Part shown: positions 1-64,000 of the stretch, one piece after another
How the letters are laid out: the number at the start of each line of letters is the position of its first letter
Numbering within the stretch: position 1 is the first letter of the stretch
NCBI GenBank assembly: GCA_963662795.1
Contig: OY759746.1
Coordinates: forward strand, 448,001-512,000
Direction: 5' to 3'
Length of the DNA stretch: 64,000 nt
Origin: Spirochaetia bacterium
GTDB taxonomy: Bacteria; Spirochaetota; Spirochaetia; CADAEX01
Translations under genes and position numbers: made by a program
The notes under the pieces: model-generated
The model's input: the letters and a program-made list of their open reading frames with translations, nothing else
What the model was told of the DNA's origin: nothing
The model's database searches: none

Positions 1-716
1 TGGATTTTGGAAGCCGGCAGCTTCGTAATGTCCTCAGACGGGAAGGACATAAGATCAACCGCAAGCGAGTCCAAAGACTTATGCGTATTATGGGTATACA
101 GACGCTTTATCCCGGCAAAAACTTATCTAAACCAGGAATCGGTTCAGAACATAAAATATATCCCTACCTTTTACGAAAGCTGAAGATTTCCAGACCAAAC
201 CAGGTATGGTCAACCGGCATTACATATATTCGCTTAGAATACGGTTTTGTATATTTAGCAGCGATTATAGATTGGTATAGTAAAAAAATACTGAACGGGG
301 AACTTTCAACTACTATGGATCAAGAGTTCTGTTTATCAATATATCGACGTGCTGTAAATCTCTGGGGCGTTCCCGAGATTCTTAATTCTGATCAAGGTAG
401 CCAGTTTACTTCAAAGGATTATAGAAAAATGGTTAAAGAATCAGGAGCTAAATTCAGCATGGAGGGTAAGGGACGGCCCCTTGATAATATTGCTATTGAA
501 AGATTTTGGAGAACGCTAAAATATGGAGAAGTCTACTTGAAGGAGTATCAATCGGTAAATGAAGCAAGAACAGGAATAAATACTTATATTGAAAAATATA
601 ACAGTTTCAGACCGCATACGGCTCAAGGAATTCAGACCCCGGATGAAGTCTATCGAATGGCGGCATAAATCAAATTAAAAAAGTTGATTTATTGTCTTGA
701 CGATGGGTCCACTATA
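1..716 (+). mobile_element. IS3-family element, right part (5' end outside window)
   Basis: rve-type OrfB; right end TGTCTTGACGATGGGTCCACTATA ending at 716, same end style as the IS3 at 28250-29529. Confidence 0.85.
81..668 (+). CDS. IS3-family transposase OrfB, partial and probably degenerate (first DDE Asp appears as Gly: WSTGITYI)
   Basis: PNQVWSTGITYI, IIDWYS, NSDQGSQFTS, DNIAIERFWRTLKY motifs. Confidence 0.9.
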   Translation: MRIMGIQTLYPGKNLSKPGIGSEHKIYPYLLRKLKISRPNQVWSTGITYIRLEYGFVYLAAIIDWYSKKILNGELSTTMDQEFCLSIYRRAVNLWGVPEILNSDQGSQFTSKDYRKMVKESGAKFSMEGKGRPLDNIAIERFWRTLKYGEVYLKEYQSVNEARTGINTYIEKYNSFRPHTAQGIQTPDEVYRMAA

Positions 717-799
717 CTGGGCAACAACAGAAGAGGATGTTAAGAAATCAGTTAAATCAATTATTTTAGCAAGAGAGAATGTAAGAAAAAAACTTCTAA
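717..799 (+). pseudogene. 3' remnant of a gene, probably a PLP-dependent decarboxylase, truncated by IS3
   Basis: Reads WATTEEDVKKSVKSIILARE, resembling the C-terminus of group II PLP decarboxylases; runs into the attC-like site. Confidence 0.4.
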
Positions 800-829
800 C
801 ACATATAAGGCCCGGGATGTCAAGGAGAA

Positions 830-1265
830 GTTAAAAGACAAAAAATTAACGGCGGCTATCCAGGAAAAGGAGCCTGCAGCAAAGAGCACAGATAAAGTCC
901 ATTTTGTTTAAAAAACGTTGTTTGAATCGTAATTCACCGGATAGTGCAATCTGGTAAACGCAGTTTGCACCAAACACATATCGACGGTCATGCAAAAACA
1001 TGTCGTAGAATCACATCGTTACCCGGATTCCGCCTGATGCAATTGAATGGATTCAAGATCCAGTTAGGTCCGCAGGTCAGACCGGGACAAACTACGAATA
1101 TAAACAAAACAAATCACATATAAAAAAGGACCGGAATATCAGTCTAATCAACACGCAGGGAATCGCGGTTTAATAAGCAGGATACGGGAAAACAGTCTTG
1201 CTGTAGTTGTAAGGTGTATCTTAATGTGAGCTTACCGCATGGTGTTCCAGTTAGGTGACAGGCTC
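830..1265 (-). ncRNA. Candidate bridge/seek RNA region of the IS1111-type element
   Basis: Long non-coding region downstream of the transposase; two copies of CCTG-N2-4-ACCTAACTGGA on the minus strand (~1059-1077 and ~1246-1262). Boundaries approximate. Confidence 0.55.
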
Positions 1266-2315
1266 TGATATTCCGTCCTGGAAAAACTTGTTAAAGCTGA
1301 ACGGTTGTGAACGTCTTAGCATGTAATAAACGACACGGCCAAGTTTTTGAGCAATTATGGATAATGCTTTTGACTTGCCATATTTGTTGACCATTTTCTG
1401 ATGAAGTTTTTTAGCAGGTTCATTTTCACGCAGGAATAATACTGCTGCTTCACTGAATGCCCACTTCAGATGAGAGTTGCCAATTTTGTTGTTTCCACCC
1501 TTCATGCGTTTACCTGCAGATTCATGGGAACATTTGACAAGGCGGCTGTATGAGATAAAGTTCCCAACATCAGGGAATCGGTTGATATTCTGAATTTCGT
1601 AAAGAATGACTAAAGAGAGTATTTCCCCGATACCAGGAATACTTTTCAAAAGATGCAGAGACACCGGATCATGATATTTTGCCTGTCGTTTGATTTCGGC
1701 TTCCAGGTCAAGTATCAGCCTATGGAAAGCATCAGCGAGAAACATGTCGGCTTGTATATTTTTTTGAGCTAAAGGATTACTGAACTGTTCTGGAAGGGTT
1801 TCCCGATATGAAGAGCTTCGAAGCCGTTTTTCAAGCGGGGTAAAATTGTACTGCGAATTGGTATTCTGGATGTGAACAAACAGTTCCGCCTGATGTCGGA
1901 CAAAGTATTCCCGTCTTCGCAGAAGATCTCGGGTTGCCCGCATTTCTTTTGGATAGACATACGCCTCAGGGAACATCCCGCCCCTGAGCATAGAGGCAAT
2001 TTTTTCTGAATCGATACGGTCATTTTTTGTTTTGCCGCCGTGAATTGCTTTCATGTATAAAGCATGTCCAAGAACGAATGGAATTGCCTGTTCCGTACAA
2101 AAATCAGCAATCCAATACCATGTGAATATGCATTCGACACCAATGACGATGTCTTTTCCGTAAGGGGAAATTGCATTGAGCAGCTGCTGAGGATTTGAAG
2201 GTACATTTTTATGCAGGAGAATCAATCCCTGATTGTCGATTACACAGATGTACATAGTTCTTGCATGCAGATCAATCCCAATGTAGAATTGATGCAGTTC
2301 TTTATAGAATCTCAT
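1251..2315 (-). CDS. IS110-family DEDD recombinase/transposase, apparently intact
   Basis: YIGIDLH, VGVE-like IGVEC, KTKNDRIDS, SIPGIG, HESAGK, GNSHLKWAF motifs. Confidence 0.95.
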   Translation of the reverse strand: MRFYKELHQFYIGIDLHARTMYICVIDNQGLILLHKNVPSNPQQLLNAISPYGKDIVIGVECIFTWYWIADFCTEQAIPFVLGHALYMKAIHGGKTKNDRIDSEKIASMLRGGMFPEAYVYPKEMRATRDLLRRREYFVRHQAELFVHIQNTNSQYNFTPLEKRLRSSSYRETLPEQFSNPLAQKNIQADMFLADAFHRLILDLEAEIKRQAKYHDPVSLHLLKSIPGIGEILSLVILYEIQNINRFPDVGNFISYSRLVKCSHESAGKRMKGGNNKIGNSHLKWAFSEAAVLFLRENEPAKKLHQKMVNKYGKSKALSIIAQKLGRVVYYMLRRSQPFSFNKFFQDGISEPVT

Positions 2316-2477
2316 AAAGGTTCCTCCATGGTTTGTATTTGATGGTCAGTGGTAGTTTACCACGTTTTCAATCGAGGACCTTTATGAGTATCAATTGTTT
2401 CAATAGCGACAATGCTATGCTCATATACATTCACGTAAAAAACATGCACCAATTTAAGTGTTGCGAGTTAAACAAAT

Positions 2478-2506
2478 TGTACAGGTAGAGTAATTACCTG
2501 AGAATT
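2478..2506 (+). repeat. 29-bp module TGTACARGTAGAGTAATTACCTGASAATT, copy 1
   Basis: 27/29 identical to 9808-9836; partial copy at 8058-8074. Confidence 0.85.
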
Positions 2507-2511
2507 TAAGA

Positions 2512-2551
2512 AGTCCGGCCTTGGCTCCGCGCCGTACGGCCTGGACAAGAA
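2512..2551. repeat. GC-rich hairpin repeat, copy 1
   Basis: AGTCCGGCCTTGGC...GCCGTACGGCCTGGACAAGAA, similar to 3512-3549. Confidence 0.8.
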
Positions 2552-2617
2552 AGTATCAATTTAAAATTGTTAATTTATTACAGTAGAAGCATTTTAAATT
2601 ATGCTGAAGAGGAGAAT

Positions 2618-3070
2618 ATGAATAAAGAATATATAAAACGAAAAATAGCACCTTGTGGATTGAATTGCAGTAAATGCTTTGCTTTCAAGACTGGCGATAT
2701 TGCTCAGTCAAGTCAGAAATTAAAAGAAGCTCTAGGAGATTTTGATAATTATGCAAAAAGATTTATTAATCTTCTTGATGAAAGGGTATTTATTAAATAC
2801 CCGGATTTTAAGGAAATGCTTCACTATTTTTCTATGCCTAAATGTAATGGATGTAGAATAGAGAAATGCAAATTATTTAAAGATTGTAAAGTAAGAGAAT
2901 GTACAAAAATACAGAAAGTTGATTATTGTTTTGAATGTAATGAATTCCCTTGTAAACATACCGGATTTGATAAAAATCTATATGATCGATTTGTAAAAAT
3001 AAATAATCGATTAAAAGAAATAGGGGCTATAAATTATTACGAGGAAATTAAAGATCAATCAAGATATTAA
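2618..3070 (+). CDS. DUF3795-like Cys-rich protein
   Basis: APCGLNCSKC, CNGCR, CKVREC, YCFECNEFPC; GAGGAG RBS before ATG 2618. Confidence 0.8.
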   Translation: MNKEYIKRKIAPCGLNCSKCFAFKTGDIAQSSQKLKEALGDFDNYAKRFINLLDERVFIKYPDFKEMLHYFSMPKCNGCRIEKCKLFKDCKVRECTKIQKVDYCFECNEFPCKHTGFDKNLYDRFVKINNRLKEIGAINYYEEIKDQSRY

Positions 3071-3217
3071 ATAATTTTTTTAGCTATGAAAACAATCAAA
3101 GAATAATGTAATTCCAATAGTAAAGAACATAAAGAAAAATAAGGGGTTATTTAAGATTAAAGTTAAGATTGACTATTCAGATGTCTAAGATTATTTTTCA
3201 AAGACAAGGAGATAAAT

Positions 3218-3475
3218 ATGGCTAAAAATCAGATAAAAATCTCCAGTGGATTAGTTCATGAATTACCAAATGATTTAAAAGAAGCTTTAATTTCAGATCC
3301 AAAAGTTTTGGGAAAATGGAATAAGCTAACAGCAATAGCCCGTAATGAATGGATATGTTGGACAATATCAGTCAAAAAAGAAGAAACGCGAGTTAACCAT
3401 ATAAAAAGAGTTTGTTCTGAATTGAAAGAAGGAAAGAAAAGACCTTGTTGTTGGCCTGGTTGTCCTCATAGGTAA
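3218..3475 (+). CDS. YdeI/OmpD-associated family protein
   Basis: LPNDL..AL, ARNEWICW, KKEETR, RPCCWPGCPHR; AGGAG RBS. Confidence 0.8.
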   Translation: MAKNQIKISSGLVHELPNDLKEALISDPKVLGKWNKLTAIARNEWICWTISVKKEETRVNHIKRVCSELKEGKKRPCCWPGCPHR

Positions 3476-3511
3476 AATATAAGAATAGAAAAAATACTTT
3501 CTATTTGGAAG

Positions 3512-3549
3512 AGTCCAGCCTTGGCGTTGCCGTGCGGCTTGGACAAGAA
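3512..3549. repeat. GC-rich hairpin repeat, copy 2
   Basis: AGTCCAGCCTTGGC...GCCGTGCGGCTTGGACAAGAA. Confidence 0.8.
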
Positions 3550-3563
3550 GCGATGATACTGGT

Positions 3564-3722
3564 GGATAACAGCGGGTAAGAAGCTACGCTCGGAGTACCT
3601 CGCTTGGGCTTCGCCATATTTTGCTTTCAAACAACCAGAATAATTCTTGTTATGTTCTTTTTAAGTTTCAAAAAATGACAAGCGAGTATTATAGTTTTAG
3701 CCGCAAAACATCTTTTACCCGC
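3564..3722 (+). repeat. Long attC-like site, 3' end cut by an IS3-type element
   Basis: ATAAC followed by GCGGGTAA (3572-3579) pairing with TTACCCGC (3715-3722); downstream of a small gene; R' box missing. Confidence 0.45.
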
Positions 3723-3762
3723 GGAATATGTCAACATAGATGAAGAATGATCTTTGAAATAA

Positions 3763-4839
3763 TTAAGCGGCGGTAGCCCCTTTTTGAGACTTACTCTTAA
3801 TCATAGTATCAGCAGATGGATTCAAGTATACAACATGCTCTTTGGGCAGCATTTTAACATGTTTACTCCATCTCAAAGGATTCTTTTTGTATGCCTTCAT
3901 CATAGTTTTATTTCGTTTTGTCGCGATCTCTTTGTATTCGCCATTTCTCATCTGTATGGGTGTAATAAAGTTTATTCCTGAGTGACTATGACTGGTATTA
4001 TAGAAATCAACAAATGTCGAAAACCATGTTCTTGCCTCTGAAAGTATTTTGAACTTGCCAGGATACGAAACATGATATTTTAAGGTTTTAAACCATGATT
4101 CAATGAATGGATTGTCATCACTGACTCTTGGCCTGGAATAACTATTACAAATACCAAGATCATAGAATAGAGCCAGTAATGAGATACCTTTCATGGGATT
4201 TCCATTATCAGAATGAACAAAGACATCAGCATAGTTGTTTTCCTTCAGGGCGGCATCAAAAAGTTCTTCTGATAGAGAATCATCCTCTCTATCATGAATA
4301 GCCCATTTGACGATGCTTCTATCCCAGATATCAATGATGACATATGCGTAGTAGAAGAGGCCTCTGACATTTGTTGGCAACCAGGTTATATCCCAGCACC
4401 AAACCTGATTAGGTCCAGCTGCGACTCTTTCTGGTGGCTTATTATGACTTGTCCCAGGCCTCGTGTTTCCTCGATGATGAATAAGTCTGTTTTTCTTTAA
4501 TACTCTATAAAAGGAGCTAACACTGGCAATATAAATGCCTTTACTAAGAAGAGATGCATGAATTTTGTATGGATTATCATCCTTATATTCAATGCTGCAA
4601 CTAATTTCGATAATTTTGGCCTCTTCTTCTTTTGATAATTTTCTGGCCACTACTTTTGAACAGTCCTTGCGATTATCAGAAAGATTACCACGTCGCCATC
4701 TTTCAAAAGTGCTGGTTGAAATTTCAAGAGCTTCACAAGCTTTATGAATTCGGGCTCCTGCAGCAGATGCTTCTTTTATCAATTTAACTGCTTCCTGCCG
4801 CATATCCATCGGAATCAGTCGTCCTCTTCGTCCCCCCAA
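3763..4839 (-). CDS. IS3-family transposase OrfB (likely made by -1 frameshift at A9, 4851-4859)
   Basis: PNQVWCWDITWL, HSDNG, RVSDDNPFIESWFKTLKY. Confidence 0.9.
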   Translation of the reverse strand: MGGRRGRLIPMDMRQEAVKLIKEASAAGARIHKACEALEISTSTFERWRRGNLSDNRKDCSKVVARKLSKEEEAKIIEISCSIEYKDDNPYKIHASLLSKGIYIASVSSFYRVLKKNRLIHHRGNTRPGTSHNKPPERVAAGPNQVWCWDITWLPTNVRGLFYYAYVIIDIWDRSIVKWAIHDREDDSLSEELFDAALKENNYADVFVHSDNGNPMKGISLLALFYDLGICNSYSRPRVSDDNPFIESWFKTLKYHVSYPGKFKILSEARTWFSTFVDFYNTSHSHSGINFITPIQMRNGEYKEIATKRNKTMMKAYKKNPLRWSKHVKMLPKEHVVYLNPSADTMIKSKSQKGATAA

Positions 4840-5297
4840 AGAGCTTCTGCTTTTTTTTTAAGAGTATAGAGTGCAGCCATTTCAGCAAGAGCTTTTTCTT
4901 TTTTATTCAGCTCTTTTTGCAGTCGTTTATTTTCTTTCTGGAGATTTTTGATTTTCTGTTTTTCTTTGTGACCTTTATCTTCTACCATGTCTCGCAGTTC
5001 CTGTTTATATTGAGTGATATGTTCAGTGTGCAGACCTTTTTCACGAAGCCATTTCCCCTGATCCTCATTTTTAACAGAACCGGATTCTATAACCAGATTC
5101 AATTTTTCTCGAGGTGACCGACCGGCACTACTTACAGTATTCAGACTATCAAGTGTACCTTCTTTTGCTTTATTCAACCAGTTCCGTAATGTCTAATCAG
5201 AGACTCCAGATTCAATTGCTATCACATAAGCGGATTTTCCATCTGATTCGAGTACTTTTCTTACTGTTGATTCTTTAAATCCTAAACTGTATCTCAT
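4815..5297 (-). pseudogene. IS3-type OrfA with premature TAG
   Basis: CAG in copy 2 is TAG at 5193-5195 here. Confidence 0.85.
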
Positions 5298-5343
5298 AAT
5301 TGAAACCTCCATATTGGTGCTTCAACTATGTTGACACATAGGG

Positions 5344-5598
5344 AGAACTGGGATCAAACTGGTTATATGAATAAGCTGAAAGGAAAAGAAATTCCCATTG
5401 AAGCCAGGATTGTTAAGTCTGGCGGATGTTTATGATGCACTGCGTAATAAACGCTCTTACAAGGATGCTTTTTCACATGAAAAATCAAGGGAAATAATTA
5501 TTTCTGATTCAGGGAAAAAGTTTGATCCTGATATTGTAAGCTGTTTTTTAAAGATAGAAAATAAATTTATGAATATTTCGGAAAGCTTATCGAATTAA
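5344..5598 (+). pseudogene. C-terminal HD-GYP domain remnant, frameshifted and 5'-truncated
   Basis: ENWDQTGY..LKGKEIPIEARIV then, in another frame, LADVYDALRNKRSYK..SGKKFDP. Confidence 0.8.
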
Positions 5599-5742
5599 AA
5601 ACAGCAGCATCACATTAACTCTGATTCTTCATGTACTTTTAGTGGATAAGTTACACATATTTGTATTTCACGTTCCATTGTTTCTCAAATTATCTGAATA
5701 AAGGGAGTGAAGATTTTCTTACTCTGGGTTAACAAGTTCTCC

Positions 5743-5771
5743 TTCCTATATTCATTGCGCGGGTGTAGAAT
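5743..5771 (+). promoter_or_regulatory. Repeated sigma70-like promoter module, copy 1
   Basis: TTCCTA-N17-TAGAAT with GGGTG before the -10; same layout at 8106 and 9380. Confidence 0.5.
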
Positions 5772-6019
5772 TACGTTATTAAGAAGATCTTCTGCTTAAG
5801 TTATTTACATCAAGAGAGTCGTGAGGCCTCCGTCCGGAGTACCATAATATAAATAAAAAAGAGATTTTTTTTAGAGAATTATAGAGTAAAGGAGAAAAAA
5901 ATGAACTCTAAGAAATACCCTTATGTAAATCGCATGAATATTTTATGCGATGCTCTGCAGCTAGTTGATGTGCCAAAGCTGGTGAGAGAATGCACCGACC
6001 AGTGGTACAACCAGACGTT

Positions 6020-7775
6020 GAGGCTGTAGATAAAGTGTAAATTTTCAACAATTGCTTTATATCCAGATATTCCCATGATAAAATTCTATCAGACTGGGAG
6101 ATTACAAAATGGGTAAATACAAAGAGTATTCTTATGAACAAAAAGTGCTGCTGCCGATAGATTTTTCCGAGCAGGTTCTTCCCGGAACCTTTGAACACAC
6201 ACTCAATTTTCTCATTGACCGGGAAATTGATTTAACCATGTTTTATGAAAAACATAAAAATGATGAAAATGGAGCTCCCGCCTACGATCCGGCGATCTTA
6301 CTGAAGATAATTCTTTTTGCTTATTCACGGGGAATTATTTCCAGCAGAAGAATTGCCCGATTATGTCGGGAAAATGTCGTTTGCATGTCCCTCTCCGCAG
6401 ATACCCGGCCGCACTTTAGCACCATAGCTGATTTTATTTCTACGATGGATAAAGAAATCGCTCCCCTGTTTACCCGGATTCTCTCGGTCTGTTACGCCAA
6501 TAACGTCATCGATAAAAACATGTTTGCCATCGACGGCTGCAAGATTTCTTCCAATTGCTCAAAGGAATGGAGCGGAACGAAAAAAGAACTGCTAAAAAAA
6601 GCGGGAAAGATAGAGGAATCTATCAAATACCTGTTGGAAAAACATAAACAGGAAGATAAAAGCCGGTATAGTCAAAGTCAGGAAGAGAAAGAAAAGGCTT
6701 CGATAGAGAAACTGAAAGCTAAATCCCAAAAGATCCATGACTGACTGAACTCAAATGACGATAGAATGGGAAGCCAGGGGAAACCAATAAAAAGCAATAT
6801 TACCGACAATGAAAGCGCGAAGATGTCCACCTCCCATGGAGTTATCCAGGGTTATAACGGAATTGCGGCGGTTGATGAAAAGAACCAATTAATCGTTTGG
6901 GCGGAAGCATTTGGCGACAGCAATGAATCCAAACATTTCCCCGAGATTCTGGATGGAATAAAAAACAATTTTAAATCGATTCAGGCATCGGAAGATATCT
7001 TGAAAGAAACAGTGATTACCGCCGACAGCGGTTTTCATAATGATAATAATATGAAGCTGATTGTGGAAAATAACCTGACAGCCTTTGTCGCGGACAACCA
7101 GTTTCGAAAGAGGGATGTGAGATTTGCATCAGCCCAGAAACATAAACAAAAACCTGTCACGAATTGGGAACCTGCCAAAGGGAAAAAATATTACTCAGTA
7201 GATGATTTTATCTATGATGAAAATACAAAGAAATTAATGTGCCCAGCTGGTTTCGAAATGAAACTGAAGTGCAGGAACTTTCAAAGCTCTGGCTATAGTG
7301 GAACATCCTACATAGGGAGAAAGGAAAACTGCTTAACCTGTCCGCTAAGAAAGAAGTGTATACGTAAAGAGAGCACGGAAGTCAGACAGGTGACCAGGTT
7401 TGATAGTAGTCGGGGAAAAGAAAAGGTCTCATTTACAGAACGAATGAGGAGAGTCTTTGACGCGCCTGAAGGTCGGAGTATCTACAGTAAAAGAATGGGT
7501 ACTGTAGAACCGGTGTTTGGAAATATCCGATCGACACTGGGGTTAAATTATTTTACACTGCGAAGTAAGAATAAGGTAAATGTTCAATGGTTGCTTTTCT
7601 GTATTGTGCATAACATTGGAAAAATACAGAGGTATGCGGAAGCATAGGGGAAAATAGAGGATGAAATGAATCAGGGATTACATTTTGACCTCACAAGACA
7701 ATCTTATGGACTTTATGATCTTGTAGAATGGGAGAAGTAAATGAAGATTGAAAATCGGGGTTTTTCTACAGCCTC
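6020..7775 (+). mobile_element. IS1182-family element
   Basis: IRs GAGGCTGTAGA / TCTACAGCCTC, GTT (or CGTT) target duplication. Confidence 0.9.
6109..7647 (+). pseudogene. IS1182 transposase with in-frame TGA at 6742-6744
   Basis: GAPAYDP, SSRRIA, AIDGCKI, TDNES, QGYN, ADSGF, VEPVFGNI; the two ORFs are in one frame, separated by a single stop (probable TGG>TGA). Confidence 0.9.
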
Positions 7776-8057
7776 GTTATGTAAAGTAAATGAATCGGTT
7801 GTTCGTTTAGGTATTGTCAAAGGTGAATATCATTGGCATAAGCATGATGAAGAAGATGAATTTTTCTTTACCCTAAATGGTGAATTATTGCTCGATATTG
7901 AAGATAAAGGAACTGTTACACTTAAACAATATCAAGGATATGTCGTTCCTAAGGGTATTGTGCATAAAACACGTGCAAAAGAGAAAACCGTGATATTAAT
8001 GATTGAGACAGCTAGCATTATCCCGACTGGTGATGAATAATTTACGTAACTGTTGTT

Positions 8058-8134
8058 TGTTCAAGTAGAGTAATCCCCCTATTCTCTTGCAAAAAGAAAA
8101 ACCCCTTCCCCGCTCCGGAGAATGGGTGTACTAT
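8058..8134 (+). repeat. Partial 29-bp module (8058-8074) followed by promoter module copy 2 (8106-8134)
   Basis: TGTTCAAGTAGAGTAAT; TTCCCC-N17-TACTAT. Confidence 0.6.
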
Positions 8135-8279
8135 TAAATTATTAAAGCCGGCCGAGATGATCACGAAGAAGCTTACTGTTGGCTTGATGTTCTACGCATA
8201 GATTATAAATTTCGGAATTTATTATAATTTAGTGAAAATATAATAATTTTTTTATTAAAGTAATGAACGGGGGTTTATT

Positions 8280-8709
8280 ATGAACAATGGAAATCACAAC
8301 ATACTTTCGATTGATACTACATTGAAAATTAGTAAAATAATTTTTATAATATTTATTTTATTCCATTTAGGAATAGTGATTGGAATTATGATATTTGAAA
8401 TAGTTCCTGTAGACTACTTATGGGGAGGACAATTAAAAAGTAAAAAATGAATTGTTTATTTTTGAATTAATGTCAATTGTAGTTCTGGTACTATGCTTAC
8501 TATTCGTTATAAATTACAAAAATAGATTTTCAAGTAAAATAACCGGCAAGATAATTGCATGGATATTATTAGCTTTATTTTTACTGAATACTGTCGGAAA
8601 TATTTCTGCCAAAACTCTATTTGAAAAAATTACATTTACTCCATTTCCATTGATATTAGCTTTATTAATGTCTAATATTGCAATTGACAAAGATTCCACA
8701 ACAATGTAA
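8280..8709 (+). pseudogene. Small membrane protein, frameshifted in an A6 run near 8442-8447
   Basis: MNNGNH...YLWGGQLKSK from ATG 8280 continues in the +1 frame as ELFIFELMS...LNTVGN. Confidence 0.65.
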
Positions 8710-8906
8710 TTGACATCTGCTTAAATCAGTTAACTATGGATATATTTTTTATTATCACTATGATACTTAGAATATCTCAGGCTTAACTTGTGCATTATGC
8801 TGTTTTTTACCAGCTGAAAATAGTGTAAAAAGAAAACAGCAAAACGGTCTATAACTAATGCGGGACTGGATAATTAAAAGATTTCAGTTAAAAAAGGAAT
8901 AATTGT

Positions 8907-9323
8907 ATGAACATTTTTAAAAAATATACTTCCATAGGACAAGTTATCGTTTATCAAAAAATAGCCTTTGCAGTTATACTATTACTAATATGGCTTGATG
9001 AAATAATTGATATTCCTTATTTACTCTTAGGAGCAGAGCGATCATTAATCAACTGGAGGGAATCATTATTTGAAAGTATATGTATTTCAATTGTCGGTGT
9101 AGTAATAACTCGAATCACAAATAATATCATTCAGAGAATGAAACACCTTGAAGGGATTCTACCCATGTGTGTCTCCTGTAAAAAAATTAAGGATGATAAC
9201 GGCAACTGGCATCAAATTGAATCATATATTCAGAAAAGATCAAATGCAGATGTTAGTCATGGTATTTGTCCAGAATGTGCAGAGAAATTGTATCCCGATA
9301 TTAATCCTTATAAAAATAAATAA
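8907..9323 (+). CDS. 2-TM membrane protein with C-terminal CxxCKKI...SHGICPEC domain
   Basis: Two hydrophobic segments, then LEGILPMCVSCKKIKD...SHGICPEC. Confidence 0.8.
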   Translation: MNIFKKYTSIGQVIVYQKIAFAVILLLIWLDEIIDIPYLLLGAERSLINWRESLFESICISIVGVVITRITNNIIQRMKHLEGILPMCVSCKKIKDDNGNWHQIESYIQKRSNADVSHGICPECAEKLYPDINPYKNK

Positions 9324-9379
9324 CTCCATACTCCACAGTTATGCTCTTCTCTCCCACTGGGAGAAGGATGAAAATCTCC

Positions 9380-9408
9380 TTCCTCACGCGTAGGAACGGG
9401 TGTAGAAT
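9380..9408 (+). promoter_or_regulatory. Repeated sigma70-like promoter module, copy 3
   Basis: TTCCTC-N17-TAGAAT. Confidence 0.5.
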
Positions 9409-9428
9409 AGTGATTAGTTAAGAAAATT

Positions 9429-9818
9429 GTGCACATTTTACTGAATTACGCATGGGATATTATTATAAATCGTATTTTAAGTATAAAAAATATTGATCAA
9501 TTAAATCCTGTTACACAAACTATGAAATTGATTGAATATCAAAAAATACTTGATATGAATCATAAAAATGATATGAGTAATATCTTCTCTAATCTCCTTC
9601 AATCTATGAAGGATGAAATTGATCTATTAAAAACAAATAATGCAAATAGAAGACTCATAGATATTGAACCGGATGAAATTGAAAGAACATGGATTAGTGA
9701 ACATGGTGAATTAACTTTAAGAATTGAAGATGGTTATATTGAAGGCGAATACCAATTTGACTCAACAAGTTTTATCGGAGAATTATCAGGTTATATTAAT
9801 AAAAATATGTACAAGTAG
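9429..9818 (+). CDS. Hypothetical protein, probably a fragment
   Basis: 129-aa ORF with no clear RBS; stop lies inside the 29-bp module. Confidence 0.4.
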   Translation: MHILLNYAWDIIINRILSIKNIDQLNPVTQTMKLIEYQKILDMNHKNDMSNIFSNLLQSMKDEIDLLKTNNANRRLIDIEPDEIERTWISEHGELTLRIEDGYIEGEYQFDSTSFIGELSGYINKNMYK

Positions 9819-9836
9819 AGTAATTACCTGACAATT
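9808..9836 (+). repeat. 29-bp module, copy 2
   Basis: TGTACAAGTAGAGTAATTACCTGACAATT. Confidence 0.85.
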
Positions 9837-9847
9837 GCCCCCGGATG

Positions 9848-10263
9848 TTAGTCATTTAAGATGCCTGATTTTCGCGAACATATGTCAACATACCAGTCAT
9901 CTATCGTACCTGGTGAAATTGCAGTTATTAAAATAGCCCCGAACCGGTTTATCCAATAATTATCAAGTCGTGACTGCTGGATCTTCCAGTATTCATTTTT
10001 AAAATATTTCTTTTTTTTCTCAAACTGTTTACGATACCATGACTGTCATCAATATAAAATCCGGTAGCAAATTCTTTAAAAGTTGGAACAATTCCGGAGG
10101 TCAATCTTTGATCAAAATTATTGAGAAAATTATTTGCAAATTGGTGAGCCTCTTGCTCGTCAGTAGTCCCTGTTGAAATTTCTTTTCCCGGAAGTATTTT
10201 AAAAATAATCTGTATATTCCGCCCTTTTCTTTTTATCAGATTATAATAAGTCTGTAGTTTCAT
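9848..10263 (-). pseudogene. N-terminal remnant of a tyrosine integrase (frameshifted, catalytic domain lost)
   Basis: STGTTDEQEA..PTFKEFATGFY then shifted frame QSRLDNYWINRFG..AISPGTIDDW; directly 3' of a tRNA. Confidence 0.6.
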
Positions 10264-10375
10264 GCAGTCGATTGTTTTACAGAGATTTTACGGACACTTT
10301 GCCTTGCGGCAAAGTTTTAAATAAGATAAGTGTTTATAGTATAAGTATTTATTTTTTACATGTTTAAAAAAATAT

Positions 10376-10461
10376 TGCCGAAGACCGGACTTGAACCGGA
10401 ACGCTCTTTTCGGAGCGGAGGATTTTAAGTCCTCTGTGTCTACCAATTCCACCACTTCGGC
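10376..10461 (-). tRNA. tRNA-Leu(UAA)
   Basis: GCCGAAG acceptor stem, GAGGA-CTTAAAA-TCCTC anticodon arm, long variable arm, GGTTCAAGTCC T arm; CCA not encoded. Confidence 0.97.
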
Positions 10462-10552
10462 ATTTTGCAATCATTATAATACTTTTCATCCACCTGTTGG
10501 TCAAGCATTTGAGCTGGAATTTTGGATCGGCCGGTGTGCCATTTTACATCTG

Positions 10553-11518
10553 TTAAAAGAGGGTCAGTAAAACCATCAGTACCGGAACTGTTACAATCAT
10601 GAAGCTGTTTGAAACAATCCAGCAGGTATTGGCAAGGTCTATATCAAGATCATATAGGGCCGGGGGGACCAGCGACAGGAATCCGACCGGCATGGCTGAA
10701 AGGATAAGCACGACCTTAAGAGGCAGGGCATCCTCAATATTCCCAAGTCCGGCGGCAAGGGCCGCGGAAAAAGTAAGCGCCGGAATAAACAGGTGCTTCA
10801 GCGGCAGCAGGGTAAGGGCCTTAAGCAGGTGCCCCTTCATTCTGCTGAACTGGAGCGCCATTCCGATTGAAACAAGCAGCATGAATGATGCGGCCGGAAT
10901 AATCAGTGCGTTAACAGATCCGTAAAAAGCGGGCCTTTCAAGGCCGGAAAGATTAAGCATAAAACCTGCCGCCATGCTGCCTAAAGCCGCAAGGATAAAC
11001 GGGTCTTTGAATATGTTCTTTCTCTGCTTTTTTCCGCCTGATGCGCTTTCACTGAATGATTTGGCAACAGGAAAGCCGATAGAATAATATGAAAGCTCCT
11101 CGAATATTTTATAAAGAGGAACAAGGGCGAACCCCTGTTCCCCCAGAAAAGCGTAGCAGACTAGAGCTCCTATGCTCCCAATATTTGTGAAGCCCCCGCT
11201 GCAGAAAAAAGCTCCGGTTTCCCGTCTGGTAAGCTTTATCATCCTTGCTATCAGGAGGGCTGCAGCGCCGCCTGTTGAAATAGCAAGAATTCCCATTAAT
11301 GGCATCACGAAAAGCTCTATGTGCTTTAAATCAAGCATCCAGATAGAACCGATAATTGCCACCGGATTTAAAAAGAAAAGCGCTCCCCTCTGCAGATTTT
11401 TCCTGGTCAGCGCATTTAATGCTGAACCGAAAACCAGAGAGGGGGTAAACACGGAGAGAAGATAGCCGGCTGTAAGCCCTGAGAAAACTACCGCGAGCGA
11501 AAATAAAATTTTTTCCAT
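10553..11518 (-). CDS. AEC (auxin efflux carrier)-family permease
   Basis: About 10 TM segments, FTNIGSIG, SAMPVG, two-repeat architecture. Confidence 0.7.
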   Translation of the reverse strand: MEKILFSLAVVFSGLTAGYLLSVFTPSLVFGSALNALTRKNLQRGALFFLNPVAIIGSIWMLDLKHIELFVMPLMGILAISTGGAAALLIARMIKLTRRETGAFFCSGGFTNIGSIGALVCYAFLGEQGFALVPLYKIFEELSYYSIGFPVAKSFSESASGGKKQRKNIFKDPFILAALGSMAAGFMLNLSGLERPAFYGSVNALIIPAASFMLLVSIGMALQFSRMKGHLLKALTLLPLKHLFIPALTFSAALAAGLGNIEDALPLKVVLILSAMPVGFLSLVPPALYDLDIDLANTCWIVSNSFMIVTVPVLMVLLTLF

Positions 11519-11579
11519 CGGGCAATATTATCTTATCTGCCTTTTTTCAGCAATGACTTTATTCCCGCAAGCGCCCTGT

Positions 11580-12351
11580 TATACCTGGTGGTCTGGCTGA
11601 ATACCATCAGGACAATTATCAGAAAAAGGGTCAGCGCAACAGGCCCTGGAAGAACAGGCATAAGGCTGCCTTTTGAAATCATTAAAGCCCTTCACAGATT
11701 GCTGCCGCACATCTCGCCGAGTATAACGCCTATTACAAGAGGAGCTATAGGGTACTTAAGCTCCGTAAGCATGTAGGCAATTATACCGAATGGTAACATC
11801 AGGTAAAGGTTGAATATCTTGTTGCCGAGCGCGTAGGAACCTATAATACACAGCACACCGATAATCGGCATAAAAAGCGTTATCGGTATTCTTAAAACCT
11901 TTATAACCTGCCTGGCAAGAAACATACCGCAAAGCCACATTACAATTGAGGCAAAGAAAAGAATCGCTGTAATCTCCAGAGAGAATCCGGGATGGTCTGT
12001 ATTGAACATCGGCCCCGAATTATAACCGCGAAGAAGCAGAACTCCGAGAAGCATCGCAGTCCGGAGGGCTTCCGGATACACCGAGGCTAAGAAGAGGTAT
12101 CATAGCACCGGCTGATACAGGCGTTATTTGACATTTCAGTCACGACTACGGCCTCTTCGGCACCTGTCCCGAATTTATCGCTGTTTTTACTCATCTTTTT
12201 GACTGTCCCGCAAGAGACCCACACTGCGTTATTCTCACCTAAGCAAGGTACCCGCTGTCAAGGTCGCTCAAATACGTAGGTAAGCGCGGTTAAAAGAACT
12301 ACTCCCAAAGTCGCAGTAAGTCCTGGTATGACTCCAAAGATAATTCCCAAA
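11580..12351 (-). pseudogene. tctA: TctA-type tripartite tricarboxylate transporter permease, deleted and frameshifted
   Basis: FGVIPGLTAT, FGTGAEE, GPMF, IIGSYA, APLVIGVILG fragments in different frames; N-terminus missing. Confidence 0.75.
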
Positions 12352-13326
12352 TCAGCTGTAAATCTCAGGATTAATACAATCCCGGGGTTTTTCTCCTTTT
12401 ATCATGGCTGTAAGGTTAAGCGCGGCCTTTACCGCCATTCCGTTACGCGATGATACAGTAGCTGAAGCGGTATGCGGCGTCATTACGACATTACTCAAGG
12501 TCCCGAGTTCCGGTTCCGCTATCGGTTCTCTTTCATACACATCAATCCCGGCGCCGGCTATCAGATCCGACCTAAGCGCCTGGACAAGTGCTTTTTCATC
12601 AATAATAGGGCCGCGGGCTGAATTGATTATATAAGCTGTCCTTTTCATCTTTTTAAACTGCTCAGGACCGAACAGGTGTCTTGTCTCCGGCATTAGGGGT
12701 GTATGTATGCTTATATAATCGGAATTTTCAAGCAGATATTCAAACGGCACCCTTTCCGCATTCACCTCATCATCAAGCACTTTGTTTATAAAGGAATCGC
12801 TATAGAGCACTCTCATTTTAAATCCTTTTGATTTAAGCGCCATCGCTGTACCGATCCGGCCCGCCCCTACTATGCCGAGTACCGCACCAGTTATATCCCC
12901 TCCGATATACTGCATGGGGCCCCAGCCTTTCCACTCTCCTGACCTCATGATTCTGTCAGATTCCACAACCCTTCTTGCAACAGAGAAAAGCAGCGCCCAT
13001 GCCATTTCGGCAGTGGCGTCAGTCAGAACATCCGGAGTATTTGAAACCGGGATTTTATATTCAGTTGCTTTTTTAACATCAATATTATCGTATCCAACAG
13101 CATAGTTGGCAAAGCCCCTGACTTCAGGTGCCGTTTTAAAAACCTCTTCATCTATCCTGTCTGTAAGAAGACACAAAACCCCGTCTTTCCCTTTTATGTT
13201 TTTAAGGAATTCCTCCCGCGCAAGCGGTCTGTCTTCCATATTGATTTCAACATTGAATTCTTTTTTCAGGATTTCAATCCCCGGCTGCGGGATAAGCCTT
13301 GTTACATATACATTTTTTTTTGACAT
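12352..13326 (-). CDS. D-glycerate dehydrogenase / glyoxylate reductase (D-2-hydroxyacid dehydrogenase)
   Basis: AVGYDNID, NTPDVLTDATAE, GAGRIG, INSARG, DVYERE, PHTAS. Confidence 0.9.
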   Translation of the reverse strand: MSKKNVYVTRLIPQPGIEILKKEFNVEINMEDRPLAREEFLKNIKGKDGVLCLLTDRIDEEVFKTAPEVRGFANYAVGYDNIDVKKATEYKIPVSNTPDVLTDATAEMAWALLFSVARRVVESDRIMRSGEWKGWGPMQYIGGDITGAVLGIVGAGRIGTAMALKSKGFKMRVLYSDSFINKVLDDEVNAERVPFEYLLENSDYISIHTPLMPETRHLFGPEQFKKMKRTAYIINSARGPIIDEKALVQALRSDLIAGAGIDVYEREPIAEPELGTLSNVVMTPHTASATVSSRNGMAVKAALNLTAMIKGEKPRDCINPEIYS

Positions 13327-13715
13327 AGTCATCTCCCTTTGATAGGAATATTTTCGTCTATAAATTGCCATGTTTCAAGAAAATAATTTCCCTGGACAAC
13401 TTTTTTAAAGATGGGTTTTTAAAGTCACGAGCTTCAGGAACTCCATACGGATATACAACTTCAACTCAGTCAGGATATTCCACGTCAGAGACAAGCTGGA
13501 ATTTTTCATCAGGCGTTTCAGAATTATTGCACCGACAAAAAAGGACGACCGAAAAAAGACATCATCTCTACTGCTGCACCATCCCTTTAAAACACGTGAT
13601 GCTATTAACTCAAATTACATTTTATGAAATAATATTTCCGGGTTCAGCCGCACTGCATTTATTCCAGCGGGCTGACATGTTAAAAACCACAAACTCCTTA
13701 TATCGGAGATGACTA

Positions 13716-14534
13716 ATGCTATTGGAATTACCGCTTATTCCGGGAATGATTGATTCACATTTCCACTACCTTGAGATGCTTAAGAAAGAGCTTGACCCAC
13801 AGGCCCTGCTTACGGAATGTTTTTCCGCGGGAATGACAGCGGCAGTCGATATTGCGACAAATACGGCAAATTTTGAAAGGCGCCTTGAGTTCGCAGCCCG
13901 TTTTGACAATATTTTCGTCACTGCGGGTTTAAATCCGGGAAAAGCCGAAAAGGATACTGAAGAAATTGATAAAATGCTTGATACACTCGAGTCCCAGATA
14001 GGAGGGGCAAGGGGACACGGCAAACTGATTGGAGTCGGTGAAACAGGGATTGACTGGTACTGGAAATACGGGACAAGGGAAAAACAGATATCGCTTTTTG
14101 AAGCTCAGGTTGACCTTGCCGGTAAATACGGCCTTCCAGTGATTATTCACAACAGGGAAGCTGATGAAGATGTGCTAAGGATCCTGAACATGAAAAAACC
14201 GGAAAAGGGAGGGATAATTCACTGCTTTTCATCTGATTATAATTTTGCATCCTCCTGTATCGATCTTGGCTTTCTGATCTCTTTCGCCGGAAACGTGACA
14301 TATAAAAAAAATACAGTTATGCAGGATGCAGCCCGCAGGATTCCGGCCGCCTCCATTCTTGCCGAGACAGACGCGCCGTATCTTTCTCCGGGGAAACTGA
14401 GGAGCCTGCCCGGACATCCCGGGTTTGTCTCCCATACCTATAGTTATCTCGCTGAACTTAGAAATGAAAAAATCGAAGATTTTACCTATACTGTTAAAAA
14501 AAATTTCAACACGCTGTTCGGGATGGATTTATAA
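13716..14534 (+). CDS. tatD: TatD-family hydrolase
   Basis: IDSHFH, GETGID, IIHNREA, IHCFS, ETDAPYL. Confidence 0.92.
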   Translation: MLLELPLIPGMIDSHFHYLEMLKKELDPQALLTECFSAGMTAAVDIATNTANFERRLEFAARFDNIFVTAGLNPGKAEKDTEEIDKMLDTLESQIGGARGHGKLIGVGETGIDWYWKYGTREKQISLFEAQVDLAGKYGLPVIIHNREADEDVLRILNMKKPEKGGIIHCFSSDYNFASSCIDLGFLISFAGNVTYKKNTVMQDAARRIPAASILAETDAPYLSPGKLRSLPGHPGFVSHTYSYLAELRNEKIEDFTYTVKKNFNTLFGMDL

Positions 14535-14601
14535 GCTTTCAAACCACTATCCGGTACCTTAAAATCCGGTGCACTCACCCGGAGTACGGAGGAGGAAGAA
14601 T

Positions 14602-14634
14602 AAAAAAAGAGGAGCCGTGCATAACACAGCTCCC
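14602..14634 (-). terminator. Rho-independent terminator after the transaldolase-like gene
   Basis: GGAGCTGTG-loop-CACGGCTCC followed by a T run on the minus strand. Confidence 0.75.
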
Positions 14635-14686
14635 CATATTGTTCTGTCCTTTCTCCATTATCAGTTGAGGATAATGTCGAAAATAA

Positions 14687-15862
14687 TTATACGTATTTAC
14701 CTACAAAATCAATCATCTCATTTGTAGCTTTGGCGAAAACAGCGGCATTTTCAATCAGCGATGTAATTTCATCAAACTGTTCGATTGCGTAACCATCTTC
14801 AGCATAACCTTTAACAAAATAGGGCACCTGATTGAGTTTTTTCATTACATCAGCGGGAACCGGAGCTTTCCAGCCGTCTTTTACGCCTCTGTTCCTGTAA
14901 TGATAGAGAATATCACCAATCATGTCAGGAGGACATGTAAATACCATCGGAGCTCCCGCAAACATGTCAAAATGGGGATAAAATACATTCCCTTCAAAAT
15001 CATGATGTTTTCTTGCTGAACACATTAGCATTTTGAGCGGCTGCTTTCTCTCTTCCATCAGCTTTATACATTTTTTCATAACAGCGTTTGAAGCCTGTCT
15101 GAGTTCAAGAGGATCAATAGCGAGGTTTTTCTTTTCGATATATCCCCTGAAAGCGGCTGAATCTTCAAACCTTCCGGACATCTGTGTAATAACAGCTCTC
15201 CAGCCGTGTCTTTCTTTTCCGGCCTTTCTGTGAGCGGTAATACCTTCTGTAACTGCGTTTGCAACTGCCATGATCTGGGGCACGTTAAAACAGGTTGTCG
15301 CGTTTGTCGCGATACCTTTTGAGGCAAGATATTTAAATACCGGTATACCTGATGTTGAAGCCGGGATCTTGATCATTACGTTGGGGCCGAGGGAAGCAAG
15401 CTCGTCAGCCATTTCTTTCATGGCAGCTTCATTCTTGATAAGGTTCGGGTCTACCTGGCCTGAAATATGGCCGAGTTTTCCATTGGAAGCTTCAAAGAGA
15501 GGAAGAAAGGCTTCAGCGCCTCTTTTTACAACTTCTTTATATACTTCCTTGAAAAGGCCGTACTGGGACTTGCCTTTATAGCTTTTTCTTTTATCTTTGA
15601 TAATGGCAACCCATTCATCTGTCCTTTTCTGTAAAACAGCCCAGGAAAGGGGCGGGTTTGTAGTACATCCCCTGAACGCCCAGTCTTTAACAGGAGCTTC
15701 AAGGAACATGCCGGCAACTTCTTTTTTAAACCATTCCTGATCTTCCGCGGGAAGACCTTTATAATAGCTTTCAGTAAAATTAGGCCATACAAGAGGTGAT
15801 GAATCCCACCATATTTCTGTTTCAGGATTTAAAGCCTGAACACTTCTCCATACGTTTTCCAT
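14687..15862 (-). CDS. Divergent transaldolase-family protein
   Basis: WWDS, GCTTNP, GQVDP, NVMIKIP (Schiff-base Lys), NATTCF. Confidence 0.8.
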   Translation of the reverse strand: MENVWRSVQALNPETEIWWDSSPLVWPNFTESYYKGLPAEDQEWFKKEVAGMFLEAPVKDWAFRGCTTNPPLSWAVLQKRTDEWVAIIKDKRKSYKGKSQYGLFKEVYKEVVKRGAEAFLPLFEASNGKLGHISGQVDPNLIKNEAAMKEMADELASLGPNVMIKIPASTSGIPVFKYLASKGIATNATTCFNVPQIMAVANAVTEGITAHRKAGKERHGWRAVITQMSGRFEDSAAFRGYIEKKNLAIDPLELRQASNAVMKKCIKLMEERKQPLKMLMCSARKHHDFEGNVFYPHFDMFAGAPMVFTCPPDMIGDILYHYRNRGVKDGWKAPVPADVMKKLNQVPYFVKGYAEDGYAIEQFDEITSLIENAAVFAKATNEMIDFVGKYV

Positions 15863-15946
15863 TATTTAACTCCTCGTAAAAAAATCATTTAACCCTTCAG
15901 ATAAGCCTGTTTGGGCAAACCTGAAAGGTTAATTACATAATTTACA

Positions 15947-17065
15947 TTATTTTTTCATTTTTGCAACGTATTCTTTTACGCCTTCCACAAAGTTTTTGTT
16001 ATCTTCTTTTGTCGAGATTGTGATTCTGAACCAGCCGTTTCTTCCGTACATATCGTTCTGGTTTCTGAGAATAATTTTCTTCTCCTTAAGGAAGAAATCA
16101 ACAAGTTCTTTTCCTACAATTCCGGCATCAGTTCCGTCAAACAGCATGTAATTGCCGTATGATTCAAAAATATCAAGTCCTTTTATTGCTGAAAGCTCGT
16201 CGCTTATCATTTTAACCTGGTTATTGTTGAAATCAACCCTTTCCTTAAGCGCTTTTTCATCGCAGAATGCAGTATAGCATGCCCAGAGAGCTATTGTGCT
16301 TACGTTCCATGGGATAAGAGTAGCAGAAATCTGCTTGATTACATCTTTGTCCGCAAGCATATAGCCGAATCTGATACCTGCAAGGCCATAAGCCTTTGAC
16401 ATTGTCCTTGTAACCATTACATTCTGAAATTCCTTGATAAGCTTTGTCATTGATCTTCCGTAACCTGCGAACTCTATATATGCTTCGTCAACTACAAAAG
16501 GAATGCCGGTTTTTGCTATTTTCCTGAAATCATCTCCGCTCATGAAGTTCGCTGTCGGGTTGTTGGGGTTGGCAACAACAATTATTTTTGTTTTGGGAGT
16601 AATTGCTTTGATAATAGCATCAGCATCAAAAACGAATTTCTTGTTTTCAAGCTTCATTGGAACAGATACAAGTTTTCCGCCGTTTATGTCACATCTGAGT
16701 TTGTAGATACCGAAACATGGTGTGTGCTGGATAACTTCTTCGCCCTGGCCGGGTACAAGAAAGCTTCTCCATATCATGTCGTACACTTCGCTTGATCCGT
16801 TTCCGATAAGAACATTTTCAGCTCCTGCAAGGCCGTTAAGTTCAGCGATTTTGCCTCTTGTTACAAGTCCCTGATCAGCATAGATGTTCCCTTTTTTTGC
16901 GTAATCATTGATAGCTTTGAGAACTGATTCAGCAGGCTGGTTGGGATTTTCGTTCGACATCATTCTGTGAAGAGACTGATCCTTCCATGCAAGTTCGATG
17001 TGGGGGGATATATACATTGGAATTCCCTTGATCCACGGTACAAAATACTCTTCCATTTTTTTCAT
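15947..17065 (-). CDS. PLP-dependent aminotransferase, HisC/CobD-like
   Basis: SNENP, GNGSSE, NPNNPT, VDEAY, RTMSKAYGLAGIRFGY; AGGAG RBS before 17065. Confidence 0.88.
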   Translation of the reverse strand: MKKMEEYFVPWIKGIPMYISPHIELAWKDQSLHRMMSNENPNQPAESVLKAINDYAKKGNIYADQGLVTRGKIAELNGLAGAENVLIGNGSSEVYDMIWRSFLVPGQGEEVIQHTPCFGIYKLRCDINGGKLVSVPMKLENKKFVFDADAIIKAITPKTKIIVVANPNNPTANFMSGDDFRKIAKTGIPFVVDEAYIEFAGYGRSMTKLIKEFQNVMVTRTMSKAYGLAGIRFGYMLADKDVIKQISATLIPWNVSTIALWACYTAFCDEKALKERVDFNNNQVKMISDELSAIKGLDIFESYGNYMLFDGTDAGIVGKELVDFFLKEKKIILRNQNDMYGRNGWFRITISTKEDNKNFVEGVKEYVAKMKK

Positions 17066-17152
17066 TATTTTCTCCTTGATTATGTAAATATTTAAAAACG
17101 GCTTATGCCTATTTACAAACAAAATAATAAATTAAAACATGTAAATTATAAT

Positions 17153-17905
17153 TCAGGTCCGGACATAGCTTCCTGTTTCGACCTGGAAAACATACCGGTC
17201 TCCCCTGTAATATGAGTGCAGTACTTCTATGCACTCCCCCTTTGCATTGAACGCTCTGCTTTTATAAAAGATACAGGGAATATCCCGTGATATCATCAGC
17301 CTTGAAGCAATCTCCTTCGAAGGACGAACGGCCTGAAGCGTTCTGACCGAATGATCAAGATCAATACCGAATTTATCTGTAAGCACCTGGTACATGGAAC
17401 CTTTTATCTGCATATCCAAAAGCCCGCTTAGTTTTGTAAATGAATAGTACTGTATTTCATACAGGAACGGTATTTTATCAGCAACACGTACCCTTTCAAT
17501 TTTTATGGCAAAATCTCCGGCCGCTATATCAAGCGCCGCCGCTATATCAGCGGGAGGAACAATTTTCTCCTGTGATATTATGGCGCTTTCTGTATCAAGG
17601 CCGTTTCTGGCATCAAGTTCGAAATCATCAATAAAGCTTGTCATTTTTCCAAGCTGTCTGACAGGAGCAAGGGGTTTTTTCCGCCTTACAAAAGTCCCGA
17701 CCCCTTTCTGTTTTTCAAGCAATCCCTGCTGTACCATTATTGAAATTGAATGCCTGATGGTATTTCTGTTAAGCTGGAATTTTTCAGCAAGCTCCCCTTC
17801 TGACGGGAGTTTTGATCCAATATCATATTCAGAACTTTGCAGCATGCTTTCCAGCCAGTTTGCAACCTGTAAGTATAGCGGTACAGGATTGTCTCTTTCT
17901 ACCAT
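17153..17905 (-). CDS. GntR-family regulator, HutC/UTRA subfamily
   Basis: PLYLQV, LPSEGELAEKF, GVGTFV, C-terminal YRGDRY. Confidence 0.92.
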   Translation of the reverse strand: MVERDNPVPLYLQVANWLESMLQSSEYDIGSKLPSEGELAEKFQLNRNTIRHSISIMVQQGLLEKQKGVGTFVRRKKPLAPVRQLGKMTSFIDDFELDARNGLDTESAIISQEKIVPPADIAAALDIAAGDFAIKIERVRVADKIPFLYEIQYYSFTKLSGLLDMQIKGSMYQVLTDKFGIDLDHSVRTLQAVRPSKEIASRLMISRDIPCIFYKSRAFNAKGECIEVLHSYYRGDRYVFQVETGSYVRT

Positions 17906-18000
17906 AAACTCCCTTCTACTTGTCTACCTATGTAATTAACTATACATCTTTTTTATTTTTATGTCAAATACCTATCCTGTTGTCAAATAAAAAAATAATA

Positions 18001-18231
18001 CATAGCTGTCCAAAATAAAAACAGCATTGAATTGAGCAAACAAGCTAATTCTTTACAAATAAGGGAAATCATGCAATGAACTTTTTAAGGATAGCATATT
18101 CAGGCAAATACTTCAAATCCTTCCGGGATATGAATTTGAAAAAGCCGTAAAATTACATAAAGGAGAGCATGCGCCAAAGGGTTTTACCTGCAAAGAGAAG
18201 CTATCAACAATGCTCTTTGCTTAAGCTTTCA
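18001..18231 (+). mobile_element. IS4-family remnant (left end and first ~50 codons)
   Basis: CATAGCTGTCCAAAATA resembles the IR of 22410-23684; SIFRQILQILP..EFEKAV..KGFTC matches that transposase N-terminus. Confidence 0.75.
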
Positions 18232-18298
18232 GGACTCTGTAATTAAAACTGTGTAACTGCAAAATTCTAAATAGCCTCAAAGAGGCAAAGGATATAGA

Positions 18299-19316
18299 AT
18301 GAGCAGTATAATGATGAATAAAGAACGTTTAGAAGAATTGGCAGCAGAGCTGGCAAAAGGGGTCAAGAGTGAATCAGATCTTGCAAACCCTTTAGGGCAG
18401 CTGATGAAATTGACAATTGAGAAAGCACTTAATGCAGAATTAGATAACCACTTAGGTTACGAAAAGCATTCAAGCCAGGGGCGTAATAAACTGAACAGCC
18501 GTAATGGCTGTACAAGCAAAAAAGTAATAACCGATTCCGGAGAACTTGAAATAGAAACACCCCGGGATCGGACTTGTGACTTTGAACCGCAAATCATTCA
18601 AAAAGGCCAGCGCAGGTTTTTAGGATTTGACAATCAAATCCTCTCTCTCTATGCCAGAGGCCAGAGGACACGGGATATCGCAGCCACACTTAAGGAAATG
18701 TACGGTGTAGATGTTTCTGCATTCCCTCATTATCTGGTGTAACCGATGCGGTTATTGAGGAAGTTGAGCAGCGGCAAAACCGTCCAATAGAGAGTGTTTA
18801 TCCAATCATTTATCTGGATTGTATTGTTGTAAAGGTTCATCAGGATAAAAGAGTAATCAACAAGGCTGTTTATCTTGCCTTAGGTGTTACTACAGAAGGG
18901 ATTAAAGATCTTTTGGGCCTCTTGATATCAGAAAACGAAGGAACCAAGTTTTGGCTCTCTATATTGACAGAACTCCAAACCAGAGGTGTAAAAGATATCT
19001 CATTGCCAGTGTAGATGGACTTACAGGCTTCCATGAAGAGATAAATACAGTATTTCCCAAAACAAAAATCCAATTATGCATTGTACACATGGTAAGGAAC
19101 TCTTTGAAATACGTTTCCTATAAAGACTGTAAAGAACTGGCAGGAGATTTAAAGAGGATATACTCTTCAATAACCCTTGATGAAGCAGAAAGGGGATTAG
19201 TGATATTTTCAGATAAATGGGCCAGTCAATATGCATCGATCAGCAAAATGTGGGAACGGAACTGGGAAAACCTGATAACAATTTTTGATTATCCTGATGA
19301 AATCCGAAAAATAATT
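18299..19316 (+). pseudogene. IS256 transposase, frameshifted, C-terminus displaced to 29730-29852
   Basis: NSRNG, PRDR..FEP, IQLCIVHMVRNS, YPDEIRKII; tail KIIYLA..KKWSMPLREW. Confidence 0.9.
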
Positions 19317-19328
19317 GTAAGCGTCAAT

Positions 19329-20816
19329 TTAACCACAGGGTAAGCTTAATTTATTGATATTATCCTTATCACAGTTCCAGGGCAGTAATTTTTCATAATC
19401 TTTTTCATCTGAAAAGAAAGGGACCTCTTTAAAAATATAATAAAGGTATCCATAAGGATTTAAGCCATTCTGTTTTGCAGTTTCAATAAGTGAGTACATG
19501 AAGCAGGAGCTTTCCGCTCCTTTTGTGCTTACAGAAAATAACCAGTTTTTTCGCCCCAGAACAAAGGGCCTTATTGCATTTTCACAGGCATTATTATCAG
19601 GGGTAAGGGATGCACACTCTGAATACTTCATTATTTTATCCCACTGAGAAAGAATATATTTTACAGCCTCTCCCACCTTACTGCTTTCCCTGATTACAAG
19701 AGCCTTGTTATCAAGCCATTTCTTGAACCTTTCCATTACAGGTTTGATAAGTTCTTTTCTTTTTTCCAGAAATTCCTGTTCTGATAAATCTTCTTCCCTG
19801 AGTTCATTTTCAATAGAGTAAAACTTTTGAATCATCTTAAGGGCTTCATTAGAACTCCCCGCTTTTTTATTTACCTTTGAGGCTTCAAAGAATTTCCTCC
19901 TTGCATGAGCAAGACAGCCGACATGAACTATTTTGTCATTTTCATTTAATGCCGCATCATATCCTTTATATCCATCTGTCTGAAGGTACCCTTCAAACCC
20001 GGTGAGAAAATCTTTTACATATTCTGCATGTCTTTTAGGATGATATTCATAGTAAATGAGAGGTTTTGAAGGATTTCCTCCCCTTGCAAGCCATATATAA
20101 CTTTTTGAAGAGTTTTTTGAGAGGAAGTAACTTTAAAAAGCTTTTGTTATTCCAGTTAACCATGTCCTGACGGCTTATTCTTACCCCGATCCTTTCAAAC
20201 CGTTTTTCCTGCCTGTAAAAAGGGAGGTGATCACAGAACTTATTTGTAATGATAAATGCAAGCAGACCGGGAGTTACAATGCTTCCTGGAATTATTGATT
20301 TCTCTGTTTCAGCTTTTCTTACTGCCTTTTTATCTTCATCTGAAGAGCCTTCACAGTTCCTGCAGCCGTATTTCGGATAGATATGTCTTTCAACATAGAT
20401 CTGCTCAGGTATTACATTCAGTTTTTCACTTACCTCTTCACCTATCTTTACAAGCTCAGATCCGCAAGCGCACTTTTTCTCTTCTTCGCTTATGCCATGA
20501 ATGATTTCTTCCCTCGGGAGTGAATCATCAAGCTTTTTTCTTCCGGCCTTTTTTTTCTTGTATGGGAGAGGACTGTTATTACCTCTTCAGTATCTGAAAT
20601 CTCATCTGATTCAGTATCATTATTTTCATCTTCAAACAGCTGCATCTGATCAGGATCATCTTTTTCACTTGATTTGCCATATTTTCTGAAAAGGGCAAGT
20701 TTCAGCTTTTCAAGTAAATATTCAATTGTTTCTTTAAGAGCAGTATTTTTGTTTTCAAGAGTATTTATGTATTTTAAAACGTCTTCAGGTAAAGACTTTT
20801 TCTTCTCTTCATCCAT
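19329..20816 (-). pseudogene. tnpC: IS66 TnpC, fragmented
   Basis: KYGKSSEK, LQTDGY, GCLAHARRKF, DNNACENAIRPFVLGRKNWLF across frames, with an internal deletion. Confidence 0.85.
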
Positions 20817-20861
20817 CCTTATTGAAATTCTAACATTTTTAAATTTTTATGGGAATTCCTT

Positions 20862-21212
20862 TCAGTTAACTTCTTCATAAAAAACTCTCTTGTGAGCTTT
20901 CCAGAAATCTATTCCGTCAAAAAGCATCTTCAGATGATCAAAGGAGAGTTCTTCTGCCTCATCTTTTGAATCAGGCCATGGGAATTTGTAATGTTTTTCA
21001 AGTCTTTTCTGCCAGAGGCAGAATCCGTTTCTTTCCCAGTAAAGTATTTTCAAGAGTTTCCTGTCTCTGTTGCAGAAGATAAAGATGCTTTCAGAAAATG
21101 GATCAAGTTCCATATCGCTTTTTACTATCTCAGAAAGACCGTTTACTGCTTTTCTTAAATCTGTTACTCCGGGATGGGCATAAATCCTTACATTATCAAA
21201 ATTAATGAGCAT
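20862..21212 (-). CDS. tnpB: IS66 accessory protein TnpB
   Basis: TDLRKAVNGL, IFCNR, LKILYW, KRLEK. Confidence 0.92.
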   Translation of the reverse strand: MLINFDNVRIYAHPGVTDLRKAVNGLSEIVKSDMELDPFSESIFIFCNRDRKLLKILYWERNGFCLWQKRLEKHYKFPWPDSKDEAEELSFDHLKMLFDGIDFWKAHKRVFYEEVN

Positions 21213-21477
21213 TTATGATAATGCCTTTATTATCTTTTCAAGATGACTTTCTATCAGGTTTGCTGGCAAATTTATTCTTAGAGTTCCTTTTTCAATTGAA
21301 ATTATTTCTGAAACTGAGTTAATTACCAGCTTTACTTTTTTTCTTTTCTCTTTTTATCCAGCCGTAAAATGTTGTCGGTCTTATCTCTTTTCCCCTGCAG
21401 AACATGGCTGCACTTTTTCCGCTTTTTTTCCATTCTGCCAGCAGCTTTTGTTTTTCTTCTATTGATAATTCAGTCAT
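21213..21477 (-). pseudogene. tnpA: IS66 TnpA, frameshifted
   Basis: WKKSGKSAAMFCR..TTFYGW upstream of tnpB. Confidence 0.65.
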
Positions 21478-22409
21478 CTTAAAATCCTCCATGATGAGGA
21501 TTTTACTTCCAGAGGTGTTTCTTTGTAAGCGCTAATTAGGGTTTGCTGAAAAACAATTAAGAATTTACATAGAAAAGAATTAGTGGTAAAATTCCCTCTG
21601 TAGAAGTGCACGAAAAAAGCTTGAAAAAGACAAAACCCCGTGCACCTCGGAGAATGTGATGTATAGACTTGATGATAAAAAGCAGCTGGAGCTGGAAGAT
21701 TTTATATTGCCTTTCGGTGGAAAGCTTAATAGAAAGAACCGTTGGATCCTGCTATCGAGATTGATCCCGTGGGAAGAGTTTGAAGAAGAATATGCGCAAC
21801 AATTTTCTGACAGCGATGAAGACGGGGCACCTGCAAAACCGTTTCGAATGGCATTGGGCGCATTAATAATCAAGGAGAAAATGAATCTTACCGACCACGA
21901 AACGGTTGAGCAGATTAGAGAAAATCCATATTTACAGTACCTGATAGGTAAAGAAAGCTTTAGTGATGAAGAACTGTTTGATTCATCAATGATGGTTCAT
22001 TTCAGGAAAAGAATAACCGGTGAAATGCTTACCGTGATAAATGAACGCTTATATGTGGAAGAGGTAAAAAAAAAACGAGAAATTGAAAAAGAAACTGAAG
22101 AGAAAGAAAAAGCTGAGATAGAAAACAGCGGCAAGCTGCTTGTAGATGCGACCTGCACACCAGCTGATATTAGTTATCCGACGGATATTTCACTACTCAA
22201 TGAAGCCCGGGAAAAAACTGAAAAAATAATAGATATACTGCATGAACCGCTTAAAGGGAAGGAAAAGAAGGTAAGAACACACCGGCAAATAGCGAGATAA
22301 GGAATATTTGAAGGTATCAAAGAAAAGAAAGCCCGGCAGCAAAAGGATTGGAAAAGGTATAAAGAAACAGCTGCAGTATCTGAACCGTAATTTGAATTAT
22401 ATCAATGAA

Positions 22410-23684
22410 CATAGGTGACTAAAACAATCATAACAGCTCCAGTTGAATATTAAAACTACTTTTTCTAGTCTGTTCTGATGGCGGTTTATTGAGAACAGTC
22501 CAGATATCTTTTCTTGATGTCAGTATTACAGGAATCAATTTCATCAGTGAAAAATGAGTCCATTTTCTACATGAAAACATTTTAAGGAACTGAAGTAACA
22601 GAAAAGCAATTAGGGCAATCCAGATTTGTGTCATTACAGCATTTCTGGAAGTACCAAAGAATTTCTTGATCTTGAGGTTCTGTTTGATAGTTTTAAAAAA
22701 TATTTCAATCTGCCATCTGTCTTTGTAAACAGCAGCAATTGTTGTTGGAGACCAAAGGAAATTATTGGTAAGAATTACAATATATTTACCGGTTTCAGGA
22801 TCTCTGCTTCTGATTCGTCTTAATTTTAACGGGCATTTTTTACTGGTGTAAAATCCTTTCATTTCTATGATCTGATCAGATGTAATATTTTTAAAGGAGG
22901 AGGTATCTTTTCTCTGGACAATTTTATAATCAGCATTCTTTTTTAACCTGGTAACAAAATAAATACCGGTATTACAATAATTTGCGAATAATTTAAAGTC
23001 AGTATAACCACGATCAAACGTGATGACATCGCCTTTGTTGAAAGCCATTTTTTTCAAGGAATTGACTTCATGTGTTTTTGCAGTTGTAACTGATACAAAA
23101 GCTGGAATATATCCACTATGGTCAAGTTTTACATTAAGTTTTATTCCGCCTTTATATTTTCTGAAATTTGCCCATGGAAAGAGATTTAAACACAAGTCAA
23201 TAGTTGATGCATCAACACTGTAAAGAGGATTTTTAAATTTATGTTTATGCGCTCTCTTCATGGATAATATCTTATCAAGAAGATCAGTGAAAACATTTTC
23301 ATAAACTTCACAGCTTCTATTATTATTTGCGTAAGATAATGTAGAGCGTTTTACCTTTTTTACACCCATATGATAAAGGTGGTTACTGATTGATTCAAAA
23401 GAGTTTTCAATGCCTCTTAACCCGGTCTGTCCTGAAAGTTGTGCAAAGAGCATGGAGACAAAATGCTGCCAACAGGTAAAACCTTTGGAAGCGAAGTCGC
23501 CATTATGCTTTTTTACAGATTTTTCAAATTCATGTCTCGGAATTATTTGTAGAATTTGTTTTAAAATGGTATTATTGTAACTCATTGCCTGATTTCCTTT
23601 TCCTGTAAAGAATTAGCCGTCCAAGCTTAATTCATTATAGTTGGGATTTCAGGCAATTAATAGTCCTTGTTTTGGACACCTATG
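22410..23684 (-). mobile_element. IS4-family element, intact
   Basis: IRs CATAGGTGACTAAAACA / TGTTTTGGACACCTATG; perfect 9-bp duplication ATCAATGAA. Confidence 0.95.
22428..23585 (-). CDS. IS4-family transposase (DUF4372 + DDE)
   Basis: VDASTI, FDRGY, YKDRWQIEIFFKTIKQ (YREK-type motif). Confidence 0.93.
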   Translation of the reverse strand: MSYNNTILKQILQIIPRHEFEKSVKKHNGDFASKGFTCWQHFVSMLFAQLSGQTGLRGIENSFESISNHLYHMGVKKVKRSTLSYANNNRSCEVYENVFTDLLDKILSMKRAHKHKFKNPLYSVDASTIDLCLNLFPWANFRKYKGGIKLNVKLDHSGYIPAFVSVTTAKTHEVNSLKKMAFNKGDVITFDRGYTDFKLFANYCNTGIYFVTRLKKNADYKIVQRKDTSSFKNITSDQIIEMKGFYTSKKCPLKLRRIRSRDPETGKYIVILTNNFLWSPTTIAAVYKDRWQIEIFFKTIKQNLKIKKFFGTSRNAVMTQIWIALIAFLLLQFLKMFSCRKWTHFSLMKLIPVILTSRKDIWTVLNKPPSEQTRKSSFNIQLELL

Positions 23685-24444
23685 ATCAATGAATTAAAAT
23701 CAAAAACGCCGTTAACCGAGGTGAATGGAAAGCTGTATAAGGATTTATTGGTTGTATCAGAATTATATCGCCAACAGAAAGAAATGTACGATGAGAATAA
23801 GCGCAGTATAGAGGGCCGTATCGTAAGCATAAGCCAACCGCAGGTGAGACCTATAGTCAGGGGAAAGGCCAAGGCCGCTGTAGAGTTTGGAGCCAAGATA
23901 TCAGTTTCGCTTGTTGACGGTTATACCTTTCTGGAGAAACTCAGCTGGGAAGCATACAATGAATCAAATGATTTAATTTCACATATTGGGAAGTATAAAG
24001 AAAGATTTGGATATTATCCGGAATCGGTACATGCAGATGGTATTTATCGTAATCGAGACAATCTAAAATATTGCAGGAAAAAGAAAATACGGCTATCCGG
24101 CTCCCCATTGGGGCGGCCGCCGAAAGACATTGAAGTATATAAATCGATAATGAAGCATGCGCGAGAAGATGAAATTGCCCGGATTCCCATTGAAGGTGTA
24201 TTTGGAACTGCAAAGCGTCGATACGGTTTAGCTCGTGTAAAAATGAAATTACAGGAAACTAGCGAAACTGAAATAAGCATGACAATTCTATTGATGAATC
24301 TTGAGAAGACACTAAAGCGTCTTCTTTTGCCCTTTTTCAGGTTCAAAATACAGGCTGGTATTTTGGAGTTTCTCCAACCAAAATACTATCAAGAAGCAGC
24401 TTGATGGGTTTTTCAGCAAGCGCGAATTAAACCGCGTATCCTTT

Positions 24445-26019
24445 TTAAATATGAATGTTCCAAGGAAGAAGAGCTTCCATATCCGATTGGTCATCCAACT
24501 CGATTAATGGAAGCATTTCAAAAAGGTGGTAGAGATAATCCTGGGGCTCTAATTGATTAGCCTTTGCCGTTTCAATAAGGCTATAAAGTACAGCGCTGGC
24601 ATGAGCACCTTTGGGCGTATCAAAAAAAATCCAGTTTTTTCGTCCAATTACGAATGGCCGAATCGAATTCTCCGCCAAATTGTTGTCAGGAGTTACATAG
24701 ACATATTTCAAGTACCGGACCAATTTCTTATATTCATTGAGTGTATAATTTACGGCTTCTCCCAGCTTTGTTTTAGGAGGAATTGAAATCTCCCATTTCT
24801 TGAGGAGTTGATGGAATTCCTGCCAGAGAGGAATTACCTGTTTTCTACGCTCGGCAACAAAGAGTTCGTCATCAAGATGTTCTGCTCTGAGAGTTTTCTC
24901 TGCTTGATAGATTTTCTGGATAATCTTCAGAGCTTTATCAGCATTGCCTTCACCCTTTGTTATGGCAGCTGCTTCAAAGAATTTTCTTCGGGCATGGGCC
25001 AGGCACCCAACATGATAGAGTTTATATTCTTTGGAGGCTCTGTTATATCCGACATATCCATCTGTCTGGAGAACTCCTTTGAATCCATCCAAAAGGGAAA
25101 GAGGGATTTCTTCTCTTCTGGTCTGAGAGTAATTGAAAAGGACAATCTTCCGGTTCTGATCAGAACCGACGGTTACCCACATAAAGGATTTGTTTTCCGG
25201 TTTCCGGCCGGGTTCCTTTAAGACCTGAACAGTCGTTTCGTCCATATTTATAAGAGGACCTTCACGGGTTTTCTGCCGCATCAGTTCGATCAGAGGTTCA
25301 CAGGCTAAAGCAGCTTTGATTGCCCAGTTAGACATATTTGAACGACTGATTTCGATATCCAATCGTCTGAAAATCCTTTCCATTCGGCAGAAAGGCAGGG
25401 CATCACAGAATTTGCTGACCAGGATATAACTTAACAGACCCGAGGAAGCGATACTTCCGGGAATCAGCCGGGGTGGTACTGGTGCTTTTAGAATTACCGG
25501 GAGTGTCTCATCGTTCTGAAACTCCTCACATTTACAGGGACCATATTTAAGACGAACATGTTTTTTAACAATGATTTTCGCCGGAATAAACTGCAGTTCT
25601 TCCGATTCTTCTCTGCCGATTTCCAGCCTGTCGTTTCCGCAGCAGGGACAGGCTCTTTCTTCCGCCGGCAGTTCATAAATTATTTCTTCCCTGGGAATAT
25701 CCGCGGGAAGTGGTTTTCTTCCTGCTTTTCTTCGGGGATAGGTTTTGATTTCTTCCTGCTCCGGAGAAGATTCTGGTCCCTCAATAGTAGTTGCTGTTTC
25801 TTCGGCTTCATTGAACAGAACCATCTGCTGTTTATCTTCGGGTGTCCATTTCTCGCTGGTTCTGACGTATTTCAGTCTTTTCAGAAGAGCCACTTCTTCC
25901 CAGAGGGTATGAATAACAGACTCTTGTTGCTTCTGTTTTTCCTGGAGGTCCAGAATGAGTTCTTTCAGCTGAGTGACATCATTCGGCAATGATGATAATT
26001 TATTCGCTCCGCTAATCAT
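24445..26019 (-). CDS. tnpC: IS66 transposase TnpC, intact
   Basis: CPCCG zinc finger, MDETT, QTDGY, CLAHARRKF, DNNLAENSIRP. Confidence 0.95.
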   Translation of the reverse strand: MISGANKLSSLPNDVTQLKELILDLQEKQKQQESVIHTLWEEVALLKRLKYVRTSEKWTPEDKQQMVLFNEAEETATTIEGPESSPEQEEIKTYPRRKAGRKPLPADIPREEIIYELPAEERACPCCGNDRLEIGREESEELQFIPAKIIVKKHVRLKYGPCKCEEFQNDETLPVILKAPVPPRLIPGSIASSGLLSYILVSKFCDALPFCRMERIFRRLDIEISRSNMSNWAIKAALACEPLIELMRQKTREGPLINMDETTVQVLKEPGRKPENKSFMWVTVGSDQNRKIVLFNYSQTRREEIPLSLLDGFKGVLQTDGYVGYNRASKEYKLYHVGCLAHARRKFFEAAAITKGEGNADKALKIIQKIYQAEKTLRAEHLDDELFVAERRKQVIPLWQEFHQLLKKWEISIPPKTKLGEAVNYTLNEYKKLVRYLKYVYVTPDNNLAENSIRPFVIGRKNWIFFDTPKGAHASAVLYSLIETAKANQLEPQDYLYHLFEMLPLIELDDQSDMEALLPWNIHI

Positions 26020-26064
26020 GTGGATTAGCCTACCAGAAGAAGGAATATATTAATAGTGGTTTCA

Positions 26065-26412
26065 TCAGGAAACAGAAGAATAATTCAACTGTTTATGGGC
26101 ATGCCAGAAGTCGATTCCCTGTAAAAGCATCTGCAATTGTTTAAGGGATATTTCTTTAACATTTTCTTCTGTGACAGGCCAAGGAAAACGATCCTTCTCC
26201 AGTCGTTTGTACCACATGCAAAATCCGTTTCTATCCCAATACAGAACTTTTAAAAGCCATCTCTGTTTATTACAGAAAAGAAACAGAGAACCGGAAAATG
26301 GATCTTGTCCCAGATCTTCTTTGACTATCACAGATAATCCGTTTATCTGTTTCCGCATATCTGTTACCCCGGGCCTGACAAAAATATTTAAATGGGAAAG
26401 GTCAAGGATCAT
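26065..26412 (-). CDS. tnpB: IS66 accessory protein TnpB
   Basis: TDMRKQINGL, LFCNK, YWDRNGF. Confidence 0.93.
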   Translation of the reverse strand: MILDLSHLNIFVRPGVTDMRKQINGLSVIVKEDLGQDPFSGSLFLFCNKQRWLLKVLYWDRNGFCMWYKRLEKDRFPWPVTEENVKEISLKQLQMLLQGIDFWHAHKQLNYSSVS

Positions 26413-26567
26413 GATACTTTTCTTAAGGTGTTTAATAATCGAATTAAAGTACTTTCATCAAAATCAGAAGGAACAATAATTCTGGCATCCCCGATAAATA
26501 CTTCGATTGAACCCAACCCAGGTTTTCGGAATATGTCAACATAGATGAAGAATGATCTTTGAAATAA

Positions 26568-27644
26568 TTAAGCGGCGGTAGCCCCTTTTTGAGACTTACT
26601 CTTAATCATAGTATCAGCAGATGGATTCAAGTATACAACATGCTCTTTGGGCAGCATTTTAACATGTTTACTCCATCTCAAAGGATTCTTTTTGTATGCC
26701 TTCATCATAGTTTTATTTCGTTTTGTCGCGATCTCTTTGTATTCGCCATTTCTCATCTGTATGGGTGTAATAAAGTTTATTCCTGAGTGACTATGACTGG
26801 TATTATAGAAATCAACAAATGTCGAAAACCATGTTCTTGCCTCTGAAAGTATTTTGAACTTGCCAGGATACGAAACATGATATTTTAAGGTTTTAAACCA
26901 TGATTCAATGAATGGATTGTCATCACTGACTCTTGGCCTGGAATAACTATTACAAATACCAAGATCATAGAATAGAGCCAGTAATGAGATACCTTTCATG
27001 GGATTTCCATTATCAGAATGAACAAAGACATCAGCATAGTTGTTTTCCTTCAGGGCGGCATCAAAAAGTTCTTCTGATAGAGAATCATCCTCTCTATCAT
27101 GAATAGCCCATTTGACGATGCTTCTATCCCAGATATCAATGATGACATATGCGTAGTAGAAGAGGCCTCTGACATTTGTTGGCAACCAGGTTATATCCCA
27201 GCACCAAACCTGATTAGGTCCAGCTGCGACTCTTTCTGGTGGCTTATTATGACTTGTCCCAGGCCTCGTGTTTCCTCGATGATGAATAAGTCTGTTTTTC
27301 TTTAATACTCTATAAAAGGAGCTAACACTGGCAATATAAATGCCTTTACTAAGAAGAGATGCATGAATTTTGTATGGATTATCATCCTTATATTCAATGC
27401 TGCAACTAATTTCGATAATTTTGGCCTCTTCTTCTTTTGATAATTTTCTGGCCACTACTTTTGAACAGTCCTTGCGATTATCAGAAAGATTACCACGTCG
27501 CCATCTTTCAAAAGTGCTGGTTGAAATTTCAAGAGCTTCACAAGCTTTATGAATTCGGGCTCCTGCAGCAGATGCTTCTTTTATCAATTTAACTGCTTCC
27601 TGCCGCATATCCATCGGAATCAGTCGTCCTCTTCGTCCCCCCAA
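26568..27644 (-). CDS. IS3-family transposase OrfB
   Basis: Same protein sequence as 3763-4839. Confidence 0.92.
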   Translation of the reverse strand: MGGRRGRLIPMDMRQEAVKLIKEASAAGARIHKACEALEISTSTFERWRRGNLSDNRKDCSKVVARKLSKEEEAKIIEISCSIEYKDDNPYKIHASLLSKGIYIASVSSFYRVLKKNRLIHHRGNTRPGTSHNKPPERVAAGPNQVWCWDITWLPTNVRGLFYYAYVIIDIWDRSIVKWAIHDREDDSLSEELFDAALKENNYADVFVHSDNGNPMKGISLLALFYDLGICNSYSRPRVSDDNPFIESWFKTLKYHVSYPGKFKILSEARTWFSTFVDFYNTSHSHSGINFITPIQMRNGEYKEIATKRNKTMMKAYKKNPLRWSKHVKMLPKEHVVYLNPSADTMIKSKSQKGATAA

Positions 27645-28102
27645 AGAGCTTCTGCTTTTTTTTTAAGAGTATAGAGTGCAGCCATTTCAGCAAGAGCTTT
27701 TTCTTTTTTATTCAGCTCTTTTTGCAGTCGTTTATTTTCTTTCTGGAGATTTTTGATTTTCTGTTTTTCTTTGTGACCTTTATCTTCTACCATGTCTCGC
27801 AGTTCCTGTTTATATTGAGTGATATGTTCAGTGTGCAGACCTTTTTCACGAAGCCATTTCCCCTGATCCTCATTTTTAACAGAACCGGATTCTATAACCA
27901 GATTCAATTTTTCTCGAGGTGACCGATCGGCACTACTTACAGTATTCAGACTATCAAGTGTACCTTCTTTTGCTTTATTCAACCAGTTCCGTAATGTCTG
28001 ATCAGAGACTCCAGATTCAATTGCTATCACATAAGCGGATTTTCCATCTGATTCGAGTACTTTTCTTACTGTTGATTCTTTAAATCCTAAACTGTATCTC
28101 AT
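27620..28102 (-). CDS. IS3-family OrfA (HTH)
   Basis: MRYSLGFKE..TLRNW..LKKKA slippery site; GGAGG RBS. Confidence 0.88.
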   Translation of the reverse strand: MRYSLGFKESTVRKVLESDGKSAYVIAIESGVSDQTLRNWLNKAKEGTLDSLNTVSSADRSPREKLNLVIESGSVKNEDQGKWLREKGLHTEHITQYKQELRDMVEDKGHKEKQKIKNLQKENKRLQKELNKKEKALAEMAALYTLKKKAEALWGDEEDD

Positions 28103-28298
28103 AATTGAAACCTCCATATTGGTGCTTTAACTATGTTGACACATAGGGTTTTCCGGAAGTCATATCCCTGATATTTAGCTTTAGCAAATTTTTAGTATTG
28201 GGAATATCCTGTTTCTGTATTTTTATTCGCCATTGCCTGAAGCTCCAGTTAAACTGCGCCCTTTTGTCAACACACTTTTGACAAGTGTTTAAGGTGTA

Positions 28299-29117
28299 TC
28301 ACGCCGCCTGTTCTGCCAGGCTGACAGCCTGAAATGATTCATGTATTTCATCAGGAGTCCTGTATTCAAGACTCTGGTGGAAACGCCTGGTGTTAGAAAA
28401 ATTAAAATATTGCGTTACTCCTTCCTTAAGTTCTTTAACTGTTTCATAATGTTTTATATAAATATCTTCGTACTTGAGTGATCTCCAGAGCCTTTCGACA
28501 AAAATATTATCAGGCGCACGGTTTTTCCCGTCCATGCTTATTCTTATGCCATAATCATGCAGTACTTCTGTCCAGCAGGGTGAAGTAAATTGGCAGCCCT
28601 GATCAGTGTTGAAAATTGCAGCCACTCCATACTTTTCAATTGTTTCATGTAAGCAGTTTGCAAATATTGGCGCATCAAGTGTATTGGTTATTATCCAGTT
28701 AAGCACTTTGCGTGAATAAAGATCTATTACCGCCATCAGGTACACATGCCCTGATGGCAGTTTGATATAAGTCAAATCAGCAGCCCAGACCTGATTCGGG
28801 TATCTTATTATTTCCCCTTCAAGCAGATACGGATACTTCTTGCTTTCCTGCCTTGCTTTTGAAAGATTCTCTCCGGGAAATATTGCCATAAGCCCTGCTT
28901 TTCTCATGATTCTGCGTATCTGTTTCCGGGATACACTTAAGCCTTTACTATTGATCTCAAGAGCTATTTTTCTATAGCCATAAAATGGCAGGAGAATTAA
29001 TGTTTCCCTTATCTTTTTAAGTATCTCAATATCATTTTTCTCAATTTTCCTCCTGCTTTTGTAATATGCTGTACTTCGTAAAATAATCAGTGCCTTGCCT
29101 TGTTTTTTTACACTCAT
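28299..29117 (-). CDS. IS3 OrfB
   Basis: FYGYRKI, PNQVWAADLTYI, NTDQGCQFTS, DNIFVERLWRSLKYE. Confidence 0.92.
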   Translation of the reverse strand: MSVKKQGKALIILRSTAYYKSRRKIEKNDIEILKKIRETLILLPFYGYRKIALEINSKGLSVSRKQIRRIMRKAGLMAIFPGENLSKARQESKKYPYLLEGEIIRYPNQVWAADLTYIKLPSGHVYLMAVIDLYSRKVLNWIITNTLDAPIFANCLHETIEKYGVAAIFNTDQGCQFTSPCWTEVLHDYGIRISMDGKNRAPDNIFVERLWRSLKYEDIYIKHYETVKELKEGVTQYFNFSNTRRFHQSLEYRTPDEIHESFQAVSLAEQAA

Positions 29118-29137
29118 GTTTTCATATGCCTTTTCAA

Positions 29138-29446
29138 TCAGAAGGGATCGTTTCCGTATAGTTGTTTGTACTTCTTTTTTAGGAATTCATTTCCGATCTT
29201 CATCTTTCCGAGCGTTTTGAGTGCATCATCGTACTTCTCCTCGGCTTCGCGCTCTGAATCGCTTTTTTTATTGGGCCTTTCAAAGATATCCGGCAGGTTC
29301 TCTATTGCCTGCTTTTTCCATAGGCTGATCTGGTTTGGATGTACGTCATATTTTTTCGCAATTTCCTGTAAGGTTAGTTCCTCTCGAAGTGCATCCAGAG
29401 TTACTTTTGCCTTGAATGCCTTGTCAAATCTTTGTCTTTTTTTCAT
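29138..29446 (-). CDS. IS3 OrfA
   Basis: FKAKV, EIAKKYDVHPNQISLWKK, FLKKK. Confidence 0.92.
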   Translation of the reverse strand: MKKRQRFDKAFKAKVTLDALREELTLQEIAKKYDVHPNQISLWKKQAIENLPDIFERPNKKSDSEREAEEKYDDALKTLGKMKIGNEFLKKKYKQLYGNDPF

Positions 29447-29932
29447 TGTGTTTTCCGCTCCTTAAATTATAGCGGGTTTTACACCTTAATCATACAGTTT
29501 TTTATGTCTTGTTTTCTGGGCTCATTATAAGTAGCTCAGGTTTTCTGCTCGGCAGAACTCCGTCATGGAAAGTTGACTCAGTTTCCATTTTTCTATTTCT
29601 TTTTCCCAGCTTTCTTTGGTCATATGACCTCCTTGCTGGAAAAAAATACAATTTCTAATCAGAGTCAGATAGATGCTGGAGAATTAACGCTTACTTTCTT
29701 TTTTAAGGGGTGGTGAAGTTGACGCTTACTTTAAAATTATATACTTGGCGGTAAAGCAGGCTTCAAAGAAATGGAGCATGCCTCTCCGTGAATGGAAACC
29801 AGCGATGAACCAATTTTTATTGGAATATGGAGAGCGGTTTTCTGATGAATAAAAAAGTCAGTTACACAGAATTATTTACAGGCTCCTGCTTTCTCATTAG
29901 ATTTACGGAGTCCAAAAATTTTACAGGCTCAG

Positions 29933-31735
29933 TTAATATGGAATTGATAAAATAATTTTAGTTCCCACTCCAATTTTACTTATTATCTCAATAGTGCCAT
30001 TAATTTTCAACATAATATCTTTAACAATAGAAAGCCCTAATCCTTTATTGTTAGTATTCTTATGTTTTGTAGAAAAGAAAGGATCAAATACTTTCTTAAT
30101 ATTTTTTTGATTAATTCCGGATCCATTATCAATTATAGTTATATTTAAAATATTTTTTAAATTATAGCAATCAATTTCGAGTAATCCTCCACTTTCCATT
30201 GCTTCAATACTATTAATTGAAATATTATATAGCACTTGCATAATAAGAATATAATTTAAGCTATATATTTTCTTAAAAGGATACTTAATCTCACATTTTA
30301 TATTTTTTTCATTAACATATGGTTCAATTTTATCCAATAAAGTCTTCATCAATTGCCGGATATCAACCCGAATGTTTAGTTTTTTATTATCTGTATACAA
30401 TTGAATAAAATTAATAATTGCTTTTTGCAAGCGTAATATTTCATTTTCAATCTGACATATATGACTTCTTTTATGAATTTCTTCTTCTGTAGATTTTTCC
30501 AATAATTTTAAATAATTCAAAATAATATTTGACGAATTACTAATCTCATGATTGAGTTTTTGTATAAAAATATCATTATATTCACTATATTTTTTATTGA
30601 TATTATATTTTTTTCCATTCATAAACAAAAATAATATATTTCCAGTATTATCTGCATATTTAAAATACTTATTTGTTAATGAAATAATTTCAATGTGACA
30701 TTCTTTTTCATCAGGGAAAATACTTGGTTTAACATCTTTAATTGTCCTATAATTCACCTTTTCAAATAAATTATTTAAATCAATGTTAAGTTTTTTTATA
30801 TCCAACAAATCAACAATATTCTTTCCTGAAATTGTATCTTTTGATAAATTTATTTTATATAAAAAATATTTATTTACAAAAATAATTTTAAACATTGAAT
30901 TTGTTACAAGCATAGGTATATCAATATTTTCTAAAATAGTACTCATAAAGATATTTTCTTCAAATAACTGATTGTTGTGTTCCTCCAGAGTTGATCTACT
31001 AATTAAAGAAGAAAAATAATTTTTCACAAAATCTTCTTTGTTGATTTCATATTGCACCAATTGCTTGGTCACATCTATTATTTTCCCATCATCTAAAATA
31101 AATATTTTTGAAGCGAATTTACTGATTTTATTATCTATTTCAGTTGCAAAATATAATATTGAAATACCTTTATCCCTTAATAGGGATAATAAAAAATATA
31201 ATTTTTCGATCTCATCTGTGTTTAACCTATCTGTCGGATAATTAAAAATTAATAATTTAGGTGAAAAATAAAATACTTTACCTAATTCCAGGAACAATCT
31301 ATCAACTCTGTTATACTTATATATTTTTTCATCCAAATTAAATGAAAGTTTTAAGTGATTGAATATATCGAGTATTTTTTTTTTTGCTTTTTTTATTGAT
31401 GGCAGCAATATTTTTATATTATTACTTATTGTATAGTTTTCTATTATATTTAGATTATCAATTAATCCTGATTCTGAAAATATTGCAGATATTCCAAGGC
31501 GAATTGCTTTTTTAGGTGTTAATTTTTGTATTTTTTTATTTAATATAAAAATATCCCCTGTGTAATTGTGACTCATCCCATAAATTATTCTGGACAATAC
31601 CGATGTACCTGAATCACGTTTTCCCACTATAACTGCTATTTCATCCGGATAAATTGTTAGATTTATATTTTTAATAATATTATTTGTTTTTGTCGTATAT
31701 ATATTTTTCAGTTTTAAAATACTACTCATAATCAT
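29933..31735 (-). CDS. Soluble histidine kinase with N-terminal degenerate sugar-ABC ATPase domain and PAS-like domain
   Basis: N-term GKRDSGTS, AIRLGISAIFSE, LLIFNYPT; PAS-like ILENIDIPMLVTN..IIFVN; NHEISN, QVLYNISINSIEA, DNGSGI, FDPFFSTK, GLGL. Confidence 0.88.
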   Translation of the reverse strand: MIMSSILKLKNIYTTKTNNIIKNINLTIYPDEIAVIVGKRDSGTSVLSRIIYGMSHNYTGDIFILNKKIQKLTPKKAIRLGISAIFSESGLIDNLNIIENYTISNNIKILLPSIKKAKKKILDIFNHLKLSFNLDEKIYKYNRVDRLFLELGKVFYFSPKLLIFNYPTDRLNTDEIEKLYFLLSLLRDKGISILYFATEIDNKISKFASKIFILDDGKIIDVTKQLVQYEINKEDFVKNYFSSLISRSTLEEHNNQLFEENIFMSTILENIDIPMLVTNSMFKIIFVNKYFLYKINLSKDTISGKNIVDLLDIKKLNIDLNNLFEKVNYRTIKDVKPSIFPDEKECHIEIISLTNKYFKYADNTGNILFLFMNGKKYNINKKYSEYNDIFIQKLNHEISNSSNIILNYLKLLEKSTEEEIHKRSHICQIENEILRLQKAIINFIQLYTDNKKLNIRVDIRQLMKTLLDKIEPYVNEKNIKCEIKYPFKKIYSLNYILIMQVLYNISINSIEAMESGGLLEIDCYNLKNILNITIIDNGSGINQKNIKKVFDPFFSTKHKNTNNKGLGLSIVKDIMLKINGTIEIISKIGVGTKIILSIPY

Positions 31736-33102
31736 TTATAATAATTACTTATGTTAAGTTCTTTTATCCTTGTGTACAATGTTTTTCTGCTTATTTTCAA
31801 AAGTTTTGCAGCTTTTTCTTTGTTTCCTTCACTTTTTGTAAGAGCTTCAATAATTATTTTCTTCATAAATTTTTTATCATAGTCATCAAATGCAATATCA
31901 ATGTTTTGTTTTTGATTACTTTCTGTATCAATATAAACTTCTTTTGAATATTCAATAATTCTATCTGGAAGATTTTCCTCAGTTATTTCCCGATTATCAC
32001 ATATAACAACACATCTTTCAATGCAATTCTTAAACTCACGGATATTTCCCTGCCATTGATAATTTTTCAAATAATTCAAAACTTTTCTGTCTATTTTTAA
32101 GATATTTTTATTGTACTTTTTATTAAATAAATGAATAAAAAAATTTGCCAATTCTTCAATATCATCCTTTAATTCATTAAGTGAAGGCATAATTAAATTT
32201 ACCCCGTTTATCCTGTGATAAAGGTCAAGTCTAAATTTATTTTCCTTTATCATTTTAATTAAATCCTTATTGGTTGCTGTAATTATTCTGATGTCAACAG
32301 TAATTAGCTTGCTTGATCCAATAGGTGTAAATTTGAAATCTTCCAAAAATCGCAGCATTTTTGCCTGTAGAGAGTCCGTCATATCCCCAATTTCATCAAG
32401 AAAAAGAGTACCATTTTTAGCTTGTTCAATTTTTCCAATTTTTCTATCATTAGCTCCCGTAAAAGCACCTTTCTCATAACCAAAAAGCTCACTCTCCAAT
32501 AATGATTCGGGGATTGCCGCACAGTTAATACAAATAAATGGTTTATTTGCGCGATTACTTACATCTACAATATGTTTGGCAATAAGCTCTTTGCCTGTAC
32601 CACTTTCCCCCTGAATGAGGACAGGGATATTTGTTTTTGCAAACTTTTCTGCAAGTCTTAGATTTGTTTGATATTTGTTATTTTTAAAAAATGAATAAAT
32701 ATAAGGTTCTTTTAATTTAAAATCTTCATAAAGGGGAAGATTTTGTTTTATTAGAACAAGTAATTCATTAAAATTAAATGGTTTTACCAGATAATCAATT
32801 ACTCCCAGTTTAAATGCATTACGGGCACCATCTAAAGATGCATATGCTGTCATTAGTATAATTGGTATTTTCTTTTTTATCTTTTTTATGAATACAATAC
32901 CTGACATGTTAGGCATTACAATATCAGATAATATAAGATCTATGCTTTTTATTTGGTCTATTATTTCCAAACCTTTATTTGCATCATTAGCAATAAAGAT
33001 ATTAAACCCTTCTGTTTCTAATAGCTTTTTTAATGATAAACACATTCCTGGCTCATCATCAACAACTAGAACATTATAAGTTTTTTTTCCGTTTAAAATC
33101 AT
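31732..33102 (-). CDS. Sigma54-dependent response regulator (NtrC/AtoC type)
   Basis: VVDDE, SDIVMP, GESGTGKE, GAFTGA, FLDEIGD, GNIRE, Fis-type HTH. Confidence 0.95.
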   Translation of the reverse strand: MILNGKKTYNVLVVDDEPGMCLSLKKLLETEGFNIFIANDANKGLEIIDQIKSIDLILSDIVMPNMSGIVFIKKIKKKIPIILMTAYASLDGARNAFKLGVIDYLVKPFNFNELLVLIKQNLPLYEDFKLKEPYIYSFFKNNKYQTNLRLAEKFAKTNIPVLIQGESGTGKELIAKHIVDVSNRANKPFICINCAAIPESLLESELFGYEKGAFTGANDRKIGKIEQAKNGTLFLDEIGDMTDSLQAKMLRFLEDFKFTPIGSSKLITVDIRIITATNKDLIKMIKENKFRLDLYHRINGVNLIMPSLNELKDDIEELANFFIHLFNKKYNKNILKIDRKVLNYLKNYQWQGNIREFKNCIERCVVICDNREITEENLPDRIIEYSKEVYIDTESNQKQNIDIAFDDYDKKFMKKIIIEALTKSEGNKEKAAKLLKISRKTLYTRIKELNISNYYK

Positions 33103-33150
33103 CTTATCAACACTTTACTATAGTATTTCAATAAAAAATACTTATTATTA

Positions 33151-33789
33151 CTAATAAATATTTTCATTTACGCTATTCTCTTTTAGCTTTTTTAAAAAAT
33201 TAGCTGCATAAACTCCATCAATAATCCTATGGTCAGCAGATAAATTTAAGCTAACAATATCATCGTCAGATTTTGAACCTATCCCAATGATTGCCACTTC
33301 AGGATAATTAATTATTGGATTAAATCTTTTAATGCCATAACTTCCTAAATTTGAAATCGTAAAAGTGCCGTTTGACATATCCATCAAGTTTAATTGATGA
33401 CTATTTGCTTTTTTAATAATTTCTACAAATTCATTTGCAATTGCATAAATTGTTTTTTTATTTGCGTTTTTTATATTTGGAACAAATAACCCATATTCTG
33501 TGTTTATTGCAAACCCTATATTTATTTCATTATGGATATTAATCATTTTGTCATCTACTGAAGCATTTAAAAGAGGGAAATCATTTAAAGTTACTGAACA
33601 TAATTTAATCATAAAGGGAAGAAATTGAATATTAATATTGTTATTCATTTTAAAATTATTTTTTAGTCTATATATTTCACTTACATTAAGTTCAATTTCA
33701 TAATCAACTTTAGGAATGATTTGCCAACTCTGACTCATTTTTGTGGCGATCCTCTTTCTTATGCCTTTAATTATTATTGGGGTAGACAT
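33151..33789 (-). CDS. 2-oxoacid/acetoin dehydrogenase E2, catalytic domain only
   Basis: RKRIATKM, GTFTISNLG, PIIN, DHRIIDG; own GGAG RBS. Confidence 0.9.
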   Translation of the reverse strand: MSTPIIIKGIRKRIATKMSQSWQIIPKVDYEIELNVSEIYRLKNNFKMNNNINIQFLPFMIKLCSVTLNDFPLLNASVDDKMINIHNEINIGFAINTEYGLFVPNIKNANKKTIYAIANEFVEIIKKANSHQLNLMDMSNGTFTISNLGSYGIKRFNPIINYPEVAIIGIGSKSDDDIVSLNLSADHRIIDGVYAANFLKKLKENSVNENIY

Positions 33790-33794
33790 GTTTT

Positions 33795-34037
33795 TTACTC
33801 CGAACAGTCAATATAGGCAATAACATCACCAGCTGTCACGTCTTCACCTTCGTTAAATTTAATTTCTGTCAGAACTCCATCAAATGGACATTCAATTTCA
33901 TTTACAGCTTTATCGCTCTCAACTGTTAAGAGTATTTCTCCCTTTTTTACTGCTTGTTGTTCTTTTATTTCCCATGAGACAATATTAACTTCTTCGTTAA
34001 TTTGACCGTACTTTGGCATTTTTATTTCACGCAACAT
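33795..34037 (-). CDS. Stand-alone lipoyl-domain protein
   Basis: IKMPKYG, VESDKAVNEIE (lipoyl Lys). Confidence 0.9.
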   Translation of the reverse strand: MLREIKMPKYGQINEEVNIVSWEIKEQQAVKKGEILLTVESDKAVNEIECPFDGVLTEIKFNEGEDVTAGDVIAYIDCSE

Positions 34038-34047
34038 AATTACCTCC

Positions 34048-35067
34048 TCAAATATTTAACATATCCAATATTTCTTTTTCAATTTTTTCTTCACCAGGAA
34101 TAACATATTTTTCCAAATCTGGAGAACAGGGGATTGGAATATCCATTGTTGTTACTTTTTTCACTGGACTGCACAATATTTTATAATTTTTTTCATAAAT
34201 AATTGATGACAACTCAGAACTCCAACTGCAAAAACCATTATCTTCGTCAACAATCATAAGTTTTTTTGTTTTTTTGACAGAACTGTCAATTAATTCTATA
34301 TCAAGTGGAACTAAAGTCCTGGGATCTATTATTTCAATATCAATTCCTTTTTTCTCATAAAGCCTCTGGCAAATTTTAATAGTTTTTTTAAGTAAAAGTA
34401 AAGTTGCAACTATTGTAAGATCTTTTCCTTTTCTTCTTATAATACCTTTACCAAATGGCGTTATTTCTTCAATTACACCTGATGAATCCTCTTCTTGTTC
34501 AACAGCACCTTTTTCTAATCTTCCTCCACCATATAAAAGCTTATGCTCTAAAAATAGTATAACGCCATTTGATCTAATAGCATTTTTCATTAACCCTTTT
34601 GCATCCTGAGGTGTAGACGGAACTACAACAGTTATTCCTGGAACATGACAAAAAAAAGCTGCTGGAGTTTGTGCATGCTGGGCTCCTCTAGAAGTAGCAC
34701 CTACCGGCGCTCTAATAATCACTGATATAGTATTTTTTCCACCTGACATAAATCTAATCTTTGCGGCCTGATTAACGATTTGATCCATAGCACAAAAAAG
34801 AAAATCCGAATATTGCACCTCGGTTATCGGTTTAAAACCCAACAGTGATACACCAACAGCAGAACCAATTATTGCTGATTCTGATATGGGTGTATCGATA
34901 ATTCTTTCATGCCCATATTTTTCTGACAACCCTTTAGTTACTGTAAAAGGGCCTCCCCAACCTCCAGTTATTCCAATATCTTCGCCAAGACATATTACTT
35001 TTGGATTAATATCCATTTCTTCATCTATAGCTTCATTAATAGCTTTTGCAATTGACAGTTTTTTCAT
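34048..35067 (-). CDS. TPP-dependent dehydrogenase E1 beta (AcoB/PdhB-like)
   Basis: GEDIG, DTPISE, DQIVNQAAK, GAQH, DPRTLVPLD. Confidence 0.93.
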   Translation of the reverse strand: MKKLSIAKAINEAIDEEMDINPKVICLGEDIGITGGWGGPFTVTKGLSEKYGHERIIDTPISESAIIGSAVGVSLLGFKPITEVQYSDFLFCAMDQIVNQAAKIRFMSGGKNTISVIIRAPVGATSRGAQHAQTPAAFFCHVPGITVVVPSTPQDAKGLMKNAIRSNGVILFLEHKLLYGGGRLEKGAVEQEEDSSGVIEEITPFGKGIIRRKGKDLTIVATLLLLKKTIKICQRLYEKKGIDIEIIDPRTLVPLDIELIDSSVKKTKKLMIVDEDNGFCSWSSELSSIIYEKNYKILCSPVKKVTTMDIPIPCSPDLEKYVIPGEEKIEKEILDMLNI

Positions 35068-35084
35068 ATTATTTATACACCTAT

Positions 35085-36029
35085 TTATAAAAATTCAAAT
35101 ATTCTCGTTTTATCAAGCAAATTACTTTCTTCCGCAAACTTAACAGCCTCATTTATCTCTTTTTCAATTTTAATATCAATTTTTTTCATTTTTTCTTCAA
35201 GAAATATGTTATCTCCAATTAATTTTTTCTTGAATATATTAATTGGATCATTTTTCCCCCATTCCTCTTCTTCTGCTTTATCACGATAACTGCATGCATC
35301 ATTTCTAGAATGCCCTCTATGCCGATAAGTTCTATATTCTATAAGAGTTGGTCCGTCACCATCACGTGCCCTGTCAATAGCTTTTTTAGCAATTTCCATT
35401 ACTGTATCAATATCATTACCAAAACCTGTTACACCTGGAATCCCATAACTTATTGCTCTATCTGATATTTTTTCAATATTAGTAGTTTTCTTATAATATG
35501 TAGATGCTGCATATAGATTATTTTCACATATAAACACAACCGGAAGTTTATAAACAGAACAAAAATTTATTCCTTCATGAAAAAAACCTTGATTACTTGC
35601 TCCATCTCCAAAAAAACAAACTGCCACATTTTTATTATTAAGTAATTTTAATCCCAGACCAATACCGGCAGAAATAGGTATATTTGCACCTACGATAGCA
35701 TTTGAAGTAACGATCCCTAAATCAATATTTCCCAAATGCATTGCTCCACCCAAACCTTTACAACAACCATTTTCTTTTCCGTATAATTCAGCCATGATTT
35801 CCCTCATAGTCATTCCTTTGGCAAGGCAATGTCCAACTGGTCTATGAGTACTTAAAATATAATCTTCTTTGGTTAATAAATTACAAACACCTACGGCTAT
35901 TGCTTCTTGTCCCTGGGATTGGTGAACTGTTCCTGGAATTGCATCTTGAAGAAATAAATAATAAACCGCATCTTCAAACATTCTAATTTGTTTCATTTTT
36001 TCATATAAAAATAGTTCTTTTTCCAACAT
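35085..36029 (-). CDS. TPP-dependent dehydrogenase E1 alpha (AcoA/PdhA-like)
   Basis: GQEA, STHR, FGDGA..ENN TPP motif, YRHRGHS. Confidence 0.93.
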   Translation of the reverse strand: MLEKELFLYEKMKQIRMFEDAVYYLFLQDAIPGTVHQSQGQEAIAVGVCNLLTKEDYILSTHRPVGHCLAKGMTMREIMAELYGKENGCCKGLGGAMHLGNIDLGIVTSNAIVGANIPISAGIGLGLKLLNNKNVAVCFFGDGASNQGFFHEGINFCSVYKLPVVFICENNLYAASTYYKKTTNIEKISDRAISYGIPGVTGFGNDIDTVMEIAKKAIDRARDGDGPTLIEYRTYRHRGHSRNDACSYRDKAEEEEWGKNDPINIFKKKLIGDNIFLEEKMKKIDIKIEKEINEAVKFAEESNLLDKTRIFEFL

Positions 36030-36045
36030 ATTTTGATTCCCCAAT

Positions 36046-36085
36046 TGGCAGAGGGTAGTCTTTAATTAACGACTACCCTCTGCCA
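36046..36085. repeat. Perfect 15-bp intergenic stem-loop
   Basis: TGGCAGAGGGTAGTC / GACTACCCTCTGCCA with no U tract. Confidence 0.85.
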
Positions 36086-36093
36086 GTTCAATA

Positions 36094-37458
36094 TCAAACA
36101 TCAATAAAAAGTTTATCCTGTAATTTTCTTAGTTGATGTACTAATGTATCTGTGTTTTTCATTTCAACATCGTTATAAGTAATAGCATTACCCTTCTTTA
36201 TCTCTTTCTTCAATACACACCCTTTAGCTAAACCAAAAGGAAGGAGATTATCATTTCGTGCAATTATAGCTTTCTCTATTCTTCCGGCAGAATAAAAACC
36301 GCCAATCTCATCAATAATATCTCCTGTTTTCAGATCTTTCTTTGCAATTGTTATTGTTTCTGCATATCTTTTTTCCGGTAGTGGGGCAACAGATGCTTGA
36401 TTATAGAGTGCTGCATAAGCAATTGATATAGGAGCTGTATTTCCAACCCAATGAATTGGTTCATACCAGACCCAGTTAGGACCAGGTCCACCGGAACCAT
36501 GGTATTTCAACCCTTCAGTTGCGGCTGTTACTTTTGAAGTTACTACAATAAAGCATAAAATTGTACCCACACCACCAGGAATACCTACCATTTCAACAAC
36601 ACCTTTTTGATTTAGTAAACCACCATCCTTTTTCAATGCAAATTTTGCTGCAGCATTTTTCTGAAAATCCCCATCAAATGCAATTAATGGACTATGTGTA
36701 CCTCTTACATCAGGGACAAGTCCTGTGGCATTTGCCAGCATTGTCAATTCTTCACTGGTTTTTGATCCATCATTAAATGATGCAAACATATATGGATTAA
36801 TTGGCATTGTTTTAGGATCAAATCCTCTTTTTTTTGCTCTTCCTTCAATCAATGTTTTTACAGTATCGGGATTCCAGTTTAAATCTGAGTTACCAGTATC
36901 ACCTCTTCCAGCCGCAACAACTTCAAATCCCAGGGAAGTTGCCTGATCGTATAATAATTTAATAACTCCAGGTTCATCTCCATAAATACCTGTGTAGGTT
37001 ACTCCGGCAGTGTCAGCAAGCATTTTAAGAATATGTCCAACAACGACATCCATTTCTACACTCATAGATACTACATGTTTTTTTCTTCTAATAGATTCAA
37101 AACAAAAATTAGTACCTACTTCAACATTTCCAGTACATTCAACAACCACTTGTATTTCTTTAAGTGCCAAAAGTATTTTGAAATCTTTAGTTACTACTAC
37201 TTTTTTATTTCTGATTGCCTTTTCTGCTTCTTCAAGATTTTTACAAATTGCTATTTTCTCATCACTTACACCTGACAATTGTAATACCTTAACACATTTG
37301 TCTGTATCGATATCGACAACAATTTTTACATCCATTCCAGGAGACATAGTTGTCTGCCCACAAAGATTCATTCCCATTGCACCGGCTCCGACAATGCCAA
37401 CACCTATTGAACACCCATCATTCTCCATTTGTTGAAGTTTAGTATTAAGACCAAACAT
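36094..37458 (-). CDS. NAD(P)-dependent homoserine-dehydrogenase-like oxidoreductase with C-terminal SAF domain (COG4091-like)
   Basis: GAGAMG, ECTG, GDEPG, FNDGSK, ANATG, AKKDLKTG..IGG, LPFGLA. Confidence 0.85.
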   Translation of the reverse strand: MFGLNTKLQQMENDGCSIGVGIVGAGAMGMNLCGQTTMSPGMDVKIVVDIDTDKCVKVLQLSGVSDEKIAICKNLEEAEKAIRNKKVVVTKDFKILLALKEIQVVVECTGNVEVGTNFCFESIRRKKHVVSMSVEMDVVVGHILKMLADTAGVTYTGIYGDEPGVIKLLYDQATSLGFEVVAAGRGDTGNSDLNWNPDTVKTLIEGRAKKRGFDPKTMPINPYMFASFNDGSKTSEELTMLANATGLVPDVRGTHSPLIAFDGDFQKNAAAKFALKKDGGLLNQKGVVEMVGIPGGVGTILCFIVVTSKVTAATEGLKYHGSGGPGPNWVWYEPIHWVGNTAPISIAYAALYNQASVAPLPEKRYAETITIAKKDLKTGDIIDEIGGFYSAGRIEKAIIARNDNLLPFGLAKGCVLKKEIKKGNAITYNDVEMKNTDTLVHQLRKLQDKLFIDV

Positions 37459-37466
37459 TTTTCCTC

Positions 37467-38231
37467 CTAATTAATCGATTTATATATTTCATTATACATT
37501 ATTGTATAATCTTCAATGTTGAGACCACTTCTACCAACAAATACACCTGATACATTATTTGTATTTATTATTTTTCTTATATTTTCAACTGAAACACTTC
37601 CGCCATAGAGAATGATAAATTTTTCATCATTCTTTCCATATATTTTATTGATATAGTTTTTTATAAAAGTATGCATATACTCTATGTATTTTTGATCTGC
37701 ACTATCCTTAGTTCCTATTGCCCATACCGGTTCATATGCAAAAATTATTTTTTTTGCATCATTGATTGTTATTCCGTATAGTGCTTCTTTCAATTGAAGT
37801 TGCAATATTTCTTCACTCAAGCCTTTTTCCTTTTCATCCTGATTCTCACCTATGCAAAAAATTGGTATTTTGCCATATCTAATTATTGCTTTTAGTTTTT
37901 TATTAATTACACTATTTGTCTCGGCGAAATATTTCTTTCTTTCTGCATGGCCCACCTCAATATATTCAACTCCTATTTTCACCAACTCTTTAATTGAAAC
38001 TTCTCCTGTGAAAGCACCATTATCTTCATACCATCCATTTTGGGCTCCTACCTTAACACCTGATTCATTTAAGATTAAAAGGACATCTTTGATAGCAGTA
38101 AGAGATGGCAAAACAAATAGTTCTACTTTATCATTTTTCAATTTAAGATTTTTAATTTTTAAAGCAAGATCTTTCGCCTCATTATCGCTCAAATACATTT
38201 TCCATCCACACCCAAATATTTTTTTCTCCAT
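37467..38231 (-). CDS. Triose-phosphate isomerase-family protein, non-housekeeping (LerI/EryH-like)
   Basis: GCGWKM instead of AGNWKM, EVGHAER, YEPVWAIG, YGGSV, FVGRS instead of LVGGAS. Confidence 0.85.
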   Translation of the reverse strand: MEKKIFGCGWKMYLSDNEAKDLALKIKNLKLKNDKVELFVLPSLTAIKDVLLILNESGVKVGAQNGWYEDNGAFTGEVSIKELVKIGVEYIEVGHAERKKYFAETNSVINKKLKAIIRYGKIPIFCIGENQDEKEKGLSEEILQLQLKEALYGITINDAKKIIFAYEPVWAIGTKDSADQKYIEYMHTFIKNYINKIYGKNDEKFIILYGGSVSVENIRKIINTNNVSGVFVGRSGLNIEDYTIMYNEIYKSIN

Positions 38232-38256
38232 TTAACACCCTCCAATGTTTTTATTT

Positions 38257-39051
38257 TTAATGGAATTCTCTTCCACCTGTTATATTTACTGATTGACCTG
38301 TCATAAAACTGGTTTTATCAGAACATAAAAATACAGCCATATTTGAAATATCATCACATTTACCTTTCCGTTTTAATGGTGTATTTTCTATTGTGAGCTT
38401 TTTTTTCTCTTCAATTGAAATATTTAATAATTTTGCCATATTCTCTGTTACTTTATCATTCATCCCAGTATCAATACTTCCCGGACAAATTGAATTTATA
38501 TTTATCCCATATTCCCCCAATTCACGGGCAAGACTTTGAGTAATATTTATAACAGCACTTTTAGATGCACTATATACTGTTTCGAATAAGAACCCTGTTT
38601 TTCCTGCTTGAGAAGCAATATTCACAATTTTTCCATATCGATTTTTTTTCATGTTGTTAATCACGGCCTGACAACAGAAAAAAACACTTTTTACATTTAT
38701 ATTGAATATTTTATCCCATATTTCTTCTGTTATATCTTCAACCCGACTAACATCAACAATACCAGCTGAATTTATTAGTATATCAATTCGTTTAAATTGT
38801 TCACAAATATTCTTAACTTCTTCGTCTACTCTATTTTTATCTGTAATATCAATTTTTATTGCCTGAAGATATTTTCCATTTTTTTGATTTTCCTCTATAT
38901 TTTTAATCGTATTATCGATATTAATATCAAAAATAAAAACTTTTGCTCCTTCCTTCACGAGTTCTCTGGAAATTGATAAACCAATACCAGCCCCTCCACC
39001 AGTGACAACTGCAATTTTATCTTTTAAAAACAGTTCCATATCAACCTTCAA
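38257..39051 (-). CDS. SDR oxidoreductase (polyol dehydrogenase-like)
   Basis: TGGGAGIG, NSAG, ASQAGK, YSASK, NITGG. Confidence 0.92.
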   Translation of the reverse strand: MKVDMELFLKDKIAVVTGGGAGIGLSISRELVKEGAKVFIFDINIDNTIKNIEENQKNGKYLQAIKIDITDKNRVDEEVKNICEQFKRIDILINSAGIVDVSRVEDITEEIWDKIFNINVKSVFFCCQAVINNMKKNRYGKIVNIASQAGKTGFLFETVYSASKSAVINITQSLARELGEYGININSICPGSIDTGMNDKVTENMAKLLNISIEEKKKLTIENTPLKRKGKCDDISNMAVFLCSDKTSFMTGQSVNITGGREFH

Positions 39052-40027
39052 TATTTTCTTTTTTCTTTAACAAACTATCTATTGCAACTGCAAATATAAT
39101 TAGAATACCAACTACAATTCTCTGAAAAAATGGGTTTACTCCAACAATATTTAGTCCATTTAATATTACGCCGTAAATCAAAATACCAAACCCAGTTTTA
39201 ACCATTGATCCTCGGCCACCAGATAGACTTGTCCCACCTATTACAACTGCAGCAATAGCATCCATTTCCAACCCTGAACCAGCAGATGATTCAGCAGCAT
39301 TCATACGCATCAGAAGAATAATTCCGCCAATCGATGTCATCATTCCTGATAACATATAAACGAATACGGTATTTCTTCTCACTGAAATGCCACTGATTTT
39401 TGCAGCCAGCGAGTTGCCGCCAATTGCATATATTGAACGACCCAATGTTGTATAACGCATTATCAGAATAAAAATAATAAAAATAATTATCACAATAAAT
39501 ATTATTGCTGGAACTCTTATCCATGTATTAGTTGCAAGATATCTGAAATTTTCTGGCAAAGGATAAATTGTAGAACCCAATGTATAAGTCAATTGAAGGC
39601 CTTTTGCAATTCCCATCATACCTAATGTTGCAACTAAAGGCGGTATTTTAAGAAAAACTACATTAACTCCATTAATACCTCCTAAAGCAATTCCTATAAG
39701 AATTGCAACTGAACAAGCTACTAAAATACTATTACCGCTTTTTAACATCCCAGCACAAATTGCAGATGTAACAGCTAACACAGACCCTACTGACAAATCA
39801 ATTCCACCAGTTAAAATTACTAACGTTTCTGCTATTGCCACAGGAGTTAATATTGATATTTGTAAAAAAATATTATAAATATTTCTTTCAGATAAAAATC
39901 TTGGCTCTGCAGTAAAAAATAATATAATCAAAATAAACAAAGCTAATATGAGTGGACTTTTATTTATCAATTTTAAAACTGTATTATTTTTCAACCTATA
40001 GGTATTTTTCATATAATCCTCCCCCAT
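39041..40027 (-). CDS. Sugar ABC transporter permease (RbsC-like)
   Basis: GGIDLSVGS, GRSIYAIGGN, AVVIGGTSLSGG. Confidence 0.95.
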   Translation of the reverse strand: MGEDYMKNTYRLKNNTVLKLINKSPLILALFILIILFFTAEPRFLSERNIYNIFLQISILTPVAIAETLVILTGGIDLSVGSVLAVTSAICAGMLKSGNSILVACSVAILIGIALGGINGVNVVFLKIPPLVATLGMMGIAKGLQLTYTLGSTIYPLPENFRYLATNTWIRVPAIIFIVIIIFIIFILIMRYTTLGRSIYAIGGNSLAAKISGISVRRNTVFVYMLSGMMTSIGGIILLMRMNAAESSAGSGLEMDAIAAVVIGGTSLSGGRGSMVKTGFGILIYGVILNGLNIVGVNPFFQRIVVGILIIFAVAIDSLLKKKENIEG

Positions 40028-40047
40028 TGCTGTCTGTATAAGTATTT

Positions 40048-41574
40048 CTATGCAGTAAGTATAGATAATAACTTTTGTTCATCTCTTACCTCACCATTTT
40101 TATATTCTCCAATTATTTTTCCTTTTTTCAGGACAATGAACCTGTCAGGTACTTCAAGTATTTCAGCAAGCTCTGATGAAACAAATATTATCGATTTTCC
40201 TTTTTCTGCTTCGGATTTTAGTAAATTATAGATCTCAAATTTCGCTCCCACATCTATTCCTCTTGTTGGTTCGTCCAAAATTAATATTTCCGAATCAGCA
40301 AGCAACCACTTTCCAAGTACAATTTTTTGCTGATTCCCACCACTTAAATTTGCAATTAGTATTTTAGCATTAGCTGGTTTTACACTTAATTCATTAACAA
40401 TTTTATTTGCAAATATTTTTTCCTTTTTTAAATTGATAAACCCTTTATAGTTTTGAAATATTTTCAAACTGCTTAACGTTATATTTTTTGCTACGCTGAG
40501 AAATGGGATAATGCCTTCAAGTTTCCTATCTTCTGTTATAAATCCGATTCCATTTTTAATACTGTATTTGATACTTCTGGATTTTCTTTCTTTACCGTGA
40601 ATAAAAACGCTGCCTCCATTTGATTTATTAATACCATATATGATTTTTAATATTTCAGTTTTACCACTACCGAGTAGACCGGTTATTCCCAGTATTTCTC
40701 CTTTCTTCAATTTAAAACTTACATCATCAACCTTTTTTTCGTATTTGATGTTTTTTACTTCTAAAATAATTTCATTTGGTCCATTATATATCCTTGATGC
40801 ACCACGGCGTATATTTTTTGTACCCAACATTTTATGTATCAATAAATCTTTATCAATTTCAGTTGTTTTAAATATTCCCTCACTTCTTCCGTCTTTTAAA
40901 ACCAATATATTATCACTTACTGCTATAACTTCATCTAAAAAATGAGAAACAAAAATTATTGCGACATCTTTTTTCTTCAATTTCTTTATATGCGTAAAAA
41001 GGAATTTTTTTTCATTTTCTGACATACTAGAAGTTGGTTCATCAAGAAGTAATACTTTTGAGTTCAATATTAATGCTTTAATTATTTCAATAATTTGTTT
41101 ATTAGCAGGTGTTAGTTCTGAAACGCAAGTGCAGGGACCAACATCCTCTAAATTAATATCAAGATATTCAATATATTTTTTCACTAAATTGTTTATGCTT
41201 TTCCAGTTAATAAATGGCGATTGATTATTCCAAGCTCCAAGAACAATATTTTCTGCAACAGTTAGATTTGGACACAATGCACTTTCCTGAGATACATAAG
41301 CTATTTTATATAATTCACGTGCTTGATGAGGTGAACTGATCTCAATATTTTTTCCATTAATTAATATATTACCTCCATCGTTATTATAGACACCAGTTAA
41401 TATTTTTATTAATGTTGATTTACCTGCACCATTCTCACCGACAATACCCAATATTTCACCACTGTTAAGTTTAATTGAAACCTGATCAAGTGCTTTAACA
41501 CTCAAAAAATTTTTACTAATATTTTGCATTTCAAGGTAATTTTTAGTTTCTGTATTTTCCTGGTTAGTGTTCAT
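40048..41574 (-). CDS. Sugar ABC transporter ATP-binding protein (RbsA-like)
   Basis: GENGAGKS, LDEPT, LSGGNQQK, DEPTRGIDVGAK. Confidence 0.95.
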   Translation of the reverse strand: MNTNQENTETKNYLEMQNISKNFLSVKALDQVSIKLNSGEILGIVGENGAGKSTLIKILTGVYNNDGGNILINGKNIEISSPHQARELYKIAYVSQESALCPNLTVAENIVLGAWNNQSPFINWKSINNLVKKYIEYLDINLEDVGPCTCVSELTPANKQIIEIIKALILNSKVLLLDEPTSSMSENEKKFLFTHIKKLKKKDVAIIFVSHFLDEVIAVSDNILVLKDGRSEGIFKTTEIDKDLLIHKMLGTKNIRRGASRIYNGPNEIILEVKNIKYEKKVDDVSFKLKKGEILGITGLLGSGKTEILKIIYGINKSNGGSVFIHGKERKSRSIKYSIKNGIGFITEDRKLEGIIPFLSVAKNITLSSLKIFQNYKGFINLKKEKIFANKIVNELSVKPANAKILIANLSGGNQQKIVLGKWLLADSEILILDEPTRGIDVGAKFEIYNLLKSEAEKGKSIIFVSSELAEILEVPDRFIVLKKGKIIGEYKNGEVRDEQKLLSILTA

Positions 41575-41600
41575 AAAAAATTCCTTATAATATTTTTATT

Positions 41601-41643
41601 AAATATTGTGATGCAGTGAATCATCCACTGCATCACAATATTT
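41601..41643. repeat. Perfect 18-bp stem-loop after the binding-protein gene
   Basis: AAATATTGTGATGCAGTG / CACTGCATCACAATATTT. Confidence 0.85.
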
Positions 41644-41644
41644 C

Positions 41645-42706
41645 TTAACTACGAAGTAGTTTTCTTAATTCTTCAGGAATTTCTGTACCACCTATTGGTA
41701 AATCTCCCCACAAAGCCGTATAATTTTTTATGTTAGCAGGTGTAAGTGTTTCTGTATCAAAAAATAAATTGGGAGGTAATTCAGCGGTTCCATATTTAAT
41801 GGCATGATATGCCAGAAGTACTGCAACTCTTCCCTGCGTATCAGGATACTGAGATACGCATACATCCATATTTCCTTTTCTTACAACATCAAGGGCAAAC
41901 TGAGTTCCGTCAACACCACCTGTTATAATGTGTTTAGGATTACCTTGCGGATATACTTTGCTAAGCTGTTCCATTGCTGCAAATACACCGGACGCCATGC
42001 AATCAGCTTCCATAAATATACAATCGATTTCAGGATGAGCAGTAAGATGTGCCAATGTTGCTTCCATGGCTGGCTGAGGCTCCCAATCACATGCACTTTG
42101 AGCAATTAAATTAATTTTGAATTCAGGATTCATATTCATAACTTCCCAGAATCCTTTATCTCTATCTCTTGAAGGAGAAGAACCTAATTGTCCCCTTATT
42201 TGAATCATATTTATTTGCTTTTTTCCTGTTGCTTTAAATTGATTAATAAATTCACGTGCAATTTTTCTTCCGGCTTCGACGTTATCCGACTGTATAACAG
42301 TTGCAACATTTCCTCCGGTAATACTTCTATCGATGGCAATTACGGGAATATTTGCTTTTTTGCAATTCTCAACTGCGACAGACAATGCATCAGAATCCAT
42401 CGGTATTATAATTATTGCATCTGCTTTTTTTGCTATTGCATCATTTATCATATCTATCTGTCTTGTGAGCACATTATTTGCATCCATAACAGATCCTTCA
42501 AATCCCAGTCTTCCAAGTTCTTGTGCAAAACCATATGCTGCAGCTACAAAAAAAGGCGAAACAAAAGAATAGTGTGATAGAACTATATTTACCTTTTCCA
42601 ATTCACCACTATTTTTTGTCACTTCATCTTTTTTAGAACACCCTGCGAAAAGAATTGTCAGCATTAAAAAAACAACCAACAATTTCCAGATTTTTTTTTG
42701 TCCCAT
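41645..42706 (-). CDS. Sugar ABC substrate-binding lipoprotein (RbsB-like)
   Basis: Lipobox FAGC, IPVIAIDR, SDNVEAG, GVDG. Confidence 0.92.
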   Translation of the reverse strand: MGQKKIWKLLVVFLMLTILFAGCSKKDEVTKNSGELEKVNIVLSHYSFVSPFFVAAAYGFAQELGRLGFEGSVMDANNVLTRQIDMINDAIAKKADAIIIIPMDSDALSVAVENCKKANIPVIAIDRSITGGNVATVIQSDNVEAGRKIAREFINQFKATGKKQINMIQIRGQLGSSPSRDRDKGFWEVMNMNPEFKINLIAQSACDWEPQPAMEATLAHLTAHPEIDCIFMEADCMASGVFAAMEQLSKVYPQGNPKHIITGGVDGTQFALDVVRKGNMDVCVSQYPDTQGRVAVLLAYHAIKYGTAELPPNLFFDTETLTPANIKNYTALWGDLPIGGTEIPEELRKLLRS

Positions 42707-42738
42707 AATAATCCTCCATTTTATATTCTCTAAAATTT

Positions 42739-44256
42739 TTAAAAAATTTTTAGACCATTTAAAAAATGTTTATTTTCAAGATTCTTTCGCCAAACTTTAT
42801 AATATTCTTCATAAATTTGACTTTTTTCAGGCTCGGGGTTGATTTTACATCTAGTTTTATTCAATTCTTTTGCTTTGCTATCAATGCTTTCGTAATAACC
42901 CAATGCATATCCTGCGATGATAGCTGATCCGAGCAATGAACATTCTTGCTGACTTAGCAATAAACATGGCAATCCTAGTACATTAGCTTTTATCTGGTTC
43001 CAGATAATACTTGCAGAACCTCCTCCTATAATTCTCATTTCAGTAGGTTTAGCTATTAAAAGATTTTTCATTTCCTCTAAATAGCCTTTATATTCATATG
43101 CAATTCCTTCAAGAATTGATTTGTAAAAATGCTCCGGTGAATGTGAAAAATCTATTCCGATCCAGGCACCTCTATAATCGGGATTAGGTTGTGTACCTCC
43201 AATATAAGGATAAAAGCCTAATCCAGAGCACCCACTCGGTATATCTTTACAGCTCTCTGATAATTTATCATAAATATTTTCTTCAACATTTGAATTAAAA
43301 AAATTATCCCTAAACCACCTGATCCCTCCGCCACCAGTAGTAAATCCAAAAGTATACCATATATTTTTTACAGGCGATTTTAGAACTCTTAAAACTCCTG
43401 AAGGATCTGGTTTCCAGCTATCTTTAGCAACAAAAACAATTGAAGCAGTACCAGCAATATCTCCCAACTGATTGTCATTCAATATTCCAGCGCCTACTCC
43501 GGCACACGGGAAATCTCCTCCCCCAGAAATTACAGGGATGCCTTCAGTTAATTCCAATAACATTGCATAATAAGAACATAATTTTCCAATAATTTTTTCT
43601 GGTTCCGTAATTTCTGGAAGTTTTTCTATATCAATACCGGTACTTTCACAAATTTCTCTATCCCATTGACATTTTTCAATGTCAGCAATACCACTAAAAC
43701 CTAATGTTGTATTTTCATAATACGCATCTTTACCATTTAAATTCGCAAATTTACCGCCAATATATGTTGCAATAAGAACCATTTTATACGCTTTCTTATA
43801 TATTTCTGGTCTTTCATTTTTCCACCAAAGTATTTTAGGGCCATGAACAATACCAACATTTGTACCAGTTTTATTTAGTATAATGTCACCGCATTCTTTG
43901 ATCATCTCTGGAACATATTTTCCACATCTCATATCTATCCAAGAATCATATTCACTAACAGCATTATAATCTTGGTCTATCCACATTAACCCTGATTGTT
44001 GTCCATCAAAAATAATTCCTTCTACATTTTTTTTATTTATGTTTGATTTATAAAGACATTCTCTTATAGTTGTTACTACAGAAGCCATTAATTCATCTAC
44101 CAATTGAATAGTTGCTCCTGCTTCAGGGTGATAAAGCTTTGTTTCCTTAAATGAAGTACAAACAATTTCTCCGCCAAGATCAAACAACATTGTTTTTGTT
44201 CCTGAGCCTCCAATATCTGAACAAATAACATATTTTTTTTTAATATTTTCTCTCAT
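42739..44256 (-). CDS. FGGY-family carbohydrate kinase (xylulokinase-like)
   Basis: DIGGSGTK, DGQQSG, WIDMR, GGGD, GTAS, ILEGIA, IGGGS. Confidence 0.92.
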   Translation of the reverse strand: MRENIKKKYVICSDIGGSGTKTMLFDLGGEIVCTSFKETKLYHPEAGATIQLVDELMASVVTTIRECLYKSNINKKNVEGIIFDGQQSGLMWIDQDYNAVSEYDSWIDMRCGKYVPEMIKECGDIILNKTGTNVGIVHGPKILWWKNERPEIYKKAYKMVLIATYIGGKFANLNGKDAYYENTTLGFSGIADIEKCQWDREICESTGIDIEKLPEITEPEKIIGKLCSYYAMLLELTEGIPVISGGGDFPCAGVGAGILNDNQLGDIAGTASIVFVAKDSWKPDPSGVLRVLKSPVKNIWYTFGFTTGGGGIRWFRDNFFNSNVEENIYDKLSESCKDIPSGCSGLGFYPYIGGTQPNPDYRGAWIGIDFSHSPEHFYKSILEGIAYEYKGYLEEMKNLLIAKPTEMRIIGGGSASIIWNQIKANVLGLPCLLLSQQECSLLGSAIIAGYALGYYESIDSKAKELNKTRCKINPEPEKSQIYEEYYKVWRKNLENKHFLNGLKIF

Positions 44257-44268
44257 GATTCTTCTATA

Positions 44269-44284
44269 AGCAAAATATATGCCA
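44269..44284 (-). promoter_or_regulatory. Sigma54 -24/-12 promoter
   Basis: TGGCATATATTTTGCT with exact GG-N10-GC spacing upstream of the first operon gene. Confidence 0.85.
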
Positions 44285-44292
44285 AACATCAC

Positions 44293-44346
44293 ATAAGTAC
44301 TTATAAAACAACTCTAGATATAAGTACTTATTTTATAAGTACTTAT
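44293..44346. promoter_or_regulatory. Three perfect 12-bp palindromes ATAAGTACTTAT
   Basis: At 44293-44304, 44320-44331 and 44335-44346. Confidence 0.7.
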
Positions 44347-44410
44347 TAGTATTTTAAAAAATAATGTTTTTGATTTTTATTTATTCAAATAGTTGAATCC
44401 CATTAATTAT

Positions 44411-44584
44411 TACCCAAGTGTGTATTTAATGTTTTTATATATCCTTTTGGGTAATTTTATATTCTTTTACTATTCCCAATTTGGATATCCACTAACTGGC
44501 TGCTGACAAAGGCACAGGAATTCTCATAAATCTTTAATTATGATATAATTCTACTCAATCGGGAAGAAAGTATCATGATGGGAA
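44411..44584. promoter_or_regulatory. Candidate upstream activator sites, TAYCC-N4-GGGWA x5 (degenerate)
   Basis: 14-mers at 44411, 44440, 44474, 44552 and 44571. Confidence 0.5.
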
Positions 44585-46819
44585 GTAAAGGAAATGGTGA
44601 TTTTTTGTAACTATTCAGCTATTCCAGTACTGCAGGCAAAATAATATTTCCAGTAAAAACACTTTTCAGTGCTTTAAGTACAGATTGGCCAGATTTTTTA
44701 ATACCTGATATATAGTTCTTGTTATACAGAAAGATTTAGCTCCTTACTAAGAGCGAAAAGTACCTGATCTCTTCTGCTGTACTTTAATCATTCTGATATC
44801 CCGTTCAGCCTGATTATTGTCAAATGGGACTTTTGGATCATAAATAAATCTAACTACATCAAGTTTGTATTTCTTTAATCTATATAACAGGTTATAGGCT
44901 TTTGTTTGTTTTACTCGACCTCGTTTACCATGCTTTTTTAGATTTTCGGGATTTTGTTTGAATCCTTCCCTGACAATCCTCTCATACCGACGTTTGTAAT
45001 ATAAAGTACGATGAGCACTTAATTCACCTTGCCTAACTATTTCTTCTTTTGAGTCACATAGACAGGATATCATTTTTTGTGCCCAATTTTGACTTTATTC
45101 TTCTGCAAGATAAGTAAGTTCTCTTAGATGATGGGCATTACAAAGAGCAGGAGTGCAATTATCTTCATAATAAGATCTCTAGTGATCATGAACTGCAGTG
45201 CCGCGAAAACATGGAAGGATTCCCATATCACAGATTGCTGCATTTCCCCGTTTTATATGAGGGAAATAATAAGTTAGCTGCTTATCTGAAGCTAGATGAA
45301 GCCAATGCAGTTTCCCAAGTATTCTATGTTCGGATTCGTCAAAATAGAGAACATCAGATTCAAGAAGCCTGTTTTTTATTTTATTTACAACAGGTTTAAG
45401 CTTTGAAGCACAGTTGTTATTGAAATTAACCAAAGTTCCCGTACTTGTCGATGTTCCAGGAATCCCTTCAAGAGTTTCTTGTAATCTTTCATAACTCAAA
45501 AATCCATGTTGTTTTAAAAATATGGCCAAAGATTTTAACTGATTTCCATACTGAGCATTTTGATTAATTCCTTCAGGAAATTCAGCATGATGTATTCTTC
45601 CACACCGTGGATACTTTTTGAACCCAAAATGATGTTCGGTTACCTTTATTTTAATTTCAGGAATATCAAAGACCTGACGTGAATCATATCCACAAGGCTT
45701 TTCACTGGATAAATCATGACCACAATCACAATGTCCTTCTACATTAGAGAAGGAACCTCTGAATAATTCAAGTTTTTAAGCACCTTTTCTATAATTAATT
45801 CTGTTCAGATAATCCTATGAAGGAAAACGGGTCAAAAATCCTGAATTACTCCCCTAAGGGATTCATGTTTTTCATACCCATCCCGGGTATTTTTCTTAAT
45901 TATTTCCGTTATGCACATGAGAGACCCTGTCTTTTCGCCAAAACAATATTTATCAGTGCACATGAAACAAATACATGATTTGCATTTTTATCAAGACCAC
46001 GATCCTGACCTTTTGATATCCAAACTGTCTTTTAAGTACATGAAAGACATGTTCTACCTTTGCCCTGATTCGTGATTTGTTTCTGTTCTGCTCTTTCTCT
46101 TTCTCAGTAAGTACTTTATTCCTGCTTCCCTTTTTCTGTATAAAGCTTTTTGCACAAGGTGATACTTTTGATATTTTTTCCTTTTGTCCACAGTAGGCAG
46201 AATCTCCTCAGACTCTTGTTTCTTCTCCATGAAGAAGATCTTCCAGTACCTGCGAATCATGCACACTTGCGGCTGTTACAACCACTGAATGTATCAGTTT
46301 TGTCCTGCTGTCCACTCCTATGTGGGTTTTCATTCCAAAATGCCACTGATTCCCTTTTTTCGTCTGCTTCATTTCAGGGTCTCTTTCTTTTTTTATATTC
46401 TTTGTTGAACTAGCCGCTTCTATTATTGTGGCATCTACTATAGTTCCTTTATAGATCTTTATTCCGTTTTCATGCAGATATTCATTCACTTTGGCAAAAA
46501 GTTCAGATCCAGGGTTTCTTGATTCAAGCAGATGCCGGAACTTCAGTATTATTGTTTCATCAGGGACTGGTTCTTCTCCAAGGTCTATTCCGGCAAAATA
46601 CCTGAAAACTTTTGAATCATATAATGCTTCTTCTGCTCCAGGGTCTGATAACTGAAACCAGTGCTGCAGAAAATGTATTCTAAGCATTTTTTCTATACCA
46701 ATAGGTCTTCTTCCTGCTCCTTCCGGTTTCGGATAATATGGCTCGATTACTTCGGACAGTTCTTTCCACGGTATTATTTGTCAACACCGGTTTAAAATTG
46801 CTGTTTCCGGCAAAACATA

Positions 46820-47584
46820 TTAGAAGTCAACGCCTCCTATTTTCAACCGGTCTTTCATCCGGTATGAATCACCTGCAAGACTCAGAACATGAGAATGGTG
46901 GAGAAGCCTGTCGAGGGTAGCGGTAGCCACGGCATCATCGCTCATAATTTCTCCCCAATGTCCAAAATTTTTATTTGATGTTAGAATAATCGAACCATTT
47001 TCATAGCGAGTATTAACAAACTGGAAAAATAAAGTAGCTTGTTCAGGAGTAAGATTTTCATATCCAACTTCGTCAACTAAAAGCACATGTGGTTTTGAAA
47101 ACCATTGCAGTTTCCTTCTAAACTTTCCTTGTTCTCTGGATTTTAATAATCGCTCAAGCAAATCTACACAGGAAATGTAATAAGCGGTAAAACCGTTCAT
47201 GCATGCCTTATATCCTAAAGCCAGAAGAAGATGGGTTTTGCCAAGACCACTTGGGCCGAGAAGAATAATATTCTCTTTTCGCTCAATGAAAGCAAGAGAA
47301 GATAGTTCATTAAACTTTTTCTGGGTTAGCCCACCTTTCAGCCAGCTCAGATCGAAGTCTTCCAGATTCTTATGCTGAGGGATTCCTGAAACCTTCAACC
47401 GTGTTCTGGCCATTCGTTCTTTACGGGGGTGATATTCAAGATCAACTAAATCAGATAAAACTTCCAGAAGCGTATTCTCACGCCTGGATTGGTCGCTAAG
47501 AAATGATTCAAAACCAGCTGACATAAATGAAAGATTGAGCTCTTCCATGCGTGCTTTTACAAGCCCCATTGATATTGTACTCAT
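46820..47584 (-). CDS. istB: IS21 helper ATPase IstB
   Basis: GPSGLGKTHL, LVDEVGY, TSNK, LDRLLHH. Confidence 0.95.
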   Translation of the reverse strand: MSTISMGLVKARMEELNLSFMSAGFESFLSDQSRRENTLLEVLSDLVDLEYHPRKERMARTRLKVSGIPQHKNLEDFDLSWLKGGLTQKKFNELSSLAFIERKENIILLGPSGLGKTHLLLALGYKACMNGFTAYYISCVDLLERLLKSREQGKFRRKLQWFSKPHVLLVDEVGYENLTPEQATLFFQFVNTRYENGSIILTSNKNFGHWGEIMSDDAVATATLDRLLHHSHVLSLAGDSYRMKDRLKIGGVDF

Positions 47585-48819
47585 GAAACCCTCCTGCTGC
47601 CTGTTGTAAGCTTTTCATAATCAGCCGGAGAACGAGTAACTACGTCAGTCCTGGAAATCTTTTTACGCACCTGTTTAAATTGCTGTCTCTCCCATAGTTC
47701 ATATAATGCTTTACGATCTTCATCCCTGAAGAGCCTCATATTCTTATTATTCATCTCAAGCTGGATGTTTCTTATGAATTTTTCATTACAGAACACTTCA
47801 GCTTCCGGTAAAAACGGGTCTACCTGTAATTAAACGGTTTTGCCAATAAGTTTTGGGGGAACACTGTAACGGTTTGTTTTATACAGTATCAAAGATTCAT
47901 TAGAGATCTTTAACACAACTGAGTTTCTGCAGTTATATTCCGTTTCCGGTAATGAAAGTAGGAAATACTTTTCAACTTTAAATCTCTGCTCACGACTTTC
48001 GCCAAGATCACGTATCTTTTTATGATTTATTTCTTTTATCCAGGAAACAACTCCTTCATTTAATTCTGTAAGATTTAACGGCTTCTCTTTTGCCTGCAGA
48101 AAATAATTATTGCTGTAGTAATCAATAAAGCGCTCTACCTTTCCTTTGCTTTGAGGTCTTCTGACTTTGCAGCGTCTGGGTATAAACCCATAATGATTCG
48201 CAAATGAGAGAAGCCGCTGATTTACTTTCCAGATTCCATCATTATAAATAAAAGCTGTTTTCATATTGTCATATAATATTTCTTTAGGGATTCCGCCAAA
48301 GTATAAGAATGCCATAATATGACATGCTAAAAGTGTTGCCTGATCCATACAGGTCGTATGAATAACAAACGGAGCTCTGCTGTATCCAAAAACAAAAGCA
48401 AATGCATATAGTTTCTGTTTCTTTCCGTCAACGATTCTTGTTCCATGAACTTTCCAATCTACTTGTGCTTGAAAGCCTGGTTCTGTTTCAAAACGAATTA
48501 CAGCTTTGGTGGTTATCTCAGCTGATTTTTCAGCAGCATAATCCCGAAGGATAGTTATGCTCCCTTTATACCCCTGTTTTTTAAGTCTCTCAAGCAGCAC
48601 AACACGATTGTAATCAGGTGTTTCATCAAGTATAGTGTCTATGAAAGGCTTGTATGATTCGAGAAGACTTATGTGTTCTCGAACTTTTCGTTTGCGGGGT
48701 GGCCCTGAGAGATACGTATATATTGTCCTCTCACTTTTTCCCATTGTTTCTGCAATGTCTTTGATTTTAAATCCCTGCAGTCGTAAGCTTTTAGCTTCAT
48801 TCATTAGTTTCTCCAGCAT
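47581..48819 (-). pseudogene. istA: IS21 transposase IstA, frameshifted near 47830
   Basis: RFETEPGFQAQVDW, YDNMK, SKGKVER, YSVP; C-terminus in another frame. Confidence 0.88.
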
Positions 48820-49507
48820 TTTAGGGCGATTCCTTTTGTTTAGATTTGTGCTTAAACCTATTGAAAGGATATCTGCCCTTTTTTTCAAGCCGGTACCTGC
48901 AACTTTATTCCGGTGTTTTACTGCAGTTTAGCACCGGTGCTGACAATTATTTTATCCATCTGTTTAAGAAACAGTTCCTTCTTTGTTGTTTTTCTGTATT
49001 TTTCAAAGCCCTCTGTTGTTAAAGATACCTGACGCATTTTCTCACTCCTATAGCTGGCTTTGATTCTATCATTTTTTCAATAATTAATCAGAGGTTCCAG
49101 AAACTATTTCATCGGGGCTTTCTATCTTTTTGAGAGTTGTTCCTCCATGACCATGTTTCCCTCCGGCTTTGCCACCTTTTTTTCTTAAAGATTTTGTTTT
49201 CTTTTTCTTGTATGGATTGTCAGTAGAAGGAGATTTACTAAAGTTGTGGCTGTCTTTATTTATTATTGCTTCAAGTTTTTTTATTCTCTTTTCCTGTTCT
49301 TCAACTTTATCAGAAAGTTGATTAATTACATCCTGCAAGCTAAATACCAATTGTACTACTGCCTCGGGGCCTTGGTCATATACATTGAAAATTTGTTCAC
49401 GTGATAAATTTAAAAGCTTTTTTTCTGCTCTCCCATATTGGGAATATTTTAATATTTCGAATTCTTAATTAATACTTAACAAATGCTTTTTTTCGCTGAA
49501 TAGTTAC

Positions 49508-49918
49508 AAAAATTTAATGAAAGAAAAAATCAGCTTTTACGAAAGAATAAAATGCTTTCGTACTAAAACAGATAATTACGATTTAAAATCTTAACAATTA
49601 CTGATACTTTCACCAGAGAGTGTCTGTCACCGCATGTTGCATTGAGCATACAAATCAGCGCCGTAGTCAGTGTTTTAGAAAAGCTTAAATTACAAGAAAA
49701 AGCTTGAATATATCAGAATTGATAACGGCATGAAAGTTTATATCGAAATTTCCTGATTTGTGGTGTATGAATCTGGTGTAAAACTTTTATTTTCAAGACC
49801 TAGAAAACCGTATTAATCCTTTAACGTTAGTTACCACAAACAAATGTCTTCAGAGTAACTGGTTTTTATCTCTTGAAGATGTCATACAAAAATTGGTACA
49901 GTTTTTGGGGATAGATCA
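49508..49918 (+). mobile_element. Highly decayed IS3-family remnant
   Basis: LTITDTFTRECL, RIDNG, RPRKP fragments; end GTACAGTTTTTGGGGATAGATCA. Confidence 0.6.
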
Positions 49919-50884
49919 TATTCCGCCTGCCAATTTAATTTTGGATAAGACTTTCTCAATTATTGGTGTCTTTATCCCGTTTTCCTTGCCCATTCTTACA
50001 ATGCTGAAGCCGAATGTGTCAATTTCTGTTTTTTTCTTTCCTTTCTCAAGGTCAAGCTGAAAAGAGGTTTTAGCGGCTTTATCAATATTTAAAGCTATTC
50101 TGAAAGAATTTTCTTCAGAATCAGGGGGAAGGATAATGTTTTTCTTTTCCGCTATTGAGCGGATCTCTGCCATCATGCCGTAAAAATCCTTTTTTAATCC
50201 CTCATCAGATGTTATTCCATTGATGGTTACATTGTTCGCAGCAGTAATAAGGGCTGCAGGTGCTATAAAAATGAATTTTTTCCAGATCGGAACCTGCGGA
50301 TTTTCATCCCAGGTAAATTTTATCCCCATTTTTTTGAAGAAGGCAATAATCTCTTCCTTATCATAATCAGGATTTTCAAGGTCCGGGCCGGATACTATCC
50401 TTGCCATATCTCCCATCATGGCAACTACACCGGGCTCCTCAATTTTTGAAGCTATATACACACAGGACGGCAGAATAATTCCCCTTCCTGCCGCCTTTCT
50501 TATCTTTTCTTCGTTGCCGACACCGTTTAAAAGCGGAATAATTACTGTCTCATCTGTAATTTTTTCTTTAAGGGATTTCATTAATTCTTCAAGATCATAG
50601 CCTTTTACGGCCGCTATTATCAGATTAAGGTATGGAAGATCTGATATTTTATCAGTTGCTACATTCGGATAGCAGGTCAAAAGTTCGCCGGCCCAGGGTT
50701 TTAAGAGAAGACCGTTTTTTTTGACAGCTTCAAGATGAGCTCCTCTTGCAATAAAAGCTACATCCCGTTTGTCTTTGTAATTACCTGTAATATTAAGCGC
50801 AATCATGCCGCCGAAGTATCCGCCCACTCCTCCGAGGCCGGCGATGCAGATATGATTCGCAGCCTCACTCCTGTCAAGATTCAT
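49916..50884 (-). CDS. panE: Ketopantoate reductase family (PanE/ApbA)
   Basis: GLGGVGGYFG, AVKGYD, LLNG, WKKF, TSFQLD, TEID. Confidence 0.88.
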   Translation of the reverse strand: MNLDRSEAANHICIAGLGGVGGYFGGMIALNITGNYKDKRDVAFIARGAHLEAVKKNGLLLKPWAGELLTCYPNVATDKISDLPYLNLIIAAVKGYDLEELMKSLKEKITDETVIIPLLNGVGNEEKIRKAAGRGIILPSCVYIASKIEEPGVVAMMGDMARIVSGPDLENPDYDKEEIIAFFKKMGIKFTWDENPQVPIWKKFIFIAPAALITAANNVTINGITSDEGLKKDFYGMMAEIRSIAEKKNIILPPDSEENSFRIALNIDKAAKTSFQLDLEKGKKKTEIDTFGFSIVRMGKENGIKTPIIEKVLSKIKLAGGI

Positions 50885-51028
50885 AATTCCTCCCTGTTTT
50901 TGGATATTGTATTTACTTGATTACTTCATAAATATAACTTTAACTTTTTTTGATGTCCATAGAGGACACTGCCGGAAGCATACAGGGAATATTTTTCACA
51001 TGACGCGGAAATCAGCAATGAGCGCATG

Positions 51029-51057
51029 TTGACTCCTTAGGCAATACTAACTATATT
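51029..51057 (+). promoter_or_regulatory. Sigma70 promoter with DtxR/MntR-like operator in the spacer
   Basis: TTGACT-N17-TATATT; TTAG-N6-CTAA at 51037-51050. Confidence 0.65.
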
Positions 51058-51076
51058 AGTTACAGGAAATAATAAC

Positions 51077-51424
51077 ATGACAGTAAAAATAAAAAATCTG
51101 GTTCCGGGGGAATCAGCGGTAATTGCGGGATATGAATCAGGAAGCAACTACTACAGGCAGAAACTTTTATCAATGGGGCTTATCAAGGGGACAGTAGTAA
51201 GGCTTATAAAAACCGCCCCGTTGGGAGACCCTGTCCAGATGGAACTCAGGGGATTCAAGCTTTCCTTAAGAAAAAAGGAGGCTGATGTACTTATACTTGA
51301 AAAGGATGAAACAGATGAGCTGCCATGTACCGGATTCTTCAACAGGCTGAGACACAGGGCGGGATTTGCCTGCGGGTGCGGGGCCAGACACGGACACGGA
51401 CGCAGACATAGTCACAGCAGATAA
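51077..51424 (+). CDS. feoA: Ferrous iron transport protein A with Cys/His-rich tail
   Basis: KLLSMGL, APLGDP, LSLRKKEA. Confidence 0.92.
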   Translation: MTVKIKNLVPGESAVIAGYESGSNYYRQKLLSMGLIKGTVVRLIKTAPLGDPVQMELRGFKLSLRKKEADVLILEKDETDELPCTGFFNRLRHRAGFACGCGARHGHGRRHSHSR

Positions 51425-51439
51425 TATATGAGGTAATAT

Positions 51440-53761
51440 TTGTCAAAAAAACAGAAAATTATAGCAATTGCAGGGAATCCCAACTGCGGTAAATCTGCTC
51501 TTTTTAACGCACTGACAGGAAGCAATCAGTATATAGGGAACTGGCCCGGGGTTACGGTTGAAAAAAAAGAAGGCGAGTTTAAAGTAAGCGGAGTAACATA
51601 CAAGGTTGTTGACCTGCCGGGTATATACTCTTTTTCAGCTTATTCTGATGATGAAAGAGCGGCAAGGGACTATATACTGAGCGGCGAACCCGACCTTATT
51701 GTAAATGTTGTTGATTCAACAAATATTGAAAGAAACCTCTATCTAACGACACAGCTCCTTGAAATGAAGGCGCCGGTTCTTATCCTCCTTAACATGATAG
51801 ATCTGGCTGAGAGAAACGGAATAACCATAGACAGCGGGTTTATGGCATCAACACTCGACTCTAAAGTCCTGCCTGTGTCTGTTCTGAATAAAAGCGATAT
51901 TGAGACAGTAAAACAGGCTATCGCGGATCAGCTTTCTTCCGGTGAGATAAAAAAACCGGATGTAAAGATCGTATACCCCAATGAAATTGAGGATATCCTT
52001 ACAGCATGGGAAGGGCCTCTTTCAAAACTCGGGGATAAAGTAAATACAGATTCAAGATGGCTTTCCCTGAAAATTCTCGAAGGAGACGAGTGGGTTATAG
52101 ACAGGGCAGTATCGGAAGGTCTTCTTACCGCAGAGAATATCAGCACATCAATCTTCGGAATAACAAATATACTTAAAGATACCCCGGATATTCTTATAGC
52201 TGAATACAGATACGCGCACATAACCGGTCTTGTAAAAAAGACAGTGCACAAAAAAATTGACAGAAAATCTGTTACAGACAAGATCGACAACTTTGTAATG
52301 AACAAGGTGCTTGGAATTCCTTTCTTTTTTCTTGTCATGTACGCAGTTTTCTGGGTTTCTGTAAGCTTCGGCTCTGTTTTTATCGATTTCTTCGATATTT
52401 TATTCGGAGCAGTTTTTGTAGAAGGGCTGGGAATACTGCTTAAGTCTCTGGGCGCAGGGGAATGGATTGTAACCCTTGTCGCAGGCGGGATCGGAGCAGG
52501 CGTACAGACTGTCGCAACTTTTATACCTGTCATATTTTTCATGTTTCTTATGCTTTCCCTGCTTGAGGATTCAGGTTACATGTCGAGGGCAGCATTTGTA
52601 ATGGACAGATTCATGAAGGTGCTGGGCCTTCCCGGAAAAGCTTTCGTACCCATGATTGTCGGGTTCGGATGCACAGTGCCGGCAATACTTGCGACAAGAA
52701 CACTTGAATCGAAAAAAGACAGATACCTTACAATTTACATGACTCCTCTTATGTCCTGCGGCGCAAGACTGCCTGTATATGCCCTTTTCGGAGCAGCATT
52801 TTTCGGACAGATGGCAGGCCGCATTGTTTTCTCCCTCTACATGGTCGGAGTCCTACTTGCGGTCCTTACCGGATTTCTCCTTAAAAAAACACTGTTCAAG
52901 GGAGAATATTCCCAGTTTATAATGGAACTCCCTCCATACCATACTCCAAGAATGAAGCATATAATGATGCACACATGGAACAGACTGAAAATATTCATAA
53001 TCAGGGCAGGCAAGGTAATTGTATTCCTTGTGGTTCTGCTGAGCCTTCTAAACTCGATAAGTACGGACTTTAAAATCGGGGAAACAGATCCGCAGAAATC
53101 ACTTCTTGCCAAAATAGGGATATCAATAACCCCTCTTTTCATGCCTATGGGAATAGAGAGGGATAACTGGCCCGCGGTTGCAGGACTTTTCAGCGGCCTG
53201 TTTGCCAAGGAATCGGTCGTGGGAACAATGAACTCGCTATACAGCCAGATTTACATGGCAGAGAATTCAGGCTTTTCCGGCGGCACAGACATCTCAGGAG
53301 CAGAGGATAAAATCCCTGATAAGGATAATTCTTTCAGCTTTTCCGGGGAACTGAAAGCAGCCTTTTTATCCATAGCCGTGAATCTGAAAGAGATTTTTCC
53401 ACAGGGCGGCAGATCGGAAAATAAAGGAATTGCCGCTGCTGAAGAAAATCCTGAGCCTGAATATGGCAACAGCATCCTTAACCACATCAGGGACAGGTTT
53501 ACAAAAGCAAGCGCTTATTCTTTTCTTCTGTTTGTTCTGATTTATTTCCCGTGCGTCGCGGCCCTTGCTGCCGCAATAAGGGAAATGGATGCTTTTTTCG
53601 GGACTCTTCTGCCGGTTTATCTTACTGTCATGGCCTGGGTAATATCAACACTTTTCTATCAGACAGTGGAAGGTCACAACCCTGTATGGATAGCAGTGCC
53701 TCTGGTAATCATTACACTCCTCTTCGGAGGACTTAAAATCATCGGCTCTTCACGGAGTTAA
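51440..53761 (+). CDS. feoB: Ferrous iron transporter B
   Basis: GNPNCGKS, GNWPGVTVE, DLPGIYS, LEDSGYM, SCGARLP, YFPC. Confidence 0.97.
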   Translation: MSKKQKIIAIAGNPNCGKSALFNALTGSNQYIGNWPGVTVEKKEGEFKVSGVTYKVVDLPGIYSFSAYSDDERAARDYILSGEPDLIVNVVDSTNIERNLYLTTQLLEMKAPVLILLNMIDLAERNGITIDSGFMASTLDSKVLPVSVLNKSDIETVKQAIADQLSSGEIKKPDVKIVYPNEIEDILTAWEGPLSKLGDKVNTDSRWLSLKILEGDEWVIDRAVSEGLLTAENISTSIFGITNILKDTPDILIAEYRYAHITGLVKKTVHKKIDRKSVTDKIDNFVMNKVLGIPFFFLVMYAVFWVSVSFGSVFIDFFDILFGAVFVEGLGILLKSLGAGEWIVTLVAGGIGAGVQTVATFIPVIFFMFLMLSLLEDSGYMSRAAFVMDRFMKVLGLPGKAFVPMIVGFGCTVPAILATRTLESKKDRYLTIYMTPLMSCGARLPVYALFGAAFFGQMAGRIVFSLYMVGVLLAVLTGFLLKKTLFKGEYSQFIMELPPYHTPRMKHIMMHTWNRLKIFIIRAGKVIVFLVVLLSLLNSISTDFKIGETDPQKSLLAKIGISITPLFMPMGIERDNWPAVAGLFSGLFAKESVVGTMNSLYSQIYMAENSGFSGGTDISGAEDKIPDKDNSFSFSGELKAAFLSIAVNLKEIFPQGGRSENKGIAAAEENPEPEYGNSILNHIRDRFTKASAYSFLLFVLIYFPCVAALAAAIREMDAFFGTLLPVYLTVMAWVISTLFYQTVEGHNPVWIAVPLVIITLLFGGLKIIGSSRS

Positions 53762-53784
53762 CCGGGCGGTTTTACAGGTATTTT

Positions 53785-54516
53785 TCAGGCTTGAAGGGCA
53801 GTCCATTTTTTATCTTCCCAGTTATAAATCTCGTAGGGACTGAATCTTGTCTTGTAGTCCATGGAGCTGTTCCCCTTAACATAGTAACCGGGATAGTAAT
53901 ATTTTTTGCCGAGTGTCCTTGCAGTATCAATTTCTATCATACAGCTTAAAATTCCAGGCGTAAGATATGAAAAATCAGGGTCAAAGGCAAAATAAACTGA
54001 ACTAAGGCCGTCCGAAGCGCTGTCGAGATATCCTGTCCCGAAAAGGGCCCCTCCTGACCTGTACTCCATTATAAATGAAGGGGCGGCGCTTGTGCAGAAA
54101 TCCTGAATATATCTTTCCCTGCTGGTTTTCTGACCGAACCTTACTGATGAGTGTTTTTTATATATAAGGTATCTTTCTTCACTGAATGTGTTTGATGTTA
54201 TCTGAATATCAGTGTTACTGTTTTTTCTTAAAATCCTTCTCTGGCTCTTTGTAGGGGTGTATTTATCCGCCATTACCCTAACAGGCAGGCATTTGCCGCA
54301 GCCCGGGCATACGGGACGGAAAAAATAAAACCCGAACTTTCTCCATCCGGAAGCGACAAGAGACGCGAACTCCTCCTCCCCCATACTCCAGGCAAGAAAA
54401 AATTCCTGTGTAAATAATCTGCCGGGCAGATAGGGGCATTTTACGGGTTTTGCCTTTTTTTTCTCCCTGATAACAATCATACTCCAACCATAATCAATTT
54501 TTTTAAGCAATGCCAA
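53785..54516 (-). CDS. Arginyl-tRNA-protein transferase family (bacterial Bpt); start may be 54480
   Basis: CPYLP, GWRKFG, CPGCGKC, KSQRR, SSVYFAFDP, MDYK. Confidence 0.88.
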   Translation of the reverse strand: MALLKKIDYGWSMIVIREKKKAKPVKCPYLPGRLFTQEFFLAWSMGEEEFASLVASGWRKFGFYFFRPVCPGCGKCLPVRVMADKYTPTKSQRRILRKNSNTDIQITSNTFSEERYLIYKKHSSVRFGQKTSRERYIQDFCTSAAPSFIMEYRSGGALFGTGYLDSASDGLSSVYFAFDPDFSYLTPGILSCMIEIDTARTLGKKYYYPGYYVKGNSSMDYKTRFSPYEIYNWEDKKWTALQA

Positions 54517-54525
54517 TAAAAATAA

Positions 54526-54714
54526 TTGATATTTTACTCATTATCCAATATTATCATTGATTAATTATGTACAGTATTGTGAACACCGTTTTGGACAGCT
54601 TAAGAGTTACAAAAAAAAATCTTCCGGGACACACCCTTGATAGAAATTCATGCAGTAATACTGTTCTGATTAATAAATTGTTTTATAAACCGCCTGTTAT
54701 GGCGGTTTTTTTTT
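54526..54714 (+). promoter_or_regulatory. Promoter and structured leader ending in an intrinsic terminator
   Basis: TTGATA-N17-TATTAT (54526-54554); stem ACAGTATT/AATACTGT; AAACCGCC-loop-GGCGG plus T9 immediately before the RBS. Confidence 0.7.
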
Positions 54715-54725
54715 GAGGAGGTAAA

Positions 54726-55973
54726 ATGATAAAAAGATTTTTCAGCAATTGTGATACCAAAACAGTGGTTCTGGGATTACAGCACACTTTTGTAATGTTC
54801 GGGGCAACAGTACTTGTTCCGATAATTACAGGGCTTGATGTCGGGGTTGCCCTGTTTGCGGCAGGAGCAGGTACCCTTATTTTTCATTTCGTCACAGGAT
54901 TTAAGGTCCCGATTTTCCTGGGCAGTTCATTTGCGTTTATTCCCCCCATTTTGGCAATAGTGCAGAGCGGCGGTTCTATTGCAACAGCACTCGGCGGTGT
55001 TTTCTGCGCAGGTCTGTTATATATTCTGGTTGCAGTAATCCTTAAATTCATTGACCCGGATTTTATCGAAAAAATTCTGCCGGCCCATGTTACCGGCCCG
55101 ATGATAGTACTGATAGGGCTTATGCTTTCGAGTGTAGCTATCCAGCAGGCAAGCGGAGCATACGGACTTGCAGAAATCAAGGGAACAATGAGCTGCTGGG
55201 CACTTGCGCTTTTTACCCTCTCTACAGGCATTTTCATAAAAATATATTTCGGAAGACATGGAAAAAGCTTTCTTTCAGCGCTTCCCGTACTTATTTCTCT
55301 TATCGCAGGCTATTTTGCCGCGGCAGTAACAGGTTTTGTTGACTTCACTTCAGTGCAGGAAGCGGCCTGGTTTGGAGTACCCCAGTTCACATTCCCGAAA
55401 TTCAACGCTTCTGCCATCAGCATAGCGGTTCCGGTCGCAATTGTGACTATTGTGGAACATTTCGGCGATATTCTTGCAATCGGAAATGTAACAGGAAAGG
55501 ATTATATAAAAGACCCTGGTATCAGCAGAACACTGCTTGGAGACGGTATAGCGACTTCACTTTCTGCTTTAATCGGCGGCCCCGCAAACACAACCTATTC
55601 GGAAAATACAGGCGCTGTTGCCCTTACCGGCAACTTCAACCCGACAATTATGAGAATAGCAGCCCTGTTTGCGATAACTCTTTCCTTTATTCCAAAATTT
55701 ACGGCAGTAATTCAGAGTATCCCCTCCCCCGTAATCGGAGGCATTTCAATACTGCTCTTTGGAATGATCGCATCGATCGGTATAAAAAACATGGTTGACG
55801 CAAGGGTTGACCTTACAGACCCTGCGCTTCTGATAATAACATCAACAATGTTTGTTCTGGGTCTCGGCGGCGCGGAATGGGTTTTCGGCCCGTTAAGATT
55901 CAGCGGACTTGGACTTTCAGCAATTGTAGGTATTCTGCTTAACATAATTATCAACAGGAAATCACTCAAATAA
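54726..55973 (+). CDS. uraA: Uracil/xanthine permease (NCS2, UraA/PyrP-like)
   Basis: LGLQH, FLGSSFAF, EHFGD, NTTYSENTG. Confidence 0.9.
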   Translation: MIKRFFSNCDTKTVVLGLQHTFVMFGATVLVPIITGLDVGVALFAAGAGTLIFHFVTGFKVPIFLGSSFAFIPPILAIVQSGGSIATALGGVFCAGLLYILVAVILKFIDPDFIEKILPAHVTGPMIVLIGLMLSSVAIQQASGAYGLAEIKGTMSCWALALFTLSTGIFIKIYFGRHGKSFLSALPVLISLIAGYFAAAVTGFVDFTSVQEAAWFGVPQFTFPKFNASAISIAVPVAIVTIVEHFGDILAIGNVTGKDYIKDPGISRTLLGDGIATSLSALIGGPANTTYSENTGAVALTGNFNPTIMRIAALFAITLSFIPKFTAVIQSIPSPVIGGISILLFGMIASIGIKNMVDARVDLTDPALLIITSTMFVLGLGGAEWVFGPLRFSGLGLSAIVGILLNIIINRKSLK

Positions 55974-56000
55974 TTTTCAAAAGCAGTAACCACTGCAAAT

Positions 56001-56044
56001 AAAAACCGGCGGCCTGTATAACTGACAAGCTCCGCCGGTTTTTT
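56001..56044. terminator. Bidirectional terminator between convergent genes
   Basis: AAAAACCGGCGG...CCGCCGGTTTTT. Confidence 0.75.
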
Positions 56045-56075
56045 ATTCCCTAAATATTTTACCGTTTAAGGTGTT

Positions 56076-57002
56076 TTACTTTTTCTCAGCAAATCCCGCG
56101 CCTGAGAGCTTGTCAAGCGCAAGCACAAGAGAGTGGGTACCTGAAGTTCCATGTCCCATGGCTTTTAACACTGTATAGAGCTGATGCACAAGCGTAAGGC
56201 CCGGAAGGTTGAGATTCATCCTCTTTGCCTCTTCAAGCGCAATTCCCATATCCTTGATATAGTGTTCAACCATAAAACCGGGATCATAGTTGCCCTTTAA
56301 TATCCTGGGCCCGTAGTTTTCAAGAGACCAGCTTGCAGCGGCCCCACCCTTGATTGTGTTTACCATATCTTCGAGGTTAAGCCCTGCCTTATAGCCGTAA
56401 ATAAGCGCCTCGCTCATTCCTATCATGATTCCTGTAATGGCTATCTGGTTGCACATTTTTGTATGCTGTCCTGTGCCGGCTTTTCCCGTATATCTTATAT
56501 TTTTCCCCATGAAATTGAAAAGCGGCAGCATCTTATCAAATACTTCCTTATCTCCGCCTGACATTACTGTAAGACGGGCTTCTTTGGCTCCGACATCGCC
56601 GCCTGAAACCGGCGCATCGAGCGCGTGGCACCCTGTTTCTTTTGCTTTTTCATATATTTCGACAGCAAGTGAAGGTTCTGTTGTAGTCATATCAACAAGA
56701 TATTTCCCCCCTTTCTCAGAGCAGCTTTTGATTATCCCGCTGTCGCCGAAATAAACTTCCCTGACATCTTTGGGATAACCTACAATTGTAAAAACAATAT
56801 CAGCGTCTTTTGCTGCCTCGTAAGGGGTACCGGCCCACATGGCGCCCATTTCAAGAAGTCCTTTTGCTTTTTCCTTTGTCCTGTTATAAACAGTCACGCT
56901 GTAGCCGGCTTCCATAAGGTGCCTGCACATCCAGAATCCCATAACGCCTGTGCCGATCCAGCCGATCCTCATATTTTTATCCTGATTAGTCTGATTATCC
57001 AT
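56076..57002 (-). CDS. 3-hydroxyisobutyrate dehydrogenase / tartronate semialdehyde reductase family
   Basis: GTGVMG, DAPVSGGDVGA, KMCNQ, KDM. Confidence 0.92.
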   Translation of the reverse strand: MDNQTNQDKNMRIGWIGTGVMGFWMCRHLMEAGYSVTVYNRTKEKAKGLLEMGAMWAGTPYEAAKDADIVFTIVGYPKDVREVYFGDSGIIKSCSEKGGKYLVDMTTTEPSLAVEIYEKAKETGCHALDAPVSGGDVGAKEARLTVMSGGDKEVFDKMLPLFNFMGKNIRYTGKAGTGQHTKMCNQIAITGIMIGMSEALIYGYKAGLNLEDMVNTIKGGAAASWSLENYGPRILKGNYDPGFMVEHYIKDMGIALEEAKRMNLNLPGLTLVHQLYTVLKAMGHGTSGTHSLVLALDKLSGAGFAEKK

Positions 57003-57087
57003 AGTTATTCCTCCATGATTTTTACGGGATTCGTACTTTATATTTGTATTGTAACACCTTTGCATATTTTAGGCAAAACATGAATTC

Positions 57088-57891
57088 ATGTTTTCAGTCT
57101 GCGTTTATTTGATTATATTATTTATGGCTACTCTGCCGCCAAAGATAAAAAACCTTCCGGATGGTAAAATGATAAAAGTAAATAAAAGTCTTGCAACAAA
57201 TATTACAGCTCTCCTTATTACGGCAGGCGGCTGGTTTTCGCCCCTGTACAGAGACCAGCTGCTGTCTACCGGAGCGTTTGCCCTTTCAGGGGCCATTACC
57301 AACTGGCTTGCGGTATATATGCTTTTCGACAGGATACCATTTGTTTACGGCTCAGGCGTTGTGCCGCTGCATTTTGAGGATTTCAAGAAAGGAATAAAAA
57401 ATCTTGTATCAGAGCAGTTCTTTTCTGAAAAAAACATAGCACTCTTTGCTCTGTCAGCATCCGGCATGTTTAAAAATGTATTAAGCAGTGAAAATATCAG
57501 ACAGCTTATAGATTATGATCTTCTGTTTGACCGGCTTAAAGAAATAATACTTGCGACTTCTTTCGGCGGAATGCTTGGTGTTTTCGGCGGAAAAGGGATC
57601 CTGGAAGGATTCAGGGTAAGGTTCAGGGAAAAGATGGAACTTGCCGTAATAGAAATGGCGGAAAGCGCGAAACTTGAAAAAATAATAGAAAAGGAAATTA
57701 CAGGTGAAAAATCGAGAGCGCTTATCAGGGCAAAGCTTGATGATATGATTGACGCAAGGCTTGAAGAATTAACCCCGCAGATGGTGAAGGAAATAATTCA
57801 GGAAATGATAAAAAAACACCTCGGCTGGCTTGTTGTCTGGGGAGGTGTTTTCGGCGGACTGATCGGACTTGCGGTAAGTTTTTCGCAGTAA
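57088..57891 (+). CDS. DUF445-family membrane protein (start uncertain, likely downstream)
   Basis: GAITNWLAVYMLF, GSGVVP, HLGWLVVWGGVFGG. Confidence 0.85.
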   Translation: MFSVCVYLIILFMATLPPKIKNLPDGKMIKVNKSLATNITALLITAGGWFSPLYRDQLLSTGAFALSGAITNWLAVYMLFDRIPFVYGSGVVPLHFEDFKKGIKNLVSEQFFSEKNIALFALSASGMFKNVLSSENIRQLIDYDLLFDRLKEIILATSFGGMLGVFGGKGILEGFRVRFREKMELAVIEMAESAKLEKIIEKEITGEKSRALIRAKLDDMIDARLEELTPQMVKEIIQEMIKKHLGWLVVWGGVFGGLIGLAVSFSQ

Positions 57892-57967
57892 TTTTCCCGC
57901 GGCAAGGTCCGGCTGATAACTGAACAGCTATCAGTCAGACAGGACCGGCAGCAGAGCGGGCAGAAAA

Positions 57968-58444
57968 CTATTTTTTACTGATTTTTCCTGTTATATGTTC
58001 AATACTTATACAGAACACTGCAGTCCTTTCAAAAAGCTTATCTATATAAGCCGGGCCGCCATCTTTAAATCCGGGCGAAAATTTTTCAATAAGGGCAGTA
58101 AGAGCTGCCCTTTTTTCAGCATCATTTTCCACAAAAGAGATCTTTCCAAAAGCTGTAATACTTCTGAAATTTGTGGAATATTTAGCAGGAACTATTTCTG
58201 ACGACTGGACTATCGAAATACACACCCTGTTCTCTTTCCTGAAAGCATCAACCTTCTGCCCTTCCATCGCAGAATGAAAATAAACCTTTCCGTCCAGTAA
58301 AACATGGTTAAGCGGGACGCTATAGGGATACCCGTTTTCAAGAACAGTTGAAAGATTCATCCATTCTGTTTTTTCCAGAATATCAATAGCCTCTTCTTCG
58401 CTCATAAGCTTTTCCCTGCGTCTCATCTCCCTGAATTCAGGCAT
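57968..58444 (-). CDS. Pyridoxamine 5'-phosphate oxidase / NimA-like flavin-binding protein
   Basis: MRRREK, PYSVPL, YFHSA.EGQK, ITGK. Confidence 0.88.
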   Translation of the reverse strand: MPEFREMRRREKLMSEEEAIDILEKTEWMNLSTVLENGYPYSVPLNHVLLDGKVYFHSAMEGQKVDAFRKENRVCISIVQSSEIVPAKYSTNFRSITAFGKISFVENDAEKRAALTALIEKFSPGFKDGGPAYIDKLFERTAVFCISIEHITGKISKK

Positions 58445-59720
58445 TGATGTTCTCCTCAATGTTTTCAAGGCTGCATTTGTCGCCTGGAATAACTGCAAGT
58501 ATGGAAAGAATTCCCATTATAAAAGAAATTATAACAATTGCGGTACCAATCCCCGCCTTATCAGCGATAAACCCTAGAACTATGGCAATAAGCGACGCGG
58601 CAAATGCTGAAAACTGCGAATCGATTGATAGGACAGTTGCAACGATCCCGGGATCAACCATTGAGCTTAAGTATGAAACCCCGATGGGCCTTCTTATATT
58701 TTCAATTACAAATATTAATAAAAAACCTATAATTGCGACTATTGGAATATCTGCTTTCAAAAATACACCGATAACAGCGCCTACTATAAAAACAAGGAAC
58801 AGGGACAGGTTAAGAGGCATGCAGAGGTGTTTGAACCAACCCGCGATATTGCCGGAATTTTTGGATGCGACTGATGTCAGAAGGTAAATTACCGTGTAAA
58901 ACAGGCCTATCATTATGGAAACCCTTTTCTGGTCTTCAAGATACATGAAAAGGGGAATTGAAAGGGCAAACATTGTAATCGCAGGCTGAAGGTAGTCTTT
59001 AACCGCTTTATGAAAACCTTCGGGCACTGAAATGTTGACAATGGTTCTGATAAAAACCGGATTCCTGAGCGCTTTGAAGAAGCTTACAAAAACACCCCTG
59101 ATTGATTCTATTATTTCTGCAGCAGAAAGCCCCTTTATATTCCCGTCCAGCGCTTTCGGATAGCTCATCATCAGAAACAGGTCAATAAAATACGGAATGG
59201 TTGAATAAAGAAATACTATCTTGAGGGTTCCGGTATAATAGACAATCAGCGCGGCAATTACAGCTGAAACCGCTGACCCTATTTGCGAGGCAGACCTTGT
59301 ATGACCATAGTAATGGACTTTCTGGGCAGTCCATCCGTTGATTCTCAGGTATTCAAAAATCATTGCCTTATGGGTACCGGTCCTGAACGCTTCACCGAAG
59401 GAAAAACAGATCATTGCAAATATAAATACTGTAAAGGAAGTTGAGAAATTAAAAATAAAAAAAGCGATTATATAACAGGCAAAGGAGAAAACCATTGTTT
59501 TTCTCCTGCCGAAAGCATCTGCTATTATGCCGGTCGGGATTTCAAGTATATTTACACCTATTTCCCTTATGGAATAAAGGACTCCAATCTGAAGGTAGCT
59601 CAGCCCTTTTTCAATAAAGAAAAGCATCAGAAAAGGTTCGAAAAACCTCAGGTTCTTTAAAAACCCGTAGGTGCAGAATTTATAAAACTGCAGGTCCTTG
59701 CTAAATGTGTTTGCAGGCAT
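58437..59720 (-). CDS. MFS transporter
   Basis: EIPTGIIADAFGRRK motif A; about 12 TM segments. Confidence 0.9.
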   Translation of the reverse strand: MPANTFSKDLQFYKFCTYGFLKNLRFFEPFLMLFFIEKGLSYLQIGVLYSIREIGVNILEIPTGIIADAFGRRKTMVFSFACYIIAFFIFNFSTSFTVFIFAMICFSFGEAFRTGTHKAMIFEYLRINGWTAQKVHYYGHTRSASQIGSAVSAVIAALIVYYTGTLKIVFLYSTIPYFIDLFLMMSYPKALDGNIKGLSAAEIIESIRGVFVSFFKALRNPVFIRTIVNISVPEGFHKAVKDYLQPAITMFALSIPLFMYLEDQKRVSIMIGLFYTVIYLLTSVASKNSGNIAGWFKHLCMPLNLSLFLVFIVGAVIGVFLKADIPIVAIIGFLLIFVIENIRRPIGVSYLSSMVDPGIVATVLSIDSQFSAFAASLIAIVLGFIADKAGIGTAIVIISFIMGILSILAVIPGDKCSLENIEENINA

Positions 59721-59742
59721 AGATTAAAACCATCCTTTTATA

Positions 59743-60447
59743 TCAGGTAAAATCAACTATTTTCAGAAGTTCGTCAAGCGAAGATATTTCATATTCCGGG
59801 GTTATCCCTGAAGTATTTGTCTTTCCTTCCGGATTATACCAGCAGGTATCAAGTCCGTAATTTATCCCGCCGAGGATATCGCTGCTTAAGCTGTCGCCGA
59901 TTACAAGTATTTCTTCTTTTACAGGATCGCTGTTCTGCCTGAGGGCTTCATCAAAAAAATTTTTATCCGGTTTTTTAAAACCTATCTCTTCTGAAATAAC
60001 AATTTTTTTAAAGTATTTTTCTATTCCGGCAGCTTCAAGCCTGTTTCTCTGTACTTTGCCTATCCCGTTTGTTATCAGGGTAAGGACATAACGGCTGCTT
60101 AATTTTTCAAGAATGTCCGATGCTCCTTTTATCATATGGGCGGAGTTCCCAAGATAATCAAGATAGGCCATTGCAATTCGGCTGTAATCTCCCTCATTCA
60201 TACCGGTTTTTCCGCATGCGATGAAAAGTCTTTTAAATCTTTCCACTCTCAGAAAAGCAAGAGATATGCTTCCTTTCTCGAATTCTTTCCACAGCTCTGT
60301 ATTGATTCCTTTGTAATTTAAAACAGCATCATCTTCCGGGCAGCGGATTCCGGTCAGTTTGAATGTTTCGAGCAGGGAAAATTTCTCTGCCGCGCCGTAA
60401 TCAAATATAGTATCATCAGCATCGATAAAAAGGTGTTTGTATTTCAT
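59743..60447 (-). CDS. yjjG: YjjG-family HAD pyrimidine nucleotidase
   Basis: DADDT, ITNG, KPD, GDSLSSDI. Confidence 0.88.
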   Translation of the reverse strand: MKYKHLFIDADDTIFDYGAAEKFSLLETFKLTGIRCPEDDAVLNYKGINTELWKEFEKGSISLAFLRVERFKRLFIACGKTGMNEGDYSRIAMAYLDYLGNSAHMIKGASDILEKLSSRYVLTLITNGIGKVQRNRLEAAGIEKYFKKIVISEEIGFKKPDKNFFDEALRQNSDPVKEEILVIGDSLSSDILGGINYGLDTCWYNPEGKTNTSGITPEYEISSLDELLKIVDFT

Positions 60448-60462
60448 AATTCGGGCATTATA

Positions 60463-62001
60463 TCAGGAAAAAATATTTTTGTTTATGTTATTATTATAAA
60501 ATTCAATAAACTTCTCCGAAGGCAGCGGCTTGCTGAAAAAATACCCCTGGAAATTTCTGCATCCTTCTTTATAAAGAAAATTAAACTGATTTAAATCCTC
60601 AACACCTTCAACAATAACATCAAATCCAAGTTCGCCTGACATTGCAACAATTGCCTTTACTATAGCCTGGTCACAGCTGCTGTGAAAAACATTGTCTATA
60701 AAGGATTTATCTATTTTGAGGATATCAATATTGAACTGCCGCAGATAATTGAATGAGCTGTAGCCTGTGCCGAAGTCGTCTATGCAGATTTTGATTCCCT
60801 TTTCTTTAAGCTGCATCATTTTATAAAGCGCTTCACGGGGATCTTCCATCAGGCTTGTCTCTGTTATTTCAAGTCTGACCAGATTTGGATCAACACTTCG
60901 TGTATTAATTATTCTTGATATGGAATCGACAAGATTCCCCTCGTGGAACTGCAGCGATGAAACATTTATCGACACAGGAATGGCAATGCCGTGTTTCTCC
61001 TTCCAGCAGGAAATCATATCCGCGACTTTATACATTATCCAGTTCCCAAGAAGTATTATTATGCCGGTTTCTTCAGAAAGCGGAATAAATTTATTGGGGC
61101 TTATCATCCCTTTTTCAGGATGGTTCCACCGGATGAGGGCTTCAGCGCTTATACCTGTAATCCTGAGCCTGCCGTCAGGACCTTCTTCAGTTTTTATTAC
61201 AGGCTGAAAATACATAATGAACTGTTCATCCATGCCGTTCATTGTGTTCATTTCAAGAGCTTTGATCATAAAATTCTGGAGTTCAAGTTTTTCCATTGCA
61301 ATCTGCCTGAACTCATTTTTATAAACCAGGTATTCAGCTCTTCTCTCTTTTGCGTTTTCAAGCGCTATATCAGCAGAGGTCAGGAGCTGTTCTTTTGTAA
61401 TTCCATGGTCAGGGAATATTGCTATGCCTGTGGTTGATCCTATTGATATGTGATATCCGGATATGTTTTCTGTTTTTTTTACTGCATTTGTTATTTCACA
61501 GGAGTATTTTATAATTCTTTCTATATTTTTTATTTTTTTAAGTACAATTATAAACTCATTTTCCCTTGTATGAAAAATTGAATCAGACCCTGCAATTTTT
61601 TTAAGCTTTACACCGATTTTATAAAGTACCCATTCAACCAGACTTGGTTTCAGTGTTTTTGTAAGCACACTGTAGGTCTTATCCAGCTGTATAATCAAAA
61701 CAGCGACATATTCCCCGCTGCTCTGGTAAGACGCAATATCAAGTAAAGCAGGCAGACTTTCCGTAAGTTTTATACGGTTTGGAAGGCCTGTTTTTGAATC
61801 TATGGTCAATTTTTTTATTAACCCGTTGTTTATCTTTTCCTGTTCCGCTGAAAATCTGCTTTTACGCTCTTTTTCTTCTGTAGCGATGGAGAGATTTTTT
61901 TCGAGTTCACTTATTTTTTTTTTATAACCGGTAATTATTTTTTTGCAATTATCCGGAATCTTTCCGTCTGCGTAAACAGCGGTTATATCAAGTAGCCCCA
62001 C
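60463..62001 (-). CDS. GGDEF(degenerate)-EAL c-di-GMP phosphodiesterase
   Basis: TGLPNR, RENEF replacing GGDEF; EALIRW, EITE, DDFGTGYSS, KID, EGVE, QGY. Confidence 0.9.
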   Translation of the reverse strand: MGLLDITAVYADGKIPDNCKKIITGYKKKISELEKNLSIATEEKERKSRFSAEQEKINNGLIKKLTIDSKTGLPNRIKLTESLPALLDIASYQSSGEYVAVLIIQLDKTYSVLTKTLKPSLVEWVLYKIGVKLKKIAGSDSIFHTRENEFIIVLKKIKNIERIIKYSCEITNAVKKTENISGYHISIGSTTGIAIFPDHGITKEQLLTSADIALENAKERRAEYLVYKNEFRQIAMEKLELQNFMIKALEMNTMNGMDEQFIMYFQPVIKTEEGPDGRLRITGISAEALIRWNHPEKGMISPNKFIPLSEETGIIILLGNWIMYKVADMISCWKEKHGIAIPVSINVSSLQFHEGNLVDSISRIINTRSVDPNLVRLEITETSLMEDPREALYKMMQLKEKGIKICIDDFGTGYSSFNYLRQFNIDILKIDKSFIDNVFHSSCDQAIVKAIVAMSGELGFDVIVEGVEDLNQFNFLYKEGCRNFQGYFFSKPLPSEKFIEFYNNNINKNIFS

Positions 62002-62158
62002 TTGTTCCCCTGAGTAAATTGTTACTAACTTATCGGTTTATCCGGATGAAAAGTCAAACCGTTATTCATCTTAACACTAAAATATCGTTCCGCATGAAAG
62101 AAGATGATGACAATTTGACTTAATCGGTACTAATGGATAAAATCAGACAGAGGTTAAC

Positions 62159-62956
62159 ATGAGGATTGATGTACATACCCATGCTTTTCACGCCAAGATT
62201 GCGGGAAAAGCGATTGAACAGCTGGTAAAACACTATAAAAATGATATTTCAGGCCTTGGCACGTGGGATGATCTTATTAAGGTGATGGATGAGGCTTCGA
62301 TTGACAGGGCCTTTGTCCATTGCGCCGCGACAGTGCCTGAACAGGTAGTCCCTGCGAACACATGGGCTATCGAACTTGCAGGGAACCCCCGCTTTCTGCC
62401 GTTCGGAACTGTCCATCCGGGTTATCCGCACTGGGAAGCGGAGCTTGACCGCCTTGAAAGAAAAGGACTGACCGGAATAAAATTCCATCCTGATTTTCAG
62501 GGATTTGACCTTGATGATGAAAAACTGTTTCCCATATACGAGGCGATAGAAAAACGGTTTATCGTGATGTTTCATGTAGGTGATGTGTTTCCTCCTGATA
62601 TAAACCCTTCATCACCGCAGAAACTCGCCAATGTCTTAAGAAATTTCCCCTCCCTTACAGCTATTGCCGCGCACTTCGGGGGATACTGTCATTGGGAGTG
62701 GGTAAAGGAATCACTTTCAGGACTGAAATTCTTTATGGACACATCAAGCACCCTTAAATTTATCCCGGATCATCTGCTTAAGGAAATACTATCCTCTTTT
62801 CCCGAAGAATGCTTTCTTTTCGGAAGCGACTATCCTGTTGGAAACCCGCTCGAGGAGATCCGGCTGCTTGAGAAGAAGGCGGGCTTTTCAGAAACACAGA
62901 TAGATGCGCTGCTTTCCCGCGGAGAAATGCTTATAAAAGGGGTAAAAACCGACTGA
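62159..62956 (+). CDS. Amidohydrolase_2 family protein
   Basis: IDVHTH, GIKFHP, AAHFGG, DTSS, FGSDYP. Confidence 0.9.
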   Translation: MRIDVHTHAFHAKIAGKAIEQLVKHYKNDISGLGTWDDLIKVMDEASIDRAFVHCAATVPEQVVPANTWAIELAGNPRFLPFGTVHPGYPHWEAELDRLERKGLTGIKFHPDFQGFDLDDEKLFPIYEAIEKRFIVMFHVGDVFPPDINPSSPQKLANVLRNFPSLTAIAAHFGGYCHWEWVKESLSGLKFFMDTSSTLKFIPDHLLKEILSSFPEECFLFGSDYPVGNPLEEIRLLEKKAGFSETQIDALLSRGEMLIKGVKTD

Positions 62957-63028
62957 ACGCCCATTAATTGGTATTGCCCTGCCGAATGAACTATAATTAA
63001 TGTAAAGACAATTGAAGGAGGGAATAAT

Positions 63029-63121
63029 ATGAGCGGACTGGAACTGCTTCTGCTTGGACTCCTGATACTTATTACAGCTGCCTATGTTACTTATTCATCA
63101 TACAGGGAACTGCACAGATAA
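63029..63121 (+). CDS. Small single-TM protein (30 aa)
   Basis: AAGGAGGG RBS, ATG 63029, MSGLELLLLGLLILITAAYVTYSSYRELHR; TATAAT at 62992-62997. Confidence 0.55.
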   Translation: MSGLELLLLGLLILITAAYVTYSSYRELHR

Positions 63122-63191
63122 CGACTATTTTTAGAATTACTATACTTTAACCCGGTAAAAGCTTATAAAAAAGGTATAACAGGAACATGTC

Positions 63192-63938
63192 TCAGGTTAA
63201 GTCAGAATACATTTTTTCAGCACATTCGGGGCAGATTCCGTGGGTACAGTCCGTGTCGAAATGATCCTTTACATAAATATCAACCTGCTTCCAGTAACCG
63301 TCATCATCCCTTATTTTTTTACAACTGCTGCAGACGGGAATCAGTCCACTTAAGGTCCTTACCTCTTCAAATGCCTTCTGGAGTTTATGTTTTTCCGCCA
63401 TCAGCTGTTTATGATTTTCCGAAACCATGCGCATGTATTTTTCACGTGAAGTCTCAAGACCATGTGATATAAACGATACAAATAAAAGCGATGCGAGAAA
63501 CCTGATGCTTTCTGCCAAAGGGTAGTAATGTATTTTAAGCGACAGAGGATTTATAATGACAAAACTGGAAACAGCCATAAAGATTCCGGAGGCAATTCCT
63601 CCATGTTTTATTCCTAGAAAAAAGAGGACTATCAGAGGATAAATATAAAGCCAGTAAAATATTGTTCCGTTTCCAGAGCCTATAATCAAGTTATATTGTA
63701 AATAAACAGCAAGCAGTACTGCAGCTGCCCGGTAGCAGTACACATCCGCCTCTAAGAATTTTATCCCCGTGAAAATGACAGTAAGCACCAGCAGGGCAAG
63801 TATATCCAGAAAAAATTCAACTGAATCGCCTTCGATAAAATCAACGAATGAAAAAACTGTGATTAAAATAAATGAGAACACTATGCATATTAATGCGAAA
63901 TACCGTTTTCGGGCTTTATCGATATCATGTATATCCAA
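63192..63938 (-). CDS. Multi-TM sensor-like protein with C-terminal CxxCKKIR...HGICPEC domain
   Basis: 5-6 TM segments, coiled coil, LSGLIPVCSSCKKIRD..THGICPEC. Confidence 0.82.
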   Translation of the reverse strand: MDIHDIDKARKRYFALICIVFSFILITVFSFVDFIEGDSVEFFLDILALLVLTVIFTGIKFLEADVYCYRAAAVLLAVYLQYNLIIGSGNGTIFYWLYIYPLIVLFFLGIKHGGIASGIFMAVSSFVIINPLSLKIHYYPLAESIRFLASLLFVSFISHGLETSREKYMRMVSENHKQLMAEKHKLQKAFEEVRTLSGLIPVCSSCKKIRDDDGYWKQVDIYVKDHFDTDCTHGICPECAEKMYSDLT

Positions 63939-64000
63939 ATGGTTCTGCCTTTTTATGAATCTGAATGGAAATTTGTGTGTATTATACTATACAAATAGGC

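Follow-up and report, generated by a model that had tools for sequence, protein, structure and literature searches.

In the window, a stretch of 64,000 nucleotides from a Spirochaetia bacterium, the minus strand carries a 13-gene operon predicted to serve the uptake and catabolism of a sugar. Its first gene codes for a sugar kinase of the FGGY family (42739–44256; translation probably begins with the ATG at 44256 rather than with the GTG at 44292) and is followed by genes for a periplasmic sugar-binding protein (Peripla_BP_4; 41645–42706), a tandem-NBD CUT2 ATPase of 508 aa, both halves of which have canonical Walker A and Walker B motifs (40048–41574), and a CUT2 permease of 328 aa (BPD_transp_2; 39041–40027). 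Genes for a short-chain dehydrogenase (38257–39051), a protein of the triosephosphate-isomerase family (37467–38231), a DRL-type oxidoreductase (36094–37458), E1 alpha (35085–36044) and E1 beta (34048–35067) of a TPP-dependent 2-oxoacid or acetoin-type dehydrogenase (together 34048–36044), and an E2 component (33151–34037) split into a lipoyl-domain ORF (33795–34037) and an acyltransferase catalytic-domain ORF (33151–33789) come next. The last two genes encode a response regulator (31732–33102) and a histidine kinase (29933–31735). All 13 ORFs are open, including the 600-codon frame of the kinase.

The regulator (456 aa) is an NtrC/AtoC-type protein that consists of a REC domain, a sigma-54 AAA+ domain with the GAFTGA motif, and a Fis-type HTH, as indicated by its translation, by NCBIfam and by Pfam matches to Response_reg (89.8 bits), Sigma54_activat (223.9 bits) and HTH_8 (42.4 bits). 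Its score against the NCBIfam AtoC model, 399 bits compared with a cut-off of 714, indicates that it is not an AtoC orthologue. The stop codon of its gene overlaps the start codon of the kinase gene (ATGA). A sigma-54-type –24/–12 promoter match, TGGCAT-N5-TTGC, is located at 44270–44284 on the minus strand; it is the only match with at most one mismatch within the window and precedes the operon, and rpoN is present in the genome. Three perfect copies of the 12-bp palindrome ATAAGTACTTAT at 44293–44304, 44320–44331 and 44335–44346 are candidate binding sites of the regulator; six matches with at most one mismatch were found, the three perfect ones among them, as compared to 0.35 expected. For an enhancer-binding protein these sites are unusually near the promoter, which we counted against the explanation proposed below. 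An earlier note, made by reading this DNA without searches, had described the ATGA overlap with an NtrC-type activator and had placed the operon under sigma-54 control; the overlap and the domains of the activator are as described, and the promoter match together with rpoN speaks for the control.

The kinase gene has a very low GC content of 22% and is part of a low-GC island flanked by insertion sequences, a setting that likewise counts against the proposed explanation and in which the function of the gene in its host is predicted from sequence. Relaxed selection as a reason for the low GC content was considered and rejected, because GC3 is uniform over the 12 long genes of the operon (0.17–0.22) and the kinase gene is no outlier.

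The kinase (P0001) comprises 600 aa; a second in-frame ATG is located two codons into the ORF, at the point where the publicly annotated gene begins (P0003, 598 aa). Residues 1–230 (31046–31735) form an ABC NBD. ABC_tran matches residues 22–165 with 47 bits (cut-off 25, E 5e-12), and the NCBIfam matches of residues 17–242 fall in the N-terminal halves of AlsA, LsrA, YtfR, MglA, XylG and RbsA, all of them CUT2 ATPases (E 1e-28 to 1e-22). However, all scores against the CUT2 ATPase models are far under the equivalog cut-offs (at most 97 bits, for AlsA with its cut-off of 772, as compared to cut-offs of 586–850 overall), and with its single NBD the protein does not qualify as a sugar-importer ATPase. 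In BLASTP, it shares 26% identity with the N half (E 3e-12) and 26% with the C half (E 1e-11) of the ATPase of its own operon. The AlphaFold2 model (mean pLDDT 83.9) shows the NBD fold for residues 1–230, which superimpose on MalK (3puv_B) with an rmsd of 2.5 Å over 219 columns and match FtsE with a TM score of 0.80 (Foldseek).

A helical linker (residues 231–270; 30926–31045), with modelled helices at 233–244 and 247–269 and 21 of 40 residues identical to those of the related fragment P0072, leads to a PAS-like domain (residues 271–372; 30620–30925). The latter is recognized by PAS_9 at residues 274–326 with 21 bits only, below the cut-off of 27, and by the strands and helices of the model; this remainder of the model matches the PAS-DHp-CA kinases VicK, YF1 and ThkA in Foldseek. 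The DHp helical hairpin (residues 384–447; 30395–30586), defined by the family alignment and by modelled helices at 384–414 and 419–447, contains the phospho-acceptor His396, which is invariant in the family alignment. Its H-box reads HEISNSS compared with HEINNPL in the family, corresponding to the exchanges P401S and L402S. The catalytic ATP-binding domain (residues 455–599; 29939–30373; HATPase_c at 497–599, 68.7 bits) retains the N, G1, F and G2 boxes, namely N504, N508, D536, G538, G540, F550, F553, G565 and G567. No match to Pfam HisKA (PF00512) was obtained at E≤1; the assignment to class I (HisKA-type) is based on the DHp histidine and the four boxes. Neither hydropathy (highest Kyte-Doolittle 19-residue mean 1.26) nor the model reveals a transmembrane segment or a periplasmic domain. 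The gene thus codes for a soluble class-I histidine kinase, the input module of which goes back to the N-terminal ATPase domain of a sugar ABC importer of the CUT2 type. The domain composition anticipated in the earlier note was borne out for ABC_tran and HATPase_c and for the missing transmembrane segment; the PAS match stayed below its cut-off and the HisKA match did not appear.

The residues that bind and hydrolyze ATP in the operon ATPase are exchanged in the kinase. Walker A reads GKRDSGTS instead of GENGAGKS (K44T), the Q-loop IFSES instead of VSQES (Gln to Ser), Walker B FNYPT (within LLIFNY) instead of LDEPT (D165N/E166Y), and the H-loop YFATE instead of FVSHF (His to Thr); the domain thus has the ABC NBD fold without the catalytic motifs of PF00005 (GxxGxGK[ST], Gln, hhhhDE, His). 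Judged from the exchanges in all four of these motifs, the ATP site of the window kinase is dead. The initial reading as a kinase fused to a catalytically dead sugar-ABC ATPase domain is corroborated by the fold searches and these exchanges, and its account of Walker A, Walker B and the H-loop was accurate; the signature motif, which it had listed as a further change, is non-canonical in the operon ATPase as well (LTPANKQ) and throughout the kinase family, and hence its alteration is not specific to the window kinase. P0072, a fragment 46% identical to the window kinase, shares GKRDSG, YPTD and YF(A/T)(T/N)E, and conservation of the degenerate motifs at such a distance implies long selection on the dead state. 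Between the two proteins, 116 of 226 residues are identical in the NBD as compared to 36 of 95 in the PAS domain.

A word-index search, which returned only the protein itself at full length, had suggested that the window kinase is a singleton, but an exhaustive HMMER search overturned this result. Among its best 150 matches are 85 cluster representatives of 560–660 aa, most of which align end to end, and all members have the PAS-like domain between NBD and DHp; hence the fusion occurs well beyond this genome, whereas confinement to it would have spoken against the original idea. The nearest full-length match is P0073 (query positions 6–593, E 1e-62). Against the family profile, the window protein scores 464.6 bits over positions 7–608, and it has the NBD, PAS, DHp and CA domains of the family in one chain of about 600 aa. 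Public names within the family are "ATP-binding cassette domain-containing protein", "AtoS" and "PAS domain S-box protein". In a tree of NBDs, calculated by a quick search with SH-aLRT supports and no bootstrap, all 35 of 35 kinase-borne NBDs fall into one clade (SH-aLRT 100), nested in the clade of CUT2 N halves (96) and apart from the C halves (98). Repeated local capture of a domain from the neighboring ATPase was therefore rejected. The window NBD pairs with that of P0072 (SH-aLRT 100) on a long stem branch (1.58).

Loss of the ATP site is not the rule in this family. Of the 85 representatives mentioned, 68 retain Lys in Walker A together with Asp-Glu in Walker B, a majority but not universal state from which the window kinase departs. 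The pattern that the earlier note proposed to look for, homologues losing the Walker motifs while keeping the docking surface, therefore fails as a general statement. The dead state occurs in the window kinase, in P0072 and in a few other lineages; it is a minority state that arose at no fewer than three places (at least three) on the NBD tree, and the segment L(S/T/N)hxEN following the Q-loop is retained in every degenerate member. Walker B of the nearest full-length relatives is D-Q or D-D, variants with which ABC ATPases bind ATP and hydrolyze it poorly.

The genomic context of the family was inspected in 15 loci from 12 genomes. An NtrC-type regulator gene is located directly upstream of the kinase gene on the same strand in 14 of the 15 loci, the fifteenth being cut by a contig end, and CUT2 transporter genes are found within about 6 kb of the kinase gene in 14 of 15, confirming the suggested co-occurrence of the homologues with CUT2 sugar ABC operons. 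The window kinase, downstream of its activator gene and with CUT2 ABC genes as neighbors, conforms to this arrangement. Locus L051 has no ABC genes within about 6 kb, which was counted against docking. A locus search with the 15-row alignment returned 80 loci, 74 of which match only the kinase half and 6 the full length; the latter six (named records) all have CUT2 genes, with the regulator seen in five. The catabolic genes beside the kinase gene vary among the loci. Intergenic –24/–12 matches with at most one mismatch were found in 12 of 15 loci, in 10 of them within 250 nt upstream of the first gene of the neighboring operon; of the 14 matches in about 250 kb, only 2 are intragenic. Genes for an NtrC-type sigma-54 activator and for a CUT2 importer are conserved partners of the kinase gene. 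Every complete neighboring transporter has its own ATPase, so that a docking kinase would have to compete for the permease; two related loci have neighboring ATPases with a single NBD and a length of 262–281 aa.

Complex models of the NBD with the operon permease reached ipSAE values of 0.74, 0.74 and 0.73, with 0.00 for the best of three controls; among solved complexes 58 of 80 passed the mark applied, and among mismatched pairs 2 of 110, counts which are approximate here because the alignments were our own. The runs share at least 94% of their contacts, and partner pLDDT is at least 80. In the models, permease residues 192–215, a cytoplasmic loop, contact NBD residues 52–54, 73–111 and 139, which places the NBD in the canonical groove on the coupling loop. 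NBD-permease complexes are textbook pairs with solved structures, and the pass may thus only mean that likeness to an NBD persists. At the modelled interface, cognate pairs scored 0.79 and non-cognate pairs 0.66 BLOSUM per column, a difference equalled or exceeded in 569 of 5000 permutations (11 loci including the window, several from close genomes); since non-interface columns in the same test gave 132 of 5000, no interface-specific signal is discernible. Across the family, the interface varies more than the remaining positions of the NBD (entropy 2.84 versus 2.39 bits, p 0.013), which fits specificity and fits an unconstrained surface equally well. The idea that the pseudo-NBD docks on the permease, put forward in the earlier note, therefore remains a proposal, supported by the model with its canonical groove, with the reservation about NBD likeness and a non-significant cognate test.

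Several known systems resemble parts of this arrangement. RbsA, AlsA, MglA, XylG and YtfR (TC 3.A.1.2) are the best NCBIfam matches of the input module, and its clade is nested in their N halves; unlike these ATPases, the window kinase has one NBD, a PAS-kinase in place of the second, and replaced catalytic residues. The family profile matches ThkA (PDB 3a0r) over positions 261–609 (E 3e-75) and ZraS (PDB 9jfj) over positions 377–608, and AtoS is the best NCBIfam kinase match of the window protein, the partner regulator of which is AtoC/NtrC-like; ThkA, ZraS and the NtrB/AtoS-type kinases have no ABC NBD, and the H-box of the window kinase lacks the Pro-Leu of the family. An N-terminal ABC NBD on a sensor kinase also occurs in P0013 (618 aa, ABC_tran-GAF-HisKA_2-HATPase_c), which has non-canonical motifs too (Walker A GERGVGKK, Walker B LHEPT), and in Atlas clusters of ABC_tran::kinase fusions with GAF of about 826–852 aa, commonest in Actinomycetota. 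In contrast to the window family, these proteins have GAF instead of PAS and a kinase of the HisKA_2/HWE-like class.

BceS is an intramembrane kinase and a separate protein, which contacts the permease BceB within the membrane and acts on an OmpR-type regulator. The likeness to the window system is functional only: an ABC transporter signals, or in the window would signal, to a kinase that in turn induces the transporter genes. The window kinase, however, is a soluble protein with an NBD paralogue covalently fused to it, and its predicted contact is with the coupling loop in the cytoplasm; its transporter is a binding-protein-dependent sugar importer, and its regulator is a sigma-54 activator; with no transmembrane segment and a BPD_transp_2 permease, it is not of the Bce type, which combines a two-TM intramembrane kinase with an FtsX-domain BceAB transporter. 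In the reported Bce modules (BceAB, BceS/BceR), the kinase has no ligand-binding domain of its own, is signalled by the ABC transporter and induces the transporter genes (PMC4513084, PMC10314905). In Clostridium, XylFII-LytS-YesN controls the CUT2 xylose importer xylFGH, and the membrane kinase is bound at its extracellular domain by a paralogue of a periplasmic binding protein (PMC8050422). That system likewise is a dedicated two-component system which induces a CUT2 importer and uses a paralogue of a transporter component as sensor; in the window system, by contrast, this component is the ATPase domain, which is located in the cytoplasm as part of a soluble kinase. Transporter co-sensors of kinases are, to our knowledge, known only as non-covalent pairs (Bce, DctA-DcuS, Pst-PhoU-PhoR). 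No description of the ABC-NBD::PAS::kinase architecture was found in the literature searches, in agreement with the earlier note, which knew of no characterized example; a sizeable kinase family adjoining CUT2 importers has apparently gone unstudied.

We propose that the kinase very probably phosphorylates the co-transcribed activator, which in turn would activate the sigma-54 promoter ahead of the operon; as the operon includes the regulator genes, the circuit is most likely positively autoregulated. As input, the pseudo-NBD would sit where the CUT2 permease normally holds a motor domain, at the cytoplasmic coupling loop, and contact this loop via the groove formed by the segment after the Q-loop. 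Motion of the permease, brought about by sugar-loaded binding protein or by transport, would then travel through the helical linker and the PAS domain to the DHp helices, and the kinase would be switched. For most family members, this switch probably also involves the closing of the two NBDs around ATP in the kinase dimer; the window kinase and its closest relative would have lost this step, leaving a domain that docks and acts through its conformation alone. With no transmembrane or periplasmic domain, the kinase offers no other sensor, which counts for transporter-linked sensing, and conservation of the dead NBD in P0072 as well as repeated loss of the ATP site with retention of the groove segment count for docking. 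Taken as a whole, the explanation that the NBD-input kinase docks on the CUT2 permease and signals to activator and operon has, in our estimate, an even chance of being correct. A more specific version, in which the kinase dimer replaces the ATPase on the permease dimer so that binding protein, permease and kinase form a transmembrane receptor, with ATP-driven NBD closure as the switch in most members and a nucleotide-free switch in the window lineage, is offered as a tentative and less probable extension.

The NBD might instead work as a nucleotide switch on its own, without any contact with the transporter, the NBDs closing around ATP in the dimer and reporting energy charge or gating the kinase; in the window copy the switch would then be dead, and the kinase constitutive or PAS-driven. 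The intact Walker residues of 68 of the 85 relatives, the D-Q and D-D motifs of the nearest ones and the absence of a cognate-specific signal at the interface agree with such a switch, yet an energy sensor would lack sugar specificity, while CUT2 importers and varied catabolic genes adjoin the kinase in 14 of 15 loci; moreover, the CUT2 N half is the specific source of the NBD, which was kept after loss of the ATP site and is better conserved than the PAS domain. We regard this reading as unlikely. Rather improbable, in our view, is a PAS domain acting as true sensor of the imported sugar or a cytoplasmic metabolite, the NBD being a dimerization or stability scaffold left from an old fusion. 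Its constant position between NBD and DHp, the PAS-DHp-CA kinases such as ThkA as closest solved relatives, and its fast divergence (only 36 of 95 positions shared with P0072), expected with changing ligand specificity, would suit a sensor, but such a role gives no reason why 35 of 35 NBDs stay one conserved clade, leaves the survival of the groove segment after loss of catalysis unexplained, and has to rely on a PAS match of 21 bits.

MalK-MalT and PstB-PhoU-PhoR are systems in which the state of an ATPase is read, and the pseudo-NBD could similarly bind another cytoplasmic partner, for instance the tandem ATPase of the transporter. NBDs naturally dimerize head to tail, and the single-NBD ATPases of two related loci could pair with a foreign NBD; in the window and most other loci, however, the ATPase is a tandem protein with halves that pair with each other, and the degenerate Walker A and signature motifs make an ATP-sandwich heterodimer unlikely for the window kinase, for which we consider this partnership quite improbable. 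Least credible is the view that the window kinase merely came along with an island gained by horizontal transfer, is decaying and no longer signals, to which we assign a very small probability. The low-GC island between insertion sequences, the long stem branch of the NBD, the missing HisKA match and the alteration of 14 of 51 family-conserved positions, including the two H-box exchanges, which we also counted against the docking explanation, would be consistent with decay, whereas the open frames of all 13 genes, the retention of His396 and the residues of the catalytic boxes, the degenerate motifs shared with P0072, and the uniform GC3 argue against it.

Transfer of a signal from a transporter to a kinase is hard to study in non-covalent pairs, and a natural covalent fusion of a motor domain with a kinase would provide a defined, soluble and tractable handle on this step, with the ATP-competent, hydrolysis-poor and fully dead NBDs of the family as a natural mutant series. 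If the more specific receptor version is correct, an ABC importer has been turned into a signalling device, and permease-driven movement suffices to drive a histidine kinase. The fusion would further account for the induction of sugar importers without a periplasmic sensor or a repressor in many spirochaetes and some other bacteria.

The window kinase (ORF 29933-31735, minus strand, 600 aa), which is joined by an ATGA overlap to the regulator ORF 31732-33102 (456 aa), is a kinase fused to an ABC NBD with a dead ATP site. Pfam assigned residues 22-165 to ABC_tran (47 bits, as compared to a cut-off of 25) and residues 497-599 to HATPase_c, with a sub-threshold PAS match at residues 274-326 and no match to HisKA. 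In NCBIfam, residues 17-242 align with the N-terminal halves of AlsA, LsrA, YtfR, MglA, XylG and RbsA (E 1e-28 to 1e-22), albeit with scores that are all far below the cut-offs for these CUT2 sugar-importer ATPases; identity to the ATPase encoded in the same operon is 26% for either half of the latter. The AlphaFold2 model, based on an 86-row family alignment (mean pLDDT 83.9), consists of the NBD (residues 1-230), two linker helices (233-269), a PAS-like domain (275-372), a DHp hairpin (384-447) and the catalytic domain (455-599); no TM segment was found in the protein. Foldseek related the N-terminus to MalK (rmsd 2.5 Å, 219 columns) and FtsE and the remainder to VicK, YF1 and ThkA, so that the N-terminal ABC fold proposed in the earlier note is present. 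The motif changes read from the sequence were confirmed as well: Walker A is GKRDSGTS, the Q-loop Gln is replaced by Ser, Walker B Asp-Glu by Asn-Tyr, and the H-loop His by Thr. The signature motif is non-canonical as claimed, but this also applies to the whole family and to the operon's own ATPase. His396 and the kinase catalytic boxes are preserved, and the Pro-Leu seen in the H-box of the family is missing.

The fusion is not unique to one genome. While a word-index search returned no full-length match beyond the window kinase itself, searching 1.84 billion representatives exhaustively with HMMER yielded 85 matches at E<=1e-30, and 85 proteins of 560-660 aa are among the best 150 matches, with alignments that in most cases cover roughly residues 5-599. 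P0073, the closest full-length relative among the matches listed, shares 31% identity with the window kinase, and the 373-aa fragment P0072 shares 46-47%; the public names of the relatives are generic. Full-length family matches, defined as ORFs of about 600-625 aa scoring >=600 bits (the window kinase itself scores 464.6 bits), occur in 13 genomes besides the window's own among 401 sampled from its phylum; copy numbers per genome are minima, because three candidates were scored per genome. Of the 80 loci found in a genome-collection scan, six are full length; the label is spirochaete for five of these and candidate division KSB3 for the sixth. The ESM Atlas contains a 62-member cluster with ABC_tran, HisKA and HATPase_c, commonest in Spirochaetota (score 0.95), and further clusters that combine ABC_tran and a kinase with GAF, found most often in Actinomycetota (scores 0.85), which are leads only. 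P0013 (618 aa) represents a different fusion, ABC_tran-GAF-HisKA_2-HATPase_c, with motifs that are also non-canonical (Walker A GERGVGKK, Walker B LHEPT).

The family to which the window kinase belongs is sizeable and was derived once from a CUT2 N-half NBD. In a tree of 71 NBDs (quick IQ-TREE search, SH-aLRT as the sole support measure), the kinase-borne NBDs form one clade (35/35, SH-aLRT 100) nested in the CUT2 N-half group (SH-aLRT 96), and the CUT2 C halves form a separate clade (SH-aLRT 98). Degenerate NBDs occupy at least three separate positions; the window kinase and P0072 sit on a common long stem (1.58), and three rows, that of the window kinase among them, are deviant in composition.

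The kinase has a conserved association with sigma-54 activators and CUT2 importers. Fifteen loci in 12 genomes were surveyed by BLASTP and Pfam analysis of 134 neighbouring ORFs, with 11 long or distant ORFs left out. An NtrC-type regulator gene lies directly upstream of the kinase gene in 14/15 loci, the fifteenth ending at a contig edge, and the co-occurrence with CUT2 genes that the earlier note proposed to test holds within about 6 kb of the kinase in 14 of the 15. L051 is the one locus that differs, carrying LacI, FGGY, aldolase and AraA genes in place of CUT2 genes. Cargo genes vary among the loci. An intergenic sigma-54 promoter match is present in 12/15 loci and lies <=250 nt upstream of the first gene of the neighbouring operon in 10/15; intragenic matches were 2/14. 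For the six named full-length loci, CUT2 genes were present in all six, the regulator was seen in five, and four have a well-placed promoter match. L066 (2953-9803), from a spirochaete MAG, carries two regulator-kinase pairs of this family, back to back and divergent, each adjoining its own CUT2 transporter.

Pfam identified receiver, sigma-54 AAA+ and Fis-type HTH domains in the regulator, and its translation contains GAFTGA; the protein is AtoC/NtrC-like, missing every equivalog cut-off of NCBIfam. The operon upstream of it, on the same strand, codes for an FGGY sugar kinase, a Peripla_BP_4 binding protein, a tandem ABC ATPase (40048-41574) and a BPD_transp_2 permease (39041-40027), and furthermore for an SDR, a TIM-family protein, a DRL oxidoreductase, E1 alpha and E1 beta. 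E2 is split across 33151-34037 (minus strand) into a lipoyl-domain ORF (33795-34037, 80 aa; Biotin_lipoyl, 71.5 bits) and a separate catalytic-domain ORF (33151-33789, 212 aa), and no E1/E3-binding domain was seen between the two. TGGCAC-N5-TTGC at <=1 mismatch occurs once in the window, at 44270-44284 (minus strand); this match ends 14 nt before the ATG of the first operon gene (44256-44346 region), which implies that the transcript is nearly leaderless. Three perfect ATAAGTACTTAT palindromes occur within 75 bp upstream of the promoter match, and ATAAGTACTTAT has six matches at <=1 mismatch, as compared to 0.35 expected. Only 8 bp separate the palindromes from the -24 element, a distance that is unusually short for the sites of an enhancer-binding activator. 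A one-mismatch copy, ATAATTACTTAT, at 31741-31752, in the extreme end of the regulator gene just ahead of the kinase start, may be due to chance. A sigma-54 gene is present in the genome, and there is a strong case that regulator and window kinase activate the adjacent operon through its sigma-54 promoter.

The operon block (about 29.9 to 44.4 kb) is probably acquired DNA, because GC3 is low (0.17-0.22 in all long genes, at 22-36% GC, versus about 40% GC in the flanks) and IS genes occur on both sides: IS66- and IS3-type genes at 24445-29446, and broken IS66, IS5-type and IS21 genes at 44747-48888. Two stretches in direct orientation, 100% identical over at least 300 nt (3722-4021 and 26527-26826), belong to two copies of an IS3-type element, which match additionally at 4524-4670 and 27329-27475.

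Loss of the Walker motifs was expected to be a family trait, which did not hold. The Walker A Lys is retained in 80/85 relatives, the Q-loop Gln in 66/85, the Walker B Asp in 77/85, the catalytic Glu in 74/85 and the H-loop His in 40/85; Lys, Asp and Glu occur together in 68/85. A rival reading is that the NBD acts as a nucleotide switch independently of the transporter. The closest full-length relatives (P0073-P0076) have an intact Walker A and D-Q or D-D instead of D-E in Walker B; ABC ATPases of this kind bind ATP and hydrolyze it poorly, and the four appear to represent graded steps on the way to the dead NBD of the window kinase. Another rival reading is decay of the window copy. However, P0072 has exactly the same degenerate motifs and is identical to the window kinase at 116/226 NBD positions (linker, 21/40), and for these reasons the dead NBD, judged by sequence comparison, is conserved and not freshly decayed. 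The L(S/T/N)hxEN segment following the Q-loop is retained in all degenerate members. The PAS domain, at which a metabolite might be sensed in a further rival reading, is identical at 36/95 positions between P0072 and the window kinase.

Docking of the NBD on the permease, with the state of the permease being passed on to the kinase, is about as likely as not. A complex of the window permease (17-row alignment) with NBD residues 1-245 (86-row alignment) was modelled with ipSAE values of 0.74, 0.74 and 0.73, as compared to 0.00 for the highest-scoring of three controls; the ipSAE mark is reached by 58/80 solved complexes and 2/110 mismatched pairs, counts that are rough here because own alignments were used. 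Contact agreement between runs was >=94% and partner pLDDT >=80. The modelled interface joins the cytoplasmic loop 192-215 of the permease to NBD residues 52-54, 73-111 and 139, a region corresponding to the canonical coupling-helix groove. The docking proposed in the earlier note is thus modelled as feasible, but actual docking is not established by this result, because NBD-permease complexes are solved textbook pairs. No cognate-specific similarity was found at the interface columns (569/5000 permutations reached the observed value), and interface positions are more variable than the rest of the NBD. Alternatively, the NBD might bind the transporter ATPase. Each complete neighbouring transporter has its own ATPase, mostly of the usual tandem form (about 500 aa); single-NBD CUT2 ATPases of 262-281 aa are encoded in L040 (5703-6500) and L053 (2523-3311 and 5808-6653).

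No description of an ABC NBD-PAS-kinase architecture was found in the full-text literature, with subscription journals and supplementary files outside the search. Of the systems described, Bce-type flux sensing (PMC4513084, PMC10314905) comes closest, together with the CUT2 xylose importer controlled by XylFII-LytS (PMC8050422). What the window adds to the NtrC-linked subfamily is a lineage that is fully nucleotide-dead yet conserved.

Follow-up and report, generated by a model that had tools for sequence, protein, structure and literature searches.

The window (the whole stretch of DNA analysed, 64 kb long) carries eleven intact, tightly packed ORFs on the minus strand between 33151 and 44256, with intergenic spacing ranging from an 11-nt overlap to 70 nt. 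These are the eleven genes that a preliminary description of this DNA had listed, all borne out at the same positions and with Pfam assignments. The unit extends past them to a sigma-54 promoter and three palindromes on one side (44269-44346) and to an activator and a histidine kinase on the other (29933-33102), and all thirteen ORFs (eleven structural and two regulatory) are intact. The block is AT-rich relative to the genome, with IS elements on both flanks. Its features are as follows:

44747..45529, minus strand: IS66-family transposase in two fragments (Pfam/NCBIfam), at the upstream edge of the island
44293..44346, minus strand: three exact copies of the 12-bp palindrome ATAAGTACTTAT, starting at 44293, 44320 and 44335
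44269..44284, minus strand: sigma-54 type -24/-12 element TGGCAT-N5-TTGCT, an exact match, with its end some 12 nt ahead of the ATG at 44256
42739..44256, minus strand: FGGY-family sugar kinase (FGGY_N 131 bits, FGGY_C 86 bits)
41645..42706, minus strand: lipoprotein-type solute-binding protein of a CUT2 (ribose-type) ABC importer (Peripla_BP_4 171.5 bits)
40048..41574, minus strand: ABC importer ATPase with two fused nucleotide-binding domains (double ABC_tran)
39041..40027, minus strand: ABC importer permease (BPD_transp_2 130.9 bits)
38257..39051, minus strand: SDR of the polyol/acetoin-reductase type (adh_short)
37467..38231, minus strand: TIM paralogue with altered active-site and phosphate loops (TIM 241 bits)
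36094..37458, minus strand: DRL/DXR-II-family NAD(P) oxidoreductase, class II (DRL_cat 115 bits and NAD_binding_3)
35085..36044, minus strand: E1 alpha, TPP-binding, of the acetoin/pyruvate-dehydrogenase type (E1_dh 293 bits)
34048..35067, minus strand: E1 beta (Transket_pyr and Transketolase_C)
33795..34037, minus strand: free-standing lipoyl carrier of 80 aa (Biotin_lipoyl 71.5 bits)
33151..33789, minus strand: E2 acyltransferase core alone, 212 aa (2-oxoacid_dh 210.8 bits, profile positions 7-222 of 232)
31732..33102, minus strand: sigma-54-dependent response regulator with receiver, AAA+ and Fis-type HTH domains (Pfam)
29933..31735, minus strand: histidine kinase whose N-terminal ABC ATPase domain is degenerate, with PAS and kinase domains after it (ABC_tran 47 bits, HATPase_c 68.7 bits)
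28299..29117, minus strand: IS3-family transposase (Pfam/NCBIfam), at the downstream edge of the island

IS5 and IS21 elements lie beyond the IS66 fragments, up to 48888, and transposase or integrase domains occur in 16 of the 28 ORFs of at least 110 aa in the region 81-28117. The tight packing and the single sigma-54 promoter heading all eleven genes agree with the earlier view that they form one operon. That its pathway is unassigned was likewise upheld: ten of the structural proteins fall below every curated NCBIfam cut-off, and the eleventh, the SDR, passes a broad subfamily model only. Pfam scans of the operon found no aldolase or transketolase gene, and no dehydratase, lactonase or aldolase able to yield a 2-oxo acid; the operon also has no E3 gene.

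The sigma-54 element is the sole exact match in the window. With one mismatch allowed there are six matches against 4.9 expected over the 64 kb, and the argument for the element thus rests on its position and not on its count. It overlaps the listed ORF start (GTG at 44292), which makes the ATG at 44256 the likelier start of the kinase; almost no leader then separates the promoter from the start codon. The host genome contains rpoN. The palindrome ATAAGTACTTAT, with up to one mismatch, has six matches in the window (0.35 expected), a number reached in none of 100 shuffles, and its copies are likely to be binding sites (UAS) of the sigma-54 activator. In the histidine kinase, the ABC-like domain has GKRDSGTS as Walker A and Asn-Tyr in place of the Walker B Asp-Glu, and is 26% identical to each half of the operon ATPase. 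The kinase may sense the transporter.

The uptake genes and the enzymes next to them give family-level matches. Xylose-, arabinose- and ribose-type models match the ATPase, every score under its cut-off, and the permease is RbsC-like (237, below the cut-off of 398). The best solved relative of the solute-binding protein is 2ioy (2.4e-40), a match that gives the family and not the ligand. For the kinase, the closest curated model is XylB TIGR01312 (231.9, below the cut-off of 380), and among solved structures a gluconate kinase comes closest (1.7e-38). The kinases of G041 (a cluster in a Clostridia MAG) and L039 (another DRL locus) share 53-56% identity with the window kinase. Against NCBIfam the SDR scores 238 for L-iditol 2-dehydrogenase (cut-off 338) and 215 for acetoin reductase (cut-off 304), and its best solved relative is sorbitol dehydrogenase 1k2w (4.5e-47). 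The TIM paralogue is 36% identical to the genome's own tpiA. Its catalytic Asn is replaced by Gly, loop 6 reads GTK for GTG and loop 8 GRSG for GGAS; the L039 orthologue (51% identity) shares the Asn-to-Gly and loop-8 changes, with GKD in loop 6. These conserved substitutions make the conversion of GAP to DHAP a weak account of its role.

The gene between the TIM paralogue and E1 alpha had been described as a SAF-domain oxidoreductase. It is indeed present, and its identity can be sharpened to a DXR-II/DRL homologue that matches the Brucella DRL 3upl along its full length (7.4e-54). Gly121, Thr229 and His250, given as DXR-II hallmarks (PMC3847144), are retained. Relative to the Brucella enzyme, Lys191 is replaced by Arg, Lys193 by Asp and Arg320 by Glu, and the last two changes place the window DRL outside the clade with the DXR-II signature. 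It belongs to a separate clade of nineteen sequences (support 0.998) with the signature GRGDTGN. DRLs linked to a PTS keep the Lys191/Lys193 phosphonate anchor (GKGKNN) and form one clade of eighty-six sequences. The motif thus appears to follow the mode of transport: the Lys pair fits a phosphorylated substrate delivered by a PTS, and Arg/Asp fits a free one in the window's clade, which is linked to an ABC importer and a kinase.

Brucella abortus DXR-II/DRL (3upl/3upy; PF21135, COG4091) and the window protein share the fold family over the whole length and the DRL_cat domain. They differ in setting, since the window DRL sits in a sigma-54-controlled catabolic operon of a genome that already has DXR-I, and in the reaction proposed here, which would be oxidative and act on an unphosphorylated substrate. 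DXR-II has also been reported from two Firmicutes for which a search turned up neither a further gene of the MEP pathway nor any of the mevalonate pathway (PMC3847144), which fits a non-biosynthetic role.

Downstream of the DRL, E1 alpha scores 328 on its NCBIfam model (below the PDH cut-off of 393.85) and E1 beta 295 (below 321). Subunits of pyruvate dehydrogenase E1 are the nearest curated models and solved structures. At about 320 aa, E1 alpha has the short form labelled pyruvate/acetoin dehydrogenase in sources, and is 55-57% identical to its G041 counterpart; for E1 beta the figure is 48.5%. Among curated models the lipoyl carrier best matches the lipoyl portion of the acetoin dehydrogenase E2. 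The E2 core lacks a lipoyl domain, and the Pfam scan detected no peripheral-subunit-binding domain. The split of E2 falls exactly on the domain border, and the motifs for activity can be read in the sequences (lipoyl ESDKA, E2 DHRIIDG, E1 GDG...NN).

Acetoin dehydrogenase E1 cleaves an acyloin to acyl-lipoate and an aldehyde, and like chemistry would be expected of the window module. The module resembles the acetoin dehydrogenase system (AcoA/AcoB/AcoC/AcoL) and heterodimeric-E1 PDH in its E1 alpha/beta with TPP motif, lipoyl domain and 2-oxoacid_dh core. It differs from them in its separate lipoyl domain, its undetected subunit-binding domain, the lack of an E3 gene in the operon, its E1 scores under the curated PDH cut-offs and its place within a sugar-uptake and kinase operon; the substrate we propose for it would be a phosphorylated five-carbon acyloin.

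The host has a complete AceE/AceF/Lpd complex (aceE 1370 bits), DXR-I (405.6 bits) and DXS (722.9 bits), as well as several transketolase-like genes: one ORF of full length (660 aa) and four split pairs. The operon E1 is its only heterodimeric E1. With this background the operon is unneeded for pyruvate oxidation and isoprenoid synthesis, and the AceE-type PDH argues against a plain pyruvate role for the operon E1/E2.

A DRL is linked to E1/E2 genes in no fewer than five distinct arrangements. The window order is DRL-E1a-E1b-lipoyl-E2. In G041 it is DeoR-E1a-E1b-aldolase-E2-E3-kinase-SBP-ATPase-permease-SDR-DRL, with core proteins 51-65% identical to those of the window, and in L044 it is E1a-E1b-E2-CMD-DRL; E2 is fused in both of these. 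The same gene combination in another order speaks for conservation and against chance juxtaposition. The observation in the preliminary description that there is no aldolase holds for the window operon and fails for the orthologous G041 cluster, where a class II aldolase-family gene replaces the TIM paralogue.

Twenty-nine DRL places were sampled from 399 Clostridia genomes. In six of these the DRL stands next to E1a-E1b-E2-E3, each time behind a glucitol-type PTS; the DRL is directly adjacent to E1E2E3 in five of the operons, whereas L064 has a SorC-type regulator gene in between. A seventh place has E1E2E3 about 5 kb off. With the window, G041 and L044, these operons support the earlier idea that E1/E2 is functionally tied to the sugar genes. 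They share with the window the logic of import, one DRL step and lipoate-dependent cleavage. They differ from it in that a PTS replaces the ABC importer and FGGY kinase, the DRL keeps the Lys-Gly-Lys phosphate anchor, the TIM paralogue is missing, E2 is fused in five of six and an E3 gene is present in all six. Their DRLs are 38-40% identical to the window DRL (five of six; L080 left out). A tblastn search with the window SDR found no SDR gene in any of the six, an absence backed in L064, L065, L070 and L073 by Pfam scans of the ORFs near the DRL (besides DRL and E1/E2/E3). We found no description of such operons, or of the window pathway, in the literature searched.

The five class II loci are more varied. 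Four (window, G041, L039, L023) have an SDR beside the DRL and L040, which is decayed, has a remnant; only two, the window and G041, carry E1/E2. L039 combines SDR, kinase, TIM paralogue and RpiB, and ends 146 nt upstream of the kinase. At other DRL loci E1/E2 is replaced by class II aldolase, transaldolase/FSA, Zn-ADH, or HAD and glycerol-1-phosphate-dehydrogenase-like genes, and this variety of partners makes it clear that the DRL family handles more than one substrate or route.

We tentatively propose, as the likeliest of the readings but one that could well prove wrong, that the block 29933-44346 is an island gained by horizontal transfer which serves, under sigma-54 control, to break down a small polyol, branched or deoxy, with 2-C-methyl-D-erythritol (ME), a close analogue or the corresponding ketose 1-deoxy-D-xylulose as substrate, and that 1-deoxy-xylulose 5-phosphate (DXP) is split to acetyl-CoA and glyceraldehyde 3-phosphate. 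The ABC importer would take up the free polyol, and the DRL-family oxidoreductase would catalyse the DXR reaction backwards, with unphosphorylated ME as substrate and 1-deoxy-xylulose as product. The xylulokinase-like FGGY kinase would then form DXP, a methyl-ketone acyloin that E1 alpha/beta would cut at C2-C3, releasing glyceraldehyde 3-phosphate and leaving the acetyl group on the free lipoyl protein. The E2 core would pass the acetyl group to CoA, and the Lpd of the host pyruvate dehydrogenase would reoxidise the lipoyl protein in trans. The net conversion, polyol to acetyl-CoA and triose phosphate, would be the DXP synthase reaction reversed oxidatively. All the catalytic steps are inferred, as are the substrate itself, the sequence in which kinase and DRL act and the recruitment of the host Lpd.

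Kinship with DXR-II points to a 1-deoxy-ketose phosphate, a DXP-like acyloin, as the intermediate; of the two cleavage products named in the preliminary description, acetyl and glycolyl, it thereby favours acetyl-CoA. The minimal PTS-DRL-E1E2E3 operon would be complete only if one oxidoreductase step gave an E1 substrate with two central-metabolite products, a demand that MEP to DXP to acetyl-CoA and GAP would fit. Salmonella is reported to import ME and phosphorylate it to MEP, with the sorbitol PTS named in work cited there (PMC3994034). Single substitutions in E. coli PDH E1 are reported to let cells make DXP (PMC3424233), which indicates that the chemistry of DXP is within reach of an E1 active site.

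Several observations count against the ME reading. Lys193 and Arg320 of the Brucella enzyme are missing from the window DRL, so that DXR chemistry in its clade is at most putative. The SDR, conserved beside the DRL, has no role in it. The TIM paralogue carries its substitutions, and in L039 stands beside RpiB, the combination that a tetritol route needs. Among residues common to nine DRL-linked E1 alpha sequences and rare in 119 other homologues there is no basic candidate for phosphate binding. Only two class II loci have E1/E2, and partners vary at the other DRL loci. A second substrate, unbranched and tetritol-like, or further steps might account for the SDR and the altered TIM paralogue. 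Some function may also have been lost, given an E2 with no detected subunit-binding domain in an island amid IS elements.

These observations bear on the alternative toward which the preliminary description leaned, and which we consider rather unlikely. Here the starting compound would be a polyol or sugar without a branch or with a hydroxymethyl branch (erythritol/threitol, a pentitol, or D-apiose via apiitol). It would be oxidised by the SDR and/or DRL and phosphorylated, and E1/E2 would cleave the hydroxymethyl-ketose phosphate so formed (xylulose 5-phosphate, erythrulose 4-phosphate or apulose 4-phosphate) to glycolyl-CoA and the phosphate of an aldose or triose. LerI/DerI-type isomerases would be supplied by the TIM paralogue and, at other loci, by RpiB. 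This gives both dehydrogenases a use. Tetritol catabolism in Mycobacterium smegmatis and Brucella uses a polyol dehydrogenase, a kinase, a TIM-family LerI/EryH and an RpiB-family DerI/EryI, and Huang and colleagues are said to have described in 2015 tetritol routes with an SDR, kinase, TIM paralogue and RpiB, the gene set of L039. The window shares the SDR-type polyol dehydrogenase, kinase and TIM paralogue with these routes; it lacks their RpiB, its DRL and E1/E2 have no counterpart in them, and its TIM paralogue is only putatively LerI-like. A solved L-erythrulose-1-phosphate isomerase does match the TIM paralogue (2.2e-42), but true TIMs match it more closely (2.4e-54). The analogy as first drawn was left unsupported, relying only on the SDR and a TIM paralogue at most putatively of the LerI/EryH type.

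The D-apiose transketolase route (E. coli SE15 ECSF_RS02670-02715; Pectobacterium) bears on the same alternative. The order kinase-SBP-ATPase-permease-SDR, with an FGGY kinase and a ribose-type SBP, is identical in the E. coli SE15 cluster, and the TPP-dependent C-C cleavage of a ketose phosphate proposed for the window has its counterpart there. In that cluster two SDRs are proposed to stand in for apiose isomerase, and cleavage falls to a split transketolase (PMC13001218), whereas the window has a DRL as second oxidoreductase and E1 with lipoate for cleavage; protein identities are 21-36%. Xylulose 5-phosphate would need no special cleavage in a host with this transketolase complement, and cleavage of erythrulose 4-phosphate would yield glycolaldehyde phosphate and leave glycolyl-CoA with no obvious sink. 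The recurrent E1/E2 link of a DXR-II relative in particular, across many arrangements, is also left unaccounted for.

It is improbable that the locus joins two unrelated modules, the SDR and E1/E2 being an ordinary 2,3-butanediol/acetoin set with E1 acting on acetoin, while the importer, kinase, TIM paralogue and DRL handle a sugar alcohol on their own. The SDR matches the models of acetoin reductase (214.8 bits) and meso-butanediol dehydrogenase (192 bits), and the length type of E1 alpha and the best model of the lipoyl protein point the same way, but all of these scores are under curated cut-offs. The TIM and DRL genes lie between the SDR and E1, in G041 the SDR and E1 are at opposite ends of the cluster, and DRL-E1E2E3 adjacency occurs in the six PTS operons with no SDR gene. 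One promoter, moreover, stands ahead of all eleven genes.

Slightly more doubtful still is a pathway-dedicated 2-oxo-acid dehydrogenase, with a sugar branch ending in pyruvate or a 2-oxo sugar acid and classical oxidative decarboxylation; the nearest models and structures of E1 would suit it, but the host complex already serves pyruvate, the operon has no gene to make a 2-oxo acid and the PDH equivalog cut-offs are missed by both subunits. Least probable of all, we think, is that the island is a decaying or partly functional import whose split E2 cannot assemble a complex and whose genes are being lost: the IS-dense flanks, the visibly decayed related locus L040, the contrast with fused E2 in G041 and L044 and the near-absent leader would agree with it, but the ORFs are intact 13 of 13 and E2 is split at a domain border with both catalytic motifs retained.

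If the ME reading is true, the polyol would enter central metabolism by an undescribed route.

The operon comprises eleven intact ORFs on the minus strand (33151-44256), with spacing that runs from an 11-nt overlap to 70 nt. Pfam searches gave the following assignments:

42739-44256, minus strand: FGGY kinase
41645-42706, minus strand: Peripla_BP_4 solute-binding protein (SBP)
40048-41574, minus strand: ABC ATPase with double NBD
39041-40027, minus strand: permease
38257-39051, minus strand: short-chain dehydrogenase (SDR)
37467-38231, minus strand: triosephosphate-isomerase (TIM) paralogue
36094-37458, minus strand: DRL_cat + NAD_binding_3 oxidoreductase
35085-36044, minus strand: E1 alpha
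34048-35067, minus strand: E1 beta
33795-34037, minus strand: 80-aa lipoyl protein
33151-33789, minus strand: 212-aa 2-oxoacid_dh core

The preliminary description had listed these eleven genes and called their sugar or polyol pathway unassigned. Both points are correct, as the ORFs and Pfam domains are those listed and ten of the eleven proteins miss NCBIfam's curated cut-offs, with the SDR passing a broad subfamily model only. For the binding protein, kinase, and SDR, comparison with solved structures of relatives offered no usable substrate hint.

The oxidoreductase, earlier named for its SAF domain, is a DXR-II-like oxidoreductase (DRL). It matches the solved Brucella DRL (3upl/3upy) over its full length (E 7.4e-54, residues 3-450 against 9-435), and its DRL_cat domain scores 115 bits against a cut-off of 27. 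PMC3847144 divides the family into a DXR-II clade with eleven experimentally verified members and two uncharacterised sister groups; it describes substrate and fosmidomycin as anchored by Lys191, Lys193, and Thr229, with Arg320 at the dimer interface. The window's DRL keeps Thr229 and has Arg in place of Lys191 and Asp in place of Lys193. Among other DXR-II-specific positions, Gly121 and His250 are kept, Arg320 is replaced by Glu, and Val351 by Tyr. We aligned 162 family members and built a tree. The Brucella-type GKGKNN...R signature marks eighty-six of them, which group as a single clade (support 0.80). Another nineteen, including the window's DRL, carry a GRG(D/E) motif and form a separate clade (support 0.998), in which residue 191 is always Arg and residue 193 is Asp or Glu. 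A third motif of the GR-x-D/E type is found in fifty-three members, and four fit none of these. Because its homology is full-length, yet it falls in the separate GRG(D/E) clade, we place the window's DRL by sequence inside the family and outside the DXR-II-signature clade, in a tree that contains no experimentally verified DXR-II sequence.

Fifteen members of the window's DRL clade, at 58-76% identity, are present in a database of 5.8 billion proteins, where the next best match reaches at most 48%. Across 399 Clostridia-class genomes, an orthologue was found in one, a Saccharofermentanales MAG (G041), and more distant family members in twenty-seven others. Searching genome contigs with the single DRL protein returned no relative; a search with an alignment of fifteen clade members returned ten loci, two of them of the window's clade. 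E1/E2 genes are absent from ten DRL loci of the host's relatives, and the DRLs there belong to other classes. ApnO (apionate oxidoisomerase) was considered as a relative and dropped, as the only true matches in the PDB search were 3upl/3upy; the ApnO paper does not mention DXR, SAF, DRL, or Pfam.

Downstream of the DRL gene lies the acetoin-dehydrogenase-like cleavage module (E1/E2). Its two E1 subunits are those of a heterodimeric E1 (E1_dh, 293 bits; Transket_pyr, 132 bits, with Transketolase_C, 94 bits), the sole one of this type in the host genome, and both miss the PDH E1 equivalog cut-offs (alpha 328 against 393.85, beta 295 against 321). The lipoyl domain and E2 core are separate ORFs in the window and are fused in G041, and Pfam found no match to the subunit-binding E3_binding domain in the window's E2 parts. 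By analogy with the glycine cleavage H protein, a split E2 in which no such domain is detected would depend on a free lipoyl carrier. The E3 gene lies outside the operon; the host's PDH locus contains a single Lpd, which scores 506 bits (cut-off 408.8), and we infer that the operon's E1/E2 uses it in trans. Only Asn115, Ser181, and Asp192 are conserved across nine DRL-linked E1 alpha sequences and rare in 119 other homologues, taken regardless of genomic context; none of the three is basic, and this comparison, which carries little weight in either direction, gave no phosphate-pocket signature in the DRL-linked sequences.

Conservation of the gene combination, on which the preliminary description had depended, held up: the set recurs in G041. 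The gene order there is DeoR regulator, E1 alpha, E1 beta, class II aldolase-family gene, fused E2, E3, FGGY kinase, SBP, ATPase, permease, SDR, and DRL. Identities to the window are 53% for the kinase, 59% for the SBP, 51% for the ATPase, 61% for the permease, 54% for the SDR, 65% for the DRL, 55-57% for E1 alpha, 48.5% for E1 beta, 45% for the lipoyl domain, and 34% for the E2 core. No E1 alpha in the large database exceeds 58% identity to the window's; that of G041 is thus among the closest known, which suggests that E1 moved together with the core genes.

Metagenome contig L039 carries kinase-SBP-ATPase-permease-SDR-RpiB-TIM-DRL at 51-65% identity to the window; the contig ends 146 nt upstream of the kinase, so any upstream E1/E2 would fall outside it. 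After this orthologous operon comes a gene for an LXG-domain protein of the polymorphic-toxin type (9947-11437), which is unrelated to the finding. Locus L040 is a decayed copy, with remnants of kinase, SDR, and RpiB and a class II aldolase-family gene after the DRL, and L023 reads permease-ZnADH-SDR-DRL. In L044, where the DRL has the third motif, the order is E1 alpha-E1 beta-E2-CMD-DRL. The gene between E2 and DRL (6737-7090) is of the CMD/AhpD family, and E3 is missing from the cluster. Since AhpD-type proteins are able to accept electrons from dihydrolipoyl groups, this protein might stand in for E3.

A wider comparison took in all 29 DRL places, G041 excepted, from the sample of 399 Clostridia genomes. 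In eleven of the twenty-nine, a glucitol-type PTS (regulator, GutM, EIIC, EIIBC, EIIA) directly precedes the DRL (loci L063-L067, L070-L073, L080, and L088), a slot occupied by sorbitol-6-phosphate dehydrogenase in classical gut operons. Pfam confirmed the PTS genes in seven of eight loci scanned, and the Lys-Gly-Lys signature is present in all PTS-linked DRLs. Six places, all in the PTS group, have E1 alpha-E1 beta-E2-E3 beside the DRL; five of these are directly adjacent, and L064 has a SorC-type regulator gene between. In a seventh Clostridia locus, E1E2E3 lies some 5 kb away from a kinase-DRL pair. The PTS and E1/E2 counts are lower bounds, since several of the contigs are short. The DRL-E1/E2 linkage occurs in at least five architectures: those of the window, of G041, and of L044, the PTS-DRL-E1 order, and the variant seen in L064.

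What follows a PTS-linked DRL is either E1E2E3 or a HAD phosphatase with a glycerol-1-phosphate-dehydrogenase-like gene. Further neighbours at DRL loci include class II aldolase-family, Zn-ADH, RpiB, TIM, and transaldolase/FSA genes; when the neighbours of other DRL genes (aldolase-like, RpiB, HAD, Fe-ADH) were subtyped against NCBIfam, no specific assignment resulted. In L065, the regulator is closely preceded by an ispD gene.

Elsewhere, the host genome encodes AceE (1370 bits), AceF, and Lpd (1.598-1.603 Mb) as well as DXR-I and DXS, and the operon is therefore unneeded for pyruvate oxidation or isoprenoid synthesis. The genome also has a housekeeping tpiA (36% identity to the operon's TIM paralogue), two rpiB genes, neither of them in the operon, and transketolase-like genes in the form of four split pairs and one 660-aa ORF.

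The operon block, which together with its regulators and promoter region spans 29933-44346, is foreign. G+C content is 39.7% for the genome, 32.0% for the eleven operon genes, and 24.6% for the two regulators, and GC3 is 0.17-0.25 in all thirteen of these genes. An AT content as high as that of the kinase gene is reached by only 0.2% of 1.5-kb windows in the genome. The block has an IS3 element below it and, above it, IS66 fragments followed by IS5 and IS21 elements. The DRL search found no homologue of the oxidoreductase in either of the two other genomes of the host's genus. Transposase or integrase domains are present in sixteen of the twenty-eight ORFs of at least 110 aa in 81-28117. The types of IS in this region and in 44747-48888 are IS3, IS110, IS5/IS1182, IS66 with a TnpB-like Orf2, Mutator-family fragments, and IS21. 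ORFs 3763-4839 and 26568-27644 have identical Pfam scores and are probably two copies of one element, and a TctA transporter fragment is found at 11692-12081.

The unit extends beyond the eleven genes given in the preliminary description. The regulatory features of the block are:

29933-31735, minus strand: histidine kinase, downstream of the operon (Pfam)
31732-33102, minus strand: response regulator of the sigma-54 activator type, downstream of the operon (Pfam, Sigma54_activat 223.9 bits)
44269-44284: sigma-54 -24/-12 element TGGCAT-N5-TTGCT, exact match
44293-44346: palindrome ATAAGTACTTAT, three exact copies, directly upstream of the sigma-54 element

The sigma-54 match is the single exact one in the 64-kb window. 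Since it falls within the N-terminal extension of the longest kinase ORF, ATG 44256 is the likelier start. The -12 element ends about 12 nt before this ATG (44256-44284), so the mRNA would have almost no leader and no clear ribosome-binding site. With one mismatch allowed, the palindrome has six matches in the window against 0.35 expected, a number reached in none of 100 shuffles. The host genome has rpoN (Sigma54_DBD 187 bits), and a -24/-12 element, an AAA+ activator, and the sigma factor are thus all present for the predicted promoter. Scans for intrinsic terminators and sigma-70 promoters gave matches at chance level only.

The N-terminal 250 residues of the histidine kinase form a degenerate ABC ATPase domain, followed by PAS and kinase domains. 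Its Walker A reads GKRDSGTS, Asn-Tyr replaces the Asp-Glu of Walker B, and no LSGGQ motif was seen in the domain, which shares 26% identity with either half of the operon's own ATPase. The histidine kinase may sense the transporter rather than the solute, which would make it a sensor of its transporter's state. The host genome encodes at least eight homologues of the operon's activator. One of these adjoins a class II aldolase-family gene and a second gene for an FGGY kinase (host contig G000:C1, about 2642178-2647515).

We compared the operon with described systems. The D-apiose transketolase route has a gene order in common with it and was rejected as an orthologue, as protein identities are only 21-36%; the window's kinase is 21% identical to E. 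coli AplK, and E1 alpha and E1 beta match AptA and AptB weakly (23% and 21%). The SDR, kinase, and TIM paralogue, together with the RpiB of L039, resemble the gene set of tetritol routes. Described tetritol clusters pair LerI/EryH with DerI/EryI, and the latter, an RpiB-family isomerase, is absent from the window operon and present in L039. The solved L-erythrulose-1-phosphate isomerase matches the TIM paralogue at 2.2e-42, weaker than true TIMs do. This paralogue keeps the Lys, His, and Glu of TIM, has Gly in place of the catalytic Asn, and differs in its phosphate loops. The L039 orthologue shares the Asn-to-Gly change and the one in loop 8, so the protein is not a simple extra TIM. The SDR is conserved within the window's DRL clade. 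One could speculate that the operon has two branches, with unbranched tetritols passing through SDR, kinase, TIM paralogue, and RpiB, and a methyl-branched tetritol through DRL, kinase, and E1/E2.

The window system would function as an acetoin dehydrogenase coupled to a polyol operon. It falls short of full membership in the DXR-II clade, the PDH/Aco equivalogs, the tetritol clusters, and the D-apiose transketolase cluster. A literature search, with most subscription journals outside its scope, found no account of catabolism of 2-C-methyl-D-erythritol (ME) or 1-deoxy-D-xylulose (DX) or of a DRL-E1/E2 operon. We conclude that the catabolic system is real and conserved, that it has so far gone undescribed, and that its putative mechanism is chemically attractive; known kinds of enzyme systems are assembled here into what could be a new pathway. 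New in the window is an ABC/kinase variant with a distinct DRL clade, SDR, altered TIM, split E2, and sigma-54 control.

The preliminary description proposed that E1/E2 oxidatively cleaves a ketose or its phosphate, and we think it probable that it does so on one made by the DRL branch. In the shortest conserved form (PTS, DRL, E1E2E3), one oxidoreductase step would have to turn an imported polyol phosphate into a substrate for an acetoin-type E1, and the cell must be able to use both products of the split. Ordinary hexitol or pentitol phosphates would probably yield fructose 6-phosphate or xylulose 5-phosphate, neither of which needs such an enzyme. The DRL of the PTS form could instead convert ME phosphate (MEP) to DX phosphate (DXP) by the reverse DXR reaction, and cleavage of DXP between C2 and C3 would then give acetyl-lipoate and glyceraldehyde 3-phosphate (GAP). 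PMC3994034 reports that Salmonella takes up ME and phosphorylates it to MEP, and the title of a work cited there names the sorbitol PTS. Cells become able to make DXP through single substitutions in E. coli PDH E1 (PMC3424233), so E1 active sites can handle DXP chemistry.

For the window, we propose that the ABC importer would bring in free ME, which the Arg/Asp-type DRL would oxidise and rearrange to DX. The xylulokinase-like FGGY kinase would phosphorylate DX to DXP, and E1, the free lipoyl protein, and the E2 core would cleave DXP to acetyl-CoA and GAP, reversing the DXP synthase reaction oxidatively. Deoxyxylulose is accepted by the xylulokinase of E. coli, and in polyol pathways PTS routes generally phosphorylate first and ABC routes oxidise first. 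An oxidise-first order fits this rule and the loss of the phosphate-anchoring lysines, and the exchange of Lys-Gly-Lys for Arg-x-Asp in the DRL would signal a change from a phosphorylated (PTS) to a free (ABC) substrate. The SDR has no role in this route. We put forward the sequence of free ME oxidised by the DRL to DX, phosphorylated, and cleaved by E1/E2 as a tentative but serious candidate. That the operon as a whole is the ABC/kinase version of an undescribed ME/DX catabolism, with a DXR-II relative running backwards and E1/lipoyl/E2 oxidatively reversing DXP synthase, is possible and rather doubtful.

If the proposal is true, the patchy distribution of DXR-II, also among bacteria that can make isoprenoids without it, would be explained, with polyol catabolism as the enzyme's home; PMC3847144 reports DXR-II even from Firmicutes that have no isoprenoid pathway. 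The operon would also be the first case in which lipoate-dependent cleavage of a sugar phosphate leads into central metabolism, and a thiamine/lipoate E1-E2 of the kind that acts on 2-oxo acids and acetoin would turn out to split a phosphorylated, sugar-like acyloin. A five-carbon compound would thereby be fed into central metabolism in a new way, as acetyl-CoA and triose phosphate. There would also be a defined microbial sink for methylerythritol, a compound that plants make and bacteria release.
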